In this document: in pieces, positions 1-64,000 of the stretch
Layout: every line of letters starts with the position of its first letter
Numbering within the stretch: position 1 is the first letter of the stretch
Assembly (NCBI GenBank): GCA_014686905.1
Contig: GCA_014686905.1_4093.1
Strand: one strand, 5' to 3'
Length of the DNA stretch: 64,000 nt
Source of the DNA: a phage
Made by a program: the position numbers and the translations under genes
Notes under the pieces: generated by a model
Databases searched by the model: none
Told to the model about the DNA's origin: nothing
The model's input: the letters and a program-made list of their open reading frames with translations, nothing else

Positions 1-200
<200 letters not shown>

Positions 201-208
201 GAATTTAA

Positions 209-610
209 ATGAAAAAGAATGACTTGATCAAAATGCTTCAAGAAATTGACGGCAATCCAGAGATTGTTATTTGGAATGGATACGTCGATGATTATATGAA
301 CATCGAAAAAGGCTTGACTAAAATCACTCTAGTCAAAGAAACCGAACAGTTTCTTCAGGGTGCATTAGAGCACGAATGGTGTGAACGTAACAATACATTC
401 GACATTCCAGAAGACCAACGAACCAAGATTGCAGAACGTGCTAAAGAACTGCATAAGAAACGCGAATACGATTTCCAGAACCCATATGTCACTGAAGACG
501 AATTCAATCGCTGGTACGGTAAAAAGAAATTGACAAAGTATGTCCTTTCACCTAAACTACGTGGTAAGACTTCACTTGGTGTATTCAACGCCGCAGACTT
601 AAACTACTAG
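209..610 (+). CDS. hypothetical protein (133 aa)
   Basis: ORF from track; N-terminus MKKNDLIKMLQ paralogous to next gene. Confidence 0.6.
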   Translation: MKKNDLIKMLQEIDGNPEIVIWNGYVDDYMNIEKGLTKITLVKETEQFLQGALEHEWCERNNTFDIPEDQRTKIAERAKELHKKREYDFQNPYVTEDEFNRWYGKKKLTKYVLSPKLRGKTSLGVFNAADLNY

Positions 611-619
611 CGGGTATTA

Positions 620-984
<365 letters not shown>

Positions 985-985
985 T

Positions 986-1023
<38 letters not shown>

Positions 1024-1042
1024 AGAGGTACTTCGAGTATGC

Positions 1043-1170
<128 letters not shown>

Positions 1171-1172
1171 TA

Positions 1173-1229
<57 letters not shown>

Positions 1230-1230
1230 A

Positions 1231-1262
<32 letters not shown>

Positions 1263-1314
1263 TACCAAGCAGCTTGAAGAACTTTGTAGTGCTGCACCTA
1301 TGCCGACTCTTGGC

Positions 1315-1415
<101 letters not shown>

Positions 1416-1427
1416 TATCTTACTTCT

Positions 1428-1517
<90 letters not shown>

Positions 1518-1523
1518 TACACT

Positions 1524-1949
1524 ATGACATACAACATTGTTAAAATGGTGAACTATGTATTAAAAAACAACGCATGGTCACTGCATGATGTACAATTAGA
1601 AGATATTGGTGAAGTTAGAGTATTTTGCTATGATCCAGATTTGAATCAAACCACAGATTTGAGTAAATGTTTTAATATTTTTCTTGGTTATGAATTCAAT
1701 AATCATTTTTATTCATTTGATGTGTATTTTGAAAAAGTTATATTCAGAAGTTATGAATGTGATAATGAAGATTATGATTATGATGATGAATCAATTGAAT
1801 TGAATGTTAACGATATTGATACTGAAGAAAAATTCTTCCAGTACTGCCTCCTTAACGACATATTAGGATTAACATTTGAGGACATTAAAGCTATACTTAA
1901 AGTTCAAAAGTTGATTCCAGAAGAGGTACTAAATCCATTAAATGACTAG
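1524..1949 (+). CDS. hypothetical protein (141 aa); member of C-terminal FQY..D..GLT family
   Basis: ORF from track; C-terminal motif FFQYCLLNDILGLTFEDIKAIL shared with 3 neighbours. Confidence 0.6.
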   Translation: MTYNIVKMVNYVLKNNAWSLHDVQLEDIGEVRVFCYDPDLNQTTDLSKCFNIFLGYEFNNHFYSFDVYFEKVIFRSYECDNEDYDYDDESIELNVNDIDTEEKFFQYCLLNDILGLTFEDIKAILKVQKLIPEEVLNPLND

Positions 1950-2307
1950 TCTAATAGTACGTATAATGCAAGATGTTTGTAATAACCTTTATACAGGCAA
2001 TTTTGACGATCCGAACATAAAAATATTATGTTATGATGGTTTTACAATGGTACATCCAGCCTATTCAAATAATATCTACGTAGCATATACAGGTGAAAAT
2101 CTATTATATCAATTTGATATATATAGTACAATGACAAAGATAATTTTGGATGCATCTAAACCAGCAATCTTTATTGCTTCTCATGATTACCATTACACTG
2201 AAGAATCACTATTTCAGTACTCAATGATTAATGACATTGGTGGGTTGACATTGGATGAGGTTAATGCTATACTAGCTGTCTCACGTTTGGTTAAAACCCA
2301 CAATTAG
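1942..2307 (+). CDS. hypothetical protein (121 aa); same family
   Basis: ORF; C-terminal LFQYSMINDIGGLTLDEVNAIL; start overlaps upstream stop. Confidence 0.6.
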   Translation: MTSLIVRIMQDVCNNLYTGNFDDPNIKILCYDGFTMVHPAYSNNIYVAYTGENLLYQFDIYSTMTKIILDASKPAIFIASHDYHYTEESLFQYSMINDIGGLTLDEVNAILAVSRLVKTHN

Positions 2308-2316
2308 GAGATTCAT

Positions 2317-2508
2317 ATGTTCTGGAATTTATTATGCTTGTTTGGTCGTACATTGGTTCTTGCTATTATTCATACACCTGGTATTCGTAATTATGTTTCT
2401 TATGAATTTAAGAAAAATTATCACAACGGTACTGAAGTTCGTACAACTAAGATGTGCAAAAACTTCAAGGTAGATGTTCCACCATTCAAGAAGTACGAGG
2501 ATGAATAA
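2317..2508 (+). CDS. hypothetical small protein (63 aa)
   Basis: ORF with AGGAG upstream; stop overlaps next start (ATGA). Confidence 0.45.
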   Translation: MFWNLLCLFGRTLVLAIIHTPGIRNYVSYEFKKNYHNGTEVRTTKMCKNFKVDVPPFKKYEDE

Positions 2509-2792
2509 TGGAATTCATTGTTGCACCTGATGAACTTAAAACATTCACGTTCAGAGATAATAACAATTATCCTTATACAAATCATTCATTGAATTCATTA
2601 CATGTTATTGCAATCATTGCATCTGAATACAGGGATAATCCATGTATTGATTTTAAAACCACTGATGGCGAATATACATGGGTGATCCCAAAAGATAAAT
2701 ATAGTTATCAAGGGGCAGTAGAAATTCGTGACTCGATTCTAAAACAAATCGAAGATGGAAATACTCATCCTAAACTAAACACTCAGTACTGA
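2508..2792 (+). CDS. hypothetical protein (94 aa)
   Basis: ORF, translationally coupled to upstream. Confidence 0.5.
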   Translation: MEFIVAPDELKTFTFRDNNNYPYTNHSLNSLHVIAIIASEYRDNPCIDFKTTDGEYTWVIPKDKYSYQGAVEIRDSILKQIEDGNTHPKLNTQY

Positions 2793-3017
2793 AATCGTTT
2801 AACCCGATAGCTTCTAGTCAGTACTGATTCCTCCTTATGTATAGAAGCTATCACTTTTTTACGTATAATGATATTACCCTCAAATTCATTATATTCGTTA
2901 CCCTCTAACAGTATCTTTTTATTCCTCTTGGATGCTGTAATTTAGAAGTTGACTTTTTAACTTCTACTGTGTTATACTTAAGGCTGATTCGATGAATCGG
3001 CCTTTTTTCTTATATAG

Positions 3018-3446
3018 GTGAATGCAATGAGTTATTTGTTTACTTTAATTGATAAGTATGTTGACATTGTATACCGTCAAGTTTGTAGTGATACGTTTGA
3101 AACAAAAAATCCAATTAGAGATGGCATTTTTGATGTTGTCGTTGGATCATTTTTGAATGGATACACCGAGACATTATACAACAGTAATAATATTTTTATT
3201 TCAGTTCAATCCAGACATACATCAGACTATGCTGTTAGCATTGATATTTGGGAAAATAATATAGAAATAGATATAACGGAACATACTAACATTTGTGTTG
3301 ATGATACATTTAATCAATTAACTGAAGAAATGTACTTGCAGTTGAATTTTGTACATGATCTTACAAATATCAGTTATGATACATTAAGGAAAATATGTTT
3401 TCTTAGTGGGGTGATCCGTAGTAATATGAGTAAGGATAGGAAGTGA
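3018..3446 (+). CDS. hypothetical protein (142 aa); FQ..D..GLT-family member
   Basis: ORF; C-terminal LQLNFVHDLTNISYDTLRKICFLSGVIRS resembles family motif. Confidence 0.6.
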   Translation: MNAMSYLFTLIDKYVDIVYRQVCSDTFETKNPIRDGIFDVVVGSFLNGYTETLYNSNNIFISVQSRHTSDYAVSIDIWENNIEIDITEHTNICVDDTFNQLTEEMYLQLNFVHDLTNISYDTLRKICFLSGVIRSNMSKDRK

Positions 3447-3447
3447 A

Positions 3448-3864
3448 ATGTTAAAAATTCCACCTAAGTCGTTAACACATCTTATTGAATGTGGTGTAAT
3501 ATTTTCCGAAGGTGATACCTCATCATACACATTGGTCGATGAACCTTATAATTTTTCATACCAATCTTATAAAAATAATTCTAAAATTTCTTGTAGATAT
3601 GCTGAAAACATATTAATAGATGTTTCGTTACATAATGTTCCGAAATTTTACATTGATATCTTTGGTGATTCTTTGACAATTCGAACATATGATTATTTTA
3701 TTAACAAAGACCTCTTGAATCTTCCAATTGAACATGATAGTATAGATTCAGAACTTTTCTTTCAACTATCAACTGTTTATGATTTACAGGGTTTAACTGT
3801 TGAACAGTTGAATGGTATTTTTGAGATTTCACGAAACATACGAAGCAGGAACACAAATGTCTAA
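3448..3864 (+). CDS. hypothetical protein (138 aa); family member
   Basis: ORF; C-terminal FFQLSTVYDLQGLTVEQLNGIFEISRNIRS. Confidence 0.6.
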   Translation: MLKIPPKSLTHLIECGVIFSEGDTSSYTLVDEPYNFSYQSYKNNSKISCRYAENILIDVSLHNVPKFYIDIFGDSLTIRTYDYFINKDLLNLPIEHDSIDSELFFQLSTVYDLQGLTVEQLNGIFEISRNIRSRNTNV

Positions 3865-4267
3865 TATTTTAAATGAAAAAACAGTTGATGTTGCTATTGG
3901 CGTTCTTAACACCGCAACTTCATTTCAGAAGAAACACAGTGTTGTATACTTTGGTGAAGATTGTTGGCTGAACTATACTAATAATTCGTTTATAATTCGT
4001 GTAGAGGCTGATGATATTGGATTAACCGTTCAGGTAGGATATACCAAAACTGGTAAACAAATCACTGTCATTGTCGATAAACTTACGTCTTCTTTTTATG
4101 ATAGTATAAATGATTGTGAACACTATAGTTCAACATTTTATGATACCGAAGAAGAACATTTTATGGATAGTACTGTTAAAGAGTTAGCTATTCCATATAA
4201 TCTAATGAAAGCCGTGAGTGATTTAATTTTAAAATATAAAAAAATAGGAGTTACTAATGCAATTTAA
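3857..4267 (+). CDS. hypothetical protein
   Basis: ORF; likely start MSNILNEK at ~3857 (track ORF begins 3812). Confidence 0.5.
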   Translation: MSNILNEKTVDVAIGVLNTATSFQKKHSVVYFGEDCWLNYTNNSFIIRVEADDIGLTVQVGYTKTGKQITVIVDKLTSSFYDSINDCEHYSSTFYDTEEEHFMDSTVKELAIPYNLMKAVSDLILKYKKIGVTNAI

Positions 4268-4703
4268 TGGTAAAGTTTCCAAAGTAGGTTTGGTTTTTGA
4301 AAACTGTGAATTTGTTGATATTGATGTAAAGAATGTTTTATGGATGCATATTGCTGATGAGAAGACTCTTTGTAGCCGTTTTTCAAACGGACTGACAATT
4401 AGTACTGTTATCGGTGAGTTTGGTATTGCTTTACGCAGCAATACACCATCTGATTTCATGGATAACTCTACATTGTTGGAACGTTTGAAAATGCGTGACG
4501 TGACACACGTTTATCTTTATGATACTAACGGTGTTATTCAACGTTATGTAGTCGAATGGGCTGATTACAACCTTAATGGGCAATATTCAGTTAACCAGCG
4601 TGTTCAACTAACGCCCGGTGGAAATATTGTGTTTGTTAGTTCAACTGGCAAATTAATCAGTGTAGATGATAAAAACATTGACCTATTCACAGCATATAAC
4701 TAA
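4257..4703 (+). CDS. hypothetical protein (148 aa)
   Basis: ORF with AGGAG upstream. Confidence 0.6.
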   Translation: MQFNGKVSKVGLVFENCEFVDIDVKNVLWMHIADEKTLCSRFSNGLTISTVIGEFGIALRSNTPSDFMDNSTLLERLKMRDVTHVYLYDTNGVIQRYVVEWADYNLNGQYSVNQRVQLTPGGNIVFVSSTGKLISVDDKNIDLFTAYN

Positions 4704-4714
4704 TACGAGCTTCT

Positions 4715-5134
4715 ATGAAAACAATCAAAATTCATTTCAAAGACACTTGGACAGAAGTAAGTACTGGTAATATTCAGGATATTTTATATAGTACTGAAAC
4801 TATTCATGTTTATGATGAAGAAACTGCTGCCGAGCAGTTAAAAGTTTTGCATCGTAGTGTTGGTGAGCACACTGAATATGGAATTAAACATACTCGTGAA
4901 TTACTTAATACTAATCACATTGAAACCCGTAAAGCAAACTTATCAAAAGAAGAAATGTTTGATTTCATCCTGAACCATAAAGTTCATATTGAACCTGATG
5001 GGTCGATATGGGAGAACACTGCTGGACAAAAAGTGCTGAAAAAATATCATGTTTCTATTGATAATGTAAAAATGTCAGGGTATGATTTGGAAGATGCAAT
5101 TAATGAATATGTATCTAGGCAGAGGGCAAATTGA
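4715..5134 (+). CDS. hypothetical protein (139 aa)
   Basis: ORF in co-directional gene train. Confidence 0.6.
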   Translation: MKTIKIHFKDTWTEVSTGNIQDILYSTETIHVYDEETAAEQLKVLHRSVGEHTEYGIKHTRELLNTNHIETRKANLSKEEMFDFILNHKVHIEPDGSIWENTAGQKVLKKYHVSIDNVKMSGYDLEDAINEYVSRQRAN

Positions 5135-5505
5135 TGAGCTTGATCACATTTACAATTATTTGTTGCATTACTATTGTACTTTGTCGCCTGATTCATGTAT
5201 ACTCATATCATAAAGCGTTGCGAATCGAACAAGAGATTTACAACGAAAACCGAGAACCAGAACCAGTCAAGAAGCCACCTTCCCCTTATGGGTTGAAACG
5301 TGAGATGCATTCTCAAAGTAAAAAGTGGGGTTATGCAATTACTAAAAATGGCTACATCTACACTGCAAGTAATGGTTATTTTCAAATTCACCACGAATTA
5401 GAAGTGGCAGTTCAAATTTTGTGGGAGATGGAGGACATTGGTGGTTATGAGCGTACTAAGTTTGAATTCATATCAAATGATCCAGGAACTTCACGAGAAA
5501 CATGA
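5131..5505 (+). CDS. hypothetical protein (124 aa), N-terminal TM helix
   Basis: ORF, start overlaps upstream stop. Confidence 0.5.
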   Translation: MMSLITFTIICCITIVLCRLIHVYSYHKALRIEQEIYNENREPEPVKKPPSPYGLKREMHSQSKKWGYAITKNGYIYTASNGYFQIHHELEVAVQILWEMEDIGGYERTKFEFISNDPGTSRET

Positions 5506-5650
5506 TATAATTGTTGATGTGGAGAAGAAGGAAGTCGTTATGAAAACGCAAGCATATAGAATTTTAGAAGACTTCCATCTAAAAGCATTTATAATGAAGT
5601 TCTGTACAGATGAACATCTTACCGGACGAGTAATACGTAAGGAGTTGTAA

Positions 5651-5992
5651 ATGAACTTAAGTTCAACAATTCAGTACTTGAGCAGTAACTTCGAGAAAAT
5701 TATTTCTCGCGGTGGGATGATTGTACACCCAGAAACAGAGGAAATGTACATCATTGGATTTGATAAAAATTCTTATGATCAAGTACTTGTAATTTCCAAG
5801 TTAGAAAGTTATAATGAAGTTGTTCAGTTTTGCTGTACCGAATTTGGTATCTATATTAAAGACGCTGAAACTAATACAATTTCGCATTATTTTTATCACA
5901 CACTGATGGGTACTAAAGATTTCGGATTGAAGTTCAATGATTTAGTACAATGTCACTATATGTTTAAAACCTTCCCAGCTAGTGGGCACTAA
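5651..5992 (+). CDS. hypothetical protein (113 aa)
   Basis: ORF with GGAG upstream. Confidence 0.6.
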   Translation: MNLSSTIQYLSSNFEKIISRGGMIVHPETEEMYIIGFDKNSYDQVLVISKLESYNEVVQFCCTEFGIYIKDAETNTISHYFYHTLMGTKDFGLKFNDLVQCHYMFKTFPASGH

Positions 5993-6794
5993 GGAGTATA
6001 TCAATATGAGCAACATTTTCTTCAAAACTATTTCTTTCAAAAAAGCATCTTACTCCTACGCCTACGTTGATGGTAAAGTGCTTAATATTGTACTGGATGG
6101 TGTTGATGTACCAGTTGAATTTAAAACACATGAAGAAGCAGTTGAAGGTGCTAAAGAATTGAATTCAATTCTTAATGGTGAAGTAAGTCAAAAACAAAAT
6201 GTAAAATCTGATTTAGATGTACTTTTGGAAAAAATCAAAACTGGTGAAGTATTAGAAATTTTAGACAACTGTAATGAAAAACTTCGTAATGTAGTTAATA
6301 ATGTTCGTGACCAGATTCAAGAAAAAGCACTAGAGCAAGCATTCAAACATGTATCCAAGAATGCTGAATCTCGTATTGATGGTATGGTTAAAAATCTTGA
6401 TGATGTACTATCTCATCTCTTTACTAAAGAATACGAACAAGAAGTTGAAGAAGAACCAGTAAAAGAAACTAAAAAAGAAAAACGTAGCTTTGGCTCAGGT
6501 GATGATGTGTTTGGTTTTACGAATGTCCGAACAAGTGCAGATGAACCAAAAGAAATTAGTGAGATGCTCATTGGTGACATGACAACTAAGCAGCTTCGTA
6601 ATGAAATTGACAAGTTTGTAACTAGTTGTATCAAATCAGAACGTGCACAAAGTATGTTTAAAAGCATTAGTGAGAACTTTGGTCCAGAAGCAACTGAGCA
6701 GGCACTAACTGCATTTAAAGAATTGATTTATAATGTAGCCATTAGCAATCCAGATAAAACACTTGAAGAAGTTCTACGTGACAATTTCAAATAA
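5982..6794 (+). CDS. hypothetical acidic protein (270 aa)
   Basis: Long ORF, SD AAGGAG upstream, Glu/Lys-rich helical character. Confidence 0.65.
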   Translation: MGTKEYINMSNIFFKTISFKKASYSYAYVDGKVLNIVLDGVDVPVEFKTHEEAVEGAKELNSILNGEVSQKQNVKSDLDVLLEKIKTGEVLEILDNCNEKLRNVVNNVRDQIQEKALEQAFKHVSKNAESRIDGMVKNLDDVLSHLFTKEYEQEVEEEPVKETKKEKRSFGSGDDVFGFTNVRTSADEPKEISEMLIGDMTTKQLRNEIDKFVTSCIKSERAQSMFKSISENFGPEATEQALTAFKELIYNVAISNPDKTLEEVLRDNFK

Positions 6795-6808
6795 TTAGAT
6801 AAAATTAA

Positions 6809-6829
6809 AGCCACTACAATGTAGTGGCT
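6809..6829. terminator. bidirectional rho-independent terminator between convergent genes
   Basis: Hairpin AGCCACTAC-AAT-GTAGTGGCT flanked by A-run upstream and T-run downstream. Confidence 0.6.
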
Positions 6830-6836
6830 TTTTTTA

Positions 6837-7991
6837 TTATGCGTTGTAACCAACTATTACGACTGAGCAGTCAAGCGGTTCTACTACTTTAAGAATTACA
6901 TTATCATCTTCATCCACTTGTATTTCACTATGAACTACATGATTGTCTGAAGAATATAATTGAACTTGTGGTAGTGCTTTACCATGTTCAGTTACTGGAA
7001 CTGAGATAGAGTACATAGAGTCTTCACCGAGAACCCACTCACTTAAAGTATATTCTTTATGGAAAGGAGTAGTATGCAGTGTTTTTCCGATTATACTCAA
7101 AGAAACAGGTAAATTATCAGTTTGATACACAGTAATATTACCTTCTGCGTCTACAGAAAGATCTACACCAACTTGATATAAGTCACCACTGTATGCTTGA
7201 AGTGCTAAGTACTGTCCACGATCATGAACATCAAATGGAACAACCGCAGAAAATACACCTTCCGAAACAGGTTCAAATTGGGATAGAAGAACTGATGTAA
7301 CAAAATCAATATCCTCACCACTTTCAAGAACATCAAATTCCACCACTTTAGTGTTATAATATGGAGAAGTGAGCGTAGCAGTACCTTTCCCTGATTGTGT
7401 GATAACATCAACTGGAATTGTAAATGCATCATTAACAAATTGGGTAGTAAAGTATTCTGTCCCGTCTGGTAATACGATTGTTATTACCATACCGTTAGTA
7501 TCAATTTCTGAACCAGTGTTGAATAATTTACCACTAATTGAGTCATTACCAACAAATACTGGTGAAATGAGAATATTATCTATATCACGATCTATAATAC
7601 CACATTCAGGTGTATACATATGATACAAGGTTTGTGAACTACCTAAAATTGTTTTATGTAGCATAAATTTATATACAAATCCAGTATCAGTTTCTTGTGG
7701 CTCTTCAGAATATCCACGAACAAAGAAACAATTTTTATTAATTTCACTTAATAGTTGGTCATTAGTTTTATTGTAATTTAATAGATAACCTTTATTATCT
7801 TTAGTTGTTATTTGTACTTTACGATATATTATATTAGTTCTTGGATCAATTAAATCATATAATCTATGGCTTCTTTGGCGATAGATTCTAATATTTTTTA
7901 GTCTAGTTCCATCGTTGAGGATTGCACCATCAACAACATAACCACATTCACCAAACTTATAGTGTCCAGCCGCAGCAATTGACCTTGACAT
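6837..7991 (-). CDS. hypothetical protein (384 aa), possibly virion/structural
   Basis: Long - strand ORF; own promoter TATAAT plus GGAGGG immediately upstream on - strand (7992-8025). Confidence 0.65.
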   Translation of the reverse strand: MSRSIAAAGHYKFGECGYVVDGAILNDGTRLKNIRIYRQRSHRLYDLIDPRTNIIYRKVQITTKDNKGYLLNYNKTNDQLLSEINKNCFFVRGYSEEPQETDTGFVYKFMLHKTILGSSQTLYHMYTPECGIIDRDIDNILISPVFVGNDSISGKLFNTGSEIDTNGMVITIVLPDGTEYFTTQFVNDAFTIPVDVITQSGKGTATLTSPYYNTKVVEFDVLESGEDIDFVTSVLLSQFEPVSEGVFSAVVPFDVHDRGQYLALQAYSGDLYQVGVDLSVDAEGNITVYQTDNLPVSLSIIGKTLHTTPFHKEYTLSEWVLGEDSMYSISVPVTEHGKALPQVQLYSSDNHVVHSEIQVDEDDNVILKVVEPLDCSVVIVGYNA

Positions 7992-8107
7992 TTATCCCTC
8001 CATTGGTATAATTATTATAACGTATTTATTATGCATATCCAAAAAATGAGCTTGACTGGTGTATGATTTGGTGTTATCATGTAGTGAATGAATAATGAGG
8101 TGTTTTT

Positions 8108-8692
8108 ATGAATGTTATTGATAATAGATTAGTACTGAAAAATGGAAAAATGACTGTTAAGTTATATAAAGATGAAGCTGATTCTTTTATGGCAAAAGCG
8201 ATTGAAAAATCAGAACGATATAAACTTTTGGCTCCAGCCAGTAAATCGCCATATGGTTTTAATCATGCACATAGTCATTTTGTTGGTATGGTATGTGAGC
8301 ACGCATCTTTAGTACTTTTTAATGAAATTGAAAACAATACTGGTATTAAACTTAATATCGATCCAGCATTCCAAAATGAAGCACGTGACGGTGAATGTGA
8401 TATTAAGGTAAACAACCTTCGTATTGAAGTAAAAGGTATCAAGTATAAATCATGGACTGACTTTGGACCATGTGTTAGTACTCGACAGTTAAAAAATATC
8501 CAGAAAAAAGCTGACGTAATACTATGGGTATTGTATAATGAGAAAAAACAAGAGTTCACGTTTGAGGGATTCAACTATGTAAAAGATATTAGTTCTATCC
8601 CAGTTATCCTCACTGGTGTACCAGGGCGACCAATGATTGAAAATCACCCAGTACTCGGTATTATGAAACCACTACAGGAGTTACCATTGTGA
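8108..8692 (+). CDS. hypothetical protein (194 aa)
   Basis: ORF; TTGACT-N17-TATCAT promoter-like upstream. Confidence 0.6.
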   Translation: MNVIDNRLVLKNGKMTVKLYKDEADSFMAKAIEKSERYKLLAPASKSPYGFNHAHSHFVGMVCEHASLVLFNEIENNTGIKLNIDPAFQNEARDGECDIKVNNLRIEVKGIKYKSWTDFGPCVSTRQLKNIQKKADVILWVLYNEKKQEFTFEGFNYVKDISSIPVILTGVPGRPMIENHPVLGIMKPLQELPL

Positions 8693-8916
8693 TTACTGCA
8701 ACTGTATATCAAGATATCAATGAAGAATTTCATTCTAAAATTGCGTTCTTATCATTTCCTGTACTCCCAGCAGTTGGGTCAACGTTGAATCTTACCATTT
8801 GTGGTTTTGAGAAATATTATAAAGTACTAGATATTGAGTACTGTGCTGATGTATATTCATGTAATAGTGAAATTGCAATTCCAGTATCAATCGATATTAT
8901 TGTAAAAGAGGTTTGA
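8689..8916 (+). CDS. hypothetical protein (75 aa)
   Basis: ORF, overlapping coupling with neighbours. Confidence 0.5.
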   Translation: MITATVYQDINEEFHSKIAFLSFPVLPAVGSTLNLTICGFEKYYKVLDIEYCADVYSCNSEIAIPVSIDIIVKEV

Positions 8917-9374
8917 TTATGTTTAAGAATTTTATGGTTATCGTAGCAGTACTGTTTGGTACATCATGTTTCATTTCCCCAGTACACGCAGAAGAACAAC
9001 GTCAAACTATTAAAACTATTGGGACTGGTAAAACTCCCCCTAAACGTACTGCTGAAGAATACATGCCTGAAATGCGTGAACGTTATCGTCAGACATACAG
9101 GGAAAAACATGCTAATGATAAACCCATCAAGAAGCATAAATGGGAAGTTGTTAAATCTCCTTCATTTTGTGCTGGATATGCTAAAGTAAAGATTGAGCAG
9201 CACAAAAAACAGTACTATAAAGATATGTATTACTTCTATGACTCCAGAATTTCTGACACAGATATGATGGCAGGGAAGGTTGATAAAGAAGAATTTCTAC
9301 AAGGCTATGATATGATGGACGATGACAAAATCATGGAATGCGTTGAAGTGTATGAAAAATACAGAGGCTTCTGA
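8913..9374 (+). CDS. secreted hypothetical protein (153 aa)
   Basis: ORF; N-terminal signal peptide ending ...PVHA/EE. Confidence 0.6.
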   Translation: MIMFKNFMVIVAVLFGTSCFISPVHAEEQRQTIKTIGTGKTPPKRTAEEYMPEMRERYRQTYREKHANDKPIKKHKWEVVKSPSFCAGYAKVKIEQHKKQYYKDMYYFYDSRISDTDMMAGKVDKEEFLQGYDMMDDDKIMECVEVYEKYRGF

Positions 9375-9850
9375 TGTTAACAATAGTGTTGTTGGTAAGT
9401 CCATTTGTGTATTTTGTGCTGTATAATATTTTTAGTAATGCTAATCATTTTAAATATGCACAAACAATTGCAAAACATGAAGGATTTTGGAATTTTTTCC
9501 CAGCGTTACTATGCTCATATCTATACCATGAACGCTATTTCATTTTTCCTGAATATAAAAATTATGGTTATGATTCTAAAGTAAATGGTATAATTGAGTA
9601 CTGTATAAGAAATTATCTTAATAATAATGATAACGTCCAAGTAAGAATAGGAAATGGTAATATACCAAGAATAGTTTTCATACCTGATATACAAGACCCA
9701 ATATACTTATATCCATATGATTATAGTATTAGTGTAGGTTGTTCGATACATGGTAGTAAATCTATGTACGATTACTTTATCTTACCACCAACACAAATTA
9801 GATTAATAGAAAAATATTTGAGGGAAAAGTTTGACAACAAAGATTCTTAG
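9374..9850 (+). CDS. hypothetical protein (158 aa), N-terminal TM
   Basis: ORF from track. Confidence 0.55.
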   Translation: MLTIVLLVSPFVYFVLYNIFSNANHFKYAQTIAKHEGFWNFFPALLCSYLYHERYFIFPEYKNYGYDSKVNGIIEYCIRNYLNNNDNVQVRIGNGNIPRIVFIPDIQDPIYLYPYDYSISVGCSIHGSKSMYDYFILPPTQIRLIEKYLREKFDNKDS

Positions 9851-9891
9851 TATTATAATTAACACACCAAGTAACCCAAGGGGGATGGAAA

Positions 9892-10350
9892 ATGGATGTA
9901 TTAGCTACAAATTTCAAACGTAATGTTGAAGAGCGTGAAGGTTATTTTAGTATTAGTGAAGTTGTCGATGACAATTTTAAACAATACATTTTTAATAGTG
10001 CAATTAAATTAAAATGCACAAAGGATTCACCTGATCGTAGCTTTACTAAATGGATTGCATATTGGGAGGATTCACCAGTTGCAATTGAAATGACTGTGAT
10101 TACAACAGTACTTGAAACTGGTTACATCAAAGCCATTATAGTTGATAAGAAAGTCCGTACTCTTGATGAAATTAATCCATATCCAGCCCGAAATTCTAAA
10201 GTTTTTGGTGTGTTGGTTGATGGTAAATTTATGATAGAAAAAGATGCAAAGGAATATGTAATTAATAAACTTCAAACTACATCAGAAAAAAAGGAAGTAG
10301 TGGACCAAAACTCTGTTGATGCAATCAAAAAAGCATGGGGACTAAAGTAA
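9892..10350 (+). CDS. hypothetical protein (152 aa)
   Basis: ORF, SD GGGGGA upstream. Confidence 0.6.
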   Translation: MDVLATNFKRNVEEREGYFSISEVVDDNFKQYIFNSAIKLKCTKDSPDRSFTKWIAYWEDSPVAIEMTVITTVLETGYIKAIIVDKKVRTLDEINPYPARNSKVFGVLVDGKFMIEKDAKEYVINKLQTTSEKKEVVDQNSVDAIKKAWGLK

Positions 10351-10351
10351 T

Positions 10352-10774
10352 ATGTTCACACTAAGTAATGCAAAATATCTTTTTCTTATTAGTATTATTG
10401 GTTGGGTTATGGCTCCAGTGCTAAATGCACTGGGGTTTTCCGATGAACATAAACTTGTAAATGTTTCAGGTTTAATTCAGGGTATTTCATGGTATACATT
10501 AATTACATTTTCAGTGTGCATCAATACATTTGCCCGTGATTATCGACGTTTGTTATATCTGAAAGTATTTGGAACTACACGATATAGTTTTGTTTACACT
10601 TTCATTTTAGTACCGTGTATGTTATATGCATTTGTATTTGATTACTATACATATCTATGGGTATGTGGAACTATGTTTGTTATGTTGGAATACATCAGAA
10701 CTGTTCAAAACTCATATGCCGATGAGTTTCATGATCTAGAAGTTAAACGAAAATTAACGGAGCTAAACAAATGA
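10352..10774 (+). CDS. hypothetical membrane protein (140 aa)
   Basis: ORF with several hydrophobic segments. Confidence 0.55.
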   Translation: MFTLSNAKYLFLISIIGWVMAPVLNALGFSDEHKLVNVSGLIQGISWYTLITFSVCINTFARDYRRLLYLKVFGTTRYSFVYTFILVPCMLYAFVFDYYTYLWVCGTMFVMLEYIRTVQNSYADEFHDLEVKRKLTELNK

Positions 10775-11196
10775 GAGGCTATAATAAGATTTGTATTTTT
10801 GTATTTTTAGTTTGTGCATTCAATTCGTTTGGTTACTACTGTACAGAAAATAATATTTCATATGGTTTAAATCCTTTGTGGTTTACAATTTCTAATGTAG
10901 CACAAATTGGTATTGCTCTTATGTCTGCACTTATGTTCTGTTCAATTGTCACAATGGATACTGATCATGAAAGGCTTGTATTTCTCCGTGATACTGGAGA
11001 CGAACCTTACAGTAGATTAATTGTGTTGTATCCATTTATTGTTATTTTAGGTACTAACATCCAACTTGGGTCATTATCTAATAGTGTTACATCAGCAGCT
11101 ATTGCTATATTTGCATTCACATTTTTTATGGTACACAAATCAGTACTTAATTGGTATATCACAAAAATGGCAGAAGAAGGTACTAAAAATACTTGA
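10771..11196 (+). CDS. hypothetical membrane protein (141 aa)
   Basis: ORF with several hydrophobic segments. Confidence 0.55.
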   Translation: MRGYNKICIFVFLVCAFNSFGYYCTENNISYGLNPLWFTISNVAQIGIALMSALMFCSIVTMDTDHERLVFLRDTGDEPYSRLIVLYPFIVILGTNIQLGSLSNSVTSAAIAIFAFTFFMVHKSVLNWYITKMAEEGTKNT

Positions 11197-11255
11197 CATA
11201 ATTTAGTATGTTATATATAATTATTTTGTTAAAAACAAATTAGAGTAAGGAACTT

Positions 11256-11507
11256 ATGAACATCGATAAGGTCAAAGAACTTAGTGCTGCACTAATTAAG
11301 AATGAAGAAGTTTGTGAAGAACTTCGCAGTACTATCAAAGTTGAGTACGCACGACTCCAAGGTATGCTTCAAGAATCAGAATGGGTAGTAACTAAATCTA
11401 TCGAAGCAATCTATAAGGATATTGAATCCCTTTTCAACAAGAAAAGTAAGATTGAATCTGATTCATATAACAAACGTAAAGAGTTATCTACTGCACTTGG
11501 TATCTAA
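11256..11507 (+). CDS. hypothetical protein (83 aa)
   Basis: ORF, SD AAGGA upstream. Confidence 0.5.
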   Translation: MNIDKVKELSAALIKNEEVCEELRSTIKVEYARLQGMLQESEWVVTKSIEAIYKDIESLFNKKSKIESDSYNKRKELSTALGI

Positions 11508-11581
11508 AAGTATTTTACATAACAAATAATATGGAGTACAATGTGCTCCTAATTTAATTATCAGCTAAAAAGGAAAACATT

Positions 11582-11842
11582 ATGAAATCTATTCTCGTTG
11601 CAGTTAACCTGGTTGCTTCCCCATCTTTCAACTTCAAACAAGTTGTTGCTGATAATCTGAAGAAGATCTGTCCAAACGCTGAATTGACTTTCTGTGTATT
11701 TGATTCAGAAAAAGTAACTAAAGTTGATCTAAACTATCTTTTGAACGAAGTACAAAGCGTTTCTGGTGAAAGTAACTTAAAAGTTCTTCATGAGATTGCA
11801 GAAGATTATGATGACACTCTAGTAATTTCGGAGAAATTCTAA
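11582..11842 (+). CDS. hypothetical protein (86 aa)
   Basis: ORF, SD AGGAAA upstream. Confidence 0.5.
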   Translation: MKSILVAVNLVASPSFNFKQVVADNLKKICPNAELTFCVFDSEKVTKVDLNYLLNEVQSVSGESNLKVLHEIAEDYDDTLVISEKF

Positions 11843-11847
11843 ATCAA

Positions 11848-12267
11848 ATGATTACATTCATTCAGTACTTAATCATTAAATTTTTTGGCTATTATACGAT
11901 TGAGGGCAAAGCTACGCTTGCACATAAAATCTTTGTAGCATTATGTACGGGTGATTATGACGTATTGAATAAGTACTGTAAATCTAAAGAATGTATTGAT
12001 ATAATGGCACTTCGTATCTATGAGTGCCGATCCAATAGATACAATTTTTACCAGTACAGATTTGATAAAGAAGAATTTGATAGCATCAAAATGCTAAAGA
12101 ATTTATGTAACAATAAAAAGAATATGCATATATCAGAATTTGTTGCTTTGTATTTTTATTTAAAAAGTTCATTGTATATGAACACGATGCAAAGATTCGA
12201 TACTAGAATTAATGTATTCACCGATAAAGAATTTTATATATACGATAAATTCTTAGATAAGGTTTAA
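11848..12267 (+). CDS. hypothetical protein (139 aa)
   Basis: ORF from track. Confidence 0.5.
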   Translation: MITFIQYLIIKFFGYYTIEGKATLAHKIFVALCTGDYDVLNKYCKSKECIDIMALRIYECRSNRYNFYQYRFDKEEFDSIKMLKNLCNNKKNMHISEFVALYFYLKSSLYMNTMQRFDTRINVFTDKEFYIYDKFLDKV

Positions 12268-12268
12268 T

Positions 12269-12766
12269 ATGACAACTGTTTATATTGATAAACGATTAAA
12301 TTTATTGATTACCGATTCTAGAGTTACGTCAACTATACCACGAAACTTATTTGGTTTTTTCCCACTAAGACCAAAATATCAATATGGAGTTGTTAATCAA
12401 AAAACTTTATATGTACATGACCGTTTATTCAGTGCTAGTGGGTCAGTAAGTGAAATTGATAAAGTACTGGATTGGTTAATTAATAAAGTACCAGTTATAC
12501 CTGACAGAAAGTTAAGTTGCCATTGTGTGCTTCTTTCTAAAGATTATGTTATTCATATGATTTTAACTAAAGGAAAGTTTATTAAAAAACTTGAATATCT
12601 ACATGAAGACTACACTTTCTTTATGGGAAGTGGTGGAGAATACATGCTAGATGCTGCTATTCATGAAGAACATACAACTTTATATGATAAAGTGTTTAGT
12701 ACTTTCATGGATGTGCATAACCATGATTGCTTCACAGATGATAATATTAATGTATATCGATTTTGA
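12269..12766 (+). CDS. hypothetical protein (165 aa)
   Basis: ORF from track. Confidence 0.55.
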   Translation: MTTVYIDKRLNLLITDSRVTSTIPRNLFGFFPLRPKYQYGVVNQKTLYVHDRLFSASGSVSEIDKVLDWLINKVPVIPDRKLSCHCVLLSKDYVIHMILTKGKFIKKLEYLHEDYTFFMGSGGEYMLDAAIHEEHTTLYDKVFSTFMDVHNHDCFTDDNINVYRF

Positions 12767-12787
12767 TTTCGTCATTAGGAGATGTAA

Positions 12788-13753
12788 GTGAAAAAGCTTG
12801 ATTTAAATACAATTGCCGAAGAAGTTCTGGATGAATGTTTTGCTAATGAAGAAGTCAACACACTAGAAGCCTTAGATTTCGTTGAAGATAAAGATGAAAA
12901 TGAAGGTAAAGTACAAAGCAGTTTCAAATATAATATTACACTTAAGCGACCACCAAATGTTTCCAATGAAGATCTAATTCGTGATATTCAAGCTGGTATC
13001 AATATAAAGAAAAACACTGAACTGTTAGTTCGTTACAATTATGGACTTATTATTGATGTAGCAAGTAAATGTACTTGTTATATCCCATTTGAAGATAAGA
13101 TTTCATATGGTGTTGAGGGGTTCATGAGAGCACTAAAAACCTTTGATCTTAATAAGAATGTTAAGTTCATTACCTATGCTTCTTCTAGTATTTACATGAC
13201 AGTTTATAACGAAAGTTCTGACGCTAACTATATGGTACACTTCCCACGTTATATGAGTGTTCATAAGATCAAAGTAAAAAGATTCTGCCAGGAATATATG
13301 CGTAAACATGGTGTTCGCCCAACTCCTGAAATAATCTCAGAGGGTACTGGGATTGAGATTCAGCATGTTAATAACTGTTTGTTATTTCAAAGCGAATACA
13401 CTTCTCTGGATGCACCATTAGACGGTGTTACCGATGGTACACTAGGTGACATTATTCATTCACCTGCTTCTGATTTTAACCTCAATGTTGATAGTATTCG
13501 TGCACCTTTACGTTATGCTATCAATGAACTGACTAACGAATTGAGTACTAAAGAACGTGAGATTATCCAGCGTGTTCATGGTCTAGGTGAATATGAACCT
13601 GAAACGCTTCGTGAGATTGCTGATAATGGTTTTGTTGATGATAATGGAAAATATGTTAAATCCCGTTCATCAATACACCGAAAGTACAGTGAAGCTATGC
13701 AAAAGCTTAAGAAGTTAGTACTTGCAAAAGGGTACGAATACGAAGATTTCTAA
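12788..13753 (+). CDS. sigma-70 family RNA polymerase sigma factor (321 aa, GTG start)
   Basis: Region 2/3-like FITYASSSIYMTV...HFPRYMSVHKIKVKRFCQEYMRKHGVRPTPEII, region 4-like LSTKEREIIQRVHGLGEYEPETLREIA...SRSSIHRKYSEAMQKLKK; SD AGGAG 6 nt upstream. Confidence 0.8.
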   Translation: MKKLDLNTIAEEVLDECFANEEVNTLEALDFVEDKDENEGKVQSSFKYNITLKRPPNVSNEDLIRDIQAGINIKKNTELLVRYNYGLIIDVASKCTCYIPFEDKISYGVEGFMRALKTFDLNKNVKFITYASSSIYMTVYNESSDANYMVHFPRYMSVHKIKVKRFCQEYMRKHGVRPTPEIISEGTGIEIQHVNNCLLFQSEYTSLDAPLDGVTDGTLGDIIHSPASDFNLNVDSIRAPLRYAINELTNELSTKEREIIQRVHGLGEYEPETLREIADNGFVDDNGKYVKSRSSIHRKYSEAMQKLKKLVLAKGYEYEDF

Positions 13754-13761
13754 AGAACAAG

Positions 13762-13787
13762 GGTTGGCTTATGCCAACCTTTTTTTA
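13762..13787 (+). terminator. rho-independent terminator
   Basis: Hairpin GGTTGGC-TTAT-GCCAACC followed by T7. Confidence 0.65.
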
Positions 13788-13789
13788 TG

Positions 13790-14404
13790 GGATGAAGTAA
13801 AAGTTTGTGATATAATTATCTTGTACAATTCTGTTGGCATGATATTCATGTACCTGATCCACTCGAAAACGTAGAGGGCAGTTGAGCAGTCCGACAGTGC
13901 GAACAGCAAAAGAAACCCGTTAGATGTGGGCATAGTTTGAACCCCTCACGGCAATGCGGCTGTATAAAGAACCACGTTAGGATAGCTGGTGGTTCCTTGA
14001 TAGACATATAAGGATAACACCTTACGAATTATCTAAGGGAGAGTTATCGAATTTTGTACAGGAAAGTTGCGTCCAAAATTTGAGTACTCACATTAAGTAT
14101 TTGATTGCATAGATACTTAATGAAGATACACTATGTTTAAAAGTGTAGACCGTCATATGAAACTGAAGTAGAGAGAAACAGGATGACCCGCTTTCGCACT
14201 CGTTATGAGTAATCTTCAATGCAATAGCTCTGATACCATCAGCGTCAAATTTCCCTCCTTGTGGGGGGGAAGAAAAATCCCTTCCTCAAATCCCGTCAAT
14301 ATTAAAAGTCCTTGACAGTTATTAATCATTCGCGTAGAATACGTAGTATTAGAAGCGAACAGACATCTCGAAGAGATGGATGATTAACCATTAAGGAATA
14401 TCCA
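13790..14404. other. ORF-free, GC-richer structured region (candidate ncRNA or regulatory region)
   Basis: No ORF of 60 aa or more on either strand; several perfect hairpins (e.g. CATTAAGTAT...ATACTTAATG, GAACCAC...GTGGTTC). Confidence 0.25.
14313..14340 (+). promoter_or_regulatory. sigma70-like promoter TTGACA-N16-TAGAAT
   Basis: Consensus -35 and near-consensus -10, ~65 nt upstream of ATG 14405. Confidence 0.4.
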
Positions 14405-14614
14405 ATGAATTCAGTAATCTTTTTAGTAGTAGCTCTTTCCATGCAAAGCGGTGTACAAATCACTCCAATGAATTCCATGAATCAATGTATTTCTGTTCGT
14501 GATAGTACCTACGAACAGGTCAATAAAAATATCTGGATGTCTATTAACAAAGAACAGATGTGGTGTTATAACAGTAATACAAAAGTTAAACTGTTTGTTG
14601 GTGAGAAAGAATAA
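14405..14614 (+). CDS. hypothetical small protein (69 aa), signal-like N-terminus
   Basis: ORF, SD AAGGAA upstream. Confidence 0.4.
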   Translation: MNSVIFLVVALSMQSGVQITPMNSMNQCISVRDSTYEQVNKNIWMSINKEQMWCYNSNTKVKLFVGEKE

Positions 14615-14691
14615 TAGTTGACATATAAGAAGTACTAGAGTATACTTTCTATATTGAGTTCTAAAATAAAACATTAATTAAGAGGTTTATC

Positions 14692-14874
14692 ATGCAAATT
14701 ATCATTCTTATTGTTGGTATTATGCTGGGTGTGTATGGTCATAGTTGGATGCAGGAGAAGTTTCCTAATACACGTCCTGACTATTGCAGTTCTAATGTAT
14801 TCCAGAATGGTGAGAAACCAAAGGAAAGCATTGGTAAAAAGCTGGATAAAGTACTTGATGTGATCAATGAATAA
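14692..14874 (+). CDS. hypothetical small membrane protein (60 aa)
   Basis: ORF, SD AGAGG upstream. Confidence 0.4.
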   Translation: MQIIILIVGIMLGVYGHSWMQEKFPNTRPDYCSSNVFQNGEKPKESIGKKLDKVLDVINE

Positions 14875-15085
14875 GGGCCATAAAATGTTTAAACCGAATT
14901 CCAATGTTGGAAAGAAAGTTCAATTACTTGAGGATGTATCCACTCTGAGTGGCATTTTCCCAAGAGGTCACATCATGACTATTATTGCCGAAACATCCCG
15001 TGGGTGGGATTTGGAAGATGCTGATGGTAATCGCATCCTTGAGGCTGGATTCTATGGTCATCGTGAATATAAAATCATTGATTAA
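14867..15085 (+). CDS. hypothetical protein (72 aa)
   Basis: ORF overlapping upstream stop. Confidence 0.45.
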   Translation: MNKGHKMFKPNSNVGKKVQLLEDVSTLSGIFPRGHIMTIIAETSRGWDLEDADGNRILEAGFYGHREYKIID

Positions 15086-15181
15086 GGATACAACATGACT
15101 TTAGAGATTGTCTTTGGTATTGTTAGCTTAGTCGTCTGTGTGGGTTGGTTTGGGTATCTGATGATTTTTGGTGATTAATAC

Positions 15182-15209
15182 TTGACATAAGATATCAGTA
15201 CTGTATAAT
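15182..15209 (+). promoter_or_regulatory. sigma70-like promoter TTGACA-N16-TATAAT with CAGTACTG in spacer
   Basis: TTGACA 15182-15187, TGTATAAT 15202-15209, followed by conserved GTTTATATCAAA. Confidence 0.55.
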
Positions 15210-15239
15210 GTTTATATCAAACGAAATCCACTTTAACAA

Positions 15240-15533
15240 ATGATAGGAAATATTATGTCTTTTTCTAAAGAAGAACGTGACCTTATTAAAAAAGCAATCT
15301 GGTTTTATGCTAATGAAGGGAAGTGCGATGAAGAAAAAGCACGTGAACTGTGTAATATCTTTGAGAAGAAACAAGATCTAAAAGTGTATCGTATCCGTGA
15401 TTTGGATGAAGGGGATCGTATTGTCCTAGCTGAAACAAAAGAAGAAGCAGAACAAATCTTCACTGATAAAAACGAAAATCCACATTGGATGGAAGAAGTC
15501 TGTGATGTTAAAAAAGGTACTTATATCGATTGA
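15240..15533 (+). CDS. hypothetical protein (97 aa)
   Basis: ORF downstream of promoter 15182. Confidence 0.55.
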   Translation: MIGNIMSFSKEERDLIKKAIWFYANEGKCDEEKARELCNIFEKKQDLKVYRIRDLDEGDRIVLAETKEEAEQIFTDKNENPHWMEEVCDVKKGTYID

Positions 15534-15558
15534 CAGTACTGAATAATAGCAGTATAAT
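15530..15558 (+). promoter_or_regulatory. sigma70-like promoter TTGACA-N17-TATAAT
   Basis: TTGACA 15530-15535, TATAAT 15553-15558, same GTTTATATCAAA downstream box; leader hairpin GCAGTGA...TCACTGC. Confidence 0.55.
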
Positions 15559-15651
15559 GTTTATATCAAAGGGAATGCAGTGAAAGGAAAGACAGCATAA
15601 TCGTACTCGTCACTGCGTTTCCACCCTTTTAAATTAATTAAGGAATTAACT

Positions 15652-15960
15652 ATGTTTCAAACTAACACTCAAGGTTTTGTAATCATCGATTTGAATCAAA
15701 ACAGCGGTTATTGGATGAAACCTACTGACGCATGTATGCAGTTTGATTTCTTAGGTTACAGAATTAGTGTAAGTACTGGTGCTTCTGTACTGAGGGGTGG
15801 TTGTATCGTTGAACATCTGGTAACTGATCCAGAAGGTCGTGAGTATGAAATCGCAGGTTCAGTACAAGATGCCATTATGTTTGTATGTCAGCGTGAAATG
15901 AATGGTTCGAACTCAAATGCACTGACTCATGCTCTTTCTCAAGAAGTGGAGGTTCGTTAA
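15652..15960 (+). CDS. hypothetical protein (102 aa)
   Basis: ORF, SD AAGGAA upstream. Confidence 0.55.
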   Translation: MFQTNTQGFVIIDLNQNSGYWMKPTDACMQFDFLGYRISVSTGASVLRGGCIVEHLVTDPEGREYEIAGSVQDAIMFVCQREMNGSNSNALTHALSQEVEVR

Positions 15961-16211
15961 TGAAATACATTGTAGCAGTACTCGTCGCATTTTTACTCAC
16001 TGCATGTGATGCTTCAACCAAAGAACGCACAAGTGATTTTGAACTCCCTACTGAATTAAAAGAAGCAGGATGTAAGATTTATCGTATGCAACAGGAAGGT
16101 GCTGGTGCAACGTTGTATACAGTTTATTGTCCTAATGCAAACACCAGTACTGGATACACTAGCGGAAAAACACGAATCAACACTTCAGTGATTAATGGAG
16201 TACAACAATGA
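15960..16211 (+). CDS. putative lipoprotein (83 aa)
   Basis: Signal peptide with lipobox LLTAC. Confidence 0.55.
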   Translation: MKYIVAVLVAFLLTACDASTKERTSDFELPTELKEAGCKIYRMQQEGAGATLYTVYCPNANTSTGYTSGKTRINTSVINGVQQ

Positions 16212-16576
16212 GCCTTGATACAACCCGTGCAACAGATTTATTCACTCGTCTGAATGATGAAGAATATCTTGCTGAAATAAAGTACAAGCTTGAAAAACTG
16301 GCTCGAAGTGCTGAAGTAATTGAAGTTAAAGGTCATTTACCAATGGATCAATTCCATACGTTCAAAGAAGATATGGTTTATTATCCAAATGAAATTTGGA
16401 TTGAGTGGGAACATTGGACTAACAAAACTCTACGCATTGAAGGTTATTGTGTGAATTATGAATCTGAACCTGGTGATGTTACAAAAACTCTCTCCATTTG
16501 GTGTACAAAAACACATGAACTCGTTGAGGTGAATTTGAATTATATGAAAGGTTTCCGTTGGGGTGATGTTCAATGA
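16208..16576 (+). CDS. hypothetical protein (122 aa)
   Basis: ORF, overlapping coupling. Confidence 0.6.
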   Translation: MSLDTTRATDLFTRLNDEEYLAEIKYKLEKLARSAEVIEVKGHLPMDQFHTFKEDMVYYPNEIWIEWEHWTNKTLRIEGYCVNYESEPGDVTKTLSIWCTKTHELVEVNLNYMKGFRWGDVQ

Positions 16577-16848
16577 TTAAAAAACTATTGACAGTTGTCT
16601 TTGTATTCTGTACAATGTTTCTTACAGCATGTAATGATGACGGCAGGTTTAGTGCAAAAGACTTAGTTCGTCAGGATTGTACATTCACAGGTAAGTCTTT
16701 TATTAACGAGTATGAAATATGCACACAATCAGGTCGTATCTGTGGTGGTTGGGAAAAACGTCAGGAGCGATTGTATGTATATGAATGCCCTGGTCATCTC
16801 AACAAAGTACTGAGCACTCACAAACTTGTTTATGATAAGGTTGAATAA
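16573..16848 (+). CDS. putative lipoprotein (91 aa)
   Basis: Signal peptide with lipobox FLTAC. Confidence 0.55.
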   Translation: MIKKLLTVVFVFCTMFLTACNDDGRFSAKDLVRQDCTFTGKSFINEYEICTQSGRICGGWEKRQERLYVYECPGHLNKVLSTHKLVYDKVE

Positions 16849-17063
16849 TGACTACCAATGAAATGATGCAGGTCATCTGGGATAAAGGTTGCGATCTTAA
16901 AATCACCAGTACTGATGTTCGTGTATTCAAAACTGAATATATGGAGTACTTGGACCTTGATACTTATAATAATATTGTATCAATTGAACACAAAGGTGCA
17001 GTACTGGAAACAATTGACGTAGTACTGAAGAAAGCTACCGACCTATTAGGAGCGGCAGTGTGA
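16848..17063 (+). CDS. hypothetical protein (71 aa)
   Basis: ORF, overlapping coupling. Confidence 0.5.
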   Translation: MTTNEMMQVIWDKGCDLKITSTDVRVFKTEYMEYLDLDTYNNIVSIEHKGAVLETIDVVLKKATDLLGAAV

Positions 17064-17216
17064 ATAACAAAGAGTGGGAAGAGTACCGTAAGAAGTGCAG
17101 GGAGTTTGATAAAGAACTAACTGGTACAGTGAATGCAGTAATGTGGGTATCTGTAATTATTGCAGTTCTTGCGTTGGGTGCTATTATTATTAATAAATTA
17201 TTCTAAGGCGAATATC

Positions 17217-17417
17217 ATGTTTACTTTATATCTCGCAGTAGTTCTCACCAATGGTGAAATCACTCGTACTATTGGTGAAGGTGTATATAAAACACCAGAC
17301 CAGTGCTACTCTGCTACTCATTGGCCTCGCGATAGTGGGGATGAAACTCGCACTGAATTCAAATGCATGAAAGTAAAAGGTGATTTTGTTAACCTTAAGG
17401 TTATCGAGGCGAAATAA
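17217..17417 (+). CDS. hypothetical small secreted protein
   Basis: Probable start MFTLYLAV within track ORF 17160..17417. Confidence 0.4.
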   Translation: MFTLYLAVVLTNGEITRTIGEGVYKTPDQCYSATHWPRDSGDETRTEFKCMKVKGDFVNLKVIEAK

Positions 17418-17932
17418 TGGATATTAATGAGTTGTTGATCTTATTGTTTAATCGTGGAAATGATGTAAGACGTTCTGAATATCAAGACAAAATTCACATT
17501 GAAACTGATAAATGTTATGGTAAAACAACTCATGAGATTTTGAAGCCAAATGGCAAACGATATGCCGATGTATGTTTTCATGAACGAAGTGATGGTAGTG
17601 AAATAATCAGTACTGAAATTGTGTTTTATGATAGATCCTCGGCAGGTTCGTATGAAATAGAACTTATATATTGTCCTGGTTCAGAAACACACAATAAACG
17701 TCAGATATTATATGATGTTTATTCACCTCCAGGTGTAGCTGAATATTTTGTTATTGATTACAGTACTGAAGAAAGTGTGTTTCAACAGAGCTTGATTCAT
17801 AACTTCCAGTTGAATGATCCAAATGTACCAAAGTTGTTCAAACTACTCGATACTATCGATGTTGATTTTGAATTTGTTATGTGCATTAGAACTTCCTTGA
17901 TCGATGAATTTATGGAACTACTTAATATATGA
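17417..17932 (+). CDS. hypothetical protein (171 aa)
   Basis: ORF, overlapping coupling. Confidence 0.6.
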   Translation: MDINELLILLFNRGNDVRRSEYQDKIHIETDKCYGKTTHEILKPNGKRYADVCFHERSDGSEIISTEIVFYDRSSAGSYEIELIYCPGSETHNKRQILYDVYSPPGVAEYFVIDYSTEESVFQQSLIHNFQLNDPNVPKLFKLLDTIDVDFEFVMCIRTSLIDEFMELLNI

Positions 17933-18150
17933 ATCGTTACTACATTGTGTATGAGCATGTATCTGAGTTTAATAATGTACGTGGTTATAAGAAAGAAGTA
18001 CAGAAGATTGATGTATTTGTTCGTGCATTAAGTCCAACACATGCACTATTTAAATTGTTTGATGAAGTAACTAAGTACAACACACCAAAAACACAACGCT
18101 ATATTGAAACAGTACATAGTGTAATACTCACTGAATATGATGGAGAATGA
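17929..18150 (+). CDS. hypothetical protein (73 aa)
   Basis: ORF from track. Confidence 0.5.
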   Translation: MNRYYIVYEHVSEFNNVRGYKKEVQKIDVFVRALSPTHALFKLFDEVTKYNTPKTQRYIETVHSVILTEYDGE

Positions 18151-18153
18151 CAA

Positions 18154-18372
18154 ATGAATTTATATCTAGTTGAAGGGTCAGTACAAGTATCCAAGCAAGA
18201 CGGAGAAGGGTATCGTTTTTCACATGTAGAATATTTTAAGTACGTAGTAAAGGCCGATGGTCAGTACGACGCAGAAATTCAGGTTGAAGAATCATTCCGT
18301 AAGAAGAATGATATTGGTAAATTTGAATACCAAGACTTACAATTCACTGTATGGCCTAGCATTAATGACTAA
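18154..18372 (+). CDS. hypothetical protein (72 aa)
   Basis: ORF from track. Confidence 0.5.
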   Translation: MNLYLVEGSVQVSKQDGEGYRFSHVEYFKYVVKADGQYDAEIQVEESFRKKNDIGKFEYQDLQFTVWPSIND

Positions 18373-18612
18373 GATGTGGTGGTGTCATGGTGTCTACAAT
18401 GTCTATGAATATGGTAGATTCAAAATGAGCAGCACCTATGCCAGACGTGTTAATGCGAACAACCAAGTTGATGCTGCTTGTGAGATCATTGAGTGGTATG
18501 CTGAGTTCAATGCACCTGACTATATGTACGAAATAGTTACAATAAATGTTGTACAAATCGATACATCTTTGATACAATAACCACATCAAAAAAATTGCAT
18601 CTGAGGATACTT

Positions 18613-19275
18613 ATGTTAGTTAATCTTAATTTCATCACTTCACCTGACTGGGCATTACGTGGAGTTTCTTTAAACTTCAAGGAAACTATGTTTGACTACA
18701 TTGGTGAGTGTACATTGGTAAATGCAACTTTTGATCCAAATCATCCGTTTTGGGCTGAAATTCATGATCCAAATGTAAACAACAATACATCTGTTATGAC
18801 TATTGTCCAGACTAAACATGCAGGTATCCTTGCAGGTTATCGACCTGCACATGCAATTGAACACTTCACTGATTACGATGTCGTGGATGAATACCCAATG
18901 ATCCATGAAGATGGAAGTCTATACACATCTGAAGACTTCCGTGCTATCTTTAATAGTACTGATGATATTCTACCAAGTGGACGTCCACGTCCTGAGTCTT
19001 ATCTTATGCATCCATCTTATGGTGTAGCAGATACGCTTGAACAGATTATGAATAAGTACAAGAACCTAATTGAAGGTCCAGAAGAAATTGTCCTGTGCTA
19101 TCACCCAGTACTGAAGTCTGAACAACCAAAGGATGGTGGATGGCGTTGGCATAAGAATGGTGAGTATATCGGTACTAAACGAAGTAAAGAACGTTTTGAG
19201 TACTTGTATGATGAGCCAGATGTTGATGTGGTTTTGTGTTATAATTTTATTAAGGTGAAAAAGAAATGTATCTAG
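18613..19275 (+). CDS. hypothetical protein (~220 aa)
   Basis: ORF; start MLVNLNF with SD GAGGA 6 nt upstream. Confidence 0.6.
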   Translation: MLVNLNFITSPDWALRGVSLNFKETMFDYIGECTLVNATFDPNHPFWAEIHDPNVNNNTSVMTIVQTKHAGILAGYRPAHAIEHFTDYDVVDEYPMIHEDGSLYTSEDFRAIFNSTDDILPSGRPRPESYLMHPSYGVADTLEQIMNKYKNLIEGPEEIVLCYHPVLKSEQPKDGGWRWHKNGEYIGTKRSKERFEYLYDEPDVDVVLCYNFIKVKKKCI

Positions 19276-19508
19276 TACTAAGTTTTGTTGTTGCACTATT
19301 GTTTATGTTCTATCCTACACTAGTGGCATTAGCCACTAGACGAACGATGGTAGATCTCACTACTGTATTCTTGCTAAACGTGGCATTAGTACTGGTTTCT
19401 ATTATCATTCCAGTGAGCTTTACAGTTATTGATATTATTTCGGTATTACTCTTCGTGTTAAGTTATCTTATGCTTATTGAAGAAACAAATGTTGACAAAC
19501 GTTCGTAG
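19266..19508 (+). CDS. hypothetical membrane protein (80 aa)
   Basis: Two hydrophobic segments. Confidence 0.5.
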   Translation: MYLVLSFVVALLFMFYPTLVALATRRTMVDLTTVFLLNVALVLVSIIIPVSFTVIDIISVLLFVLSYLMLIEETNVDKRS

Positions 19509-19566
19509 TACTGTATAATGGTTCCTGTAGTCTGAAACTTAACACTTAAACTTGAGGTAAAAAAAT

Positions 19567-19893
19567 ATGCTATCAGTACTAATTTCAATTCCGTCTTTAA
19601 TTCTGATTTGGCTTCTGGTTTACGAATGCTTCATTACTGATGATAATGATAAAAAAGAGTTCTCTGAGTTGTTTATGCTTGATTCACCGATTGTGCGTAT
19701 TTTCTATGCAGTCGTTGTGGTTTCAGTAATTGTATGGGTTTTGAGTTTTATCTTCCCACTCGGTGCAGTAGTTAAAACTTTGGATTTAGTTGAGAACTTT
19801 GTTGCAATTATGTGGCTAATCAAAGCACTATTTGCAGGAAATGTTAAAATTTGGATTGATATTATCAAATTCAAGTTCACGAATAAGATGTAA
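19567..19893 (+). CDS. hypothetical membrane protein (108 aa)
   Basis: Hydrophobic segments, SD GAGG upstream. Confidence 0.55.
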   Translation: MLSVLISIPSLILIWLLVYECFITDDNDKKEFSELFMLDSPIVRIFYAVVVVSVIVWVLSFIFPLGAVVKTLDLVENFVAIMWLIKALFAGNVKIWIDIIKFKFTNKM

Positions 19894-19971
19894 CAGTGAA
19901 AATATCTCTATAGTATTAAATACTTCTGTACATATATATAGTACAGAAGTATTTCTCGTTAGAGGTTTGTT

Positions 19972-20331
19972 ATGAAGAGTTATATAAAATTAATAGCACT
20001 TGTGTGTGCATTATTTTCATGTTTTAGTTATGGTGCAGCAGCAGAAACATATTGTCGTAGTACTAAGGGAACGTGGCATGTATTGACTAACGACCCTAGA
20101 AATGGTAAAAATATAGTTGTTGATGGTGTGATTTATCGTTTTAAAGTAGAAAGTATTATCGGTAATAAAAAAATCTCGACTTATAGAGATGATTCTGGTA
20201 CATTAGCAAACGTAATATTAATTGTAGACCCAAGAACTGGTAATGGTGATATCTATATAGTAATTTACTTGGACTCATCGGTACGCCGTGACCTAGATAT
20301 AGATAAATTGAACTTACACTGTGAAATATAG
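19972..20331 (+). CDS. secreted hypothetical protein (119 aa)
   Basis: Signal peptide ...SYGAAA/ET. Confidence 0.55.
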   Translation: MKSYIKLIALVCALFSCFSYGAAAETYCRSTKGTWHVLTNDPRNGKNIVVDGVIYRFKVESIIGNKKISTYRDDSGTLANVILIVDPRTGNGDIYIVIYLDSSVRRDLDIDKLNLHCEI

Positions 20332-20341
20332 GACTTAAAAA

Positions 20342-20719
20342 ATGGTAAACACTATTTTACTTTTGTTGTTGAATATTCCAATTATTCTGTCTTTTTTAAT
20401 TTCTATTTTTATGGCAGGATATTGTTTAGTTGCAGTAATTCATTTCATTTTAACAAACAAATATGTCCTAATTTCTAAGCTTGATTCTATTTTTGCTTGC
20501 GATTCGATTGCTTATAACTTGTGGTTAATTTGTTCTTGCATTATGGGAGTAACTTTCCTTCTGTATGTATTTGATGTCCTTGACCAAAAGTTCGTATACA
20601 TCAGTACTGGATTGGCTCTTTATCCTGCTACGTGGTACTTGATTTACGTTGGTGATATATGGTATAGTACTTATAAAGAATATCAGTACAAGAAATCACT
20701 TAACGTTGGAGGAAAATAA
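20342..20719 (+). CDS. hypothetical membrane protein (125 aa)
   Basis: Multiple TM-like segments. Confidence 0.55.
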   Translation: MVNTILLLLLNIPIILSFLISIFMAGYCLVAVIHFILTNKYVLISKLDSIFACDSIAYNLWLICSCIMGVTFLLYVFDVLDQKFVYISTGLALYPATWYLIYVGDIWYSTYKEYQYKKSLNVGGK

Positions 20720-20721
20720 TC

Positions 20722-21072
20722 ATGAAAATTATTTTATTTTTTGTATGTATGTTAATGTGTGGATTGTCATATGCTGAACCATTGGAAGGTTTAGTTTGTA
20801 CCGATGGTAATATTAAACATATCTATCAAGGTGATAGTGACGATCGAGATATTGTATATATTGATGGACAATCATATACGTTTGTTAAAGAGCATACAGT
20901 AGGCGACATTAGCTTCACTGAGTTTTCTAACGACACAGACCCTAACTTCTTAGCGTTTATTGAAGTAGATGTATATGAAGATAGTAATGGTACACAATAT
21001 GCTAAATTAGTTATGATGCGTCGTGGTGCTAAAGAAACTAGTTTTGGTGGCTTGTGTAAATATAAGGATTGA
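20722..21072 (+). CDS. secreted hypothetical protein (116 aa)
   Basis: Signal peptide ...LSYA/EP; loosely paralogous to 19972..20331. Confidence 0.55.
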   Translation: MKIILFFVCMLMCGLSYAEPLEGLVCTDGNIKHIYQGDSDDRDIVYIDGQSYTFVKEHTVGDISFTEFSNDTDPNFLAFIEVDVYEDSNGTQYAKLVMMRRGAKETSFGGLCKYKD

Positions 21073-21076
21073 TATT

Positions 21077-21268
21077 ATGTTGATTTATCAAGGTGATAAT
21101 ATTCGTGTTATGCAGCATCCCTACTTACAAATCTTTGATGTGCAGCAGTATATGGAAGGTGATGACCCAAGAACCTATGGTCGTAAGTATGATTACTTCA
21201 CTGTAAAGCAGTGTAACAATATTAACGAAGTACGACAATTAGTTCAAGAACTTCAAAACAAAGGTTGA
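21077..21268 (+). CDS. hypothetical protein (63 aa)
   Basis: Start MLIYQGDN with SD AAGGA; track ORF starts 21023. Confidence 0.45.
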   Translation: MLIYQGDNIRVMQHPYLQIFDVQQYMEGDDPRTYGRKYDYFTVKQCNNINEVRQLVQELQNKG

Positions 21269-21294
21269 CTTCGGTCAGCCTTTTTTGTTATAAT
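21263..21294 (+). terminator. terminator-promoter cassette (UUCG hairpin whose 5' arm is the -35 box)
   Basis: GGTTGACTTCGGTCAGCC + T6, then TATAAT 18 nt after TTGACT. Confidence 0.65.
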
Positions 21295-21322
21295 TCTCTT
21301 AATAAATTAGAGGATTTTAATT

Positions 21323-21763
21323 ATGTATGTATATCGTTTTGAACTTAAATTTAGTTACATTGAACCTAACTTAGATCCTGCACGAACTGTAGGTCCGTTT
21401 GCACGGTATTCAACCAGATACAGTACTAAAAATGGATTTGACCGTTTGCTCATGACTACACCTTCTCAATTCCAACCTGAACCAACTGAGGATGGGATCT
21501 ATTCAATCAAAAGTGGATGGGTATTTGGCTGTCAAAGTTTGAAAGATTTGTTCAGATTCTTCACTATGGACTTAGGTAAATTGCATCGTGCTGGGTTTGC
21601 TATATCTGTATATGAAGTTCCAGACCACCATGTAGACATTGGTCGTAATCAGGTTCAGTACTATTGCGGTAGTGCTAAATTAGTTCGTATCATGTCAGTT
21701 AAGGAAGCAAAGGATGAGTTCCGACAAAGTAAAAGAGAAACACATGAGGTAATATATGGATAA
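21323..21763 (+). CDS. hypothetical protein (146 aa)
   Basis: ORF downstream of cassette, SD AGAGGA. Confidence 0.6.
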   Translation: MYVYRFELKFSYIEPNLDPARTVGPFARYSTRYSTKNGFDRLLMTTPSQFQPEPTEDGIYSIKSGWVFGCQSLKDLFRFFTMDLGKLHRAGFAISVYEVPDHHVDIGRNQVQYYCGSAKLVRIMSVKEAKDEFRQSKRETHEVIYG

Positions 21764-22100
21764 AACTCAAATAGAATTAAAGAAATTTGTTTCATTCTAT
21801 CTTCCTGATGACCCACGTAATTCACAAAAAGATATTGAATATTATAATATCCTATCTAAACAGTTAATGATAAAGTTTCAACAGTGTTTAACTATATTCA
21901 ATACAGATGGAAGACGTAGATACCGAATCGTTTCAATGAATGATGAAAACGCAAATTTCTTTGATTACGATGTGGTTTTTAGAGCATATAATGATGATCG
22001 TATAAAATTAAATTATGATCAAATTATACTTGACCTGAATGTTATATGTGTTATAATCACTCACGTAGCCGAACTTAATGGTTTTAAAGAATGGTATTGA
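21756..22100 (+). CDS. hypothetical protein (114 aa)
   Basis: ORF from track. Confidence 0.55.
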   Translation: MDKTQIELKKFVSFYLPDDPRNSQKDIEYYNILSKQLMIKFQQCLTIFNTDGRRRYRIVSMNDENANFFDYDVVFRAYNDDRIKLNYDQIILDLNVICVIITHVAELNGFKEWY

Positions 22101-22114
22101 ATAAAGGATAACAT

Positions 22115-22381
22115 ATGAAGCTTAAATTACAATATAATGGATTTACTTTACGTAATGATACTGAATTTATTAATCGTTCTCCTGGTGCTGAACTGTTTTT
22201 ACGAGAGATGAACATTCCTTTCATCATTACTACAGTGGGCGACCGTGAAGTTCTACAATACGCAGAGCATCCGATCATTGATGTTCCTTGGTACTCTGAG
22301 CATATGTACATGGATATGGCACGTCGCTACAACTGTAAGTTCGTAGTTGAAGGTGATAAAATTACAGTCGAATTTAAATAA
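22115..22381 (+). CDS. hypothetical protein (88 aa)
   Basis: ORF, SD AAAGGA. Confidence 0.55.
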   Translation: MKLKLQYNGFTLRNDTEFINRSPGAELFLREMNIPFIITTVGDREVLQYAEHPIIDVPWYSEHMYMDMARRYNCKFVVEGDKITVEFK

Positions 22382-22392
22382 GGTAAATTAAA

Positions 22393-22686
22393 ATGATCAG
22401 TACTTCAGTTAATGAAAGCATCGTCGCTGACGTAGAAATGGTTAAAGAATGTGCAGATGAAACTCTTCGTGATATGTACATTAATGATTTAATTACTGAA
22501 TACGGTAGTCGTGGTGTACACGAATTTATTCGTTTAAGTGGAGAGTTGATGAAAAATCGAATTCGTATGAAGCTTAACGTACATCCAAAAGCATGGGCAT
22601 TTACATTAAAATACGCAGAAGATATTGTTAATTTACGTCGAACTGAAGCATATGAACGTTTACACAATGGTATGTTAGATAAATGA
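22393..22686 (+). CDS. hypothetical protein (97 aa)
   Basis: ORF from track. Confidence 0.55.
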   Translation: MISTSVNESIVADVEMVKECADETLRDMYINDLITEYGSRGVHEFIRLSGELMKNRIRMKLNVHPKAWAFTLKYAEDIVNLRRTEAYERLHNGMLDK

Positions 22687-22738
22687 TTGTAAAATAGGAA
22701 TTCTTAAATGAATTCCTTTTTGTTTATAAGGTATTGTA

Positions 22739-22960
22739 ATGAAATATATAGTACTTGTACTGATATTATTCAGTACTGTTGTAAGTGCTAAACAAAAAGA
22801 ATATGTTAAATGTATAAATTATGAAGAGAAATATGTTGAAACATATAAAAAAAGTATAATTAAAAACGTTTCGATTACTAACAGAGCAACAATCATTGTA
22901 CTTAAAAATGGGTTAATTATGCTATATAAACCACACGTTAAATGTGAAATTATTAATTGA
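22739..22960 (+). CDS. secreted hypothetical protein (73 aa)
   Basis: Signal peptide ...VVSA/KQ. Confidence 0.5.
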   Translation: MKYIVLVLILFSTVVSAKQKEYVKCINYEEKYVETYKKSIIKNVSITNRATIIVLKNGLIMLYKPHVKCEIIN

Positions 22961-22967
22961 GGAAATT

Positions 22968-23540
22968 ATGAATCGTAAAGGTCGTTTTAAAGTATCAAAA
23001 AAGAACAAAAGTTCTAGGTTTAAACCTATTGTTTTAACAGTTAAATCTAACAAAGAATTAACTGCACTTAGTAAAAAGATAATTTCATCTAAGATTGAAG
23101 TATCATACGTAAATTCATTAAAATATATGAATGTCAAACCACTGGACCAACTCATTTCACTTATATTTGAACGTAATGATTTTGAGATATCAGTAGATGA
23201 TTATAGAGCCTATAATGCTGGTTTCATTAATGTTACTTGTAATAAAAAACTAACTGAGTTGGAAAATTTGTCATGTATAATAAATCTAGATAAAGGTGTT
23301 GTGAAGTACCATTTTGTACATTTCACTAATATCAATAATGGAATGGGTGTACAATCCAGACCTATAGTACCTACATGTGATGTTACTAAATTAGCAAAGC
23401 TCAATGATGAAGAATATTTTCAAGAAAGTATTGTGACTGAGCATTTAGATGATATAATAGCTACTTACAAAGAGTGCATATGGGTTTTGAATGCTATAAA
23501 GCCTAAATTGTGTTTAATGAATATTGTTCGTGATTTATGA
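22968..23540 (+). CDS. hypothetical protein (~190 aa)
   Basis: Start MNRKGRFK with SD GAGGA. Confidence 0.55.
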   Translation: MNRKGRFKVSKKNKSSRFKPIVLTVKSNKELTALSKKIISSKIEVSYVNSLKYMNVKPLDQLISLIFERNDFEISVDDYRAYNAGFINVTCNKKLTELENLSCIINLDKGVVKYHFVHFTNINNGMGVQSRPIVPTCDVTKLAKLNDEEYFQESIVTEHLDDIIATYKECIWVLNAIKPKLCLMNIVRDL

Positions 23541-23553
23541 ATGGGGAATCGTA

Positions 23554-23997
23554 ATGAGTTGGGTAAATGTTAATAGTATTGAACTTAACGAACAAGATAT
23601 TTTTGCATTTGTAAATTTAACCAATAATACAGTACTAAAAGGGCGTTTGTTCAGTGCGAGTGATGGATATAAATGGATCTCTTTGATGGATGATAGTGGT
23701 GTGATTTATAATGTAATGCAATTACCCCAATGGGTATATAGTAACACTGCTGACGATGTTCTTGCCGCAGTTATGCGTGAGTTTGAAAAACTCCCAGGTG
23801 GTGATATCAAAAACAAAGTTTTTAATGCAGAACGTAAAAATTATACAGCACAGCAATTGGAATCCCTTGCCATTGCTGCTTATCAAGCTGCTATTAAGAA
23901 GCCAGAGTGCGTTATTCTTAAGTATGTACCAGACTTAAAACTTACGTTGGAAGACATGGATGCATTCATTTTTACATCTGAACTTGATCAGTACTAA
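23554..23997 (+). CDS. hypothetical protein (~147 aa)
   Basis: Probable start MSWVNVN within track ORF 23524..23997. Confidence 0.5.
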   Translation: MSWVNVNSIELNEQDIFAFVNLTNNTVLKGRLFSASDGYKWISLMDDSGVIYNVMQLPQWVYSNTADDVLAAVMREFEKLPGGDIKNKVFNAERKNYTAQQLESLAIAAYQAAIKKPECVILKYVPDLKLTLEDMDAFIFTSELDQY

Positions 23998-24112
23998 TTT
24001 AACTTTGGGACAACCATTCTTATTATGATATAATGTTTTATGTCATTCGATATAAATGACAACGGAACTATAAATATTATAGTAAAATTTATCTCTTATA
24101 GGAGTTATAAAA

Positions 24113-24496
24113 ATGGTTGATAAATGGAATAAGAAAGATCCATCACATGATGTTGATATTTCTGGTCTAGACAATGCACATAAGCACAAGTATCTAGATT
24201 CACTAGGTCTTCTAAAACCAGACCAAAGTCTTGCACATGATCGTCCATCCCGTGAAAAAGCATTTAGCCTAGAATCACTAGGTCATGAGCTTAATCGTGT
24301 GTTTGAGGATCACCCAATCTATGTACGTGATATTATCGAGAAACTTAAAGTAACTCCTAAAGAGCACTTTAAAGCAACAGTACACTCTGCATTCCGTGCA
24401 TTGCATGATTCTCTCAAGAAAACTCACAATCTTCGTAAAATTCATGATGAAATCGTGAATGCAATCGAAAGTGAAAAACATAAGTTCAAGAAGTAA
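24113..24496 (+). CDS. hypothetical protein (127 aa)
   Basis: ORF, SD AGGAG. Confidence 0.6.
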   Translation: MVDKWNKKDPSHDVDISGLDNAHKHKYLDSLGLLKPDQSLAHDRPSREKAFSLESLGHELNRVFEDHPIYVRDIIEKLKVTPKEHFKATVHSAFRALHDSLKKTHNLRKIHDEIVNAIESEKHKFKK

Positions 24497-24503
24497 TAAA
24501 AAG

Positions 24504-24536
24504 GGGTTGACTAAGGTCAGCCCTTTGTTGTATCAT
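24504..24536 (+). terminator. terminator-promoter cassette (variant loop TAAG, weaker -10 TATCAT)
   Basis: GGGTTGACTAAGGTCAGCCC + T-rich. Confidence 0.5.
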
Positions 24537-24565
24537 AACTTCTCAATATAACTGAGGTATCATAT

Positions 24566-24679
24566 ATGCAAGGTTTGAAATTTGTAGTTGCTGCACTCAT
24601 CGCCGCAGTACTGGTTGGTGGTGTATTCTATGTAGTGGATCAAAAAGTAAATCCACCTGCACAAGAACAATCTAAGTAA
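24566..24679 (+). CDS. small hydrophobic peptide (37 aa)
   Basis: MQGLKFVVAALIAAVLVGGVFYVV..., SD GAGGT upstream; below track threshold. Confidence 0.4.
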   Translation: MQGLKFVVAALIAAVLVGGVFYVVDQKVNPPAQEQSK

Positions 24680-24687
24680 CAAAATAA

Positions 24688-24719
24688 GGTTGACTTCGGT
24701 CAGCCTTTTCTTTATACTA
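24688..24719 (+). terminator. terminator-promoter cassette
   Basis: GGTTGACTTCGGTCAGCC + T-run, -10 TATACT 18 nt after TTGACT. Confidence 0.6.
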
Positions 24720-24741
24720 TAAATATAGACATAGAGAAAAA

Positions 24742-26295
24742 ATGAAATCTATGGAGAGAAATCAAATGCCAAGTAATTTTACTGATAAAAATGGTGGTAA
24801 CATGGCTGGTCACTCTGATAAATGGAGTGAACGCAACCGCCGTCCAAATAGTTATCAAGCAGGTCAAGGTTCACGTGGGTCACGTAATCAAGGAACTGGT
24901 CTAGCTGGTAAAGCAAACGCAGAAGCAGGTGAAGTTAAGAGTACTGAGAACATGACTGAGCTAGAAAAGCTACGTTATGTTAATTCATTGGGACTTCTTA
25001 ATGCTACACAAAAACAACGCCTAGCTGATATGGAACGTGAAGAAAAAGAAAAGTCTTCTCCTGCGAAAGAAGAACCAAAACAAGAAGCACCAAAGGCGGT
25101 TAACCCTGTCAAAGAATTGTCTGATAAGTTAGGTAAGATTTTTGCTAATAAACCACAACTTATCCAAGGTATTGTGAAAGAATTGCAATCTGTACCTAAA
25201 GAAGAATTAAAAGTCAAAGCACAAGCTGTACTTGATGCAATGAGTGGAAATACCAGTACTGAACCAACTGAAGTATTCAGTACTATAATGCGTGCACTTG
25301 AAGGTAAACCACAGGGTGACGAGACTGCACAAGAGGAAGTAAGTCTTGAAAGCGTACTTAAAACATTTGATAGTATTGGTAAAGAAGACCGTGCTAATGC
25401 TCAACAAGTTAAGAATGTACTAGCTAAGTTAGAAAACCGTCTGGAAGGTAAAGACGATAAGATTAAATTAGTATCTGATGCAGTTAACGATGCACTTAAA
25501 TCTTACGTACAAGGTGAAAAGAGTCGTTTTGTAACTGCAATGGATGCTGCATTCAATACTATGAAAAAGTATGAAGCTGATCATGGTGAGAAGGTTACAC
25601 GAGATGGTTATCTGATGCGTGATGATGAAGAAGGTGCAGTTGACCAGAAAGATGCTGAAACATCTCATGATGATTTACCTGATACTGTTGATATGGATGG
25701 TTACATTCATCGTCCAGAAATGGGAGAGTTTGGTTCTGACAAAGAAGGATTTGAACATGCAATGGCAGTGTACAAAGCTCTCGTGGACAATCCAGATTAT
25801 GCCAACCGATTTGTAGATGAGTTTGATAGTGCATGGAACAACTACAAAGACAAAGGTTATGACTTCCCTGCTGAGGCAGCATTCTTTGAACTTGGTAAAC
25901 TATTAGCTAAACATGGAATTGATGTAGGTTCTAAAGATGGTACTGATACTGATGGCATGGAAGCAGAATTGGCTAAAGATCGTGAAATGAACGACAACTC
26001 CATTCATGAACTCCAAAAGCTAATGATGTGGATATCCGATATTGGTAAAAAAGCTGGTGCTGATAATAAGAGTATCAACAAAAACATTAGTTGGATTAAA
26101 AGTAATGTTGGTAAAAATGCTCGTAAACTACAAAAAGCATGGACTGATTTAGTAAATGGTGCTGATGATGTTGACATTGAATCACCTGAAGCATACGAAT
26201 ATGCATTAACTACTCTTGATAATTCCTTTAAAGATTACGATAACGGTAACGTAACTCATTGGGAAAAGGACATCATGAGCAAATACGGTAAATGA
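24742..26295 (+). CDS. large acidic hypothetical protein (517 aa)
   Basis: Longest ORF in window; Glu/Asp/Lys-rich; alternative start 24751. Confidence 0.65.
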   Translation: MKSMERNQMPSNFTDKNGGNMAGHSDKWSERNRRPNSYQAGQGSRGSRNQGTGLAGKANAEAGEVKSTENMTELEKLRYVNSLGLLNATQKQRLADMEREEKEKSSPAKEEPKQEAPKAVNPVKELSDKLGKIFANKPQLIQGIVKELQSVPKEELKVKAQAVLDAMSGNTSTEPTEVFSTIMRALEGKPQGDETAQEEVSLESVLKTFDSIGKEDRANAQQVKNVLAKLENRLEGKDDKIKLVSDAVNDALKSYVQGEKSRFVTAMDAAFNTMKKYEADHGEKVTRDGYLMRDDEEGAVDQKDAETSHDDLPDTVDMDGYIHRPEMGEFGSDKEGFEHAMAVYKALVDNPDYANRFVDEFDSAWNNYKDKGYDFPAEAAFFELGKLLAKHGIDVGSKDGTDTDGMEAELAKDREMNDNSIHELQKLMMWISDIGKKAGADNKSINKNISWIKSNVGKNARKLQKAWTDLVNGADDVDIESPEAYEYALTTLDNSFKDYDNGNVTHWEKDIMSKYGK

Positions 26296-26305
26296 TAAAA
26301 CTAAA

Positions 26306-26337
26306 GGTTGACTTCGGTCAGCCTTTTTTTGTAAATA
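26306..26337 (+). terminator. terminator-promoter cassette
   Basis: GGTTGACTTCGGTCAGCC + T7; -10-like TAAATA. Confidence 0.6.
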
Positions 26338-26365
26338 CAAAAGAGGAATTAAGAAGAGGATTACA

Positions 26366-26617
26366 ATGAAAAAATATATTATATTTGGAATTGTATTATT
26401 TTCCAGTACTGCTTATGGTGCAGATTATCATTGCTCCGTAGCAAGGCAGGATTTCAGAAATGGGGAGTTCTATACTACCTCATACACAAAAGGAATAATA
26501 CACGACACCGACAGAACTATTGGATTTAATGCGTTTGACAACAAAGATTCATATACTTCAGGTATACTATCTGAGCGTAAGACGGATGTACTCGGAATAG
26601 AAAAAGAGTTTCGGTGA
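26366..26617 (+). CDS. secreted hypothetical protein (83 aa)
   Basis: Signal peptide ...TAYG/AD. Confidence 0.55.
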   Translation: MKKYIIFGIVLFSSTAYGADYHCSVARQDFRNGEFYTTSYTKGIIHDTDRTIGFNAFDNKDSYTSGILSERKTDVLGIEKEFR

Positions 26618-26621
26618 TTCC

Positions 26622-26945
26622 GTGGCAATGTGTAATGACATTGAAAGTACTAAAAAAATTTATTATAATAATGAAATAAATTATCGTTTTCATAATTTAA
26701 CCACAAATAAAAGTTTACTATTTTACAATTGTAAAGAAGTAAAACTCCCACCAGACAATAGCTGTAACCCAACAAACCCATCACCAGCACAATGTAATAC
26801 TCCAACTGAATCTGATACCAATAAAAAAGACAAAGATAAAAAAGAAGACAAAAAACCATTAAAAGATAAAAGGAAAGATAAAAAACCTAATCCTTTTAAA
26901 AATAATAAACCAGCACAACCCGATATGACGTGTAAAATAAAATAA
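26622..26945 (+). CDS. hypothetical Lys/Pro-rich protein (107 aa)
   Basis: ORF; low-complexity KDKDKKEDKK tail. Confidence 0.45.
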   Translation: MAMCNDIESTKKIYYNNEINYRFHNLTTNKSLLFYNCKEVKLPPDNSCNPTNPSPAQCNTPTESDTNKKDKDKKEDKKPLKDKRKDKKPNPFKNNKPAQPDMTCKIK

Positions 26946-26954
26946 GGATATATA

Positions 26955-27374
26955 ATGAAAAAGATTTTTTTAAGTATTATTTTAGTACTTCTTAGTTTTA
27001 ATGTATATGCAGCAGATGCTAAACAGGTTGCTAATACAGTAAAAGATGTTATAGTAGACAATGCTCCTACCTTAGAGGAAATTGGGGTAAAAACTTGTGA
27101 TATTGTAATATATAATTTAGTTAATGATGAACGAGTTATGTTGAATACGTATGAACAAGTAGTCCCATTGGTTGAATCTGGTGATGCTTTTAGCTTTACA
27201 TATAAAGTTAAATTAACAGGAGGGGTTGAAGTTAATCTTGACATTGATACCGCTTCAGTACTAAAAGATAAACTAGGATATGTGTTCAATCGTATTCGTG
27301 AAGAAGGTCATCTTAAGTATGTTTATGAAAGTAAAATACTAAAACGTGCAATAGTTATAGAAAACTGTAAATGA
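26955..27374 (+). CDS. secreted hypothetical protein (139 aa)
   Basis: Signal peptide ...NVYA/AD. Confidence 0.6.
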   Translation: MKKIFLSIILVLLSFNVYAADAKQVANTVKDVIVDNAPTLEEIGVKTCDIVIYNLVNDERVMLNTYEQVVPLVESGDAFSFTYKVKLTGGVEVNLDIDTASVLKDKLGYVFNRIREEGHLKYVYESKILKRAIVIENCK

Positions 27375-27383
27375 TAATAAAAG

Positions 27384-27415
27384 GGTTGACTTCGGTCAGC
27401 CTTTTTTGTTATGAT
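27384..27415 (+). terminator. terminator-promoter cassette
   Basis: GGTTGACTTCGGTCAGCC + T6, -10 TATGAT. Confidence 0.6.
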
Positions 27416-27443
27416 GTTGATATTAACTACAGAGGATAAAGTA

Positions 27444-28085
27444 ATGACTAAGCAAGAAATATTCAAAACTTTAATTGACATTTTGCGTCCATCAAAAACT
27501 CGTTGTGCGATGGAGTTTGATATTCCTTATGCTGAACGCGTAATCTTTCCACAAGTTAAAGCTGCTGGACTTACTTTGCTTGGAATGGGGATGTACTCTG
27601 TAGTAGTTGAACATAAAAACTATCCTGGACGTGCATTTAAAGTAACCACTTCCCGCTGGGATGGTTTTCGTGCTTATGCAAAGTACTGCATTGAAAACGC
27701 AGGAACCAAGTTTCTTCCAGTGATCTACAGTGCCAACGAACAAGGAAACTTTGGATGGTATGAGATGGACAAGTACTATCCTATAATTAAACAAAAAAAT
27801 AATTATGATGACTTTGTTAGTACTAAAATTGGAGATTTGTATTCGTATGCACATGCTGGTCAGTACGCAACTTCAGTGAATGATATGCGTGGAAATTCTG
27901 AAGAGATTGCTATTGCAACGGTCGCTGCTAACATCATGAAAGAGTTTCACGGGCGTTTTGTACCAGACATTCATTCAAGTAATGTGATGATGGATAAAGA
28001 TGGGAATGTATTCATTACTGATCCTCTTTCGTGTGATGTGCGTAGAGAAATACCAATTACTGAAGAAGATCCAGTTTTTTATTGA
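27444..28085 (+). CDS. protein-kinase-like protein (~213 aa)
   Basis: AFKV (beta3 Lys), DIHSSN (DxxxxN catalytic loop), ITDP (DFG-like); start MTKQEIF with SD GAGGA. Confidence 0.5.
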   Translation: MTKQEIFKTLIDILRPSKTRCAMEFDIPYAERVIFPQVKAAGLTLLGMGMYSVVVEHKNYPGRAFKVTTSRWDGFRAYAKYCIENAGTKFLPVIYSANEQGNFGWYEMDKYYPIIKQKNNYDDFVSTKIGDLYSYAHAGQYATSVNDMRGNSEEIAIATVAANIMKEFHGRFVPDIHSSNVMMDKDGNVFITDPLSCDVRREIPITEEDPVFY

Positions 28086-28146
28086 CAGAACTGATGTTCT
28101 GATGTATTCTTAATAAACCATAAAAATTGCGGTAAAGGATAAAATC

Positions 28147-28428
28147 ATGCGTTCATTTGAAAACTTAATAGGTAAGCATCTTTTATCTGAAATTGATGCA
28201 GACGTTAAAGAATTATCCAAATCAAAAAGTTACATTCATTTGGATGAACTGTTTGTTAAGTACGGTGAGATTGGTTTTAAGTCATTATTTGTTTTTACTA
28301 TGAAAGTACATAGTTTAAAGTACTTCGATTTGAGTGCTAAAGATGGTGAACCGAATCTATATTACATGTATTACCTTAAGAACAAAGATGAAGCTAATAC
28401 ATTACTCTCTGAATATATATTGGGGTAA
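28147..28428 (+). CDS. hypothetical protein (93 aa)
   Basis: ORF, SD AAAGGA. Confidence 0.55.
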   Translation: MRSFENLIGKHLLSEIDADVKELSKSKSYIHLDELFVKYGEIGFKSLFVFTMKVHSLKYFDLSAKDGEPNLYYMYYLKNKDEANTLLSEYILG

Positions 28429-28430
28429 AA

Positions 28431-28769
28431 ATGGAACAATATTTTGAATTAATAAACAAAGTATCATTTTATGTAGTATCTTTGGTTTGGGTGTATTATA
28501 TGTTTTGCTACATTATTGCATTCTTCCGATACACTACTTTATATGAACGTATCTACTATGATGCCCCAATTTCATTCTTGATGTTTTGTGCATGTACGTG
28601 GGGAATATTAGAAGTACTGATATGTGGGTATAGTACTGATGAATTAAATCTGGTATCGGTCTTGACTGGGTTTTCATTTGTTGTTATGATAGCTGCCGTT
28701 CCAGTATGGTTGTTCTTTGGACTAGTTCATCGCATTGATATATGGCGTTCTAATATCCCTGAAAAGTAA
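28431..28769 (+). CDS. small membrane protein, YFK-family member
   Basis: TM segments; C-terminal ...RSNIPEK. Confidence 0.55.
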   Translation: MEQYFELINKVSFYVVSLVWVYYMFCYIIAFFRYTTLYERIYYDAPISFLMFCACTWGILEVLICGYSTDELNLVSVLTGFSFVVMIAAVPVWLFFGLVHRIDIWRSNIPEK

Positions 28770-28772
28770 GGA

Positions 28773-29120
28773 TTGGTAATGATTTATTACACTAACATGT
28801 TTGCCTATGCTGTTGCTTGCATTTACATTGTTTACTTCTTATTCGGTGGAGTACTGTGCTTCTTTAAGTACAAAACGTTGTTCAACCGAATGTACCCAAA
28901 TCATCCAATTGTAGTTGTACTTTTGATTCTTTCAGTTTCTCAAATAATCGTTGAAACTACAATGGGTATCAGTAGTGTACATTATAGTTTTGGCACTATA
29001 GTAATTATTACTATGCTTATTGCATACATTTTAGTACTTGGATATGGTATCTTTGGTAATATTAGTATGAAAATGTATCATCGAATTAAAACATTACGTG
29101 ATAATCTACCGGAGCGTTGA
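28773..29120 (+). CDS. small membrane protein, family member
   Basis: TM segments; FFKYK; C-terminal ...RDNLPER. Confidence 0.55.
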   Translation: MVMIYYTNMFAYAVACIYIVYFLFGGVLCFFKYKTLFNRMYPNHPIVVVLLILSVSQIIVETTMGISSVHYSFGTIVIITMLIAYILVLGYGIFGNISMKMYHRIKTLRDNLPER

Positions 29121-29121
29121 T

Positions 29122-29466
29122 ATGTATAATTTGAACCTAATCTCATATATTATAACAACACTGTTTACATTCTATGCCTTTGTTGGTATAATCCTACTGT
29201 ACTTTAAATTTTATAAAGTGTTTAACCGTTTCTATCCTTCAATGGAGAATGAGTTTTTCTTTGTGTTGTACGTAGGTTACACATTAATGGCTACATGTTT
29301 CACTGTAGCCGATGGTGTCATCGGCATTAAAACTGATTCCCCAAATGGTAGTACGCTGGTTGCATTTATTCTTACTGGATTCCTTGCAACTTATATTGCC
29401 TTCATTACAACATGGTCAGTGGTTGAATTTCTCTTGCGACTACGAAAGAATATGCCGAATCGATAG
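29122..29466 (+). CDS. small membrane protein, family member
   Basis: Start MYNLNLIS with SD GGAG; YFKFYK; C-terminal ...RKNMPNR. Confidence 0.55.
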   Translation: MYNLNLISYIITTLFTFYAFVGIILLYFKFYKVFNRFYPSMENEFFFVLYVGYTLMATCFTVADGVIGIKTDSPNGSTLVAFILTGFLATYIAFITTWSVVEFLLRLRKNMPNR

Positions 29467-29475
29467 GAGACAAAT

Positions 29476-29730
29476 ATGTTTGCGTTGCGTAATAAAAACA
29501 CTAAAGAATTATTATGTATTGATACCGTATGGGATTGTGCGGGGTCAACTACAGTTCTTGAAGAAGGAACTGGATATTGCGTGTTTGTTGTACATGATAG
29601 GAATGAACTCGAATTATTACTTGCTGAGTTCAATGCTGGTGGTAATCCTAACAGTACTGAATACCCTGAGATTATCAATCCAGCACCACCAGGCTCTTAT
29701 GAAATTCTACAACTGTGGGAGTTGAAGTAA
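29476..29730 (+). CDS. hypothetical protein (84 aa)
   Basis: ORF, SD AGGAGA. Confidence 0.55.
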   Translation: MFALRNKNTKELLCIDTVWDCAGSTTVLEEGTGYCVFVVHDRNELELLLAEFNAGGNPNSTEYPEIINPAPPGSYEILQLWELK

Positions 29731-30110
29731 TGCGACAAATGTACAAAGTAACCGAGCTAAACAAGCGTCTGGTTAAACAATCTATGTTTGAGGATAAAGA
29801 GTCTTACTATAACTTTAAACGTGCAGTAGAGGCTTCTATCCACATTCAGAAGCTTAAAGAACGTGGTTGTATTATTCTGGAAAATGGTTCGGAAGTTGTA
29901 ACGGATGACTTTAGTGTAGCGTTTGATGTTTCACCTGACGGGACGCTATCAATGCCCCGCTTAGGAACTGGAAACATGACTGTTTGGGTTGGCTTCACTA
30001 TGGGGAATGTACCTGGTACTGTGTACGTAGATGATGCAGAATTGAAAGACAGTTTCAAAAACTTATCTTATCTTGAACCACAATACGCACATGAAATGAA
30101 TTTATTTTGA
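29730..30110 (+). CDS. hypothetical protein (~126 aa)
   Basis: Start MRQMYKV with SD GGGAG. Confidence 0.55.
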   Translation: MRQMYKVTELNKRLVKQSMFEDKESYYNFKRAVEASIHIQKLKERGCIILENGSEVVTDDFSVAFDVSPDGTLSMPRLGTGNMTVWVGFTMGNVPGTVYVDDAELKDSFKNLSYLEPQYAHEMNLF

Positions 30111-30112
30111 GT

Positions 30113-30139
30113 TGACAAACACATTCAGTACTGTATAAT
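30113..30139 (+). promoter_or_regulatory. sigma70-like promoter TTGACA-N15-TATAAT with CAGTACTG spacer
   Basis: TTGACA 30113-30118, TGTATAAT 30132-30139. Confidence 0.5.
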
Positions 30140-30186
30140 GCTTATCAAGGGGATGAACTTCTCATCCCTACAATCGAGGAACTACC

Positions 30187-30741
30187 ATGATTACTTTTAA
30201 GAAAACTGCTAACCACATCCATGAAATCTACATTAACGGTCACAAAGCTGGCCTTCTTCGTTTACTCGCCCATCACCCTGATGCTACCGTATCTGATAAT
30301 GAACCTAAAGATTGGCGTGTCTTTTTCTTTGGAAAGTACAGTGATTTTCAAGTATCAAACCTGAAGAACATTCGTTCAGTATGCACGTTAAATGAAATTA
30401 AAGAAAAGTTAGCACAAGCATTGAAAACTAATCCAGATGGTGTTCTTCCACCTGATAACTTTGTAGAGAAAGGTTATGCCTTAGCTCATTTCAAAGATGG
30501 TACTATTCAATCTATCAGTACTGAATATGAATATCATTGGACTGAGTACTTCACTTATGGTTCGAGTAATACATTGATGGATTCACGTAGTAAATTGGAA
30601 GAAGTACTGACTCGTATGAATGAACGCGAGCGTCAGTTATATGACAAACCAGAAATGTGGAGTTCAACTTACATTGACCGTATTGACTATGTTATTATGA
30701 CTCCAATCTTTGACACTGCTTACTATGATTCTTTGAAATAA
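30187..30741 (+). CDS. hypothetical protein (184 aa)
   Basis: ORF, SD GAGGAA. Confidence 0.6.
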   Translation: MITFKKTANHIHEIYINGHKAGLLRLLAHHPDATVSDNEPKDWRVFFFGKYSDFQVSNLKNIRSVCTLNEIKEKLAQALKTNPDGVLPPDNFVEKGYALAHFKDGTIQSISTEYEYHWTEYFTYGSSNTLMDSRSKLEEVLTRMNERERQLYDKPEMWSSTYIDRIDYVIMTPIFDTAYYDSLK

Positions 30742-30752
30742 GGATAACTTAT

Positions 30753-30929
30753 ATGAAACTACGTACTCGTAATCGACTGATGGATGCACTGTACCATGAA
30801 CAGCTTTCACTGAATGAAGTGAAGCGTCAGTTAATGTACACATATCAGTTTCCCGCTCGCATTGCAAAACAACGTGCTAAAGAATTGCTGAAAGAAGCAG
30901 TCGAGTACTGGGAATCTGATTCGTACTAA
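30753..30929 (+). CDS. hypothetical small protein (58 aa)
   Basis: MKLRTRNRLMDALYHEQ..., SD AAGGA; below track threshold. Confidence 0.4.
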   Translation: MKLRTRNRLMDALYHEQLSLNEVKRQLMYTYQFPARIAKQRAKELLKEAVEYWESDSY

Positions 30930-30968
30930 TATTACGTGATATGTCACGTTAATTAAGTGAGGCGATAA

Positions 30969-31220
30969 ATGAAAATATTATTAGTTCTAATACTACTAAT
31001 AGTTTTACCATTTACTTTAGTATCCCCTGGACTTGCATGGAATGTATTTGTGTACTTAGTATGTACTATTGTAGTAAATGGTATCTTGTTCTTAGTTCTA
31101 TTCATAAATGGAATAGGACACGGTGGAGGATGGACCAGTACTGCTGATATTGTACATAAAACCACTATGTCTTTATTTGTAATGTGGAATTTATTCTGGA
31201 CTTGGTTTGTGTTCTTCTAA
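30969..31220 (+). CDS. hypothetical membrane protein (83 aa)
   Basis: Hydrophobic throughout, SD GAGG. Confidence 0.5.
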   Translation: MKILLVLILLIVLPFTLVSPGLAWNVFVYLVCTIVVNGILFLVLFINGIGHGGGWTSTADIVHKTTMSLFVMWNLFWTWFVFF

Positions 31221-31228
31221 TTAAAAAT

Positions 31229-31600
31229 ATGAATATAGATTTGAAAGGTGCAACACGAACTGTTATCCTCATTGGGGAATATGCTATCAAGATTCCAACC
31301 TTTAAAAGTTGGAAGCTATTCTTAACAGGGATGATAGCTAACCTCAATGAACGTTCGTGGATGCAGTACTCCAATCGTAGTGATAGTAGTATCTGTCCTA
31401 CGTTGTGGTCATCATGTACTGGACTAGTAACTGTACAGAAACGTTGTAAGCCAGTTCAACATAGGGGTTTATTTTGGGTGGAGTTGTGTGCTTTAGCATT
31501 GAATTCAGAGTTAAGTACTGACTTCTTCTATTCAGATGCGAAGCCAGAAAACTTTGGGTATCTGGGTGGTAAGTTAGTTAAACTTGATTATGGAGATTAA
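31229..31600 (+). CDS. mini protein-kinase-like protein (~124 aa)
   Basis: EYAIKIP (beta3 Lys), DAKPENFGY (HRDxKPxN-like catalytic loop), KLDYGD (DFG-like). Confidence 0.5.
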   Translation: MNIDLKGATRTVILIGEYAIKIPTFKSWKLFLTGMIANLNERSWMQYSNRSDSSICPTLWSSCTGLVTVQKRCKPVQHRGLFWVELCALALNSELSTDFFYSDAKPENFGYLGGKLVKLDYGD

Positions 31601-31601
31601 T

Positions 31602-31871
31602 ATGTACGCACTGTATAATAAAGAAAAGAAACGATTTGCTAAGGTTGAAATTTCGATTGATACATTTGATATGTTGGAGTACTGTATTGTAACTGACCTA
31701 TATGCTAACTTGTATTACGTTCTTGATGACGTATCAGTACTGCAACGATTGCTTGAGAATTCCAAAAGTCAATGCCAGGGCATCCATGATGGTTCATCTT
31801 ATGAAACACCTGAGTGTTCCTACGGCTATCTGGACGGGTATGAGATTGTGAAGTTGGGGAACATTGAATAA
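31602..31871 (+). CDS. hypothetical protein (~89 aa)
   Basis: Start MYALYNKEK within track ORF 31584..31871. Confidence 0.5.
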   Translation: MYALYNKEKKRFAKVEISIDTFDMLEYCIVTDLYANLYYVLDDVSVLQRLLENSKSQCQGIHDGSSYETPECSYGYLDGYEIVKLGNIE

Positions 31872-31877
31872 AGAAAA

Positions 31878-31910
31878 GGGTTGACTTCGGTCAGCCCTTT
31901 TTGCTATAAT
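31878..31910 (+). terminator. terminator-promoter cassette (consensus copy)
   Basis: GGGTTGACTTCGGTCAGCCC + T5, TATAAT 18 nt after TTGACT, then ATTATTTCATCAA box. Confidence 0.7.
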
Positions 31911-31938
31911 TATTTCATCAAGACGAGAGGATGAATAC

Positions 31939-32454
31939 ATGACACGCATTAACTTAGTACACGTTAAAGAACTTGCTGACCAACATCTGATGGCTGAATA
32001 TCGTGAACTCCCACGTGTATTTGGTGCTGTACAAAAACACGTTCAAGCACGTAAGCGTGTACGTGATTTCAAAATTAACAGTACTTATCTGTTAGGTTCA
32101 GGTCATGTGACATTCTTTTACGACAAGTTGCTGTACTTACAGAAGCGTCATATCGATATTGTTAACGAATGTTTGCGTCGTGGTATGAAGATTCAAAACA
32201 CTGAAGTAAACGACATTAGCGGCTTCCCTGCTGAGTTTTGTAATGACTACGTACCAACGGAGTCAGAGATTAAAATGTCTCGTGATCGTTTGATTGAGAA
32301 GCTCCAGATGAAGCCTACGTGGTATAAGTTTACTGATGTTGAATGTCCACAGTACGTTAAAGATATGCAGAACGTAAGTAGTAAGAACGAATCTAGTACT
32401 GATATGTTCGACGAAATTGAAGAACAAATCAAAGATGAAATGAATAATTATTAA
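31939..32454 (+). CDS. denV: pyrimidine-dimer DNA glycosylase / endonuclease V (T4 DenV-like)
   Basis: N-terminus [35 protein letters not shown]...KRVRDFKI and ...[10 protein letters not shown]...PTWYK match my recollection of T4 endonuclease V, including catalytic Thr2. Confidence 0.85.
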
Positions 32455-32492
32455 AGGAAAGGGTTGACTTCGGTTACACAAAGGAACATAAC

Positions 32493-32687
32493 ATGTTATT
32501 AGTATATTCAAAGCGTTTCTGGATTTCTTTTATTGTACTATCGCTAATCGGCTTCGGTTTGAGTATACTCTTTTCGTGGGATGAATTGGGTACATGGTAT
32601 TATGAAGTCCCGTGGTACATGAAGATAGCTCCTTGTTATGCGGCATTGTTCGTGTCATTCCTTATTGTTGTCTTCAGCGAGGATTAG
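32493..32687 (+). CDS. hypothetical small membrane protein (64 aa)
   Basis: Two TM-like segments; preceded by degenerate cassette copy 32459-32478. Confidence 0.45.
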   Translation: MLLVYSKRFWISFIVLSLIGFGLSILFSWDELGTWYYEVPWYMKIAPCYAALFVSFLIVVFSED

Positions 32688-32793
32688 TTGATGTAGTATG
32701 TGCTACACCAAAGTATTTGGATATTTTAGATATAAACATTGACACCTGTTCTATCTTTCTGTATTATGTACATCACCAAATGAGGAATACAAC

Positions 32794-33153
32794 ATGGCAT
32801 CTTTAAGTGAAATCGCAGAATACAACCCACTAACAATCTCAACAATTCAACGTACAAAAACTTTTTATTTCCGTCCTGCTGATGGATGGAAACGTGGAAT
32901 GAATGGTGACTATCGAGTACTGGAAGATTCACTAATCGAGCGTATCAACTCTGAACTACAGAAGTATGAAGGTGTTAAAGTTGTGCGTTCAACTTCTCGT
33001 TATTTTGAGTACTACATTGAGTCTTCAACTGTAAATGAAAACTCATCATTCTCGGTGGACAACACTGATATTCTTCGTAATGCTGTTGGTCTTTTATGCA
33101 GGATTGCAGAAGAAATTGGATTAACTATCACCACAATGAGTGAGTTAGAATAA
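32794..33153 (+). CDS. hypothetical protein (119 aa)
   Basis: ORF, SD GAGGAA. Confidence 0.55.
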   Translation: MASLSEIAEYNPLTISTIQRTKTFYFRPADGWKRGMNGDYRVLEDSLIERINSELQKYEGVKVVRSTSRYFEYYIESSTVNENSSFSVDNTDILRNAVGLLCRIAEEIGLTITTMSELE

Positions 33154-33159
33154 CATAAA

Positions 33160-33192
33160 GGGTTGACTTCGGTCAGCCCTTTTTGCTATAAT
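33160..33192 (+). terminator. terminator-promoter cassette
   Basis: GGGTTGACTTCGGTCAGCCC + T5 + TATAAT + ATTATTTCATCAA. Confidence 0.7.
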
Positions 33193-33218
33193 TATTTCAT
33201 CAACACAAGAGGTAACAA

Positions 33219-33455
33219 ATGAAACTATCTTTTATACGATTAGCTGAATTCTTCGGTACTGATGTAATTACTTTACAACAAATTGCAGATAATACTTCAT
33301 TAAGTACACAAGAAGTACTTGACTTAGATGTAATTCAGTGCGATAATACTTCCATCGATTTCAAAGAAGGTCTTGTCGAAAAAGATAAGATTAAAGCTAA
33401 GATTAATGGTGCTGGGCGGGTTCAGTACTGGAAAGGAGTATTAAGTAATGTTTGA
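33219..33455 (+). CDS. hypothetical protein (78 aa)
   Basis: ORF, SD AGAGGT. Confidence 0.5.
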   Translation: MKLSFIRLAEFFGTDVITLQQIADNTSLSTQEVLDLDVIQCDNTSIDFKEGLVEKDKIKAKINGAGRVQYWKGVLSNV

Positions 33456-34566
33456 ACAGTATTATTTAAATGAAGATGGTGAAAAAGTTTATTTTCATGA
33501 AGAACTTGGTATGCGTTTTGAATGGATGAAGCCTGAAGATATAAAAAGGGTTTCAAAAGGACTCACTGCTAAGGATCATGTTGATGACATAGAAGCAAAA
33601 TTAAAAAACAAAGATATTGACAATATTACTATTATTGGATTATCAGTTAAATCATCACGTGAGTTTGGTAAAAACGGAAATAGTAATAACAATTTACTGA
33701 TTATGTATAATGGGGTATTGTATGATAATTATAAAATAACTGGTTTAAAAACAAAGCTTGAAAAAATAACAAACAATAAATTCAAGCCATCATTTACCTA
33801 TACAGATGAAAATTATTATTACTATGTAACCAAATTGGGTTCTCTTGAGGAAAGAGGATGCTATATATATGAAAATGAACATTTAGACAATGGGATAATG
33901 TCATATATTAAATTCACATATTCCGATGGATTTACACAACCACGAAGAATAAATGATATAATTACAAAAACATCAATGAACGTTAGATATTTTATAACAC
34001 CTGAAATGCGTGAAACAATTGCTAACACACGCTGTAATGAACTAGGATATACATTAAAAGAAGTTTACAAGAAATCAAATGGTCGTTATTATGTAAAATA
34101 TATATGTGATAAAGGACACGAGTGTAATCAAGACTATTATGCGTTTACTAGTAAACAAGCACAAAAGTGTGGATGCTGTTCCCAATTAGAAACACACTCA
34201 TTTGGTCATAATGATTGTAAAGAGTTTTTGAGAGGAATGTTTGTTACTGAAAGAGAGAAAACATTTCCTGATTTAAAAAATAAATCAAAACTTCCATATG
34301 ATTTTTATATTCGTGATATTAATACGTTATTTGAATATGATGGTAGTAATCACTTTGAAGAACGTGAATCAGGATGGGGAAACGGACTTATGAGGAAAAA
34401 ACACGATAAAATCAAAACAGAATACGCAATAAAAAATGGATATAACTTCATTCGTATTGCGTATTATGAAGACCATATTGGAGCATTGAAATCTTTCCTT
34501 AAACTCATTGAAGAGAATCCAGGAAAGCAAATCGTGCAGATCTATGGTGAAGTACAAATTATCTAA
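33448..34566 (+). CDS. putative endonuclease-like protein with Cys cluster (372 aa)
   Basis: CDKGHECNQ...CGCCS Zn-finger-like cluster, then PYDFYIRDINTLFEYDGSNHFEE resembling a restriction-endonuclease-like core. Confidence 0.45.
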   Translation: MFEQYYLNEDGEKVYFHEELGMRFEWMKPEDIKRVSKGLTAKDHVDDIEAKLKNKDIDNITIIGLSVKSSREFGKNGNSNNNLLIMYNGVLYDNYKITGLKTKLEKITNNKFKPSFTYTDENYYYYVTKLGSLEERGCYIYENEHLDNGIMSYIKFTYSDGFTQPRRINDIITKTSMNVRYFITPEMRETIANTRCNELGYTLKEVYKKSNGRYYVKYICDKGHECNQDYYAFTSKQAQKCGCCSQLETHSFGHNDCKEFLRGMFVTEREKTFPDLKNKSKLPYDFYIRDINTLFEYDGSNHFEERESGWGNGLMRKKHDKIKTEYAIKNGYNFIRIAYYEDHIGALKSFLKLIEENPGKQIVQIYGEVQII

Positions 34567-34574
34567 AACAAAAG

Positions 34575-34606
34575 GGTTGACTTCGGTCAGCCCTTTTTGC
34601 TATAAT
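34575..34606 (+). terminator. terminator-promoter cassette
   Basis: GGGTTGACTTCGGTCAGCCC + T5 + TATAAT + ATTATTTCATCAA. Confidence 0.7.
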
Positions 34607-34634
34607 TATTTCATCAACTGATGAGGATAACGAA

Positions 34635-35405
34635 ATGACCAGAGAAGCACGTAGCATTCAAATCCAGAAAAACTTCAACTCCATGATGGTTGCTCTTGAG
34701 TGTTTGCTCGACGATAGCAGTACTGTAAAAAGTATGGTTGTCAGTGGTGCTCCTGGTGTTGGTAAGACTTACACCCTGTCTAAACGCCTCCAGAAAGCTC
34801 ATGACGCAGCAGAATGGAACGTAGCTACTATCAGTGGTAAGATGACTACACTGGCTCTGTACGAAGTTCTGTACAAGAATCGTCACAGCACCAACGTGTT
34901 AGTACTGGATGATATGGACAGCATCTTTGATTCTGAAGACGGTATGAACCTGCTCAAAGCTGTTTTGGATAGTGGTAAGCGTACTGTATCTTATATGACT
35001 AGCTCTAAGTACTTGAGCACTAACGGCATTCCTAATAGCTTTGATTTTAATGGTCGCATCGTATTCATTACTAACAAAGATTTAGCGTTAGATGCTAAAG
35101 CTAAAACTAAAATGTCTGCTCATTATGCTGCTCTTATGTCTCGTTCTGTGTACGTGGATTTACAGATTCAGACTAAAAGTGATATCATGATTCATATTGA
35201 AAATGTAATGACTAAGACTAATATTCTTGCATCTAAAGGTGTTAACAGTAACGGCAGTAAAGCAATTCTGAACTGGATGTTAAAACATGAAGATAATCTT
35301 CGTGCACCATCCCTGCGTATGCCTTTGTTGATTTCAGCAGTATATAACAACAATCCGTATGATTGGGAAGAACAATGTGAAAACTTGTTCCTTGAGAAAA
35401 TCTAA
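34635..35405 (+). CDS. P-loop NTPase / AAA-type ATPase (256 aa)
   Basis: Walker A GAPGVGKT, Walker B VLVLDDMD. Confidence 0.7.
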   Translation: MTREARSIQIQKNFNSMMVALECLLDDSSTVKSMVVSGAPGVGKTYTLSKRLQKAHDAAEWNVATISGKMTTLALYEVLYKNRHSTNVLVLDDMDSIFDSEDGMNLLKAVLDSGKRTVSYMTSSKYLSTNGIPNSFDFNGRIVFITNKDLALDAKAKTKMSAHYAALMSRSVYVDLQIQTKSDIMIHIENVMTKTNILASKGVNSNGSKAILNWMLKHEDNLRAPSLRMPLLISAVYNNNPYDWEEQCENLFLEKI

Positions 35406-35472
35406 TTACATATGTTGACAGTACTACCATAGTGTAGTACTATAACTTAATATTCACCACCGGAGATACGAT

Positions 35473-35814
35473 ATGCTTGAGTTTTTTAATTCAGATACAA
35501 TGCTTGGTATCACGCTAATTTACATGTTTGTATTTTTGTGTTATCATTCAATTGTAATTAGTCTGTGGTATTTTAAAAGGAAAATTGTTTTTAAATTGTA
35601 TTCGGATGATAATGTAGTCTTAGTTTTATATAGTATTATCCAAGGTGGGTTTATTTTATTTGGTGTGATGACATATGCGATTTACATGTTACAAATTGAT
35701 AATACACCACACATTACACAATATCTTGTGTTTTCAGGTCTAATCGTGTGGTTGTTGGTGTGTAGCATATACTTTATTATTAAAGCTCGTGATAGAATTA
35801 AAGGGGATTTCTAA
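35473..35814 (+). CDS. small membrane protein, YFK-family
   Basis: TM helices, WYFKRKIVFKLY, C-terminal RDRIKGDF. Confidence 0.55.
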   Translation: MLEFFNSDTMLGITLIYMFVFLCYHSIVISLWYFKRKIVFKLYSDDNVVLVLYSIIQGGFILFGVMTYAIYMLQIDNTPHITQYLVFSGLIVWLLVCSIYFIIKARDRIKGDF

Positions 35815-36152
35815 TGTTAACATTCTTTAAGTCAGATACAATGCTTAGTATTACTTTGATTTATCTTTTTGGTTTTTTCTTTTATCATGCACTGGTTGTA
35901 GTACTATGGTATTTTAAAAAGAAAATTGTTTTTAAACTGTATCCAGTGAGGAATTCATCACTAGTTCTTTACACAATTGTTCAAGGTTTGTTTGCAATTG
36001 TTGGTCTTATGGCACACTTAATTTATTGTGCTAATCCTCACTTGAACTCAATCTCACAATATATTGTATTCTTTGGGTTGTTCATTTGGTTAGGTGTATA
36101 CTTAATCCATCTCATTATTCATGGTAGAGATAAAATTCGCGGAGACTTCTAA
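35814..36152 (+). CDS. small membrane protein, YFK-family
   Basis: Close paralog of 35473 (WYFKKKIVFKLY ... RDKIRGDF). Confidence 0.55.
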   Translation: MLTFFKSDTMLSITLIYLFGFFFYHALVVVLWYFKKKIVFKLYPVRNSSLVLYTIVQGLFAIVGLMAHLIYCANPHLNSISQYIVFFGLFIWLGVYLIHLIIHGRDKIRGDF

Positions 36153-36499
36153 TGTTTGAAGCTTATCTTGAGTTTTTAAGGAGTAGTCCAGTTGCACATT
36201 CACTTGCAGGGATTATTCTAACAACTTATGTATCATTTTGGGTAGTTATGTTTCTAGGATGGTATTTTAAACGACAATTCTATAAACGTAATGGTGAAGA
36301 TTTTATGAATTCTGTCATTAATCAATCGTTGTTTGCATCAACATTGATTGCATGTATTGTAGCAACACTCACAGGAAAGGTACTACCAGCTTTTTCCGCA
36401 GTTTACGGCACACTTGGGATGATATGTTTAACTTTTATATTGACCATTAAAATTTGTTGTGTTATGATTGAACTTCGAAATAAGATACCGGAGGAATGA
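36152..36499 (+). CDS. small membrane protein, YFK-family
   Basis: WYFKRQFYKR, C-terminal ELRNKIPEE. Confidence 0.55.
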   Translation: MFEAYLEFLRSSPVAHSLAGIILTTYVSFWVVMFLGWYFKRQFYKRNGEDFMNSVINQSLFASTLIACIVATLTGKVLPAFSAVYGTLGMICLTFILTIKICCVMIELRNKIPEE

Positions 36500-36834
36500 T
36501 GGAGTACTTTATTGATTTACTGCCGTGGTATATGAAAGTTAGTACCATGTACTATATTATTAGTGCTGGATTCTACTTTCTGATGTGGTTCTTTAAACGA
36601 CCAATTTCAGTATTCATCGCTGATAACATGCTGCAATTAAAATTACACGCATGGTTTGGTCTGGCGATGATTATGCCTATTATTCACTACTCAATGATTA
36701 GTAGAGGTTTCCGTTCTAATGGTGAACCAATTGTATTAGTATTCTATTGGGGTTCAACTATTGCATATGTAAGTTTGTTGTTGTTCCCAGTCGTTCATAA
36801 GTTACGTGCTAAAGTTCCTGATGCGAGGTACTAA
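36496..36834 (+). CDS. small membrane protein, YFK-family
   Basis: WFFKRPISVF, C-terminal LRAKVPDARY. Confidence 0.55.
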   Translation: MMEYFIDLLPWYMKVSTMYYIISAGFYFLMWFFKRPISVFIADNMLQLKLHAWFGLAMIMPIIHYSMISRGFRSNGEPIVLVFYWGSTIAYVSLLLFPVVHKLRAKVPDARY

Positions 36835-37148
36835 TGGATATAGTAACATTGATTTACACGTTGTATTCATTCTATTTCATTATGTGTTGGGTTGGATTTT
36901 TATTTGTACTCAAGATGTTTGATTATGTTGAAAAACAGATAAAAGAATTTTGTATTCCTTTTATCGGTTCAACCATTATTAGTGTTTCTTGTGTGTATTT
37001 TTTGGTTTTTGATCCACCAGATAACACTGCAATGATTGACTTGATGTTACTACCAACAACTGTTACTTTTTTATGTAGTCTGATGCCGCCGATTAGCCGT
37101 GGACTAACAGAATTTAGACGCAATCAAAAGCGTAAACGAGGGATGTAA
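36834..37148 (+). CDS. small membrane protein (104 aa)
   Basis: TM helices, basic C-terminal tail. Confidence 0.5.
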   Translation: MDIVTLIYTLYSFYFIMCWVGFLFVLKMFDYVEKQIKEFCIPFIGSTIISVSCVYFLVFDPPDNTAMIDLMLLPTTVTFLCSLMPPISRGLTEFRRNQKRKRGM

Positions 37149-37516
37149 TGGAAATTGCTCTTATTATCTTAACTGCTATGTTGTTTATTAGTACTGTGGT
37201 TATAATTGGTAAATTCTTTTGTGTATCATTTTTAGAAACGGTATACGATGAAATTGCTGATGATTATGAACTACAAGCCGGATTTTTCATTACGTATTGG
37301 CTTAGTTTATTTTGTCTAGTCATTGCTTGGATTTTACATATCTTTAAATGGGGTATGGTAGACGGTGATCCTATTATGGCAATTATTGTTCTAGTGTTTG
37401 GTATCCTTGGTGGTGCAGTGCATAATCTAATGGTTATCTGGCAAACTGTTCAATATGTTTTGGTTCCCTATTTCGAAAAGATGCACAGTACAATTAAAAA
37501 ACGTAAACGAGGTTAG
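37148..37516 (+). CDS. small membrane protein (122 aa)
   Basis: TM helices, basic tail IKKRKRG. Confidence 0.5.
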   Translation: MEIALIILTAMLFISTVVIIGKFFCVSFLETVYDEIADDYELQAGFFITYWLSLFCLVIAWILHIFKWGMVDGDPIMAIIVLVFGILGGAVHNLMVIWQTVQYVLVPYFEKMHSTIKKRKRG

Positions 37517-37517
37517 T

Positions 37518-37880
37518 ATGAACGGGATAGAATTATCTTTCGTTGGTCAATTACTAGTAATGGCGTATACATTTATCTTCTCACTGAATGCATTCGTGTG
37601 CATTGGGAAGTACTTCCATAAGCGACCATTATCAAATATATATGATGTAATCCAAAAGAGATATAGTCCAGCATATACTGTGTTGGGTACAGTATTCAAT
37701 TTTGGTTTTATTGTATTAATAATTGGACTGTTCACATCCTCTTTGAATACAATAACCTTCGGTCTTATGATATGTTCATTGGTATTAGCCGTAATTATAT
37801 GTTGTTTAGTACTGCACCTTGTGGTACTATTGTATATAAAGATCTCTGAAATCCACCAACGTTTGGGTATGAGGAAATAA
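37518..37880 (+). CDS. small membrane protein (~120 aa)
   Basis: Start MNGIELSF with SD GAGG; TM helices. Confidence 0.5.
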   Translation: MNGIELSFVGQLLVMAYTFIFSLNAFVCIGKYFHKRPLSNIYDVIQKRYSPAYTVLGTVFNFGFIVLIIGLFTSSLNTITFGLMICSLVLAVIICCLVLHLVVLLYIKISEIHQRLGMRK

Positions 37881-37881
37881 T

Positions 37882-38253
37882 ATGAGTTACCGTGAGATAT
37901 TTTCCATTATTTCAATTATTATGTTCAGTACTGGAACACTGGTATGGTTATTATACTTCTTCTGTATTAATCCAGTGTATAATATGTTATGTAATATTAA
38001 ATCAAGTGCCGGATATATCACTTTTATGGTCTTTATGGGATATTATTGTCTAAGCATTTTAGGTGTTGTTTTGGTTGTTATATTTGATGTGGGACCAAAT
38101 AGTGATGGTATGGAAATACATGAATTAATAACCATGTTTGGATGTATGATACCAACAGCACTACTGTTTGTAGCTACTGGTAGTGGATTGATAAAATTAT
38201 ATAATTATTTAAAATCCATTCATAATTCCATTCATAATAAGCGTATGTCATAA
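37882..38253 (+). CDS. small membrane protein (123 aa)
   Basis: TM helices, SD GAGGAA. Confidence 0.5.
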   Translation: MSYREIFSIISIIMFSTGTLVWLLYFFCINPVYNMLCNIKSSAGYITFMVFMGYYCLSILGVVLVVIFDVGPNSDGMEIHELITMFGCMIPTALLFVATGSGLIKLYNYLKSIHNSIHNKRMS

Positions 38254-38258
38254 TAAAA

Positions 38259-38283
38259 ATCCAGTACTATTAAGTACTGGATT
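38259..38283 (+). terminator. perfect hairpin (possible terminator or processing site)
   Basis: AATCCAGTACT-ATTA-AGTACTGGATT; no clear T-run. Confidence 0.35.
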
Positions 38284-38294
38284 AATAAGGAGTT

Positions 38295-38957
38295 ATGATG
38301 AAAACAAAATTAGGTTTGTTTTATAAAAATTATTTCGTTAAACAGCGTAAATTTATAAAAAAATATTTCTCTGGTGAGAAGTCTAGTCCTATAATTTTTA
38401 AAAGACCAAGTTATAATACTTACTTAGCTGGTGCTAAACAGTCTAAGAAATTTATTACTCTTTTAAATAAAAACAAAATTAAAGCTTCTTATGTTGAAAC
38501 GAGAAGAAACTCATCAATAACTCCTGGTGATTTTATTGAGTACGGATGTTTCAATATTAAGTACAATGATAATACATACTTTATGGATATTGATTGTAAT
38601 ACATCCAATCTTTTTAACATTGTAGTAAATCCATTAAAACAATATAATGTTTATGGTGATTCTATTATCAAATTAATCAAAAACAAAGATAGCTTTGATT
38701 TTGAAATAAATGTTTTAGATGATAATTTTGACGAAGTACCAGTAAACCCTGAAATCTGTGATATTTTAAACAGTTTAAAAGGTAGTACCTACAATATATC
38801 ATCTGATTTAATGTTTCAGTACTCATTAATCCATAAAGATATTGAAAAGTATATTGAATGCTCCAAAATTTTGAATTATCTTTACGATGAATTTAAAAAG
38901 AGTTCTAAAATAACTGCATACACTTTGTACAATATTCCTAAAATGGTGAATCTTTGA
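38295..38957 (+). CDS. hypothetical protein (220 aa)
   Basis: ORF, SD AAGGAG; 3' end converges on the RCC1 array. Confidence 0.55.
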   Translation: MMKTKLGLFYKNYFVKQRKFIKKYFSGEKSSPIIFKRPSYNTYLAGAKQSKKFITLLNKNKIKASYVETRRNSSITPGDFIEYGCFNIKYNDNTYFMDIDCNTSNLFNIVVNPLKQYNVYGDSIIKLIKNKDSFDFEINVLDDNFDEVPVNPEICDILNSLKGSTYNISSDLMFQYSLIHKDIEKYIECSKILNYLYDEFKKSSKITAYTLYNIPKMVNL

Positions 38958-40090
38958 CAAATACAGTACTGGCAACTCCACCGTCTGTAATATATTGTCC
39001 AGTACTGTAAATTTGTATACCATCGGTTAAGTAAGTTCTGTATAAAGTTGCTGTAACATATACGTTATTCATATTCATCTCTATTGGTAGTACACATTTG
39101 GTATAGGCCGACACATCTGTTTGTGTACCTATACCCAATTGACCTGCGTTATCGCCTGTGTTATAACCAGTTGCGTAAACACCTAATGAAGTTATAATAT
39201 GATTAGAAAAATATGAATAACCCACACTGCTTCTTATTATATCACCTGGTGCTTGTGTTGTTTGTCTTAACGAAATATATGTTTGTGATGTAGAACCATT
39301 TGCTAACTGACCAAAGTACTGTCCACCACCATGATATGCAAATAATTTATTAGTACTATTATTACTTGCTATAGCAAAAGCGAAGTAACTTGAGTTTGTT
39401 GTATAATCTTTCACCGTATAGGTATTAGTTATTTGAGAACATAACGTGTACTTTGAATATAACGTCATGTCGGTTGTACCTACGCCTGATATTGCACCAG
39501 TATAATACAATCTCCCATCGGTTCCAATAAATCCTTGCATAAGAAAATTTGCCAGTATTTTGGATGGTGTTACTCCAGTAGGTACTGTTCCTTGTACAAA
39601 TGATGAAAGTGAATCGGTACTTCTACCATTTCCCAGTTGTCCATAACTACCATAACCAGTATTCCATATCGTGTTGTCTGTACATAATACGCTTAATGCA
39701 CCTGCACTAACTGCAATTTGTTTTATTGTTTTTCCTAGGGCTGTTATTCTATCAAACACTATCTTTGCAGAAGCCCACGTAGTAGACTTATCAGTTGATA
39801 AACCCAATGATGCACCATTCCCAGCGTACCACATCGTATTATCTTTCTTTTTTATTAAAGTTGACTCATACCCGCACCCATATATCTTCTACGTTTGTAT
39901 TGCATAAAACCCATTGGGTCTGTGTTATAATATTACCTATACCCATTTGCCCAAACTCTTGAGAGCCTCTACTGTATAGTGTCCCGTCTGACATAAGGGC
40001 AAAAACTGTCGTATCAGATGAAGATATTTTGGTAACAGTAGGGGGTAGGTTCTTTTTTGATGATGTGATAATTCTTCCAAAGGGTAGCAT
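38938..40090 (-). pseudogene. RCC1-like repeat protein, paralog 1, interrupted by frameshift near 39870-39890
   Basis: N-part starts MLPFGRII and stops at 39866; RCC1-like body continues in another frame (track ORF 38938..39834); indel in a C-run. Confidence 0.6.
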
Positions 40091-40162
40091 TGTATCCTCC
40101 AAATGTAAATCGTTATTATATTTAGGACAAAAAAATGCCAGTACAAGGCACTGGCATAAAAT

Positions 40163-41332
40163 CTAAGCAGAAGGCATATCCTTCATTTTAATAAATGAAA
40201 ATTGTGTACCAGTATTTGTGGTTTGATCAGTAAAATATGAATTACTACCAGCCCAGTACAATTCATTATTAACTATACAATATATAACAGAACTCGAACT
40301 CTGTGAATACACACGACTTATATTTGATGGTTCTACTCCAGTACTGAACTGAACCGAACCCAACTGTGAACTTGGTATCACATCAGTTGGTCTACCTAAA
40401 CCATTAACACCAGCCCCACCACCACATGTATATACCCCAGTACTATCAGTTGATATATTAACATAACCATTTCCGGCATTTTCAAATAGTATTTCACTGG
40501 GAACAACACCAAATCCAGTAAGATCTATTTTCCTGAATGTAGTGTAAACAGTAGAACCACCAACACCTCTTCCACCATAATCATTAGAACCAGCCATATA
40601 GATACTATATCCAGAACTTCCTAAACATAATAACTGTACGTTGTCATATAATATTTGCATAGATATAACGTTATCAGGAATACTCAATACCGTAAAAGTA
40701 GTTAAAGAAGAACTTCCAATATTACTACCAACCGATGTTCCACATCTGTAGTACTTACCGCCTTTTATATAATGGAACGATGAACCGCCTAACTTATGTG
40801 CTCCTATTGTACTTACCCCAGTATCTATAAGAATGGGAGATACAACTTTGTTATTAACACCTAACTCAGATCTACTGTTCATACCGAACCCATATAAACG
40901 ACCATCTAACATCAATATTAGTGTACTACCGGAAGTACCCGCTGACGTAAATTCTATATTCTTTATTTGCGACACGTCAATACCTACAAATAATGAAGTT
41001 ACTTCAGTCCAGTTAACATATGAACCACTAGCCCCAAAATATCCACCCATGTATAGACCTGCACAATATAATTTATTATCAACAGTCTTTATTAATGTAC
41101 CGGATACACACGCCCAAAAATCATCAACTTCATAGGGTACATGTACCCAACCACCTAATACATCACTAGCATCCCCTGTACCTAATTTATAGTTCGAACC
41201 AGAACCACGCATGTACATATTCCCTGTACTATAAAGTAATCCGACATGTAATTGACTACCATCCAATTTCTTTATTTCAGGAAGAGTTGGTTTAATATTT
41301 CCGTACTTTAACATTCTTCCAAAAGGTAACAT
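40163..41332 (-). CDS. RCC1-like repeat (beta-propeller) protein, paralog 2
   Basis: MLPFGRMLKYGNI leader; G-x-N-x-x-GxLG repeats (GFGMNSRSELGVNN); SD GGAGAA. Confidence 0.75.
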   Translation of the reverse strand: MLPFGRMLKYGNIKPTLPEIKKLDGSQLHVGLLYSTGNMYMRGSGSNYKLGTGDASDVLGGWVHVPYEVDDFWACVSGTLIKTVDNKLYCAGLYMGGYFGASGSYVNWTEVTSLFVGIDVSQIKNIEFTSAGTSGSTLILMLDGRLYGFGMNSRSELGVNNKVVSPILIDTGVSTIGAHKLGGSSFHYIKGGKYYRCGTSVGSNIGSSSLTTFTVLSIPDNVISMQILYDNVQLLCLGSSGYSIYMAGSNDYGGRGVGGSTVYTTFRKIDLTGFGVVPSEILFENAGNGYVNISTDSTGVYTCGGGAGVNGLGRPTDVIPSSQLGSVQFSTGVEPSNISRVYSQSSSSVIYCIVNNELYWAGSNSYFTDQTTNTGTQFSFIKMKDMPSA

Positions 41333-41342
41333 AATTTTCTCC

Positions 41343-42522
41343 TTAAATTGGTGGCAATTGGTATTCAGTTAAAGTCCATGTACCAACAACTGTCCCTACT
41401 GGAGACATACCAGTGTAGTATAATTTGCCATTCACATATGCAAATAATGCATTGTCATTCGCAGCAACCAACGATGTTGACGGATCATAAACTACAGAAT
41501 TTGGAAATTGTGCTTGGACGAAAATTGAAGCATTATTAGATGAATTGTTACCAAGCTGTCCATAATTATTATACCCTGTTCCAAAAATACGACTTCCATT
41601 TCTATATAATAATCCCCTAGGATTTTGTGAATATGTTTGTATAAATTCAAAATCGGAAACATTAGTTAATTGTAAATAAGTACTTTGTGGCGTTAAAGAT
41701 ATCTTATTAGTATTAGATAGAACACCATTTCCTAATTGTCCGTGAATTTTGTGACCCTACACCATATAGCGGATAAGTATTATCTACATTAAGAACTATA
41801 CCCAACATATTGTTATATGAAATTATATCAACGGGGTACTGGCCTGTAGGAAAACTATACTTTGTCCAACTCGTCAAAGTATCAGTAGCAGAACCAGTTA
41901 ACAATGTACCAGTACTAGTTTTACCACATCTCCATGCTGAATTATCATTTTTAATTATCCAAGTTGGACTATTGAAAAATGAACTAACCTTTTTAACATT
42001 AATATTAACCTGTGTAAATGATGTAAGTGTAGATGAACTACTACCCAACTCATAGGTTGAATTATCACCTATTGCGTAAAGAACACTATCATTTGTTAGT
42101 AAAAACATATTACGAACATTTGGATATATCTCCTTGATATTATCCACATTAAAACCTGAAAAATAAGACGTACAATCAACAAATGTAGTACTTTGAACTG
42201 CACTAGATGTACCAGTCCAAAGGTTCCAACCTGCATAATAAAATTTATTATCATTGGTCTGAACTAAGCTATATGAAGCATTCCTTGTGCACCAAAAATT
42301 TTTCACATTTTGCATTAAGCGAACCCATTTGGTCTGTGTCGTTGTATTTCCAAGACCGAATATACCAGCATTGTTACCGCCAATACCCCACAAATCACCG
42401 TTCTTATACAGAATCATCAATGTGTTGTTGGTAAAAGCCGATGGTGCTTGCATTTTAATTACACTAGATTCATATATAGGTGCAATATTCCCGTACTTTA
42501 ACATTCTTCCAAAAGGTAACAT
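41343..42522 (-). pseudogene. RCC1-like repeat protein, paralog 3, frameshifted near 41740-41760
   Basis: N-part (track 41713..42600, true start MLPFGRML at 42522) ends ...RTIRKWCSI; body continues in shifted frame (HGQLGNG..., GTGYNNYGQLGNN) to stop at 41343. Confidence 0.6.
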
Positions 42523-42603
42523 AATTCCTCCTTTATTCATTATACTATATTTAATACAAATAAGAAAGCCAGCACTCTGTACTGGCTTTTTGATATACAT
42601 ACT

Positions 42604-43791
42604 TCATATACCCAATTTAATTGGCTCATATTGAAATAGTGTAGGATTGGAGTCAGGGTAGTTCACCACTTCTGTTCCTGGATATGCACCATACCCGTTG
42701 AATGCACCTGAACCATATACTATACCATCGGTGCTAATTAATGCAGAATAATTGTTTCCCATACCAACTGACAGTACTGTCATTGTTGATGTACCTTCTG
42801 GTAGGTTTATAACCTGCTCTCTGAAACTATTACCAGAAGCTGTTGGAACACTAAATCCTAATCTGCCATTGCTACTATTAGTAGAGCCAGTTGCATAACG
42901 TGTACCTGTACTCAAATCCTGAATCCAACACGATGGTCCTTGACCCTCTGGATCAGTCCAGTATCTAAAATTAGCACTATCGTATGTAAAGGGAAGAACT
43001 GCTAATCTGTTAGTTCCCTGGGAACCTGAAGTATACGTCAATCCATACAATGAAGTAAGCAAACCACGAACATATAATCCAGTACTCTTGGTGTATAACA
43101 ATGAGCCTCCTGAACCATCTGAATTGATTGAAAGGATATCAGTATCACCTATATTTGTGAATACCTTAATATCAGATGACCCCGATGTTAATCCATAATT
43201 ACCACAGAACCAAGCTGTGTTATCGTTCTTTAACACAACAACTGTTTCATAAGAACAGGTTACCACATCTTTACAGTTAGTATTGATTTGTACAAATTCA
43301 CCAATCTTCCCAGTTAGGGTATTATTACCAAACTGTCCACGGTTATTTGAACCCATAGCATATAATATTCCAGTACTATTCAATGCGTATATTGTACTAG
43401 TTCCTGGTGTTTCACGGCGTGTAATTGCAATCTTTGTAATAGTTCCTAATGTGCTGAAAAATGAACTCACATCAACGAAACTTGTTTGTGAACCTAATCC
43501 AAATTGACTTAAATTCCCCGCCGCCATATATCTTCCATCATTCATTAGACATATAGTATATGCTGGATGACAGTATATCATAGCTACATTTATAAGAACT
43601 AAGCTAGGCACTCCACCAACAATCGAAGTGGTTGGTGTACCAAAACGATACTCATTGTTTGACCCATATGCAAATAACTTACCATCAGTAGTTAAAAATA
43701 AATGCCCTAATCCATAAGTATTAATCTTGCGGATACCAGCGGGTGGTGGTATCTTATTCCCGTACTTTAACATTCTCCCAAAAGGTAACAT
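42604..43791 (-). CDS. RCC1-like repeat protein, paralog 4
   Basis: MLPFGRMLKYGNK leader; AMGSNNRGQFGNN, AYGSNNEYRFG repeats. Confidence 0.75.
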   Translation of the reverse strand: MLPFGRMLKYGNKIPPPAGIRKINTYGLGHLFLTTDGKLFAYGSNNEYRFGTPTTSIVGGVPSLVLINVAMIYCHPAYTICLMNDGRYMAAGNLSQFGLGSQTSFVDVSSFFSTLGTITKIAITRRETPGTSTIYALNSTGILYAMGSNNRGQFGNNTLTGKIGEFVQINTNCKDVVTCSYETVVVLKNDNTAWFCGNYGLTSGSSDIKVFTNIGDTDILSINSDGSGGSLLYTKSTGLYVRGLLTSLYGLTYTSGSQGTNRLAVLPFTYDSANFRYWTDPEGQGPSCWIQDLSTGTRYATGSTNSSNGRLGFSVPTASGNSFREQVINLPEGTSTMTVLSVGMGNNYSALISTDGIVYGSGAFNGYGAYPGTEVVNYPDSNPTLFQYEPIKLGI

Positions 43792-43799
43792 ATTCCCTC

Positions 43800-44975
43800 C
43801 TATTCCGGTAAAATCATTTTCTTCATTTTAACTTGTTGTGTACCTGCACTCTGTTCCTGGAACATAGAACCACTACCACACCAGTAAACCTCATTTGTCC
43901 CCACTAATGCGTATAACACACCGGAACCCCCCTGCTCTGCAAAAGCATTAACATCAAGTGCAGTATCTGAATCCTCAAATAGTACTGGATAGTACGCCGT
44001 TCTAGGTGTCGATGCAGTGATTTCTCTACCAAGAGCAACACCATTACCACATGTATACAATTTACCACCCTGTGTCATCGCAATCATATGAGAATTAATA
44101 CAAGAATTATTCAGTGATGCCGCATCTGGTACAATACCATAAATTGGAGGTGTAGCACTAAATGGACTCATTATTATACTGGTATCTCCATAACCAATAC
44201 CTAACGTATAATCGGTATTCGTCCCAGCACTATACACTCTAATAGTACCATTATATGATGTCAGTACTGAAGTCGCATTTGTAGTACATGCAATCCCTAG
44301 TACGGTTCCTGTGATATCTGTACTTACCGTAAATGTAGATAAAACAGAAGAGCTTGTTCCTAGGTTGTAGCGAGCATTACTCCCACATCTGTAGTACTGA
44401 CCATTTTTCACATAATGTAACGCCGCCGCACGGTCTGTGCCAGCAATTAAAGTAACACCTGTGTCAATCTTAAGTGCAGTTGATTGGATTCCAGAAACGC
44501 CTAATACACCACCACCATTACGACCTATACCATATAAGTCCCCGTTGCTTAACAAAATTAATATAGCACCATTGGAAATTGTAGTCTCAGTATAAGCTAT
44601 GTTTTGTATAGTACTAAGTGCAGGTATTGAGGATAAATTAGATGTAATATTAGTCCATCCAGGTACGCTCGCTGCAACTACACCAACATAACCCAATTGT
44701 CCAGCTAAGTATAATTCACCACTTGTAGTAAGTATAATAGTCGCGTAAGTTAAGCACCAAACATCAGCAACGCTATATTGGCACTTAACCCAACCATTCT
44801 GTACGAATCCAGTACTGTCATTTCCTAACTTATACTCACCACCATTCCCACGTAGATATAAATTTCCATTATCGAATAACATCCCAACGTGACTAATGGA
44901 AGTACTAATTTTCTTCACACCAGCACGTTTGGGTATAGTATTCCCGTACTTTACCATTCTTCCAAAAGGTAACAT
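43800..44975 (-). CDS. RCC1-like repeat protein, paralog 5
   Basis: MLPFGRMVKYGNT leader; YGIGRNGGGVLGVSG repeats. Confidence 0.75.
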   Translation of the reverse strand: MLPFGRMVKYGNTIPKRAGVKKISTSISHVGMLFDNGNLYLRGNGGEYKLGNDSTGFVQNGWVKCQYSVADVWCLTYATIILTTSGELYLAGQLGYVGVVAASVPGWTNITSNLSSIPALSTIQNIAYTETTISNGAILILLSNGDLYGIGRNGGGVLGVSGIQSTALKIDTGVTLIAGTDRAAALHYVKNGQYYRCGSNARYNLGTSSSVLSTFTVSTDITGTVLGIACTTNATSVLTSYNGTIRVYSAGTNTDYTLGIGYGDTSIIMSPFSATPPIYGIVPDAASLNNSCINSHMIAMTQGGKLYTCGNGVALGREITASTPRTAYYPVLFEDSDTALDVNAFAEQGGSGVLYALVGTNEVYWCGSGSMFQEQSAGTQQVKMKKMILPE

Positions 44976-45045
44976 ACTTCCCTCCTTTATTCATTATACT
45001 ATATTTAATCAAAAAGAAAAGCCAGTACTCTGTACTGGCATAATT

Positions 45046-46188
45046 TCAATAAACATCCCAAGGTAATGGTGTCTTCCTAAATCCATACCTGGTTGTGGTT
45101 GCACCATCACCAGCAATGTATCTACCGATGCCACATTGGTATAACTCCGTACTACTACATATAGCACCACCAATAGTACCACTACTCCACTGAATTATAT
45201 TAGAATATGTTATTGGCAAATCACTACATTTAGTATATACACCAACGGTAGCAGCACCACTAATACCACCAAACATACTTCGGTTAGCACCAGTATAATA
45301 TATACCATCTGGACTCATAAATGCAGAGGTGTAAGTTGTACTACAATCCACTGGACTTCTTATAGTATTAAGATCGCCTGGGTATGTTCTAGCAGCATAT
45401 ACGTAAACATTACCATCAGTAGTAATACCATTGCCCAACTGACCACTGTTCTGACCACCACACGTAACTAACGATGCAGAACCAGAAACAATTGCAGTAG
45501 CATTATACGAAGTACCCATTGCAATAGAAGCACCAGACAATAGTTTTGGGGTAACGATAGCTGTTGTATTACCCTGGCCTAATTCACCATTTGTGTTTCG
45601 TCCCCATGCGTATATAGAAGTCGTATCCAATCGACATAGTACTGAACCATAACTAAACGTATATCGCATGTCATTTACAGCAGAAGGCAAATTAACCTTA
45701 GTTGCAACACTAATAACACCACCAGTAACACCACTGTTTGCGTTCATGTTACGACCATATGCATATAAAGAACCATCTGAAGTTTTAATATGCATCATAC
45801 CATCTGTGCAATATAATGCATCGATGCTATCCACCGCAACCGGACCCATACTGGCAGTTATATCGGTCCACCCAAGAGTAGTAGTACTAGAAATTAAGTT
45901 ATTTCCTGCGTAAAGGATTCTATTATTATTAGTAACTACCACTGTATATCTAGCAGTAACTCCAATTAATCGAACATCAGTATATATCTTAGACCACGCA
46001 CCTAGTGAATTGGTATTTGCATCCAAAAAGCCTAACTGCCCATCTGTATTGTATCCAATACCCCATGCATCACCTGCACTGTCCAATAACACTTCATGTG
46101 AAAAGCCAATCTTAAAATCTTTTATTGTAGGAACTACTGGAACTGGTGCAATATTCCCGTACTTAACCATTCTTGCAAAAGGTAACAT
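45046..46188 (-). CDS. RCC1-like repeat protein, paralog 6
   Basis: MLPFARMVKYGNI leader; WGIGYNTDGQLGF, YAWGRNTNGELGQGN, CGGQNSGQLGNG. Confidence 0.8.
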   Translation of the reverse strand: MLPFARMVKYGNIAPVPVVPTIKDFKIGFSHEVLLDSAGDAWGIGYNTDGQLGFLDANTNSLGAWSKIYTDVRLIGVTARYTVVVTNNNRILYAGNNLISSTTTLGWTDITASMGPVAVDSIDALYCTDGMMHIKTSDGSLYAYGRNMNANSGVTGGVISVATKVNLPSAVNDMRYTFSYGSVLCRLDTTSIYAWGRNTNGELGQGNTTAIVTPKLLSGASIAMGTSYNATAIVSGSASLVTCGGQNSGQLGNGITTDGNVYVYAARTYPGDLNTIRSPVDCSTTYTSAFMSPDGIYYTGANRSMFGGISGAATVGVYTKCSDLPITYSNIIQWSSGTIGGAICSSTELYQCGIGRYIAGDGATTTRYGFRKTPLPWDVY

Positions 46189-46194
46189 AATTCC

Positions 46195-46253
46195 CCTCCT
46201 TATTCATTATACTATATTTAATACAAATAAGAAAGCCAGTATCAAGTACTGGC
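46195..46253 (-). promoter_or_regulatory. representative module: upstream terminator hairpin + -35-less promoter + SD
   Basis: On - strand: GCCAGTACTTGATACTGGC hairpin, T-rich, TTAAATATAGTATAATGAATAAGGAGG, then ATG; repeated before most paralogs. Confidence 0.5.
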
Positions 46254-46260
46254 CTATATT

Positions 46261-46929
46261 TTAGACTGAATTGTTAGGATAATATCTCCCACGTCCCCAT
46301 ATTATTCGCACAGCACCACCACTACCAGCACCACCATTATATGAACCATCGTATCTACCGCCAATACCATTAGCACCTTGAACAATGATACCAGTACCAC
46401 CACCCGTACCAATGAACGAGGTATTATAGAATGCACCACCACCACCGCCGCCGCCAGCACCATTTTCACCAGTGATTGCATCTCCGTTACCACCTTTACC
46501 AGTGTAGCCACCAGCACCACCACCAATGACTGCACCACCACTTACACCAGCGTTGCCCCCATTACCACCACCATCATTAATAGCGTTAGCAGCTTTCCCA
46601 CCTAGTCCACCAACCCTATATTCACCAGTGAAGCTAACACATAGTTTTTCAGTTCCACGATATAAACCGTTTTCAACTGCTGTAGTAGTGTTGGGATGTG
46701 TAAGAGAAACACTTAAGTACTCACCACTAGTAACCGGAATATTATTACGCCACGATAAGCCGCCACCAGCACCACGTTGACCACCCGGCGAAATAACACA
46801 TACTGATATTTCGGTAACGCCAGCAGGAACTGTAAATTGTGTTGTTCCTATTGTCGTGATTAATTGTTCACCATCTGGCTTATATTCAATTTTATTCCCG
46901 TACTTTACCATTCTTCCAAAAGGTAACAT
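46261..46929 (-). CDS. Gly-rich protein sharing the MLPFGRM leader (paralog 7, divergent body)
   Basis: MLPFGRMVKYGNK leader, then Gly-rich low-complexity body (GGNGGNAGVSGGAVIGGGAGG...). Confidence 0.7.
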   Translation of the reverse strand: MLPFGRMVKYGNKIEYKPDGEQLITTIGTTQFTVPAGVTEISVCVISPGGQRGAGGGLSWRNNIPVTSGEYLSVSLTHPNTTTAVENGLYRGTEKLCVSFTGEYRVGGLGGKAANAINDGGGNGGNAGVSGGAVIGGGAGGYTGKGGNGDAITGENGAGGGGGGGAFYNTSFIGTGGGTGIIVQGANGIGGRYDGSYNGGAGSGGAVRIIWGRGRYYPNNSV

Positions 46930-47000
46930 ACTTCCTCCTTTATTCATTATACTATATTTAATACAAATAAGAAAGCCAGTACTTTGTACTGGCGAAATTA

Positions 47001-48191
47001 TTACAATTGTCTAGGTGTATCCAGAACATATCTATTTGTACTAGGTCCACCATCATCATACGTTCCGGTTGAATATATATTTTTCATATCAGCAGTTAGA
47101 AAAGTACGATACGAACCGCGATATATTTTTATTTTATCATACATAGAATATGATATTTCTGCTGGCATTGGACATATAGTAAATCTACCAATAGTAACAT
47201 TAGAACCAACACCTAATGTACCAGCATAACCACTCGCATTTAAACCAGTTGCATATACACCTGTACTCGTAACTAGTATACTAGATTGTGCTGCATATCC
47301 AGTATGGATTGAATAATAAGTTCCTGATGGTAATGTAGTACTATTATTCCCTAATACTGCTAGTGCTGTACTATTCGTAGTGTTATTACCCCATGCCCCA
47401 TTATTAGCGTTACCACCTACTAGGAACTGACGTGCTCCTGTACTTGGATTCTCTACTAAAGCACTGACAGCACCAATTGAACAACCAGTATATTGTAATG
47501 TTTTTGTATATGTGGTACTTGGCTTATACAAAGTATATTCATTAAATGGTGTCCATGTGGTACTAGTACTTATGCCAGATGTACTACCACCAATATATAA
47601 ATTATTTTGTGTATCAAAAAACATTACACAGTAATTTGTTGACTGTATTTGTGCAATATCTACATCTGGTGTTACCGCTTTAACAAATGAACCATCTGAT
47701 ATTTGATAAGTAGTTCCTGTACCATCTGCGAATTGTCTAGCACTATTCCACCCTGTACTCCATATTGTATTATTATCCATTAAGAAAGTAAACCACGTAG
47801 TACCTGCATACATCTGTTTAATTGAAGTACTTGAACTTTGTGTGTACAAATTTTCAATATATTGGTTATAACTTAAAAATGATGTAGTACTAGTTTCTAA
47901 ACCAATATGACTACCATATCCACAATAAAAATAATTTAAGTCCTTATCTTGAACTAACAAAGTTCCTTGTGTCATCCAGCAATCTTTGACATTTTCTCTA
48001 ATTAATGTCCACGACCTTACTGCATTATTATTTCCTCTACCAAACTTCCCAAAACTATTACTGCCTCGTGCGTATAGTTGACCATCAGTATAAAGTACAA
48101 CAACATCAGTATCAGTTGGTATTATTTTCTTAATTTGTAGTGGTACAGGCACAATATTCCCATAATTCATCATTCTTGCAAAAGGTAACAT
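47001..48191 (-). CDS. RCC1-like repeat protein, paralog 8
   Basis: MLPFARMMNYGNI leader; YARGSNSFGKFGRGNNN. Confidence 0.75.
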   Translation of the reverse strand: MLPFARMMNYGNIVPVPLQIKKIIPTDTDVVVLYTDGQLYARGSNSFGKFGRGNNNAVRSWTLIRENVKDCWMTQGTLLVQDKDLNYFYCGYGSHIGLETSTTSFLSYNQYIENLYTQSSSTSIKQMYAGTTWFTFLMDNNTIWSTGWNSARQFADGTGTTYQISDGSFVKAVTPDVDIAQIQSTNYCVMFFDTQNNLYIGGSTSGISTSTTWTPFNEYTLYKPSTTYTKTLQYTGCSIGAVSALVENPSTGARQFLVGGNANNGAWGNNTTNSTALAVLGNNSTTLPSGTYYSIHTGYAAQSSILVTSTGVYATGLNASGYAGTLGVGSNVTIGRFTICPMPAEISYSMYDKIKIYRGSYRTFLTADMKNIYSTGTYDDGGPSTNRYVLDTPRQL

Positions 48192-48244
48192 AATTCCCTC
48201 CTTTATTCATTATACTATATTTAATACAAATAAGAATGCCAGTA

Positions 48245-49432
48245 TCAAGTACTGGCATTGATTGTTGGAAGTGGGAACTCTTTCATGACAGATGAACTAC
48301 TTGCTGAAATATTATCAGGGGATTTCCCCGCGTAGTATAATTTATTATTAATGTACATATACAACGTTGCATCGTTCCCAGCTACAAGTGATTCACTTTT
48401 CTTAAAATTAACACCATCAGGTAAAATTGCTTCAACAAATGAACCAGAATTAATTGTACTGTTATTTGCCAATTGACCATTGTTATTATAACCAGTACTA
48501 TAAATTTTACCAGAGCTATAATATACCAGGCCACGGGATGAGATGTTTTCAATTCGAATGAATTCACTATCATCTGGAACGGTTTTCGATAACGTTGGCG
48601 TTAATTTATAACCCCCTGCTGTAGTATTATTACCCAACTGACCATCAGCTTGATAGCCCATTGTATACATAGGACATGATTCTGGTGTACCTTTAGTTAT
48701 AATACCAATATAACTCGCACTACAAAAAACGTCTATAGCTTCGGTAACAGGTGTGCCCTTATATTGAACCCAAGGAAATATATATGTGTTTTGAACTCCA
48801 TTTCCCAACGTTCCATGAGATGTTGTCCCAGTACGCCATATTGTATTATCTAGTTTAATAATCCAGTTAGAGGGTGTGATGGATGAACAGAATTTTTTAA
48901 CATTATCGACTAAAAATGTAAATTTATTAAAATATGATGCAGTGTTTAAACCAAACTTTGAATTTTTATTATCACCTAACAAATATAAACTATTATCAGT
49001 ACCTAAAATCAAAGCATAATCAAGACCTACATATATCTCTTTGATTTTTGAAATACCAAATTGTGTAAAATAACTCGTACATTCAGTGAATGTTGTTACA
49101 GTATTTGTTGTATTATTACCTAGCCATTTATCTAAACCACTATAAAAGAATCTATCATCATTTGTTCGTATTAGACAAAACCCATTCCCTGTACTGCACC
49201 AAAAATCTTTAACATTGCTATATATTTTTGTCCATTCAGTAACCTGTGTAGTATTCCCTAACCCAAAAATTCCACCATTCTGAAGACCCATAGCCCACAC
49301 TGATCCATTTACATCCAGCAGCATTGTGCATGTAAATGAATAACCAACTGCTGGGGTGACTAATTTAGTAAAATTGGGAACATATGGAATGACTTTATTC
49401 CCGTACTTAACCATTCTTGTAAAAGGTAACAT
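48245..49432 (-). CDS. RCC1-like repeat protein, paralog 9
   Basis: MLPFTRMVKYGNK leader (track ORF extends upstream through promoter); MGYQADGQLGNN, YSTGYNNNGQLANN. Confidence 0.75.
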   Translation of the reverse strand: MLPFTRMVKYGNKVIPYVPNFTKLVTPAVGYSFTCTMLLDVNGSVWAMGLQNGGIFGLGNTTQVTEWTKIYSNVKDFWCSTGNGFCLIRTNDDRFFYSGLDKWLGNNTTNTVTTFTECTSYFTQFGISKIKEIYVGLDYALILGTDNSLYLLGDNKNSKFGLNTASYFNKFTFLVDNVKKFCSSITPSNWIIKLDNTIWRTGTTSHGTLGNGVQNTYIFPWVQYKGTPVTEAIDVFCSASYIGIITKGTPESCPMYTMGYQADGQLGNNTTAGGYKLTPTLSKTVPDDSEFIRIENISSRGLVYYSSGKIYSTGYNNNGQLANNSTINSGSFVEAILPDGVNFKKSESLVAGNDATLYMYINNKLYYAGKSPDNISASSSSVMKEFPLPTINAST

Positions 49433-49502
49433 AATTCCTCCTTTATTCATTATACTATATTTAATCAAAAAATAAAAACCAGTATCAAGTACTGGCTTTA
49501 AT

Positions 49503-50651
49503 TCATTGTATAAATGACATATCAACTTCGGTATATCTTGTAGTGTACTGCCCAGAACTTCCACCCATTACTAGATTGGAAAAACCAGTATAAAATAACT
49601 TCCCTTCATCTGTGAGAATCAAACTACCGATGTTATTCAGTACTAAACTGTAAGAACTATTAAAATTTTCATAAGACTTGGTATAATAGAACTGATTTGT
49701 AAGATTACCAACACCCAATTGCCCACCAGTGTTAACCCCAGATGCAAATATTGTAGTCCCAAATCTGAGAATATGTGAAGCCATATTACCAACACAACAG
49801 TATATATTCTGTACATCCGAATTCAATAAAGTTGGTGTTGTGTATTGCTTAAGTGTTGTGCCTGTGCCGAATTCATTACCATATGATACTCCATATTGTG
49901 TACCACAAGCGTACAATTTATTATCATCTTTAATAAAAAATGTACTCTGATAACTTACATCGACATCTATAACATTAGTCTGTATTCTAACAACACCAGT
50001 ACTAGCAGTTTGATTGCCTGTCCCTAACTGATAGTAAGTGTTAATACCACAACCCCATAATGTATTATCTTCTTTTAGGTATATGTTACCAACAGCTTTT
50101 TTTACCGATGATATGGCTTCAATCTTAACAAAGGCGTTAAATGAATTTGTATTTGTGCCATTACCAAAAGATGATCTGGTTGATGTGCTGTTTGTTCCGC
50201 AGCAATATAAAGTACCATCAGTTGTTATCAAATTCACTTTAAGATCACTGTAACTACTCATGTATTTTATATCAGAAACATTAATACCACTGGATGTTAT
50301 CCATGAAGTACAATCTGTCCACGTGTTATAATATGCACCTGAACCAGAAAACGCACTCGGACTTCCAGTTATAAACACTTTTCCAGTACCGTCTTCTTCA
50401 TATAATTGACAACCACTACTGTTATTTTCCAAAAGGACTCTTTTAACATTAGTCGCACTAAGAATAAATTTACTCGACGCTACACCAGTTCCAGTACCCT
50501 GACTGACTGCCGCTGATGCATACAAATTTTTCGTGTATGTATCATGAAAATACATAGCACTACCGCCGGAATATATTTTAAAACGTGTACTAGGATCAGG
50601 CGGGTTAGGTGCAATATTTCCGTACTTAATCATTCTTCCAAAAGGTAACAT
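49503..50651 (-). CDS. RCC1-like repeat protein, paralog 10
   Basis: MLPFGRMIKYGNI leader; WGCGINTYYQLGTGNQ, FASGVNTGGQLGVGN. Confidence 0.8.
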   Translation of the reverse strand: MLPFGRMIKYGNIAPNPPDPSTRFKIYSGGSAMYFHDTYTKNLYASAAVSQGTGTGVASSKFILSATNVKRVLLENNSSGCQLYEEDGTGKVFITGSPSAFSGSGAYYNTWTDCTSWITSSGINVSDIKYMSSYSDLKVNLITTDGTLYCCGTNSTSTRSSFGNGTNTNSFNAFVKIEAISSVKKAVGNIYLKEDNTLWGCGINTYYQLGTGNQTASTGVVRIQTNVIDVDVSYQSTFFIKDDNKLYACGTQYGVSYGNEFGTGTTLKQYTTPTLLNSDVQNIYCCVGNMASHILRFGTTIFASGVNTGGQLGVGNLTNQFYYTKSYENFNSSYSLVLNNIGSLILTDEGKLFYTGFSNLVMGGSSGQYTTRYTEVDMSFIQ

Positions 50652-50722
50652 ATTTCCCTCCTTTATTCATTATAGTATATTTAATACAAATAAGAATGCC
50701 AGTATCAAGCACTGGCATTATG

Positions 50723-51832
50723 TTATTTTGGTAAATCAATTTTAGTAAAGACTGCAACATCCTCGATTGCACCTGGAATGGCGTAATACGATCCAGTACT
50801 ATACACATCTCCATTTTTGGTTAATATCGATGTCAAACCATCACTAAAAAGAACATCTCTAATCTCACTAACTTCAACGGGTAATTGTAAATTGGTAGCA
50901 CTATATATAGCACCAGTTTGAGAATTGTTTAATCCCAAACCACGGTTCGCCCCAACACCCTTCTGATATGTACTAGTAATTACCATTTGTGTAGCAGTAT
51001 TTAATGCAGGTGAATTCGTCATAAACAACGGAGAACTATTAGGCAAAGTACTTACAGGAACTGCACGGAATGTAGTCGTACCTGAACTAAGAAAGTTTGG
51101 AGTTTGACCACATACGAAATATGATGTACCATTATAGTAATTTAATGCATTACCACCAATGGCTGCATCGATTACACCAGAACTACGCAATCCCCAAGTG
51201 TTAATTTGTGTTTGGTTCCCCGTACCATGCTGCCCACTACTATTCCATCCAGAACTATATAGCTTATTATCTAATGTAAGATACATACTATCATTCGCAT
51301 TGGTCATTACTTTACGAACGTTCGTAGCACATTGAGTTAATGTATAAATTGATGATGAACCAATACCCAAAGAACCACGATATCCATTATCTCCTGCACC
51401 ATAGAGTACTGAATTAGTGCTAAGTACAAATATTAAACCATTTGTACATACAATATTAGCAATTTCACTTACTGGTATAGCATTGGTAAACCAATTAGTC
51501 CTTTCAACTAATACAGTACTGTAAGAAGTAGTCGTAGAAGATGAGAACCAGTACGTTTGACCTGATGTCCATATAGTATTATCATTTTTAATAATAACAA
51601 GTGTACGATCACCCACGAAAAAATTAGAAACATCTGCACTTACTAATATCCATGAAGATACCGTGTTGGTATTACCATTTCCAGATTCACCACCTTGATT
51701 TCTACCTATGTAATATAAATCATGTGAATCAGTCAATAAGAATTGACCTTGTGTAGAAGCACCAACTTTAATTATATTTTTAGGACCAGGTACAATATTT
51801 CCGTACTTAACCATTCTTCCAAAAGGTAACAT
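50723..51832 (-). CDS. RCC1-like repeat protein, paralog 11
   Basis: MLPFGRMVKYGNI leader; LYSSGWNSSGQHGTGNQ, YGAGDNGYRGSLGIG. Confidence 0.75.
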   Translation of the reverse strand: MLPFGRMVKYGNIVPGPKNIIKVGASTQGQFLLTDSHDLYYIGRNQGGESGNGNTNTVSSWILVSADVSNFFVGDRTLVIIKNDNTIWTSGQTYWFSSSTTTSYSTVLVERTNWFTNAIPVSEIANIVCTNGLIFVLSTNSVLYGAGDNGYRGSLGIGSSSIYTLTQCATNVRKVMTNANDSMYLTLDNKLYSSGWNSSGQHGTGNQTQINTWGLRSSGVIDAAIGGNALNYYNGTSYFVCGQTPNFLSSGTTTFRAVPVSTLPNSSPLFMTNSPALNTATQMVITSTYQKGVGANRGLGLNNSQTGAIYSATNLQLPVEVSEIRDVLFSDGLTSILTKNGDVYSTGSYYAIPGAIEDVAVFTKIDLPK

Positions 51833-51905
51833 AAATCCCTCCTTATTCATTATACTATATTTAATACAAAAAAGAAAAGCCAGCATCAAGTACTGGCATA
51901 TCAAA

Positions 51906-53054
51906 TCACTGCAAAAATGACATATCGACTTCGGTATAATTAAGAACGTTCTGTCCAGCAATACCTCCCATTACTACAATTGAAGCCCCACAATAATATA
52001 ACTTCGAAGTGTCAGTAAGTATAAGTGAACCAGATGGGGTGCGTACCAAATTACACGAAGTATTAAACGAAGTATATGAAGGGGTATAAGAGTACTGATT
52101 AATATTATTACCAACACCTAATTGACCAGACGAGTTGCTTCCAGATGCATAAAGTACTTCATCACCTTTAACTATATGTGACGCCATGTTACCAACACAA
52201 GTATATAAACTATAAACTCCTGAACTCAATAATGTTGGAGTTTTGTATTGTATATCTGTAGATGAAGAAGTACCACCTGTGCCAAATTCGTTCCCGTATT
52301 GTGCACCGAACTGTTTACCACATGCGTACAAATTATTATCTGATTTAATAAAAAATGTACTCTGATAACTTACATCAAAATCTATAACATCCGAAGCAAT
52401 CATCGTCACCCCAGTAATAGAAGTTTGATTACCTGTACCTAACTGATAGTAATAGTTAAAACCACAACCCCATAAAGTATTATCTTCTTTTAGGTATATG
52501 TTACCAACTGCCTTTTTAACCGAAGTTATAGTATCTACCCTTTTGAATGTGTTAAAAGAATTAATGTTTGTACCATCACCAAATGATGATAGGTTAGAGT
52601 TATTGTTAGCTCCACAACAATACAATGTACCATCGTTTGTTATCAAATTTACCTTCATATCATTAAAACTACTCATGTATTTTATATCAGAAACATTAAT
52701 ACCACCTGATGTTATCCACGTAGTACATTCCGTCCACAAAGTTTTTCTATCAGTTACACCAGTGAATGCCTTCGTGTTACCAGTGATAAAAACTTTTCCA
52801 GTACCTTTCTCTTCATACAATTGACAATCACTACTGTTATTTTCCAATAGAACTCGTTTAACATTCTCCGCACTAAGAATAAATTTACTCGACGAAACAC
52901 CTGTTCCAGTACCCCAATTCGTCGCAGAAGATGCATACAACTTATCAGTATAAGTATCATGAAGATACATGGAATCACTGGAATATATTTTAAAACGTCC
53001 ATCATCACCAGGGGCAATATTCCCGTACTTAATCATTCTAACAAAAGGTAACAT
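51906..53054 (-). CDS. RCC1-like repeat protein, paralog 12 (close duplicate of paralog 10)
   Basis: MLPFVRMIKYGNI leader; long blocks near-identical to 49503..50651. Confidence 0.8.
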   Translation of the reverse strand: MLPFVRMIKYGNIAPGDDGRFKIYSSDSMYLHDTYTDKLYASSATNWGTGTGVSSSKFILSAENVKRVLLENNSSDCQLYEEKGTGKVFITGNTKAFTGVTDRKTLWTECTTWITSGGINVSDIKYMSSFNDMKVNLITNDGTLYCCGANNNSNLSSFGDGTNINSFNTFKRVDTITSVKKAVGNIYLKEDNTLWGCGFNYYYQLGTGNQTSITGVTMIASDVIDFDVSYQSTFFIKSDNNLYACGKQFGAQYGNEFGTGGTSSSTDIQYKTPTLLSSGVYSLYTCVGNMASHIVKGDEVLYASGSNSSGQLGVGNNINQYSYTPSYTSFNTSCNLVRTPSGSLILTDTSKLYYCGASIVVMGGIAGQNVLNYTEVDMSFLQ

Positions 53055-53102
53055 ATTTCCCTCCTTATTCATTATATCATATTTACCCCATAAAGAAAAC
53101 CC

Positions 53103-53131
53103 TTGACATCCTTTCAGTACTGGTGTACTAT
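53103..53131 (+). promoter_or_regulatory. sigma70-like promoter TTGACA-N17-TACTAT for small-ORF array
   Basis: TTGACA 53103-53108, TACTAT 53126-53131, SD AAGGAG before ATG 53157; divergent from RCC1 array. Confidence 0.5.
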
Positions 53132-53156
53132 AGAAGGAATATAAGGAGAACTACAC

Positions 53157-53384
53157 ATGACAAATACTCTTAAGCACTACCTCAATACTCTAAATGAACT
53201 AGAGTACGGGGAATTTCTCGCGGATAGTTCGTGGCTAATTGAGCTAAAAAATTATAATAGTCCAGGATGCACCCTTATGATGAACAATGCAATTGATACC
53301 CTCATTGTGAGTATTTTACACAGCAACATCTGCGGGGATAGCAATAAACAATTATCAAAAATCTTAGTACTGCTATCTATATGA
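53157..53384 (+). CDS. small-ORF array member 1 (75 aa)
   Basis: First ORF of head-to-tail array; hydrophobic C-terminus ILVLLSI. Confidence 0.5.
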   Translation: MTNTLKHYLNTLNELEYGEFLADSSWLIELKNYNSPGCTLMMNNAIDTLIVSILHSNICGDSNKQLSKILVLLSI

Positions 53385-53584
53385 ACATTGAACAGTACTA
53401 CATCGATGCACTACCAACAAAAGGTCTACGAGAAAGCCTACTGTATACACAAAATACTTTTATACACTACAAACGTTGTCCTAAACTCCTGAACTCGTAC
53501 AGGAGTAATATCATAAGAAATGCTTTACAAGGGGCAGAAAGTATGCAATACTATTATATCCTTGCCCTTTTAATCGAGTACTAA
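53381..53584 (+). CDS. small-ORF array member (67 aa)
   Basis: MNIEQYYIDALP...ILALLIEY; start overlaps upstream stop. Confidence 0.55.
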   Translation: MNIEQYYIDALPTKGLRESLLYTQNTFIHYKRCPKLLNSYRSNIIRNALQGAESMQYYYILALLIEY

Positions 53585-53585
53585 T

Positions 53586-53795
53586 ATGAATACTGAACAT
53601 AAAGAATTCTACACCAAATACCTTAGCAACGAAGAACAATTGTTTCTAAGGAGTGTATCACCTGTAAGTACCAATACTCACTTCGGTAGAGATTGCTTTA
53701 ATAATTGTATACGTAGTACTCTAGAAGCAATCGAATGCAATAACAAAAATATTATGTACTCAGGTTTAATAGGACTAATCTACTTCTATGAATAA
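53586..53795 (+). CDS. small-ORF array member (69 aa)
   Basis: MNTEHKEFYTKYLS...IGLIYFYE. Confidence 0.55.
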   Translation: MNTEHKEFYTKYLSNEEQLFLRSVSPVSTNTHFGRDCFNNCIRSTLEAIECNNKNIMYSGLIGLIYFYE

Positions 53796-53982
53796 TCATA
53801 AAGATTTCTATGGTAGTAAACTACACAAGCAAGACCAGCTATCATTCTCTTTAGCACCACCTATGAGAAAGGATAATCTATATTACAATTACGATTTCAG
53901 GATGGCGACACGTTATGCAATAGAACATCAGTTCCCTGAAACTAAGTACCGCTCTATCCTGAACCTCATCTTTAAGTTCTAA
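53788..53982 (+). CDS. small-ORF array member (64 aa)
   Basis: MNNHKDFYGSKL...LNLIFKF. Confidence 0.55.
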   Translation: MNNHKDFYGSKLHKQDQLSFSLAPPMRKDNLYYNYDFRMATRYAIEHQFPETKYRSILNLIFKF

Positions 53983-54034
53983 AAGGTGCAACAGGAACCG
54001 AGTACTTTAATATAGTAAGGCTAATTACATTATA

Positions 54035-54220
54035 ATGAATCATATAAGCTACTACTACCAACAACTATCCGACAGAGACAAGTACAGTCACAACTCCCAT
54101 GTGTGGTACTACAAACGCGGCAGTATAAGAGACAAACAACATTACTTCTGTATTTCTATTAAAGAAGCACTGACAACTAAGTACACGTACCGAGCAGTAC
54201 TGAAACTTATTGAAATGTAA
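54035..54220 (+). CDS. small-ORF array member (61 aa)
   Basis: MNHISYYYQQL...VLKLIEM. Confidence 0.5.
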   Translation: MNHISYYYQQLSDRDKYSHNSHVWYYKRGSIRDKQHYFCISIKEALTTKYTYRAVLKLIEM

Positions 54221-54228
54221 GGAAGAAA

Positions 54229-54411
54229 ATGAACATAGAATTCTATTTAACTAAACTACAACACGCCGAAAGATTCAACTTCAATAAGTTCAATATTTTC
54301 TACAATTGCGGGAACAAAAAAGATAAACACACCTTCCTATATGTCGTCACAAGAGATGCACAAAACGAAAAGTACACATACAGAGAAGTAATGAAACTAA
54401 TCGCTATTTAA
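54229..54411 (+). CDS. small-ORF array member (60 aa)
   Basis: MNIEFYLTKLQ...VMKLIAI. Confidence 0.5.
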   Translation: MNIEFYLTKLQHAERFNFNKFNIFYNCGNKKDKHTFLYVVTRDAQNEKYTYREVMKLIAI

Positions 54412-54419
54412 GGAATACT

Positions 54420-54599
54420 ATGCAACAATTCTATAGAGAACGTATAACCATAAAAGACCGTTTCATGTACGACACCTTCGTGAAGTACTACAAACTAGGA
54501 ACAAAAAGTACTAAAAATATTAATCTCAATAGCTGCATTTATGCTGTACTAACACAAGATAATCCCTACAGGGAAATCCTCGCCCTGGCATCTATATAA
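54420..54599 (+). CDS. small-ORF array member (59 aa)
   Basis: MQQFYRERITIK...ILALASI; below track threshold, found by reading. Confidence 0.45.
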   Translation: MQQFYRERITIKDRFMYDTFVKYYKLGTKSTKNINLNSCIYAVLTQDNPYREILALASI

Positions 54600-54609
54600 A
54601 GGAAACCAA

Positions 54610-55281
54610 ATGAAACTTAATGCACACAGCAAACAATACCTTAAGCACTTTAAGTACCTCAATAGTATTCAGGCAGAATCAGTTACATCTGCATATACGT
54701 ATCACCCGAATGTACTAAAGAAACGAAATAAAAAGGAAAAATCCAGTACAAATGGAGTTAACGTATCAAAGAACCTTGAATTGTACATGAAGAAAAATAA
54801 TATAGCTGTTCATTATATGAATATCTATAATACTGATTTAAAAGTATTGAGTACTAATACGAGCACAAAGGTACTAAAGAACGCATCCTTCATCATCAAT
54901 ATGCAGTTGGATAATACCCCGTGCACTTTAATGCTATACTTCGGGAATACATACTTCTTCGGGAATTGTAACACCTCCCACGATGTCAATACAGCACAAT
55001 TCCAAATGGGTGGCATATACAATATGGGTTCAAAAAAAGTACACGAGAATATGCACTTCTGGCAAGCACAACGTACAGAAGAAACTAAATCAATTGTAGA
55101 TTTCCTCAAAGAACTAGAACACAAAGAACTACAGGAAGAAGAACTATTCATGTACAGTACTGTAATCGATAATCCAGTACTCTATAAAAACGCGTACAAT
55201 CTGACAAAACATGTACAGGAAATTATCAGTACTAATAAGAAAATGCATCACCTCATTACGTATATTACAAACTATGTATAA
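54610..55281 (+). CDS. hypothetical protein (223 aa) embedded in small-ORF array
   Basis: Long ORF; stop overlaps start of next small ORF. Confidence 0.55.
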   Translation: MKLNAHSKQYLKHFKYLNSIQAESVTSAYTYHPNVLKKRNKKEKSSTNGVNVSKNLELYMKKNNIAVHYMNIYNTDLKVLSTNTSTKVLKNASFIINMQLDNTPCTLMLYFGNTYFFGNCNTSHDVNTAQFQMGGIYNMGSKKVHENMHFWQAQRTEETKSIVDFLKELEHKELQEEELFMYSTVIDNPVLYKNAYNLTKHVQEIISTNKKMHHLITYITNYV

Positions 55282-55456
55282 AGAATACTACCAAGAACAT
55301 CTCCCAATGCATCTCCAACACCTTGTACCCAAAGAACCAATAGGAATAAAAGATCACGCAAAAATAATGTTCCAACAATGTACTAAGTACACGCTCATAT
55401 ACGATGATAATCCATATATGCTGTACTACGTAGTAATGCTAACATTCAGGTACTAA
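55274..55456 (+). CDS. small-ORF array member (60 aa)
   Basis: MYKEYYQEHLPMHLQHLVP...VVMLTFRY. Confidence 0.55.
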   Translation: MYKEYYQEHLPMHLQHLVPKEPIGIKDHAKIMFQQCTKYTLIYDDNPYMLYYVVMLTFRY

Positions 55457-55457
55457 T

Positions 55458-55637
55458 ATGCACAAACATAAAGAATTCTACCTCTCGTACCTTAATTCCG
55501 ATATAGTAACATCCAATACCTTCAGTACTAAAATTATCTATAATGAATTAATAAAAGAATGTATTAAAGGTGCTATTAACCCTAAAGATACGTATGACTT
55601 GTACTATGCAGTACTAACCCTTGTTTTCACGAAATAA
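55458..55637 (+). CDS. small-ORF array member (59 aa)
   Basis: MHKHKEFYLSYL...AVLTLVFTK; TAATATG junction. Confidence 0.5.
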   Translation: MHKHKEFYLSYLNSDIVTSNTFSTKIIYNELIKECIKGAINPKDTYDLYYAVLTLVFTK

Positions 55638-55645
55638 CACATAAT

Positions 55646-55837
55646 ATGAATAACCACAAAGAATACTACATAGAGAAACTCCCAATGTATCTCCAACACC
55701 TTGTACCAAACGTTGCATTGGGTATAGAAAAAAACTACGAAAAAGACTACTTCATTCAGTGCACTAAATCCTCGATATATATTGACGACTATAATCGAGT
55801 ACTGTATCACATCCTTTTACTAATATATAGGTACTAA
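55646..55837 (+). CDS. small-ORF array member (63 aa)
   Basis: MNNHKEYYIEKLPMYLQHLVP...ILLLIYRY. Confidence 0.6.
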   Translation: MNNHKEYYIEKLPMYLQHLVPNVALGIEKNYEKDYFIQCTKSSIYIDDYNRVLYHILLLIYRY

Positions 55838-55838
55838 T

Positions 55839-56021
55839 ATGCACAAAGAATACTACACACAATTTCTCCCCAGCATTTTTGAACACTACGCCAGATATAA
55901 AGTCCCTCTGGATAACGATTTGGCAGTACTGGGATTCAATAACTGCATAGAACGAAGTATAGAAAATAGTAGTAGTTATGACCAGCTATATAACACTATC
56001 CTACTTATATTCAGGTACTAA
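55839..56021 (+). CDS. small-ORF array member (60 aa)
   Basis: MHKEYYTQFLP...ILLIFRY; TAATATG junction. Confidence 0.6.
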   Translation: MHKEYYTQFLPSIFEHYARYKVPLDNDLAVLGFNNCIERSIENSSSYDQLYNTILLIFRY

Positions 56022-56022
56022 C

Positions 56023-56211
56023 ATGCATAAAGAATACTACACAAAATATTTCCCAATGTACCTCAGAACTAATCTATTAGATAAACCTCGCGGTATCAAT
56101 GCACAAAATGATAAAGTGTATTTTACTATGTGCACTAAAGCATGTATACTAGATTTTGACAGCTACCATCGAGTACTGTATCATACCCTGTACCTAGCTT
56201 TCGTATTCTAA
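56023..56211 (+). CDS. small-ORF array member (62 aa)
   Basis: MHKEYYTKYFPMYL...LYLAFVF. Confidence 0.55.
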   Translation: MHKEYYTKYFPMYLRTNLLDKPRGINAQNDKVYFTMCTKACILDFDSYHRVLYHTLYLAFVF

Positions 56212-56220
56212 GAGAACAAT

Positions 56221-56406
56221 ATGCATAAAGAATTCTACTTAAGCCACCTCGATCTAAACTCCCAAATGCTTATACCACAAATCCCAATAGATATCAAGGA
56301 TAAGAAAAATACCGAACAATTCATTTACCATACACAGTGTGCGATCACCCCAAATTACATTCCATATGAATTGTACTACATTCTCGCCCTAATATATAGG
56401 TACTAA
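56221..56406 (+). CDS. small-ORF array member (61 aa)
   Basis: MHKEFYLSHL...ILALIYRY. Confidence 0.6.
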   Translation: MHKEFYLSHLDLNSQMLIPQIPIDIKDKKNTEQFIYHTQCAITPNYIPYELYYILALIYRY

Positions 56407-56407
56407 T

Positions 56408-56593
56408 ATGCATAGAGAATACTACACACAATTTGTTAAAGGGAACTACAAACATGCCGTACCCAGAACCCCTTTAAATTTTCATGACCCAAGTACTATA
56501 TTCTTGTTTAATGACGCAATACGTACAGTACTCAATACTAAAGATGAAGATGTGCAGTACGTATTCTTACTATTACTTATATACAGACACTAA
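56408..56593 (+). CDS. small-ORF array member (61 aa)
   Basis: MHREYYTQFV...LLLLIYRH. Confidence 0.6.
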   Translation: MHREYYTQFVKGNYKHAVPRTPLNFHDPSTIFLFNDAIRTVLNTKDEDVQYVFLLLLIYRH

Positions 56594-56598
56594 CTAAT

Positions 56599-56808
56599 AT
56601 GAATAAAGAACATAAAGAATTCTACTCCAAATACATAAGCCCCTCAGAACAAATGTTTCTAAGGACTACACCACCTTTAAGTACTAATACATATTTCGGC
56701 AGAGTATGCTACAATAATTGTATTCAAATGACTTTAAACGCAAACGAAGATGATAACAGTACTAACCTGTACTCAGGTATCATAGGTATACTATTCCTGT
56801 ATGAATAA
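56599..56808 (+). CDS. small-ORF array member (69 aa)
   Basis: MNKEHKEFYSKYIS...IGILFLYE (close to 53586 member). Confidence 0.6.
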   Translation: MNKEHKEFYSKYISPSEQMFLRTTPPLSTNTYFGRVCYNNCIQMTLNANEDDNSTNLYSGIIGILFLYE

Positions 56809-56989
56809 TTACAAAGACTTCTATTTGAATACACTACCTACTGTACTTTCTCTAAGTGCTCAATGTAAAATCCCGCTGGATAATGCTTACGCCAGATATA
56901 GCTATTCCATAACTGTTAATCGATGTATAGAGAATCATTGCAGTACTAACCAGTACTATAACATAATCCTACTTATATTCAGGTACTAA
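56801..56989 (+). CDS. small-ORF array member (62 aa)
   Basis: MNNYKDFYLNTLP...IILLIFRY. Confidence 0.6.
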   Translation: MNNYKDFYLNTLPTVLSLSAQCKIPLDNAYARYSYSITVNRCIENHCSTNQYYNIILLIFRY

Positions 56990-56990
56990 T

Positions 56991-57173
56991 ATGAATAAAG
57001 AACATAAAGAATTCTATATACGAAAACTAACATTCGTCCCCGTAAGAATATATAAAGAATGCGACCCAAGATTATACCTATGGCACTTCAATGAGTGCAT
57101 AAAAGATTCTATATACCCTAAGAACTACAAAGAACAATTGTGCTCAGTACTAACACTAGTACTATCATATTAA
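56991..57173 (+). CDS. small-ORF array member (60 aa)
   Basis: MNKEHKEFYIRKL...VLTLVLSY. Confidence 0.55.
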   Translation: MNKEHKEFYIRKLTFVPVRIYKECDPRLYLWHFNECIKDSIYPKNYKEQLCSVLTLVLSY

Positions 57174-57188
57174 TTAATAGAGAATACT

Positions 57189-57380
57189 ATGTATAAAAAC
57201 TTCTATATAAGTAAACTAAAAGAAAATGAACAAGTATGGATTAGATCTATAATTCCACTGGCATTTAATAGATATGCATTTAACAGATGTACCGAGATTG
57301 CTATAGACCCTTATAATATTAAAGAGAATGTACAGTATAATCAGTACTACTATATCTTAATGCTTATATATAGGAAGTAA
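57189..57380 (+). CDS. small-ORF array member (63 aa), last unit
   Basis: MYKNFYISKL...YILMLIYRK. Confidence 0.55.
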   Translation: MYKNFYISKLKENEQVWIRSIIPLAFNRYAFNRCTEIAIDPYNIKENVQYNQYYYILMLIYRK

Positions 57381-58429
57381 TTAAACACAAGTAGACAGGG
57401 GAAGCTCCTAGTGAACAACCTTTATGTACAGGCGAATTGTTAAAATTCAGCCTGGACAAATGCGATCACTAGGATTCTCCCCAGGCTAAACCCCGTAATC
57501 ATAGGTAGTCATAAGTAATCATATATAAACATTTATATGAGCACCGTAGAATCACAGAATGATTATATATGATTCAGTACTGATTAGTATAGACAAGAAT
57601 GCTCAAGAATGCACGGGAAGGATTCAGTACTGATATGCCACTAAGTAGGCAGAGGAAGTCTGCCGTACTTTTTAGTTTCCAAGCTCCTTTTCCATTTTTC
57701 AAATTACATCAAATGTAATCAAAAGTAATCACGCAATGATTAGTACTGAATTATTACTTTCACCTTAATTTCAATTACCCCTTTACCCTTCGGGGTAAAA
57801 TTCAATTACCCCTTGAGGCTCCAGCAAAAAGTTGGTTAGTACTCCATCCTAAATCTCGATCCTAAAAATTTTGGAGTACCTATGAAATAAAAGTTGGATC
57901 TTCGAAAGTTGAAATTTACGTTGGGACGTTTATGATTTGTGGGATATAATGATGTTTGTAGTCGGGTAGTTCTCAAGAATATCAGTACTGAATAATGAAA
58001 GAAAGCTATTGACATTATGATTCAGTACTGTATAATGTTCTACATAGAGAGATGAGTTGCTGCGAACAATTCATTTACTCTATCTCCTGTCGTGAGACAG
58101 TACAGAAAAGATAGTTCCTCCTGTGGTGGTACATCTTTTTGAACCTCATATGAAAATCGTAATAACAGTACTGATATTAACAGAATGGTGTCAGTACTGA
58201 TTTTAATCTAAAGCATTATGCCACCAGCTTGTGCTGGTGGATTCCCTCTAACAGTATTCAGTACTACATGATGGTCTTCATCCTCCTAGGGTAACATAGT
58301 GAGGGCTATGATGGCAGTACTGAATACTCCCTTTCAAAAGATAGATCTATGGTATAGTACTGACGGATTTTGGGTGTAGTTACCCTGGATGGATTTTGGG
58401 CGTAGATATGTCTAGCCCTCCAGAAGTCT

Positions 58430-58545
58430 GGAAGTAAAGATGGCTATCCATCTAGACGGCTAAACGGCTAGATGGCTGGATGGCTAGACGTTTGGACGGC
58501 TAAACGGCTAGATGGTTACACGTCTGGAAGTATAGACGGCTAAAT
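58430..58545. repeat. iteron-like short direct repeats
   Basis: GACGGCTAAACGGCTAGATGG twice plus partial third copy; GTCTGGAAGTA twice. Confidence 0.6.
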
Positions 58546-59158
58546 CAAAATTTTATTTTGTTTTTCCAATAGTTCCCCTACCGCGTGGGGATAGTTTCCC
58601 CGCAGTATCTGGCGTTAGATTTTTCTGAATCTGGAATCATTATCTTATAAACTGGGGGCAATGTCAACGACCTGGACGGATATTTTTAAAAATTTTTTCA
58701 GTACTGAATTTTGGGCGTAACTATGCACCCGGTGGGCTTGAGTCTTTCTCGACTTGATGGAACTATTATACAGTACTGGAAAAATAAAGCAATACCCTGG
58801 ATGAAAAAAGTTTTAATTAATTTGCTTGCCATCCTGGGCCGGACTATGGTACTATATTTCAGTACTGAGAAAGTGCGTTTACCTGCTAGGGTGCGGGAGT
58901 GTATCCTTTTTTTATATCTTGAATTTTGGACGGATCTTCCCACCCCCTGGGGTATCCGCTTTCTCGCGTCTATGTAGTAATTATACGCTTTTTCAGGATC
59001 AAGTCAATACCTAAAAACAAAATAATTGAAAATAATTTAACGCGTTTAAACGGCCCGTAACGCCCTGGAATGATTAGAATGGTGCAAATGTATAGCTTAG
59101 GTGTATTAATGCGTTAGAATGCGTCTGAGGCCGTTTTATGGGGTGTAGTAGTGATTTG

Positions 59159-59251
59159 GTTGATTCAGTACTGAATAATAGTACTCCTATATAGAAAGAT
59201 AGTTCCCCTGGATTGATTCAGTACTGAATAATAGTACTCCTATATAGAAAG
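59159..59251. repeat. ~38-bp direct repeat, two copies
   Basis: TTGATTCAGTACTGAATAATAGTACTCCTATATAGAAAGA twice, separated by ~15 bp. Confidence 0.7.
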
Positions 59252-59283
59252 AAAACTATTTTAAAAGTATTTGTAGAAAGTAC

Positions 59284-59343
59284 TTGCACCGTACTGATAA
59301 AAGCGTATAATGTTTTACATCGAGAGCGGGAACACTTCCCGCT
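59284..59343 (+). promoter_or_regulatory. PeSL-like cassette: promoter + 5' stem-loop
   Basis: TTGCAC-N16-TATAAT, GTTTTACAT, stem AGCGGGAA-CAC-TTCCCGCT. Confidence 0.6.
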
Positions 59344-59366
59344 ACACTTTAAGAGAGATTAATACG

Positions 59367-59729
59367 ATGGCAACTCAAATCACCAAAATTATTGCTAACC
59401 TGGTTAACTTCCGCGACGAGATGAAAGATCTTCCGGCGGCGACGGTTAAAACTCACATTGACGCATACCGCGAACTGATTAAAATGCTGCCGCTTAAGCG
59501 TGAACAATACGCCGCTACCGTGATGCTTGATGCGATGATCCATAAGATGATCGCCAGTGATTTGACGATGGTTTATCAGTATATGGGCGAAAATTTCGCG
59601 GTGTGTAGTAAGCCAGTACCAGGGATGGCAACAACTGAGGAATTGCACGGCTTAAACTTAAAACAAGATGCATGGGATAATATGCCTCGTTTCCTGGTAT
59701 GGGCTGACAGTGGCAAAATTTACAAATAA
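59367..59729 (+). CDS. hypothetical protein (~120 aa)
   Basis: Start MATQITKI after SD AGAGAGA; GC-richer codon usage. Confidence 0.6.
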   Translation: MATQITKIIANLVNFRDEMKDLPAATVKTHIDAYRELIKMLPLKREQYAATVMLDAMIHKMIASDLTMVYQYMGENFAVCSKPVPGMATTEELHGLNLKQDAWDNMPRFLVWADSGKIYK

Positions 59730-59743
59730 GTTTAATAAAGTAC

Positions 59744-59802
59744 TTGCAAACTATGTTTAATGGCGTATAATGTTTTACATCAGGTGGGGAATAGTTCCCC
59801 AC
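59744..59802 (+). promoter_or_regulatory. PeSL-like cassette
   Basis: TTGCAA-N16-TATAAT, GTTTTACAT, stem GTGGGGAA-TAG-TTCCCCAC (covaries with other copies). Confidence 0.6.
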
Positions 59803-59824
59803 TATATAAGAGGATTAAAAAAAA

Positions 59825-60064
59825 ATGGCTAAATCAAAAATGTTCTTAGGTCACAAAAACAAAACTCATTGGAATGTAAGCCTGTGGATTAATAACGATG
59901 AGGGATTGTATCGGTTGGCCCTGGACTTTATTGCCGCCAATACTAATCGCAATGATGCGGCCCGTCATATGATGTTATTTTTAGAACAGACTGGACAAGA
60001 TAAAACACCGGACGGATTCAAATATAGCACTACTGCGATCCGTGCGGCGATGGTTGGAATGTAA
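59825..60064 (+). CDS. hypothetical protein (79 aa)
   Basis: ORF, SD AGAGGA. Confidence 0.55.
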   Translation: MAKSKMFLGHKNKTHWNVSLWINNDEGLYRLALDFIAANTNRNDAARHMMLFLEQTGQDKTPDGFKYSTTAIRAAMVGM

Positions 60065-60150
60065 TAGAATTTATTTAAAGTACTATCATTTTTTTGCGAT
60101 AGTACTTTATAATAGTGTTTTATTCATACACCAACGATAAGGGCAACAGC

Positions 60151-60417
60151 ATGAATATTAAGTATTTTGCGACGCGTGAACAAGCTCGGATCGCCGCACG
60201 CCAGGACGGGGCAACGTTTAAAGATATGGGAGCGGGATCGGCAAGTGGTGAACGTTGGGCCATTGTAAAGCGTAGTACGGCCAGATCATTACAGTACTGG
60301 TTAGCGGCCTTAAAAAGTCCCGATAGTGTATCGCGTCGAGTGGTAGAAATAAAGCTCGACCGAAAGGGCAACCGCGTGACCGTGTACCGTACTAAAAAGA
60401 TTGCAGTACTTGAATAA
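60151..60417 (+). CDS. hypothetical protein (~88 aa)
   Basis: Start MNIKYFATRE within track ORF 60115..60417. Confidence 0.55.
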   Translation: MNIKYFATREQARIAARQDGATFKDMGAGSASGERWAIVKRSTARSLQYWLAALKSPDSVSRRVVEIKLDRKGNRVTVYRTKKIAVLE

Positions 60418-60424
60418 AAAGTAC

Positions 60425-60483
60425 TTGCAAACTATGTTTAAAGGCGTATAATGTTTTACATCGAGAGCGGGAACTCTTCCCGC
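60425..60483 (+). promoter_or_regulatory. PeSL-like cassette
   Basis: TTGCAA-N16-TATAAT, GTTTTACAT, stem GCGGGAA-CTC-TTCCCGC. Confidence 0.6.
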
Positions 60484-60504
60484 CTATAACCTGGAGTAAT
60501 AAAA

Positions 60505-60735
60505 ATGACTAATATGTATATGACTGAAGTTAAAACCGTAAAAGATACTACCACGAATAAAACTACTTACTTACAGCGGATCTGTGGTGTATGGCAACGT
60601 ATCAGCAAATCAAAGTACTTTAAATTAACATCATATGCAAACCGTTCTGATTCATTCAGTACTGAAATAAAAGGTAATAAAGTACACCAATACGGCACTT
60701 ATTATTATTACAGCCTGGACGCGATTGCAGTATAA
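60505..60735 (+). CDS. hypothetical protein (76 aa)
   Basis: ORF, SD GGAG. Confidence 0.55.
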   Translation: MTNMYMTEVKTVKDTTTNKTTYLQRICGVWQRISKSKYFKLTSYANRSDSFSTEIKGNKVHQYGTYYYYSLDAIAV

Positions 60736-60984
60736 GCAGTTTACAAATCTTTACAATTGCCGGTATTGACTTATTTTGTCAGTACTGGCATAATGTATTC
60801 ATTGGCAGATAAGCCGTAGCCCATAGGGTGCGGGAGTGTATCTATAGAAAAATTAGTTTAGTATAGTTACAATTGTGCACCCGGTGGGTTAGCTGTTGTC
60901 ATGGGGTATATTATGCCAGTACTTGATAATGCTGTCAATACTTTTTTTTACTATCCAGTACAGAAAACTATTTTTAAAAAGTAC

Positions 60985-61053
60985 TTGCAAACTATGTTTA
61001 AAGGCGTATAATGTTTTACATCAGGACGGGGAACGAAATAAGTAACTTCCCGT
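60985..61053 (+). promoter_or_regulatory. PeSL-like cassette (longer loop)
   Basis: TTGCAA-N16-TATAAT, GTTTTACAT, stem ACGGGGA...TCCCGT; no ORF immediately downstream. Confidence 0.5.
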
Positions 61054-61103
61054 TAAGTAGCCCAGGAGTAAGGCACACGAAAAACTCCCCTGATAAAATA
61101 GTT

Positions 61104-61130
61104 TGACAAATGTTTTTAAAAGCGTATAAT
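61104..61130 (+). promoter_or_regulatory. sigma70-like promoter TTGACA-N15-TATAAT
   Basis: Directly upstream of gene 61163; tandem with cassette at 60985. Confidence 0.5.
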
Positions 61131-61162
61131 ACTTACATCAACTACTGAATGAGGGTTATAAA

Positions 61163-61774
61163 ATGAAAACTATCACTACTACTACTTTCGTTATGGATTT
61201 TTCTGAATTGAACGCAGAACAAAAAACGTCAGCTATCGAACTGGTTCGGGAACGTGAAAAAAACTCAAACGACAATTATTTTTCTGAAAGTGAAATTGAA
61301 TACTATAAAGAAACAGTACTACCGGAATATGGCATTAATGACGCTGAAATACAATTCAGTGGTTTTTGGTCCCAGGGTGACGGTGCATCAATCAGTACTG
61401 ACCACGTTGACGCAGTGAAGTTTTTACGCAAGGTTAGAGCGTTAACTAAGTATCGCTCAATCCGTCACCTGCTGAATGAAGATGATTTGGCGATGAGTGT
61501 AAAGCGTTCTCACTCCCACTACTCGCATGAGAATACTGTAAGCGGGTACATTGAATCGGCTTACACTGATTTAACCGCAAAACAAGAAACGTTAGTTAAT
61601 GAGCTTGAGGAACTACTCACTGATACTATTCGTGAATTGTCCCGTAAGTTGTACCGTGATTTAGAGAATGCATATGAGGATCAATTCACTACTGAAAACA
61701 TTACGGCACTGATTGAGGGTAACGAATATCAATTCAATGTTATTGATGGCGTAGTAGAATCAATCGAATATTAA
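61163..61774 (+). CDS. hypothetical protein (203 aa)
   Basis: ORF, SD GAGGG. Confidence 0.6.
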   Translation: MKTITTTTFVMDFSELNAEQKTSAIELVREREKNSNDNYFSESEIEYYKETVLPEYGINDAEIQFSGFWSQGDGASISTDHVDAVKFLRKVRALTKYRSIRHLLNEDDLAMSVKRSHSHYSHENTVSGYIESAYTDLTAKQETLVNELEELLTDTIRELSRKLYRDLENAYEDQFTTENITALIEGNEYQFNVIDGVVESIEY

Positions 61775-61784
61775 TTCAAAAAGT

Positions 61785-61844
61785 ACTGGACACTAAGCAA
61801 TAAAGGCGTATAATACTTTATATCGAGAGCGGGAATAGTTCCCG
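61785..61844 (+). promoter_or_regulatory. PeSL-like cassette
   Basis: TGGACA-N16-TATAAT, stem AGCGGGAA-TAG-TTCCCGCT. Confidence 0.55.
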
Positions 61845-61866
61845 CTACTAATGAGGAATACTACAA

Positions 61867-62031
61867 ATGAATACTTTTACCTTCGCTCAATTGAACGCCC
61901 TGGATGTATTGTCTGATGCTTTGCGGGATGCAACTGAAAGCGGTTTATTTGACAATGTTGACATTCACCCTGATGTAATTAATAATTTTTGTGATGCTAT
62001 CGCAGAAGTACTGGAAGATCTAAAAAAATAA
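61867..62031 (+). CDS. hypothetical small acidic protein (~54 aa)
   Basis: MNTFTFAQLNALDVL..., SD GAGGAA; coordinates +/-1. Confidence 0.45.
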   Translation: MNTFTFAQLNALDVLSDALRDATESGLFDNVDIHPDVINNFCDAIAEVLEDLKK

Positions 62032-62041
62032 TAGAAAGTAC

Positions 62042-62100
62042 TTGCAATTAGTTTTTAGTACTGTATAATAGTTTACATAGAGGGGAGAAATGGTTCTCCC
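62042..62100 (+). promoter_or_regulatory. PeSL-like cassette
   Basis: TTGCAA-N16-TATAAT (CAGTACTG spacer), stem GGGAGAA-ATGG-TTCTCCC. Confidence 0.55.
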
Positions 62101-62119
62101 TGGTAATGAGGAAAATAAA

Positions 62120-62341
62120 ATGGCTAATATCACTACTCTTTCTCAACTGGAAGCACTGGTTAAATCTATGCGGGAACATGCAGACAATATCGGCGTAAAA
62201 GATCCAGCCGTTTGCTTCTGCGACGAAATGAATGATGATACACTGGTAATAGCAGAAGTACAAGATATTTCTAACTATTCATCGCGTTACACTGGCGGCG
62301 TAGCAAATAAAGGTGACTTCTGTTTATACCTTACCAAATAA
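62120..62341 (+). CDS. hypothetical protein (~73 aa)
   Basis: Start MANITTLSQ after SD GAGGAA; the track ORF's ATG at 62090 lies in the stem-loop. Confidence 0.55.
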   Translation: MANITTLSQLEALVKSMREHADNIGVKDPAVCFCDEMNDDTLVIAEVQDISNYSSRYTGGVANKGDFCLYLTK

Positions 62342-62509
62342 CAACGCGGGGAGATAATAACTCCCCGTTACTTTTTCAGTACTGAATCATTTAATAGACG
62401 GATCTCGGCACCCTGTGGGTTAGTGACTGTATCGTCTTTATGTAGTAATTATGCCAGTACTGGATGCAGTTGTCAACAATTATTTTTCAAATACTTTTTA
62501 TTAAAATAC

Positions 62510-62564
62510 TTGCTATTAGTTTTTAAACGCGTATAATGTTTTGCATAGGGGGAGCGGTTCCCCC
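62510..62564 (+). promoter_or_regulatory. PeSL-like cassette
   Basis: TTGCTA-N16-TATAAT, GTTTTGCAT, stem GGGGGA-GCGGT-TCCCCC. Confidence 0.55.
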
Positions 62565-62585
62565 TGGTAACTAAGGAATAAGAAA

Positions 62586-62819
62586 ATGCTTGAACAAATC
62601 AAATCAACGTCTGCTAATGTAACGGGAACGGTATCACACTTTATTGGTGATGAATCGCGGGGCGTTCCCTATTGTGCTGTACATGTAAACACTGAGGGTA
62701 ACTACTGGTTTACGGTTTACGGATCATATTCATTTGGACGGCCAGGGCATCAAAAAATTCTGGATAAAGTACAACCAACGGGTAAAAATATCACTGCCGA
62801 AATGTTTTATAAAAACTAA
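62586..62819 (+). CDS. hypothetical protein (77 aa)
   Basis: ORF, SD AAGGAA. Confidence 0.55.
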   Translation: MLEQIKSTSANVTGTVSHFIGDESRGVPYCAVHVNTEGNYWFTVYGSYSFGRPGHQKILDKVQPTGKNITAEMFYKN

Positions 62820-62828
62820 TAAAATACT

Positions 62829-62886
62829 TGATAATAGTTTTTAGTACTGTATAATATTTTACATAGCACGGGGGAGCGGTTCCCCC
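62829..62886 (+). promoter_or_regulatory. PeSL-like cassette (stem-loop identical to 62510 copy)
   Basis: TTGATA-N15-TATAAT, stem GGGGGA-GCGGT-TCCCCC + CTGGTAACTAAGGA. Confidence 0.55.
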
Positions 62887-62906
62887 TGGTAACTAAGGAT
62901 AATCAA

Positions 62907-63206
62907 ATGAAAATTGCAATCATCGCCCTGGCTTTATCTGTTTCCTCTTTCTCTGTTAATGCGTCGTTAGATGTACCTAGTGAAAAATTCATTCAGTGCA
63001 CCGTAGCGATGACCGATGAAAGTACTGGCGAGATTGTTTTAAAGGATTTAGAGATCCAGCCAGAAGCATTTAAAAACGGCCCGTTCCATGAAGAAGACGA
63101 AAACGGTAGCACAACAATTTATTATGATGCAAGTACTAAACGCGGTTCGGTCACTGTAATGGATACAGAGAAAGTAACACACACAGGAGTAATTAACTGT
63201 TTATAA
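62907..63206 (+). CDS. secreted hypothetical protein (99 aa)
   Basis: Signal peptide ...SVNA/SLD. Confidence 0.6.
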   Translation: MKIAIIALALSVSSFSVNASLDVPSEKFIQCTVAMTDESTGEIVLKDLEIQPEAFKNGPFHEEDENGSTTIYYDASTKRGSVTVMDTEKVTHTGVINCL

Positions 63207-63212
63207 ATCACT

Positions 63213-63238
63213 AGCCCACTCATACAGTGGGCTTTTTT
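63213..63238 (+). terminator. rho-independent terminator
   Basis: AGCCCACT-CATA-CAGTGGGCT + T6. Confidence 0.65.
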
Positions 63239-63283
63239 ATTTTTGTAGTACTGCATACTTTGAAAATAGTTTTAAGAAAGTAG

Positions 63284-63311
63284 TTGACATTACCGCAGAA
63301 AAGCGTAGAAT
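63284..63311 (+). promoter_or_regulatory. sigma70-like promoter TTGACA-N16-TAGAAT
   Basis: Followed by GTATTACAT and long leader. Confidence 0.45.
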
Positions 63312-63434
63312 GTATTACATCAAGACGGGGAGCACTAAGTAGACCGCCAGTAAGTCGAACGAAAAACTGGACACGTCGAGAAAACTTTGATACACTATCT
63401 AACGTAAACTAAACTTTAATTGAGGAATTATATA

Positions 63435-63917
63435 ATGGCTAATGTAAAATCATTCATCAAAGCACTGGTAGCAAATGAAACTAACGTAGCGGCAGAGATC
63501 CTGGCAGAACTGGATAACGATACCATGAAAGCAGTACGCAACAATTTTAACATTGCGTACAGTGAAGCTAAAGAACTGCAAGCCAAAAAGGTAGCAGAAC
63601 TGGAAGAACAGAAAAAAGCCCGTGAAGCAGAACTACAAGCAACAATTGAAAGTATCCAGTCGGCGGTGTCTGGATTGGATCTGGAAGTGGTTGTTGAAAT
63701 GGCACATAAAGCCCTGGCGGTTAAGTACGGTGAAGATAAGCCGGAATCTAAGCCTAAAAAATGGATTCAGGAACGCGTAGCGGTAGTACTTGATAACGGT
63801 GAAGAACATTTGATTCCTGTACGCGGTAACTGCATTGCGGTAGTACTGGACGCTATCAAAGAAAGCGGTATGACTCGCGAGGAATGGATCGAAGCTCATC
63901 GCAAAGTTGAAGCATAA
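63435..63917 (+). CDS. hypothetical protein (~160 aa)
   Basis: Start MANVKSFIK after SD GAGGAA; helical Ala/Glu/Lys-rich. Confidence 0.6.
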   Translation: MANVKSFIKALVANETNVAAEILAELDNDTMKAVRNNFNIAYSEAKELQAKKVAELEEQKKAREAELQATIESIQSAVSGLDLEVVVEMAHKALAVKYGEDKPESKPKKWIQERVAVVLDNGEEHLIPVRGNCIAVVLDAIKESGMTREEWIEAHRKVEA

Positions 63918-63937
63918 CAATTAAAGTACTGAATCAA

Positions 63938-63966
63938 TAGCCCACCTTAAACAGTGGGCTTTTTTG
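63938..63966 (+). terminator. rho-independent terminator
   Basis: AGCCCAC-loop-GTGGGCT + T6. Confidence 0.6.
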
Positions 63967-64000
63967 TGTCTATAGTATTCCAGTCCACTAGCACCGCCTA

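Follow-up and report, generated by a model that had tools for sequence, protein, structure and literature searches.

A tandem gene array of a jumbo coliphage whose virion-associated products share a short N-terminal leader

Layout, cassettes and exchange of the array genes

The stretch of DNA analysed here (64,000 nucleotides; "the window") belongs to a jumbo coliphage of the 121Q/PBECO4 type (Asteriusvirus), a giant phage of E. coli. It contains a contiguous array of twelve leader-bearing genes on the minus strand (38938..53054, 14.1 kb), in agreement with a first-pass annotation that had placed a ~14-kb array there. All twelve had been described as RCC1-like genes of ~380-395 aa. This holds for nine intact RCC1-like propellers (369-396 aa), but two further RCC1 genes are interrupted by a frame change and one gene is glycine-rich with no RCC1 match, so that products of 222, 269 and 74 aa depart from the described length. 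The genes are:

51906..53054, minus strand: leader gene 1, first of the array; RCC1-like propeller, 382 aa, leader MLPFVRMIKYGN
50723..51832, minus strand: leader gene 2; RCC1-like propeller, 369 aa
49503..50651, minus strand: leader gene 3; RCC1-like propeller, 382 aa, 68%-identical paralog of gene 1
48245..49432, minus strand: leader gene 4; RCC1-like propeller, 395 aa
47001..48191, minus strand: leader gene 5; RCC1-like propeller, 396 aa, leader MLPFARMMNYGN
46261..46929, minus strand: leader gene 6; glycine-rich, 222 aa, not RCC1, with the shared leader and cassette
45046..46188, minus strand: leader gene 7; RCC1-like propeller, 380 aa, modelled with AlphaFold2
43800..44975, minus strand: leader gene 8; RCC1-like propeller, 391 aa
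42604..43791, minus strand: leader gene 9; RCC1-like propeller, 395 aa, SD only, coupled to gene 8
41343..42522, minus strand: leader gene 10; RCC1-like, one +1 frame change
40163..41332, minus strand: leader gene 11; RCC1-like propeller, 389 aa, directly after gene 10, without cassette
38938..40090, minus strand: leader gene 12; RCC1-like, decayed leader MLPFGRIITSS, one +1 frame change

The divergent region 53055-53156 adjoins leader gene 1.

Both frame changes lie at CGG codons:

41740..41742, minus strand: frame-change codon of gene 10, UCA CGG A; the +1 reading is GGA CAA UUA GGA (GQLG)
39872..39874, minus strand: frame-change codon of gene 12, GUG CGG G; the +1 reading is GGG UAU GAG

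The zero-frame product of gene 10 has 269 aa and ends at a stop codon at 41713-41715, while its +1 frame runs for 132 codons (41741 to 41343). The shift site is identical in a WPEC3 allele of 80% identity, the frame downstream of it has a dN/dS of 0.21, and phAPEC6 gp007, a 269-aa product, has been detected in virions. In gene 12 a zero-frame product of 74 aa is continued by a 298-aa ORF (38938..39834), a split also seen in PBECO4 (gp296).

Inside the array there are nine intergenic terminator-like hairpins (19 such sites in total, against 6.0 +/- 2.3 expected), and the box TTAAATATAGTATAATGAATAAAGGAGG occurs in 8 copies at <=3 mismatches where none is expected. No enrichment of sigma-70 -35/-10 promoters was found. 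The box is promoter-like and may be a late-type promoter, judged solely by its likeness to ATAAATA, a motif described in CBB and GAP32. Nearly every gene had been credited with its own hairpin, -35-less promoter and SD; most do have them, except the genes at 43791 and 41332, which start right after the preceding gene with no hairpin/promoter cassette. The cassettes are:

51837..51897, minus strand: terminator hairpin GCCAGTACTTGATGCTGGC and T-run, then TTAAATATAGTATAATGAATAAGGAGGG and ATG
50657..50719, minus strand: hairpin, late-type -35-less promoter-like box, SD
49437..49499, minus strand: intergenic cassette
48197..48259, minus strand: intergenic cassette
46934..46993, minus strand: intergenic cassette upstream of the glycine-rich gene
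46194..46255, minus strand: intergenic cassette
44981..45039, minus strand: intergenic cassette
42527..42589, minus strand: intergenic cassette
40091..40157, minus strand: diverged cassette upstream of gene 12; hairpin ATGCCAGTGCCTTGTACTGGCAT and T-run, then AAATATAATAACG...GGAGGA

Comparable arrays with other gene content are found in 37 independently sequenced phage records, and the array is therefore not an assembly artefact of a single gene. The paralogs are diverged, as previously stated (23-39% identity), but the pair taken for a recent duplication (genes starting at 53054 and 50651) shares only 68% protein identity. The dN/dS calculation that had been proposed gave 0.14-0.29 at dS 0.2-0.8. 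Cassette presence and absence form a mosaic across JP4, phAPEC6, 121Q, PBECO4 and WPEC3, and the array flanks are ~96-98% identical over the compared portions of the loci. Gene 1 is 93-98% identical to its JP4, phAPEC6, PBECO4 and WPEC3 orthologs, and gene 2 is 100% identical to an unannotated ORF of phAPEC6. Among the five phages, gene 3 has a close ortholog only in 121Q (99%); gene 4 has orthologs in JP4 and WPEC3 (98-99%) and PBECO4 (84%) and is missing from phAPEC6 and 121Q. Among the phages compared, gene 9 has a close ortholog only in JP4 (99%). The array genes thus appear, from sequence comparison, to be both functional and exchanged.

Folds of the bodies and conservation of the leader

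The RCC1 bodies of the array match the Pfam families RCC1, RCC1_2 and WD40_RLD (E 1e-15 to 1e-28). The structure prediction suggested for 45046..46188 yielded a beta-propeller (AlphaFold2 pLDDT 90.7, pTM 0.87), for which the best Foldseek matches were UVR8 (TM 0.77), RPGR-RLD, HERC2-RLD and RCC1 (TM 0.65-0.77 overall). These results bear out the propeller assignment, and the intact RCC1-like bodies are predicted to be seven-bladed. They resemble RLD propellers (RCC1, UVR8, RPGR, HERC2 and the bacterial BLIP-II) in fold and repeat motif, but identity is 13-20%, a context of Ran or chromatin is missing, and only the jumbo-phage clade has the putative docking peptide. Leader gene 6 gave no match in the Pfam search, to RCC1 or otherwise; it falls in phrog_4474, and its distant homologs bear PF21722 Gly_rich_2. 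Its AlphaFold2 model is less confident (pLDDT 79, leader <50), and its only fold matches, the Bxb1 tail tip and the Pam3 fiber, are weak.

All proteins of the array are united by a 12-residue N-terminal leader with the consensus M-[LI]-P-F-x-R-[MI]-x-x-Y-[GA]-N. Searched with a degenerate DNA pattern, the window gives 11 leader matches, all at minus-strand ORF starts, with 0 expected (100 shuffles); the twelfth gene, starting at 40090, carries the decayed variant. The common start MLPFGRM(L/V/I/M)KYGN(I/K/T) proposed earlier is accurate for these 11 in outline, although position 5 may be G, A, T or V and one leader has MMNYGN. When 20 sequences are aligned, 13 columns are invariant, of which 6 fall within leader residues 1-12, and the bodies share only 18-26% identity with the first sequence, so that the leader is the most conserved segment of these proteins. 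A scan of IMG/VR with the degenerate pattern returned 16 loci on eight contigs; seven are jumbo-phage contigs of 348-378 kb, among them 121Q, GAP32, CBB and Serratia BF, and the eighth measures 109 kb. The ORFs behind these matches encode RCC1, Kelch, RCC1+Kelch (667 aa), Laminin_G_3, Gly-rich and further bodies without assignment; at least five kinds of body follow the leader (RCC1, Kelch, RCC1+Kelch, LamG lectin-like, Gly-rich). Homologous Gly-rich and LamG-like bodies also occur in Seunavirus phages and in metagenomic phages; there the alignment begins only at about residue 14-22 and the N-terminus is a different peptide, M[IL]E[LM]L..G.K, which suggests that the leader is a lineage-specific tag.

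This distribution bears on the name that the genes already have. GenBank and three papers call them "RCC1/DNA condensation proteins", and the papers on phAPEC6, CBB and fEgEco12 discuss the RCC1 array. The earlier statement that no described phage system matches the locus is therefore right only for the shared leader, of which we found no mention in the literature searched on these phages; the leader is the new result, the RCC1 array and its virion association having been known before. On the view put forward in the phAPEC6 paper and implied by the names in GenBank, the packaged 350-kb DNA would be bound and ordered by the RCC1-like proteins. Such a role is unsupported and in our view extremely improbable: the proteins have no basic character (pI 5.3-8.3, K+R only ~6%, acidic residues about equal), and CBB, which has no RCC1 genes at all, has Kelch, LamG and Gly-rich bodies at the same leader and locus. 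The extreme turnover between isolates would also be unexpected for a core packaging component. In cells, moreover, the chromatin role of RCC1 requires Ran and nucleosomes, neither of which bacteria or phages have.

Might the leader instead be a structural part of the fold, for example a "velcro" strand closing the propeller? RCC1-type propellers are often closed by N- plus C-terminal strands. However, Gly-rich, LamG and Kelch bodies bear the same peptide, and it is absent from cellular homologs of RCC1. Residues 1-13 are unstructured (pLDDT <50) in the RCC1 model and also in the Gly-rich one, and in leader gene 7 they are followed by a proline-rich linker (residues 14-20), the first strand starting at residue 22. 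The models thus place the leader outside the fold, and we give the closing-strand idea hardly any credence.

Alternatively, the peptide could be a functionless by-product of events at the DNA level, in which homogenisation of the terminator-promoter-SD unit by gene conversion or recombination drags along the first ~36 coding nt. Inside the window, cassette and leader codons are indeed nearly identical DNA, and mosaic exchange of cassettes is evident. We nevertheless regard this as very unlikely. The leader is found without the cassette in the genes at 43791 and 41332 and in the CBB array genes other than CBB_552, and it is kept in orthologs of as little as 41% identity and on unrelated bodies across several genera. 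Its amino acids are invariant despite synonymous codon variation among 98 distinct leader sequences (P3 CCT/CCA/CCG/CCC, R6 AGA/AGG/CGT/CGA, Y10 TAC/TAT, G11 GGG/GGA/GGT), a pattern pointing to selection at the protein level. Moreover, the presence of the leader predicts incorporation into virions.

Virion association and retention of the leader

Published MS of phAPEC6 virions detected 8 of 11 annotated RCC1 proteins. This is a strong enrichment of leader/RCC1 proteins over the others (54/540, p=2e-6), three being undetected. In CBB, nine of 11 leader proteins were detected (CBB_144, 247, 536, 537, 548, 549, 551, 552 and 553) against 46/543 others (p=2e-8), with 550 and 554 undetected by virion MS. 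All six MS-detected CBB proteins that are missing from GAP32 bear the leader, and GAP32 gp001 is also a virion protein. CBB_144, 247 and 536/537 are lone leader genes in non-structural neighbourhoods, yet their products are virion proteins; CBB gp144 (leader MLPFSPLIVYGN) is the homolog of leader gene 6. Since most tag-bearing proteins are found in particles by proteomics of two related phages, the leader looks like a universal loading "plug". The enrichment in phAPEC6 and CBB supports, beyond the window itself, the earlier suggestion that bodies of different kinds are docked on the virion by one common N-terminal peptide; it is a correlation, from which we infer that the leader causes incorporation. 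Peptides in phAPEC6 were few (1-5 per protein), leaving copy number and stoichiometry uncertain, and the MS was done on whole virions, in which the outside and inside of the particle are not separated.

The published CBB virion peptide lists include the tryptic peptide LFEYANVIIPPNYK (CBB_536 residues 7-20), YANVIVEYATK (CBB_548 residues 10-20) and LLQYGNK (CBB_553 residues 7-13). As these are leader peptides, the leader is retained, uncleaved, in mature CBB virions.

Retention matters for a further explanation, which we consider unlikely but deserving of serious weight, in which these are internal head proteins. The leader would then be a capsid-targeting signal that, like the T4 CTS (IPI-III, Alt), directs them to the inner body or scaffolding core while the prohead is being assembled. 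They would be packaged together with the DNA and might also be ejected into the cell, where they would bind or inhibit proteins of host defence. BLIP-II, an RCC1-like propeller that is a tight protein inhibitor, offers a precedent for the latter. The T4 CTS/internal-protein locus (IPI/IPII/IPIII, Alt) is likewise a hypervariable, isolate-variable tandem array of virion-associated products with the logic of a portable tag, ~10-12 residues on unrelated proteins. The array phages fall within the broader lineage with T4-like heads, and head genes of T4 type, a prohead protease among them, occur in their clade; virions of 121Q and phAPEC6 contain an inner body without assigned proteins; and a low copy number would be compatible. 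However, the T4 CTS has a gp21 cleavage site at its end and is cut off there by gp21, whereas the leader is present in mature-virion peptides, has no sequence similarity to the CTS and lacks a conserved [LI]-x-E protease site (position 9 is K/D/E/N/Q/V/T, with nothing conserved past residue 12). The bodies are 24-44-kDa binding scaffolds of lectin-like or propeller type with tail-fibre-annotated precedents, rather than small charged proteins, and passage of rigid 40-kDa propellers through the tail tube would presumably require unfolding. Between the external binding modules and packaged effectors of the first-pass annotation the evidence cannot decide, although leader retention and the lectin/propeller bodies favour a docking peptide over a cleaved signal.

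A proposed docking tag for swappable binding proteins

The explanation we favour, and hold to be somewhat better than an even bet, is that the array forms a locus of cassettes for accessory virion proteins, in which an uncleaved docking leader loads recombining binding bodies, most probably on the outside. It builds on the fold, on the conservation of the leader as protein and its presence on unrelated folds, and on virion association, leader retention and mosaic gene content, as found here or in published data. Each protein would have the 12-residue peptide at its N-terminus, then a short linker rich in proline, and finally an autonomous scaffold for binding that is rich in beta structure. 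In the window phage this scaffold is either a glycine-rich domain or a seven-bladed propeller of RCC1 type; related jumbo phages can also use Kelch propellers, RCC1+Kelch pairs and jelly rolls like those of LamG/ConA. The leader would act as a lineage-specific, uncleaved docking tag for a common acceptor site on the particle, so that any leader-bearing body would be incorporated and every virion would hold a low-copy mixture of paralogs. Most genes would form their own transcription unit, with terminator hairpin, -35-less late-type promoter-like box, strong SD and leader codons. This repeated ~110-nt unit may also serve as a recombination substrate, by which cassettes would be swapped between co-infecting relatives and the repertoire would come to differ between isolates.

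Such a docking arrangement has partial parallels. Tailspike and tail-fibre cassettes (CBA120, G7C, K64-1/RaK2) also combine a conserved N-terminal anchor with a horizontally swapped C-terminal binding module, and multi-spike phages carry several alternative binding modules per virion; RCC1 propellers also occur in tail-fibre-annotated proteins. Known spike and fibre anchors, however, are folded, ~100 residues or more, and trimeric, whereas the array has a 12-residue peptide and linker on presumably monomeric globular bodies. The PeSL (promoter-early stem-loops), which Arbiol, Comeau and Krisch reportedly described in 2010 as mobile regulatory cassettes of T4-type phages, are similar repeated intergenic units of stem-loop and promoter beside variable genes, with modular shuffling, but they have early sigma-70 promoters and stop before the coding sequence, while the array box is -35-less and late-like and its repeat runs into the translated leader. 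Decoration proteins (T4 Hoc; Ig-like and LamG-like domains) are likewise non-essential, variable surface-type domains on a finished scaffold, and 121Q and phAPEC6 have hexamer-centre and fibre densities without gene assignment; the array differs in using one short tag for many folds, with a dozen paralogs per genome.

We infer an acceptor site, an external location and ligand binding. The bodies would most probably be external, on capsid or tail appendages, and may bind host-surface or environmental ligands. Virions of 121Q, phAPEC6 and CBB have fibres on capsid and sheath, and a protein at each hexamer centre, without gene assignment. An array propeller as the ~119-nm hairs was ruled out, being a 40-kDa globular body on an 8-residue linker. 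An external location is probable and an external role plausible: BFVD contains RCC1 propellers within proteins that have a T7 tail-fibre N-domain and a tail-fibre annotation, and gene 40 of PVP-SE1, a "tail protein" with this fold, adjoins a tail-fibre gene.

The array of RCC1-like genes

Twelve consecutive genes occupy the minus strand of 38938..53054, numbered here from 53054 downwards. By megablast, 38900-53100 matches 37 phage records, all from jumbo phages of Escherichia or Salmonella that belong to the 121Q/PBECO4/phAPEC6/JP4 type (Asteriusvirus), in which the matched genes are named "regulator of chromosome condensation" or "putative DNA condensation protein". The leader that opens these proteins was found in a six-frame scan (M[LIVM]PF..M..YGN) at 11 ORF starts and none elsewhere in the 64 kb, and a degenerate DNA pattern for it matched 11 times, as against 0 in 100 shuffles; in gene 12 (start 40090) it has decayed to MLPFGRIITSS. 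The first-pass annotation took all twelve genes to be RCC1-like. This holds for nine intact genes; gene 6 (46261..46929) is glycine-rich without an RCC1 match, and genes 10 (start 42522) and 12 are each broken by one frame change.

The nine intact genes encode 369-396 aa, and all nine have Pfam matches to RCC1, RCC1_2 and WD40_RLD, with PF00415 or PF13540 above curated cut-offs; PF25390 reached E-values of 1e-15 to 1e-28, yet stayed under its 150-bit cut-off. An AlphaFold2 model of gene 7 (45046..46188), a check the first pass had proposed, was built on 20 paralogs and orthologs and gave a seven-bladed RCC1-like propeller (pLDDT 90.7, pTM 0.87), with UVR8, RPGR-RLD, HERC2-RLD and RCC1 as best PDB matches in Foldseek (TM 0.65-0.77, E 1e-15 to 1e-20). 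Since Pfam, model and PDB fold matches agree, the original call of beta-propeller bodies is correct. The paralogs are also as highly diverged as first described, at 23-39% identity. This divergence, and the recurrence of the array with different content in 37 phage records, rule out an assembly artefact of a single gene. The supposed recent duplicate pair, 53054/50651, is only 68% identical and is therefore not a recent duplication.

The proposed dN/dS comparison gave gene-wide values of 0.14-0.29, with dS of 0.2-0.8 between alleles, and judged by these substitution patterns the array genes are functional. Their alleles have diverged far beyond the flanking DNA: the flanks are ~96-98% identical where covered by fetched loci. 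No single stretch of a record matches more than 47% of the array, and identity there is 84-98%. Gene content is mosaic as well. Among JP4, phAPEC6, 121Q, PBECO4 and WPEC3, a close ortholog of gene 43791 occurs only in JP4 and one of gene 50651 only in 121Q, phAPEC6 and 121Q both lack gene 49432, and gene 12 has a counterpart only in PBECO4; WPEC3 carries at least 15 RCC1 genes and PBECO4 carries 11. The fEgEco12 paper likewise notes that, when phages of one species are compared, "chromosome condensation regulators" rank with the proteins that diverge most.

Gene 6 encodes a leader followed by a glycine-rich body (222 aa, phrog_4474). Neither its product nor its close relatives have a Pfam match, PF21722 (Gly_rich_2) appears on more distant homologs recovered along with it, and a profile of the family found nothing among PDB sequences. 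Its model has weak fold matches to the Bxb1 tail tip, the Pam3 fiber and the ALK GRD (E about 0.01, TM 0.27-0.30), which are suggestive at most. The protein has 244-245 aa in 121Q, JP4 and phAPEC6 (P0017 / L005 6880), so that a glycine-rich stretch of 22-23 residues is missing from the present one. A metagenomic variant (P0018) lacks exactly the leader and begins with the SD-encoded MNKGG. Just upstream of CBB_554, near the terminal-repeat boundary, the sequence at 6141-6230 of the fetched CBB locus (L021) encodes ...GGAVRIIYGDDRSFPNTLTNNQ*, the C-terminus of another protein of this family, unannotated in the stretch shown.

The leader and the virion

The leader is kept, as M-[LI]-P-F-x-R-[MIV]-x-x-Y-[GA]-N, in orthologs down to 41% identity and in distant paralogs, and is absent from the cellular RCC1 homologs compared; residues 1-12 hold 6 of the 13 invariant alignment columns. 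A scan of IMG/VR with the degenerate leader pattern returned 16 loci on eight contigs, seven of them jumbo-phage contigs of 348-378 kb (including 121Q, GAP32, CBB and Serratia BF) and the eighth of 109 kb. The 121Q matches lie in two loci only, and all are RCC1-like or Gly-rich ORFs. Across the translated loci the leader precedes RCC1 propellers, Kelch propellers, Gly-rich proteins, a 667-aa RCC1+Kelch protein, Laminin_G_3 (ConA-like) jelly rolls and several unassigned bodies of ~200 aa. Codon usage indicates that it is the amino acids of the leader that are conserved: across its 98 distinct sequences P3 is written CCT/CCA/CCG/CCC, R6 AGA/AGG/CGT/CGA, Y10 TAC/TAT and G11 GGG/GGA/GGT. This synonymous variation, and a CBB array that keeps the leader without the hairpin/promoter unit, rule out conservation of the DNA alone. 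In the RCC1 and Gly-rich AlphaFold2 models residues 1-13 have a pLDDT below 50 and are followed by a proline-rich linker and then the first strand; the models thus place the leader outside these folds. The same unstructured residues, and the occurrence of the leader on unrelated bodies, rule out a role as velcro strand of the propeller.

The first pass had suggested that the shared peptide docks these proteins to the virion, and published proteomes agree with a shared peptide on virion proteins. Table 1 of the phAPEC6 paper lists 62 virion proteins, among them gp003, 005, 006, 007, 009, 010, 549 and 551; this amounts to 8 of the 11 annotated RCC1 proteins versus 54 of 540 others (p=2e-6). RCC1 genes are reported to be absent from CBB. 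Syntenic to the array, CBB_548-554 form a seven-gene leader array with LamG, Kelch and unassigned bodies, and single leader genes also lie at CBB_144, 247 and 536/537. In the CBB virion proteome 9 of 11 leader proteins were detected, versus 46 of 543 other ORFs (p=2e-8), and all six of the proteins found there by MS that are lacking in GAP32 bear the leader. GAP32 gp001, an RCC1 protein with the leader, is a virion protein too. In phAPEC6 and CBB, the leader predicts virion incorporation, as measured by MS of whole virions that did not distinguish inside from outside.

We note that phAPEC6 has 15 leader ORFs, not 11. Its record (L001, MK817115) leaves three full-length RCC1 leader genes unannotated and includes the Gly-rich gene only as the 100-aa fragment gp004; the ORF starts concerned in L001 are 16468, 20097, 22528 and 15206. 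The published MS search could therefore not detect these four proteins.

The annotated name would make the array products DNA-condensing proteins with the function of eukaryotic RCC1. This is very improbable. The name derives from the eukaryotic Ran/nucleosome context, the proteins are not basic (their pI is 5.3-8.3, and K+R and D+E are similarly frequent, each at ~6%), and relatives that lack RCC1 put Kelch and LamG proteins into the same locus. To our knowledge there is no Ran in a phage system.

Three tryptic peptides in the CBB supplement cover leader residues, so the leader stays on the mature virion protein:

CBB_536, residues 7-20: LFEYANVIIPPNYK
CBB_548, residues 10-20: YANVIVEYATK
CBB_553, residues 7-13: LLQYGNK

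This retention bears on a second alternative, in which the proteins are internal head proteins following the logic of the T4 CTS and internal proteins. As in T4, a short conserved N-terminal tag stands on unrelated proteins encoded in a variable tandem locus, and an inner body is present in 121Q and phAPEC6. However, the tag of T4 terminates in a prohead-protease site ([LI]-x-E) and is lost from the mature virion, whereas leader peptides are present in the CBB virions and the 98 distinct leader sequences have no conserved Glu or protease site in or after the leader. We consider an internal location unlikely. The best-supported model is instead that an uncleaved docking peptide on a flexible linker would load a range of exchangeable binding scaffolds onto one shared site of the particle. 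An external location of the bodies is favoured because they are lectin-like or propeller scaffolds, because some proteins annotated as tail fibres contain RCC1 propellers (and the 'tail protein' gene 40 of PVP-SE1 adjoins a tail-fibre gene), because the leader is retained in the virion, and because these phages bear unassigned surface fibres and hexamer-centre proteins. Tail fibres and tailspikes have an N-terminal anchor domain that is folded, and a shaft that is trimeric and either fibrous or beta-helical. The array proteins differ from them: a 12-residue unstructured leader and a propeller from residue ~22 are predicted, and neither coiled coil nor shaft is present.

Outside the jumbo clade the same bodies carry another N-terminus. 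Homologs of the Gly-rich body begin there with M[IL]E[LM]L..SG.K rather than MLPF, as in PVP-SE1 gp018 (L003 4998-5840; MFEMMLATSETKK). With LamG-like homologs of the CBB_553 type, the alignment starts at residue 1 in jumbo relatives, and not before residue 14-22 in phages of 143-212 kb. The homolog in 4MG, gp182 (L028 2450-3100), is annotated as a virion structural protein and opens with MEEMLLVGGGKSP. The pattern M[IL]E[LM]L..G.K, defined on Gly-rich and LamG-like bodies (proteins P0021-P0063), may represent a second leader class with an equivalent job in Seunavirus and metagenomic phages. Two body types with one leader in the jumbo clade and another in Seunavirus are the pattern expected if each tag fits an acceptor specific to its lineage. 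That these kinds of body have a further leader class in rV5-like phages suggests that modular virions are built in a general way that has been overlooked.

The RCC1 array, its annotation and its virion association have been published. In the literature on jumbo-phage RCC1/Kelch proteins and Asteriusvirus we found name-based comments only, as we did on looking for the leader as text in the CBB supplements, and the Sharanji paper does not mention the array genes. As far as our searches show, the shared leader is undescribed, and so are its occurrence across unrelated folds and genera, its value as a predictor of virion proteins, the fact that the virion retains it, and the parallel leader class in Seunavirus. 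We would place the leader with short N-terminal virion-targeting or anchoring tags.

Regulatory units and frame changes

The first pass had given nearly every gene its own hairpin, promoter and SD. A near-identical unit does precede eight array genes, and a diverged copy precedes gene 12; genes 43791 and 41332 have none and directly follow the upstream gene. The unit is laid out as follows:

Terminator hairpin GCCAGTACTTGATACTGGC with T-run, then TATTAAATATAGTATAATGAATAAAGGAGG, then five or six bases, then ATG

Terminator-like sites number 19 in the window versus 6.0 +/- 2.3 expected, nine of them being the array's intergenic hairpins, and the promoter-SD box occurs in 8 copies versus 0 expected, all confined to the array. 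Sigma-70 sites are not enriched in the window (82 versus 70.8 +/- 9.1), and the unit has no -35 element; its box resembles the ATAAATA late motif reported for CBB and GAP32, and by this likeness the array genes may be expressed late. The in-frame extension "MNKGG" in ORF lists is the SD read as codons, and the real start is MLPF. The array is like PeSL cassettes in that repeated intergenic stem-loop and promoter units flank shuffled genes of mosaic content, and unlike them in lacking the early sigma-70 promoter with a -35 box. The whole terminator-promoter-SD-leader unit would serve expression and recombination alike.

The two interrupted genes change frame at the same codon:

41740-41742, minus strand: gene 10 frame change at in-frame CGG (UCA CGG A)
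39872-39874, minus strand: gene 12 frame change at in-frame CGG (GUG CGG G)

In both genes a +1 shift restores a Gly codon and the RCC1 motif; a predicted trans-frame junction in an interrupted RCC1 gene reads ...GVGSQNS-GQLGNGVLSNTNK. The WPEC3 allele of gene 10 (80% identical; locus L023, gene listed as starting at 1594) shifts at the same codon, GUG CGG A. Downstream of the shift the +1 frame of gene 10 runs for 132 codons, with no start codon for about 90, at a dN/dS of 0.21, compared with 0.25 in the 260 codons upstream. Among the nine intact genes (3,479 codons) CGG is found 0 times, and in 67 other ORFs of the window it is used less than any other Arg codon (8 of 9,819 codons). The zero-frame product of gene 10 (269 aa) was detected in phAPEC6 virions as gp007. 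Reading-frame evidence thus suggests that genes 10 and 12 may undergo programmed +1 frameshifting rather than being dead pseudogenes, and with these conserved frame changes at CGG such frameshifting could be tested simply in a phage structural-accessory gene.

With this in mind, one may combine these elements in a joint reading, which we offer tentatively, as plausible though short of probable. According to it, the leader would be a portable, uncleaved virion-loading tag of 12 residues, used across a clade of ~350-kb enterobacterial jumbo phages, its place being taken in Seunavirus myophages by a different tag. Beta-rich binding domains of any kind would, once they gained the tag, dock to one common acceptor, perhaps a hexamer-centre protein or capsid/sheath 'hairs', and phages would have a display system resembling that of cohesin and dockerin. 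Within one burst, particles would be decorated with a stochastic mixture of binders (RCC1, Kelch, LamG and Gly-rich) taken from a library that undergoes recombination. For two members, the proportions of truncated and full-length propeller would in addition depend on a +1 frameshift at a hungry CGG codon. Were the leader sufficient for incorporation, it would tell what the misnamed "DNA condensation" genes of therapy-candidate coliphages are, account for their being the most variable genes between isolates of one species, and identify accessory virion proteins of "hairy" jumbo phages. It would also offer a 12-residue handle by which binding domains or cargo of choice could be put on large phages, with essential structural genes left untouched.

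Surroundings of the array

Directly before the array, 36834-38253 (plus strand) encodes tandem paralogs of ~105-140 aa that resemble multi-pass membrane proteins, several of which end in K/R-rich tails (KRKRG); relatives have more of them further upstream (L022 5573-8353), and the membrane-protein paralogs CBB_543-547 adjoin the CBB leader array in the syntenic position. A 220-aa ORF on the plus strand (38295-38957, phrog_34359) converges on the last array gene with a 20-nt overlap, and is kept at the same position in JP4, phAPEC6 and PBECO4. On the other side, 53157-57380 (plus strand) holds about 20 back-to-back ORFs of 59-81 aa and one of 223 aa (54610-55281). Throughout 54001-58000 GC skew is below zero (-0.13 to -0.17), and AT skew, at +0.11 to +0.23, is strongly positive, despite plus-strand ORFs, whereas elsewhere in the window the sign of the skew follows the coding strand. 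The sole tRNA gene in the window is tRNA-Thr (anticodon TGT) at 1434-1507 on the plus strand.

Follow-up and report, generated by a model that had tools for sequence, protein, structure and literature searches.

A repeated unit in the RCC1-like gene array

Why does nearly the same DNA stand before one gene after another in a phage gene array whose coding sequences have little in common? The 64-kb stretch analyzed here (the window) comes from an Asteriusvirus (121Q/PBECO4-like) jumbo coliphage. Its minus strand carries, at 38938..53054, an array of 12 genes with the common N-terminus MLPFGRM.KYGN, which encode 11 RCC1-like β-propeller proteins and one Gly-rich protein (46261..46929). The genes, named here by the positions of their ATG codons (53054, 51832, 50651, 49432, 48191, 46929, 46188, 44975, 43791, 42522, 41332 and 40090), all open with ATG(T/C)TACC(T/C)TTT. 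The RCC1-like array proteins are virion-associated in the relative phAPEC6, in whose virions eight array proteins and gp077 were detected by mass spectrometry (PMC7247149, Table 1); this evidence comes from the relative, with few peptides per protein.

Almost every gene of the array is preceded by the same unit of ~110 bases, in which a putative terminator hairpin, a T-rich tract, a promoter-like element, a ribosome site and a 12-residue conserved start follow in this order. An earlier note on this DNA had described such a module in about ten inter-gene gaps, and this is borne out by eight full copies and two variants; the two remaining genes have only a ribosome site. The full module consists of the hairpin, the T-rich tract, TTAAATATAGTATAATGAATAA(A)GGAGG and ATG. 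The 17-mer TATAGTATAATGAATAA occurs seven times exactly, once with one mismatch and once with two, the last being the variant at gene 53054; these nine best matches all lie on the minus strand within 42.5-53.1 kb, and up to three mismatches yield 15 matches (2.0 expected). The module is present in 43 phage records at 412 places.

All copies in the array lie on the minus strand. That of gene 51832 (51797..51899) comprises the hairpin (51899..51877, -10.9 kcal/mol), a U-rich tract, TAAATA (51863..51858), TATAAT (51854..51849), GGAG (51842..51839), the ATG and 12 conserved codons. At gene 50651 (50616..50718) the hairpin (50718..50696, -12.6 kcal/mol) has one G.U wobble, and TAAATA (50683..50678) is followed by TAC, not TAG, before TATAAT (50674..50669) and GGAG (50661..50658). 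The copy of gene 49432 (49397..49498) has the hairpin at 49498..49476 (-11.9 kcal/mol), TAAATA at 49463..49458, TATAAT at 49454..49449 and GGAG at 49441..49438. In that of gene 48191 (48156..48258), the hairpin loop (hairpin 48258..48236, -13.0 kcal/mol) holds the TGA stop of the preceding gene (48247..48245); TAAATA (48223..48218), TATAAT (48214..48209) and GGAG (48201..48198) follow. The Gly-rich, non-RCC1 cassette 46929 is served in the same way (module 46894..46993; hairpin 46993..46973, -12.6 kcal/mol; TAAATA 46960..46955; TATAAT 46951..46946; GGAG 46938..46935), as are genes 46188 (46153..46255; hairpin 46255..46233, -11.8 kcal/mol; TAAATA 46220..46215; TATAAT 46211..46206; GGAG 46199..46196), 44975 (44940..45041; hairpin 45041..45019, -12.4 kcal/mol; TAAATA 45007..45002; TATAAT 44998..44993; GGAG 44985..44982) and 42522 (42487..42588; hairpin 42588..42566 with one U.G wobble, -15.3 kcal/mol; TAAATA 42553..42548; TATAAT 42544..42539; GGAG 42531..42528).

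The variants precede the first and last genes. At gene 53054 (53019..53085) the promoter region reads TAAATATGATATAATGAATAAGGAGG and has no upstream hairpin of the module type; TAAATA (53085..53080), TGA and TATAAT (53076..53071) follow one another, so that TGA-TATAAT makes an extended -10 (TGnTATAAT, TGATATAAT). This copy stands back to back with the canonical sigma-70 promoter of plus-strand gene 53157 (TTGACA-17-TACTAT, 53103..53131). At gene 40090 (40055..40157) the hairpin (40157..40135, -14.4 kcal/mol) and U7 are followed by CCTAAATATAATAACG, in which TAAATA (40124..40119) overlaps TATAAT (40120..40115), then by a longer leader and GGAGG (GGAG 40100..40097). Genes 43791 and 41332 have no module, and their translation is coupled to that of the gene upstream. 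Co-transcription of paralogs 5-4 and 3-2, as the earlier note had it, matches the sequence, because the only element of 43791 and 41332, a Shine-Dalgarno site, overlaps the upstream stop.

We think it fairly probable that each module is a composite gene joint, which also serves as a recombination patch. A 7-8 bp hairpin followed by UUUCUUAUUU would end the transcript of the preceding gene. A T4-type late promoter with the core box (A)TTAAATA and the A/T-rich downstream segment TAG-TATAAT would start transcription ~6-7 nt past the box, inside TATAAT, giving a leader of ~20 nt. The strong ribosome site GGAGG and the ~12 codons for MLPFGRM.KYGN would complete the joint.

The conserved start

The conserved block runs on for ~40 nt into the coding sequence. 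This extension was overlooked in the earlier note, as were the invariant TAAATA and the terminator nature of the hairpin and T tract. Between paralogs, identity is 83% over the module and 87% over the opening 42 coding nt, but only 46% (nucleotides) and 20.6% (amino acids) over the gene bodies. Distant phages keep M(L/I)PFxR..YGN with synonymous differences, which indicates conservation at the protein level. In structure predictions (β-propeller model, pTM 0.72) residues 1-13 have pLDDT <50, and the first ~12 codons, MLPFGRM.KYGN, are predicted to form a flexible extension ahead of the propeller. This segment is probably a shared docking or virion-incorporation tag.

The TAAATA box as a putative late promoter

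Whereas the earlier note placed the promoter core at TATAAT, constraint is strongest 3 bp upstream, at TAAATA, which is invariant in 62 of 62 distinct copies from seven phages (the window, 121Q, UB, JP4, slurp01, WPEC3 and EJP2). Among the AT-only hexamers of the window, moreover, none is more depleted than TAAATA (32 seen, 138 +/- 12 expected, o/e 0.23; next-lowest, 0.65), and ATAAATA is seen 5 times (46 +/- 7 expected). TATAAT, on the other hand, is common and not depleted there (164 seen, 140 expected). The modules hold 10 of the 32 TAAATA sites, and three of the five ATAAATA sites precede, by 16-36 nt, genes matching PHROG 'virion structural protein' families. Plus-strand reference late boxes ATAAATA are found within TATAAATA (24070..24076), 36 nt upstream of virion-protein gene 24113..24496, and within TATAAATATAG (24719..24725), 16 nt upstream of virion-protein gene 24742..26295. 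The same composite, as a putative promoter outside the array, AATAAATA-CGT-TATAAT (8014..8029, minus strand), stands 22 nt upstream of gene 6837..7991, the only minus-strand gene outside the array, whose product is a virion structural protein orthologous to phAPEC6 gp077. The window has 10 occurrences of TAAATA-N3-TATRAT (0.17 expected), all of them before the array, gp077 or gp274c. Among phAPEC6 genes, (T/C/A)ATAAATA is carried by those for the capsid, protease and baseplate and by other late genes; for relatives, a gp55-like sigma and the late motif ATAAATA were reported earlier (PMC5259590).

T4 late promoters lack a -35, allow variation at -13/-12 and are AT-rich in the segment downstream, and by the T4 rule only late transcription uses either strand (PMC2988020). 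The module likewise combines the absence of a -35 with an A/T-rich downstream segment, and sigma-70 promoters confined to the plus strand together with TAAATA genes on the minus strand fit the either-strand rule. These features suggest that the module promoter is a T4-type late promoter, active at late times, with TAAATA as its late box. Against such a reading, the module box is ATTAAATA, not the (T/C/A)ATAAATA of clear late genes in this phage group, and nearly every copy deviates at -12. The fixed spacing to TATAAT is likewise not predicted by the T4 paradigm: across genera, TATAAT (or TATGAT, TATATT) stays exactly 3 nt from the box and retains T-12, A-11 and T-7, and TAAATA with this spacing to TATAAT or TATATT is kept in Salmonella phage Munch and Erwinia phage Hallingskeid, where the leaders differ. 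A sigma of the sigma-70 family could therefore use TATAAT as a real -10.

Sigma factors and the missing -35

The best -35 match 16-18 bp from TATAAT reaches 3/6 in all eight full copies, and the alternative reading CTGGC(A/T)-16 to 18-TATAGT (17 in most copies) gives 2-4/6, so the earlier note's remark that no -35 is recognizable holds. Its absence is meaningful because canonical promoters abound on the other strand: 18 of the type TTGACA/TTGACT/TTGCAA-16..18-TATAAT-like precede plus-strand genes of the window, and none was found on its minus strand. With this contrast, dependence on a phage factor, proposed in the earlier note, appears the best reading.

T4-type late promoters are read by the host RNA polymerase core with a phage gp55-like late sigma. 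By analogy, the factor expected for the TAAATA box would be a gp55-like late sigma, of which phAPEC6 gp237c is an example (PHROG late-sigma E-values 3e-154 and 8e-18); the corresponding gene lies outside the window. Homologs of gp33 and gp45 were not found according to the CBB paper, and gp33 orthologs have been reported in this phage group (PMC7824862); since the two differ on gp33, the late machinery is only partly characterized.

The earlier note's candidate, the RpoD-like phage sigma at 12788..13753 (plus strand; Pfam regions 2, 3 and a weak partial region 4; PHROG 351), is a real sigma, but nothing was found that links it to the module and it is probably not the factor. Were it so, TATAAT would be the -10 of a -35-less promoter with middle, not late, expression, and TAAATA at -21 to -16 perhaps an upstream extension contacted by sigma region 3. 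We regard this as unlikely, though its gene lies in the early region, so that the protein would be made before it is needed, the 3-nt spacing is conserved, and the enriched composite could define a separate promoter class. A hypothetical start 7 nt after TATAAT would, in the window, coincide with the first G of GGAGG or precede it by 1 nt, and in Hallingskeid lie inside the ribosome site. Four copies read TATAAC, without the critical T-7, and two of these precede an intact 379-aa gene. Moreover, the avoidance concerns TAAATA and not TATAAT, and other virion genes are marked by TAAATA without TATAAT. From a sigma with region 4 still present, use of a -35 would be expected. The promoter class proposed in relatives outside the early and late classes has the -35 TGAAACG (PMC5259590), which the module lacks and which shows no enrichment in the window.

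Less probable still is that the module serves host sigma-70 alone as a weak promoter, constitutive or early, through TATAAT and A/T-rich upstream DNA or through TATAGT and a weak -35, CTGGC(A/T), in the 3' arm of the hairpin. TATAAT is a perfect consensus hexamer, a consensus scan returns CTGGCA-17-TATAGT and CTGGCA-17-TATACT with 9/12 matches, and the first module, at gene 53054, has its true extended -10. Nevertheless, the internal modules lack TG at -15/-14, and their poor -35 matches vary among copies, whereas the 18 sigma-70 promoters of this phage have near-consensus -35 boxes. The virion association of the gene products (PMC7247149) also speaks against this explanation, which leaves the invariance and genome-wide avoidance of TAAATA unaccounted for. 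The observation in the earlier note is confirmed and its interpretation partly supported.

The hairpin as a putative terminator

The hairpin had been given as GCCAGTAC-loop-GTACTGGC. Every copy folds, but the literal stem is exact in two only; the others show either a 7-bp stem around a CTTGA loop or G.U wobbles. Folding energies lie between -10.9 and -15.3 kcal/mol (z between -3.4 and -6.7), and a U-rich tract follows each hairpin. A terminator scan gave 19 sites (6.8 expected), including all module hairpins. In the 62 distinct copies the seven core stem pairs are ~99% paired (slid controls, 20-44%), and the stem changes are G.U wobbles that pair in the minus-strand RNA only (18 cells) or compensatory changes (GC to AU in seven, CG to UA in one). 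The hairpin is thus conserved as RNA. Together with the T tract, it is likely to be an intrinsic terminator of the preceding minus-strand gene, lying outside the promoter. The U tract is interrupted, which suggests that termination would be only partial and perhaps weak.

Cassette exchange

The order of the cassettes differs among five phages that are ~97% identical elsewhere. Megablast segments break off at the hairpin (-68 to -74) and at +35 to +47. On the 5' side of the promoter core the sequence tracks the upstream cassette (88.6% vs 64-66%), and on the 3' side the downstream cassette (95.9% vs 81-83%). Genome comparison thus shows whole-gene swaps between related phages, with junctions that appear to lie inside the module. 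Since ~110 nt are nearly identical before very different genes, the modules may also be homology patches: recombination would keep the copies alike (concerted evolution) and would move, add or remove whole cassettes between related phages. The module type goes with the genome and not with the cassette, and such cassette shuffling accounts better for the likeness of the copies than promoter constraint alone.

An enzyme-mediated, integron-like exchange, in which the hairpin acts mainly as DNA, as a protein-binding or site-specific recombination site built on the CAGTAC/AGTACT word, seems very improbable beside general homologous recombination. The hairpin arms are CCAGTAC and GTACTGG, AGTACT is 10-fold and CAGTACTG ~60-fold over-represented in the window and relatives, the cassette junctions map to the hairpin and T-tract region, and cassette M is flanked on both sides by hairpins with the same loop variant. 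But the single-sided stem changes pair only in minus-strand RNA; they would leave a DNA cruciform with mismatches and disrupt any palindromic binding site. The stem always has its U-rich tract, no gene for a recombinase was seen beside the array, and 110 nt of near-identity suffices for homologous recombination. That the repeats are functionless leftovers of recent tandem duplication, the origin proposed for such arrays (PMC7247149, citing Hua et al.), is scarcely credible and already contradicted by the compensatory stem changes, by near-identical modules beside bodies so far diverged, by retention at 412 places in 43 phage records and by a module core kept across genera.

In the composite-joint reading, the module resembles in its behavior the promoter-stem-loop (PeSL) recombination joints of T4-like phages, given the diverged bodies, the near-identical modules, the differing gene order and the junctions inside the module. 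Unlike those of T4-like phages, it would combine the stem-loop with a late promoter and a coding N-terminus.

A hypervariable array of virion-protein genes

By megablast, the window is placed among the Asteriusvirus jumbo coliphages (121Q, PBECO4, slurp01, phAPEC6, and others). Positions 8000-30000 have full-length matches at ~97% identity in more than 30 records, whereas the array region at 40000-53200 is covered to 50% at most by any record, and only piecewise; the neighboring region is covered to 100%. The array is therefore a hypervariable island within an otherwise conserved genome. It comprises 12 genes on the - strand, from 38938 to 53054, which open with ATG(T/C)TACC(T/C)TTT and encode proteins beginning with MLPFGRM. 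The typical products belong to one family of ~390 aa (~40 kDa) and are virion-associated; eight array proteins were detected by mass spectrometry in phAPEC6 virions (PMC7247149). RCC1 repeats scored above threshold in the paralogs tested, an assignment based on Pfam rather than on a fold search, since the structure model of one paralog has only medium confidence (pLDDT 65). The exception is a Gly-rich protein of 222 aa (46261-46929, - strand), which is without RCC1 repeats and matches PHROG 4474 (unknown function); its gene has the same module and MLPFGRMVKYGN start as the RCC1-like array genes. Array members in the relative EJP2 are annotated as BNR-repeat proteins. Thus, the N-terminal tag and the module are common to different folds.

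The tag is conserved far beyond the protein bodies. M1, L2, P3, F4, R6, M7, Y10, G11, and N12 are invariant in nine paralogs with ~21% body identity, and M(L/I)PFxR..YGN is kept at the protein level in the more distant phages Munch and Hallingskeid, where the differences are synonymous. In the AlphaFold model of one paralog (pTM 0.72), residues 1-13 have pLDDT values below 50; the tag is thus predicted to be unstructured and to precede an all-beta domain.

Two of the array genes are interrupted. In the one that starts at 42522 (41345-42522, - strand), a stop comes after 269 aa, and RCC1-like coding resumes in another frame. The last gene (38938-40090, - strand) consists of a 74-aa ORF (40090..39866) followed ~30 nt downstream by a 298-aa ORF (39834..38938). 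Both splits also occur in 121Q, UB, JP4, and slurp01, so they are conserved features rather than sequencing errors. Directly after the array, at least six tightly packed ORFs of 60-75 aa lie at 53157-54411 (+ strand), with 10-20 such ORFs in the relatives JP4 and WPEC3; these may be another tandem paralog family. A tRNA-Thr gene with anticodon TGT is situated at 1434-1507 (+ strand).

A repeated module precedes the array genes

The module, a unit of ~110 nt that runs from a hairpin through a U-rich tract, TAAATA, TATAAT, and GGAGG into the first ~12 codons, was described in part by the earlier note, and its description of a repeated unit is borne out by the counts in the window: eight array genes have a full module, two have a variant, and two (the 43791 and 41332 genes) have only a Shine-Dalgarno (SD) site, which overlaps the upstream stop. 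Seven copies have an exact match to the 17-mer TATAGTATAATGAATAA. Every copy folds into a hairpin, although the literal hairpin sequence given in that note is exact in only two. The note missed the ~40-nt coding extension, the probable terminator formed by the hairpin and T tract, and the invariant TAAATA element 3 bp upstream of TATAAT. Among published descriptions, the GenBank record of UE-S1 tags a single module copy as repeat_region, terminator, and RBS only, and a literature search on Asteriusvirus promoters and transcriptomes, covering the phAPEC6, Sharanji, and fEgEco12 papers, turned up no account of the module. In Rfam, no family matches the module; two chance hits, both caused by the hairpin, are far below threshold.

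The hairpin as a probable intrinsic terminator

The hairpins of the module copies have folding energies of -10.9 to -15.3 kcal/mol (z of -3.4 to -6.7 versus shuffles) and were also caught by a terminator scan. Directly 3' of each stem lies UUUCUUAUUU, UUUUCUUUUU, or U7, a tract interrupted by C or A in most copies. Pairing was counted in an alignment of 62 distinct copies of the module, drawn from the window and six relatives. Across these copies the seven core stem pairs are ~99% paired. Single-sided changes are G.U wobbles (18 cells), which pair only in the - strand RNA, and eight changes are compensatory (GC to AU seven times, CG to UA once). When the partner was slid by 1-3 columns as a control, pairing fell to 20-44%. 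Such a pattern is typical of an RNA structure in the coding-strand transcript and is not expected of a protein-bound DNA palindrome. The hairpin and U tract together have the features of an intrinsic terminator, and this part is more certain than the account as a whole. In one case, the TGA stop (48245-48247, - strand) of the gene starting at 49432 sits in the hairpin loop, and the 5' arm of that terminator is therefore translated.

The hairpin arms (CCAGTAC/GTACTGG) and several early-promoter spacers contain an AGTACT-type word. AGTACT itself is 10-fold in excess over the 64 kb (224 sites vs ~22 expected), and CAGTACTG occurs at 56 sites in the window vs 0.85 expected; a literature search on the latter returned nothing relevant. 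These sites (for example 22-29, 15196-15203, 30126-30133, and 53115-53122) are found in all three frames, in genic and intergenic sequence, and are evenly spread. Elsewhere in the genome of a relative, and also in Munch and Hallingskeid, the word is 6-12-fold over-represented. No other palindromic hexamer exceeds 1.6-fold. Six palindromic hexamers (ACCGGT, AGCGCT, AGGCCT, CAGCTG, CCATGG, and CCCGGG) are at zero on both strands, with 3-19 expected for each, which is consistent with restriction-site avoidance.

A probable late-type promoter without a -35 element

TAAATA is invariant in all 62 module copies; within TATAAT, TA is invariant and the other positions are conserved in at least 90%. The TATAAT variants include TATGAT in three EJP2 copies and TATAAC in four copies, of which two precede an intact 379-aa gene. 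In the divergent array of EJP2, in Salmonella phage Munch, and in Erwinia phage Hallingskeid, TAAATA-N3-TATAAT (or TATATT) is kept and the leader and hairpin details are altered. TAAATA is the most depleted AT-only hexamer in the window (32 sites vs 138 +/- 12 expected, o/e 0.23; the next lowest is 0.65), ATAAATA is rarer still (5 vs 46 +/- 7, o/e 0.11), and TATAAT is slightly enriched. The depletion extends to other parts of a relative's genome and to other genera.

Modules account for 10 of the 32 TAAATA sites in the window. Genes 24113, 24742, and 7991(-) each have an ATAAATA 16-36 nt upstream, which makes up three of the five such sites; all three genes match PHROG "virion structural protein" families, and mass spectrometry identified the products of their phAPEC6 orthologs, gp037c, gp035c, and gp077, as virion components (PMC7247149 Table 1). 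Within the structural region of phAPEC6, (T/C/A)ATAAATA is present 16-50 nt upstream of the starts of capsid, scaffold/protease, baseplate, and other genes.

The T4 late promoter has an 8-bp TATA box at -10, an AT-rich downstream segment, and no -35 element, and its box TATAAATA is used by gp55, gp33, and the sliding clamp; among T4-type variants, A at -13 is frequent, and -13/-12 differ in Aeh1 (PMC2988020). The module box ATTAAATA, with T at -12, matches TATAAATA at six of eight positions and is followed by TAGTATAAT, in which eight of nine bases are A/T. A start 6-7 nt after TAAATA would give an ordinary leader of ~20 nt; a start 7 nt after TATAAT would hit the first base of GGAGG or the nucleotide before it in the window, and would fall inside the ribosome site in Hallingskeid. 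In T4, late transcription can proceed on either strand, and the early and middle classes are confined to one (PMC2988020). Since all 18 canonical sigma-70 promoters in the window are on the + strand and the TAAATA-bearing genes are the - strand ones, these genes fit the T4 strand rule. A predicted ATAAATA late motif and a gp55-like sigma have been reported for the related jumbo phages CBB and GAP32 (PMC5259590), and phAPEC6 gp237c matches the late-sigma PHROG 12791 and PHROG 234. A gp55-type sigma was not found within the window; the late-sigma PHROG matches are those of the relative phAPEC6. Judged from these sequence features, the module promoter reads as a variant of the T4-type late promoter, which would explain the missing -35 element without a new mechanism. 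The identity of the sigma factor is less certain than the overall account.

The absence of a -35 element, asserted in the earlier note, was upheld: the -35 position of the modules is occupied by the U tract and hairpin arm and varies between copies, with a best TTGACA-like match of 3/6 at 16-18 bp. The note suggested that this promoter depends on a phage factor, possibly the sigma encoded at 12788. That protein is a genuine RpoD-like sigma, and nothing links it to the module. The idea nevertheless retains some probability, because a fixed TATAAT 3 bp after the box is unexplained by the late-promoter reading. Of the 10 occurrences of TAAATA-N3-TATRAT in the window (vs 0.17 expected), nine belong to the array and the remaining one precedes the gp077 ortholog; in 150 kb of phAPEC6 the composite is restricted to the array and to sites upstream of gp077 and gp274c, the latter also a virion protein. 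Plain late promoters without the downstream TATAAT also exist in this phage group. The fixed TATAAT may be a second, overlapping -10 element for host sigma-70 or an RpoD-like sigma, or a special initiation region. Neither a canonical -35 nor an extended -10 is present in the internal modules, which have TAG-TATAAT in place of TG at -15/-14; only the first module (53079..53071) has TGA-TATAAT. GGCTTTC, picked out by eye as a possible MotA box, is separated from TATAAT by 19 nt, which exceeds the 11-13 nt spacing of T4 middle promoters. The TGAAACG -35 of the "divergent RpoD-like" class of CBB and GAP32 is absent from the module and occurs five times in the window vs 6.9 expected.

Other promoter types were also observed. 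TGnTATAAT (often TRTGATATAATG) without a -35 precedes several non-array genes of phAPEC6 (gp237c, gp246c, gp263c, and gp279c; 210566 region, - strand), the late-sigma gene gp237c among them, and may represent a middle promoter class; TGNTATAATR occurs 11 times in the window vs 5.2 expected. A third repeated promoter family, AAAGTACTTGCAA-N16-(G)CGTATAAT, is located at 59744-63000 (+ strand) before small genes at ~59825, 60505, 61867, 62090, 62586, and 62907, with a GGGGAA..TTCCCC or GCGGGAA..TTCCCGC hairpin in the leader.

Cassette shuffling at the module

Within the window, paralog bodies have 20.6% amino-acid and 46% nucleotide identity, compared with 83% for the 72 nt upstream and 87% for the first 42 coding nt. 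The 21% identity of the bodies rules out recent duplication as the only explanation. When cassettes that share 85% or more of their nucleotides across 800 nt or more are given the same letter, the gene order is D A K I B E C L J F G H in the window, D P A M B E K C Q F R H in 121Q, N A I B E C S J F G O H in UB, D A I B T E C L J F G O U in JP4, and N V W X A M D B Y C Z G H in slurp01. Cassettes have thus been gained, lost, and relocated among the five phages; K and D, for example, are at different positions.

The exchanged segments have their borders in the module. Array-to-array megablast segments begin at the hairpin, at -68 to -74, and stop at +35 to +47. With alignment-based identities, used because one-base indels make position-by-position mismatch counts misleading, module halves 5' of the promoter core are 88.6% identical when the upstream cassette is shared and 64-66% identical otherwise; 3' of the core the values are 95.9% with a shared downstream cassette vs 81-83%. 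The module type tracks the genome or position, not the cassette. The EJP2 ortholog of D (80% amino-acid identity) bears an EJP2-type module, and cassette G has a full module in its WPEC3 ortholog and none in the window. From these comparisons, the module would be best described as doubling as a recombination site in a hypervariable array, and cassette shuffling, too, is regarded as more certain than the account as a whole.

A second module is present on the + strand, at 21263, 24505, 24688, 26306, 27384, 31879, 32462, 33161, and 34575 (seven exact and two variant copies vs 0.01 expected in the window). It has the hairpin GGGTTGACTTCGGTCAGCCC, whose 5' arm contains a TTGACT -35, then TTTTTGC, then TATAAT as the -10; the two promoter elements are 18 nt apart. 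The unit looks like a classic PeSL, the promoter-early stem-loop of T4-like phages, in which a terminator overlaps a sigma-70 early promoter. At 24690-24725 (+ strand), before the virion gene 24742..26295, a TTGACT-17-TATACT early-type promoter in a PeSL-like hairpin unit is overlapped by a perfect late box TATAAATA, which suggests both early and late expression of this gene.

Overall interpretation

Taken together, the module is probably a joint of terminator, late promoter, RBS, and N-terminal tag that doubles as a recombination site. A quite different proposal is that the array is an integron-like cassette platform whose promoters form a dual-sigma class timing accessory virion proteins. 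The hairpin, built of the hyper-abundant CAGTAC/AGTACT, would be a dedicated recombination or protein-binding site for cassette capture and exchange, and TAAATA-N3-TATAAT would be read by a gp55-like sigma and a sigma-70-family sigma. We regard this proposal as very improbable.

The account of the module as a terminator, late promoter, and tag joint would explain how a jumbo phage can maintain a large and rapidly changing repertoire of virion-associated beta-propellers that are individually expressed and freely exchangeable: because each cassette carries its own terminator, late promoter, RBS, and common tag, any of them should work wherever recombination puts it. It would carry the PeSL idea beyond the early ORFans of T4-like phages, both into late structural genes and into a phage of 350 kb. 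The account also offers sequence rules for Asteriusvirus late transcription, namely a TAAATA core avoided elsewhere and a subclass with TATAAT 3 bp downstream. The module could serve for the insertion and expression of foreign proteins in Asteriusvirus phages, and the variable array is a candidate host-interaction determinant in phages considered for therapy.

Comparison with known systems

Like intrinsic terminators, the module has a G+C-containing stem of 7-10 bp, a loop of 3-5 nt, a U-rich tract, a location at gene 3' ends, and RNA-type conservation. It differs in the interrupted U tract (UUUCUUAUUU), in a stem made of CAGTAC, a word hyper-abundant genome-wide, and in the stop codon inside the loop in one case.

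The protein products recall the internal-protein (IP) locus of T-even phages and its capsid targeting sequence (PMC3012670; Repoila et al. 1994, cited in PMC4122927). In both, diverse virion proteins have only a short N-terminal sequence in common and the locus is reshuffled between relatives. The array proteins, however, are beta-propellers of ~40 kDa, with the inner body, the capsid hairs, and the tail hairs as candidate locations in the virion, and by this analogy a capsid-targeting or cleavage role for the N-terminal 12-mer is only a candidate.

As in the T4 late promoter and the CBB/GAP32 motif, a single short A/T box without a -35 is followed by an A/T-rich segment. The box also resembles T4-type late boxes in preceding virion genes on either strand, in being avoided elsewhere in the genome, and in belonging to a phage group that encodes a gp55-like sigma. 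In contrast, T at -12 in ATTAAATA deviates from TATAAATA, and only the module, unlike T4 late promoters and the plain late promoters of the group, has a consensus TATAAT fixed 3 bp downstream.

The PeSL and PmSL (promoter-middle stem-loop) elements of T4-like phages combine a terminator stem-loop, promoter, SD, and start codon between genes of the hyperplastic region (Arbiol et al. 2010, PMC2839356; Comeau et al. 2014, PMC4122927). The module is likewise a small repeated composite of these parts, and junctions of whole-gene insertion, deletion, replacement, and displacement between close relatives fall within the units. However, its putative promoter is a -35-less TAAATA followed by TATAAT, rather than a sigma-70 early promoter with -35 and -10 (PeSL) or a MotA-box middle promoter (PmSL); its conserved unit reaches ~40 nt into the coding sequence; its genes are not small ORFans but encode a single family of virion-associated proteins of ~390 aa; and its carrier is a 350-kb Asteriusvirus. 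Without the -35/-10 early promoter, the module is not a strict PeSL, but it is PeSL-like in architecture and behavior. It is best seen as a variation on known kinds, the T4-type late promoter and the PeSL-like element, rather than as a new mechanism.

Follow-up and report, generated by a model that had tools for sequence, protein, structure and literature searches.

The capsid-targeting sequence (CTS) of phage T4, carried by IPI, IPII, IPIII and Alt, is an N-terminal peptide of about 10–12 residues that forms the sole conserved part of otherwise unrelated, strain-variable virion proteins (PMC3012670). A prohead-protease site marks the end of this peptide, which is cut off, and the proteins that carried it are found within the head. 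Tail fibre and tailspike anchors show a similar arrangement, in which a constant N-terminus is joined to an exchangeable C-terminal receptor-binding part, with several per virion (PMC12692247). These anchors are folded and usually trimeric, span tens to more than 100 residues and sit on fibres. [quoted passage not shown] Pam3 gp24 (7YPX), the tail wing brush protein gp33 of Bxb1 (9D93) and the GRDs of ALK/LTK (7LIR, 7LRZ) are glycine-rich domain proteins related to PF21722. The design of a constant N-terminus on a variable body is already well known from the T4 CTS and the fibre anchors.

Here, we analysed a stretch of 64,000 nucleotides of phage DNA (the window; GenBank assembly GCA_014686905.1, contig GCA_014686905.1_4093.1), in which an array of genes shares a leader of 12 residues. 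The leader is like the T4 CTS in being a short N-terminal peptide that is the only conserved part of unrelated, variable proteins, but the two sequences are unrelated and the bodies in the window have adhesin-like or lectin-like folds. Compared with the folded anchors of fibres and tailspikes, it comprises just 12 residues, has no predicted order on its own (pLDDT 48 in two models) and is found on small single-domain proteins. One gene of the array encodes a Gly-rich protein comparable to Pam3 gp24, whose N-terminal part docks a TNF-like and glycine-rich head (PMC9608196); it has the 12-residue leader instead of an α-helical docking shaft.

The source phage is an Asteriusvirus, a jumbo coliphage similar to 121Q and phAPEC6. 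In a megablast of the array region, every match came from a jumbo coliphage or Salmonella phage of the 121Q/PBECO4/phAPEC6 group (Asteriusvirus). Coverage was patchy and did not exceed 50% of the region in any single record, which indicates that the array varies while the remainder of the genome is conserved. The array lies on the minus strand (40163–53054) and contains 11 intact leader genes, 10 RCC1-like and one Gly-rich, nine of which possess their own hairpin/promoter module. A further minus-strand paralog (38938–40090, ATG 40090) has a degenerate leader, MLPFGRIITSS; its reading frame stops after 74 codons and the RCC1 body resumes in the +1 frame, as in a frameshifted copy. The initial annotation had counted 12 paralogs, and 12 copies were found, but only 11 of these are intact.

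The Gly-rich gene, the seventh leader paralog by coordinate as originally annotated, runs on the minus strand from an ATG at 46929 to a TAA at 46261–46263 and encodes 222 amino acids. The program-made list of open reading frames opens it six codons further upstream (46947, MNKGGS-). We take MLPF at 46929 as the true start, since the Shine-Dalgarno (SD) sequence AAAGGAGG (46934–46941) stands 4 nt ahead of it and the alternative ATG at 46947 sits inside a -10-like box. Upstream on the same strand lie the promoter-like box TTAAATATAGTATAATGAATAA (46940–46961) and the hairpin GCCAGTACAAAGTACTGGC followed by a T-run (46975–46993), which both forms the terminator-like end of the gene at 47001–48191 and begins the repeated module. 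A hairpin and T-run at 46233–46255 (minus strand) likewise form the terminator-like end of the Gly-rich gene and open the module of the next gene (45046–46188). The repeated box and the hairpin with its T-run flank the gene on both sides, as judged from their sequence motifs.

The encoded protein, also described here along the minus strand, begins with the leader MLPFGRMVKYGN (codons 1–12, 46894–46929), at the end of which DNA homology to the neighbouring genes stops. A linker, KIEYKPD (residues 13–19, 46873–46893), shows no conservation among the paralogs and leads to the first strand at residue 20. The model, the alignment and the description of Pam3 gp24 (PMC9608196) place a predicted TNF-like β-sandwich half at about residues 20–114 (46588–46872), which includes the family motif QFTVPAGVTEISVCVISPGG...GGGLSWRNNIPV. 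From the model and alignment, a glycine-rich region of repeated Gly motifs, predicted to form a polyglycine-II-type lattice, follows at about residues 115–205 (46315–46587), and a conserved C-terminal strand, GAVRIIWGRGRYYPNNSV, closes the protein before the TAA stop (46261–46314).

Comparison of the N-termini and bodies across the array revealed two very different levels of conservation. The 10 other intact genes open with M-L-P-F-x-R-M-x-x-Y-G-N, and the first 12 residues of these RCC1-like neighbours are 75–100% identical to MLPFGRMVKYGN, with 12/12 matches in two cases. Overall, the array leaders share 87% amino acid and 91% nucleotide identity. The RCC1 bodies mostly share 21–39% identity, except for one pair at 68%, and the Gly-rich body (residue 19 onward) is unrelated, having no significant BLASTP match to the paralog bodies (best E = 0.02). 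The box TTAAATATAGTATAATGAATAA (22 nt) occurs nine times in the window, where 0.01 matches would be expected; all nine lie in the array, each behind a GCCAGTAC...GTACTGGC hairpin and T-run. Within the box, TTGTAT and TATAAT are just 9 nt apart, which is not a sigma-70 layout; the box is probably a phage-specific promoter. Aligned together, the nine modules (~103 nt, comprising hairpin, promoter-like box, SD and leader) hardly vary between the hairpin and codon 12 and cannot be aligned past codon 12–13, giving an abrupt homology boundary. The genes starting at 43791 and 41332 lie directly behind an upstream gene without a module of their own, and still carry the leader. Thus, the shared leader and the shared promoter/hairpin module, both initially ascribed to the seventh paralog, are confirmed by these alignments.

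The body of the Gly-rich protein had been described as low-complexity and not RCC1-like, and only the latter part of that description stands. In hmmscan, the 222-residue protein matched no Pfam family at E ≤ 0.01, neither RCC1 nor PF21722, whereas all seven neighbours tested gave an RCC1 match; the missing direct match also distinguishes it from the PF21722 relatives named above. A sequence search with a cutoff of E ≤ 1e-3 recovered 148 homologues, and PF21722 is the annotation of many among the more distant ones. Using a 66-sequence alignment, AlphaFold2 predicted a confidently folded domain (mean pLDDT 89.7, pTM 0.87) covering residues 20–222, with mean pLDDT values of 48 for residues 1–10 and 69 for residues 11–20. 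Conserved blocks run throughout the alignment and include the motifs FTVPxGVT, GGGLSWRNNIPV, NDGGGNGG, GGAGGY.G.GG and GAVRIIWG. The confidence of the model and these blocks rule out low-complexity filler as a reading of the body.

The model shows a TNF-like β-sandwich followed by a lattice of Gly motifs, as in the PF21722-type glycine-rich domain family. Its matches in BFVD are proteins labelled as glycine-rich domain-containing and tail-fibre proteins; one of them, 265 residues long, comes from the Rak2-like relative Erwinia phage pEa_SNUABM_47. By this prediction, residues ~20–222 are a TNF-like sandwich with a polyglycine-lattice domain, the fold of the receptor-binding fibre tips of Pam3 gp24, S16 gp38-type adhesins and the Bxb1 gp33 "brush". 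The modelled body is therefore an adhesin-type head, and the 12-residue leader stands where Pam3 gp24 has its docking helix. The case is a cautionary one, in which an apparent low-complexity stretch corresponds to a well-defined adhesin-type fold.

The orthologues of the gene include 121Q gp243 and CBB_144, annotated as "hypothetical" and "structural protein", respectively. The window gene is identical to 121Q gp243 at all aligned nucleotides, apart from a deletion of 69 nt that keeps the frame and lies between two copies of GTGGTGGTGCTG, with the junction at about 46318–46321. The deletion removes 23 residues, including a conserved YGGG block, and model confidence is lowest near the junction (pLDDT 72 for residues 191–200). 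It is private to the window copy, being absent from 121Q gp243 and CBB_144, and all 18 other Asteriusvirus records have a full-length gene; the window copy may be a tolerated or weakened variant. Estimates of dN/dS across four Asteriusviruses were based on too few substitutions (dS 0.005–0.06) to be informative. In phAPEC6 the gene is unannotated, and only a 100-residue fragment, gp004, is listed. CBB_144 is more distant, at about 32% identity, and has the same leader-plus-body architecture, with the N-terminus MLPFSPLIVYGNK; it is a virion protein confirmed by mass spectrometry (PMC5259590).

We searched for the leader through IMG/VR using degenerate DNA patterns. Genuine matches open ORFs longer than 150 codons that follow an SD of the GGAG type. 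They were in contigs of 348–378 kb, namely those of 121Q (11), CBB (11), GAP32, Serratia BF, Yersinia fHe-Yen9-04 and several metagenomic contigs, with one exception, a metagenomic contig of 109 kb in which four genes have MIPF. The leader begins with MLPF or MIPF in GAP32, Serratia BF, Yersinia fHe-Yen9-04 and UViGs of 355–371 kb, and the family consensus is M-L/I-P-F-x-x-h-h-x-Y-G/A-N. Pattern matches in other, mostly small, contigs were chance occurrences in short ORFs without an SD, and the single longer match in these contigs was an unrelated 352-codon ORF, also without an SD.

At the protein level, we built a profile from residues 1–18 of the 11 leader proteins of the window and searched 1.84 billion representative proteins with it. 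This search gave 26 matches at E ≤ 1e-3, 23 of them at residue 1, two behind mis-called upstream starts and one unrelated; a homology search with a padded leader alignment returned seven short fragments only, which were uninformative. When an RCC1 paralog was used in tblastn, alignments began at residue 1 in jumbo phages of Escherichia, Salmonella, Klebsiella, Erwinia, Yersinia, Serratia, Cronobacter and Xanthomonas. For the RCC1 proteins of Clostridioides, Synechococcus and Listeria phages, alignment started only at residues 11–39. Homologues of the Gly-rich body outside the Rak2-like clade similarly have other N-termini and no leader. Many of those from other phages begin with M[LIF]E[LM][LM], and a check of this motif as a second shared tag found it on gp19 alone in the first 50 kb of PVP-SE1.

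Within the Rak2-like jumbo phages, the leader heads five or more unrelated types of body and spans several genera, and the bodies behind it form at least nine BLAST clusters. The Pfam types are RCC1, Kelch, Laminin_G_3 (concanavalin-like lectin) and glycine-rich domain, together with several families that match nothing in Pfam. The CBB genes with the leader are CBB_144 (Gly-rich), 247, 536, 537, 548, 549, 550, 551, 552, 553 and 554, where 548 and 551 encode Laminin_G_3 bodies and 550, 552 and 554 encode Kelch bodies.

Published proteomes place many of these proteins in virions. Mass spectrometry of CBB detected 55 of 554 proteins, and leader proteins are strongly over-represented among them (9/11 versus 46/543 of the others, Fisher P = 2.4e-8; data from PMC5259590, Table 4); CBB_144 was identified by five peptides with 34% coverage (PMC5259590). 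In phAPEC6, eight of 11 RCC1-like paralogs are among the 62 virion proteins (P = 2e-6; data from PMC7247149, Table 1), a proteome in which the Gly-rich protein could not have been identified as its gene is unannotated. GAP32 gp1, a virion protein (PMC5259590), has the N-terminus MLPFSRIIQYGN. LC-MS/MS of JP4 detected three leader RCC1 proteins, and the Gly-rich protein is absent from the list of 49 JP4 virion proteins. The study of Hua et al. 2017 (PMC5646251) includes no proteome of the virion. In principle, virion association could come from the bodies instead of the leader. The bodies are near-neutral or acidic and charge-poor, unlike DNA-condensing proteins, and this uncharged, non-basic composition led us to reject a role in DNA condensation for the RCC1-like array proteins.

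For both kinds of body modelled, the prediction places the leader outside the fold. In addition to the Gly-rich protein, we modelled the RCC1 neighbour at 45046–46188 (pLDDT 91.1), in which residues 1–10 have a pLDDT of 48, a weak, tentative helix is placed at residues 4–11 and the propeller begins at residue 22; residues 1 to ~19 are thus unpacked in both predictions, in which the pLDDT of the bodies exceeds 90. The leader has a pattern of Pro3, hydrophobic residues at positions 4, 7, 8 and 10, then Gly11-Asn12. Such a pattern would be consistent with a short amphipathic helix (F4–G11), capped by Pro3 and Gly11-Asn12, that possibly folds on binding.

We favour, with moderate confidence, a function for the leader as an autonomous virion-incorporation or docking tag on an exchangeable set of surface binding modules. 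The leader itself would mediate incorporation, most likely by docking to one common acceptor. The Gly-rich gene product would be a small two-part virion protein, with residues 1–12 and a short linker attached to a head at ~20–222. Binding of the tag to a putative common acceptor site on the assembling virion would lead to the incorporation of every tagged protein, and the array would constitute a set of interchangeable heads for binding, all mounted on one docking peptide. In the window phage these would be the RCC1 propellers and the Gly-rich head; its relatives add Kelch propellers and Laminin_G_3 lectin-like domains. From their sequence layout of terminator hairpin, promoter-like box and strong SD, each gene appears to be an independent, highly expressed cassette, and the ~103-nt repeated 5' module could provide the homology for cassette gain, loss and exchange. 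Judging from fold analogies and the "hairy" morphology of these phages, the leader proteins are probably external on the particle; their bodies would bind host-surface ligands. External display is favoured by the types of fold, by the position of solved relatives of the Gly-rich body on the virion exterior and by the uncharged, non-basic composition.

The main rival is that the leader is a T4-type CTS, by which the proteins enter the prohead core and are packed inside the head with the DNA, perhaps to be ejected or to form an "inner body", so that the variable bodies would be injected effectors or internal structural proteins. There are real parallels, in that the T4 CTS of ~10 residues is also the sole conserved part of diverse internal proteins (PMC3012670) and the array is as hypervariable between strains as the IP loci. 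An inner body and a T4-like prohead protease are present in phAPEC6, whose authors proposed the RCC1 paralogs as inner-body candidates (PMC7247149), and mass spectrometry of virions is blind to inside versus outside. However, the end of the leader has neither a conserved Glu nor an L/I-x-E cleavage motif of the kind at which the T4 peptide is removed. Positions 7–9 are MVK, MIK, MLK or MMN in the window and vary across the clade, with K, N, E, Q, V, T, Y, D, H or A at position 9 across the family. The folds are also those of lectin-like and adhesin-like proteins (fibre-tip glycine-rich domain, Laminin_G_3, Kelch and RCC1 propellers), and the solved relatives of the glycine-rich body sit on the virion exterior. 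Furthermore, rigid, non-basic β-structures of 22–74 kDa would be awkward to pass through a tail tube. We consider internal packaging unlikely.

In a second rival, the peptide itself is without function, and the opening 36 nt of each gene would simply be part of a promoter/terminator/SD unit that is copied or homogenized by recombination, or is kept for mRNA or translation initiation. Within the window phage this would fit, as the module DNA is conserved in an unbroken block from the hairpin to codon 12, 90% of identical-residue pairs among the array leaders use the same codon, and the bodies behind are at 21–39% identity. Comparison with CBB and other genera argues against it. There, the upstream DNA differs from gene to gene between leader genes and the invariant leader residues are written with synonymous codons (CCA/CCG/CCT, TTT/TTC, TAT/TAC, GGA/GGG/GGT) without loss of the peptide, whose conservation extends from Escherichia phages to those of Xanthomonas. 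A kept peptide with varying codons and upstream DNA, in CBB and metagenomic relatives, indicates selection on the peptide and not on a DNA repeat, and the retention of the leader by the module-less genes at 43791 and 41332 points to the same constraint. A DNA-level explanation is thus very improbable, and the initial proposal that the N-terminal peptide is an independent module is supported by the bodies, the codons, the models, the profile search, the virion proteomes and the off-clade homologues.

It is also highly doubtful that the leader plays a structural part in the bodies, for instance as a "velcro" propeller strand or a folding or chaperone-recognition segment, and is no virion tag: most leader proteins are β-propellers, many propellers are closed by an N-terminal strand and fibre-tip glycine-rich domains need chaperones (PMC9608196), but the leader is also found on non-propeller folds (glycine-rich domain, Laminin_G_3 and others), off-clade RCC1 and glycine-rich homologues fold without it, and the models of the Gly-rich and RCC1 proteins, with the leader unpacked and the propeller complete from residue 22, led us to reject the velcro strand.

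The tag seems not to have been described previously. A shared leader is not mentioned in the papers on CBB, phAPEC6, 121Q and JP4 or in a comparative review (PMC5259590, PMC7247149, PMC12648861, PMC5646251, PMC7824862), and a text search of the available papers for the leader peptide in phages gave nothing relevant. No fold is assigned to the Gly-rich protein in the CBB and phAPEC6 papers (PMC5259590, PMC7247149), and RCC1, Kelch and glycine-rich proteins are not mentioned in the comparative paper on jumbo phages (PMC7824862). In existing annotation, the RCC1-like arrays of 121Q-type phages are "DNA condensation proteins", discussed as inner-body candidates, and the Gly-rich gene is "hypothetical" in most records. 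A common tag on unrelated binding folds allows these arrays to be reread as one functional class of virion-associated proteins.

Returning to the docking tag, these phages bear hair-like appendages on the head and tail, and a "fibre-anchoring" density is found at the centres of the capsid hexamers. The hairs, of ~119 nm, cannot be the leader proteins themselves, which are globular and of 22–45 kDa. GAP32 has leader proteins, yet a hairy morphology has not been reported for it. We tentatively propose, as a speculative extension, a plug-and-play display in which the 12-residue docking peptide would let 10 or more unrelated modules in each genome, lectin-like or adhesin-like and rapidly exchanged (RCC1, Kelch, Laminin_G_3, glycine-rich domain and others), share one virion-surface acceptor, producing a mosaic of binding heads that could lie on, or at the base of, the hairs. 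The docking view predicts an acceptor protein on the virion, and a very short peptide might suffice to target foreign proteins to a jumbo-phage particle. If plug-and-play display is true, the tag would be a handle for displaying foreign proteins on these phages, and the phages themselves would broaden or tune their binding to the host and the environment. The tag thus gives a testable hypothesis for part of the surface decoration of these jumbo phages.

We compared the Gly-rich gene of the window (46261-46929, minus strand) to 121Q gp243 and to all 18 other Asteriusvirus copies, relative to which it carries a private 69-nt in-frame deletion. The junction is located at 46315-46325 (minus strand) by comparison with 121Q gp243. 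The deletion falls between two direct repeats of GTGGTGGTGCTG and removes 23 residues (GGAGKMYGGGGSIWDNFSYTAAG) from the Gly-rich protein, among them a block that is conserved in the family. Outside the deletion there are no mismatches to 121Q, and in a comparison over 45046-46929 the Gly-rich gene shares 100% identity with this phage, whereas the gene beside it (45046-46188) is 99% identical to phage UB and 85% identical to the 121Q copy. Thus, neighbouring cassettes in this interval differ in their closest relative, a mosaicism whose breakpoints fit recombination events at the repeated modules.

Two leader genes, starting at 43791 and 41332 on the minus strand, lack the hairpin/promoter module, which points to an array in which monocistronic cassettes are mixed with short operons. 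The gaps to the preceding gene are 9 nt and about 380 nt, respectively. The twelfth paralog (38938-40090, minus strand) has a decayed leader, MLPFGRIITSSKK, and an RCC1 body. After 74 codons a stop interrupts its reading frame, and the remainder of the RCC1 body lies in the +1 frame, indicating a frameshifted copy that is probably dead. The upstream hairpin is still present, together with a weaker promoter-like box.

The Gly-rich gene is unannotated in the phAPEC6 record (MK817115.1, 7325-8056), where a 100-aa fragment, gp004, is the only annotated part, and it was therefore undetectable in the published phAPEC6 virion proteome. Two RCC1 paralogs are labelled in the same record as 'S-layer protein' in one case and 'Ig domain-containing protein' in the other. 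The 'regulator of chromosome condensation / DNA condensation protein' label on the paralogs (40163-53054) is inherited, its sole basis being the name of the RCC1 repeat. The array paralogs are acidic or near-neutral, with K+R of ~6%, and their cellular homologues carry secretion-type N-termini and Ig-like domains.

Elsewhere in the window, a tRNA-Thr (TGT) lies at 1434-1507 (plus strand), and a lone minus-strand gene of 384 aa (6837-7991), matching PHROG 10468 'virion structural protein', sits amid small plus-strand genes. The leader is not found on this 384-aa gene.

Some leader proteins of metagenomic jumbo contigs reach 667-676 aa (L032, 4200, minus strand; L047, 1903, plus; L024, 140, plus). 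Read by eye, the 667-aa protein from L032 has an RCC1-like N-terminal half followed by an apparently Kelch-like C-terminal half, which suggests that a single leader tag can carry two propellers.

The leader tolerates Y10F, as seen in the Gly-rich orthologues of JP4 (8001-8738) and Turkey3, MLPFGRMVKFGN and MLPFARMVKFGN. Many Gly-rich-domain homologues of other phages, including PVP-SE1 gp19, begin instead with another N-terminus that recurs among them, M-[LIF]-E-[LMTAIQ]-[LM] (MLELL, MIELLA, MLETL and MFEMM, for example). Within the first 50 kb of PVP-SE1, it was found on no gene besides gp19. Further N-terminal groups among the homologues comprise MSGALQAVFQNQRSF, MKRFPGNIIT and MSKRYQGG. We propose that these alternative N-termini may be lineage-specific attachment peptides.
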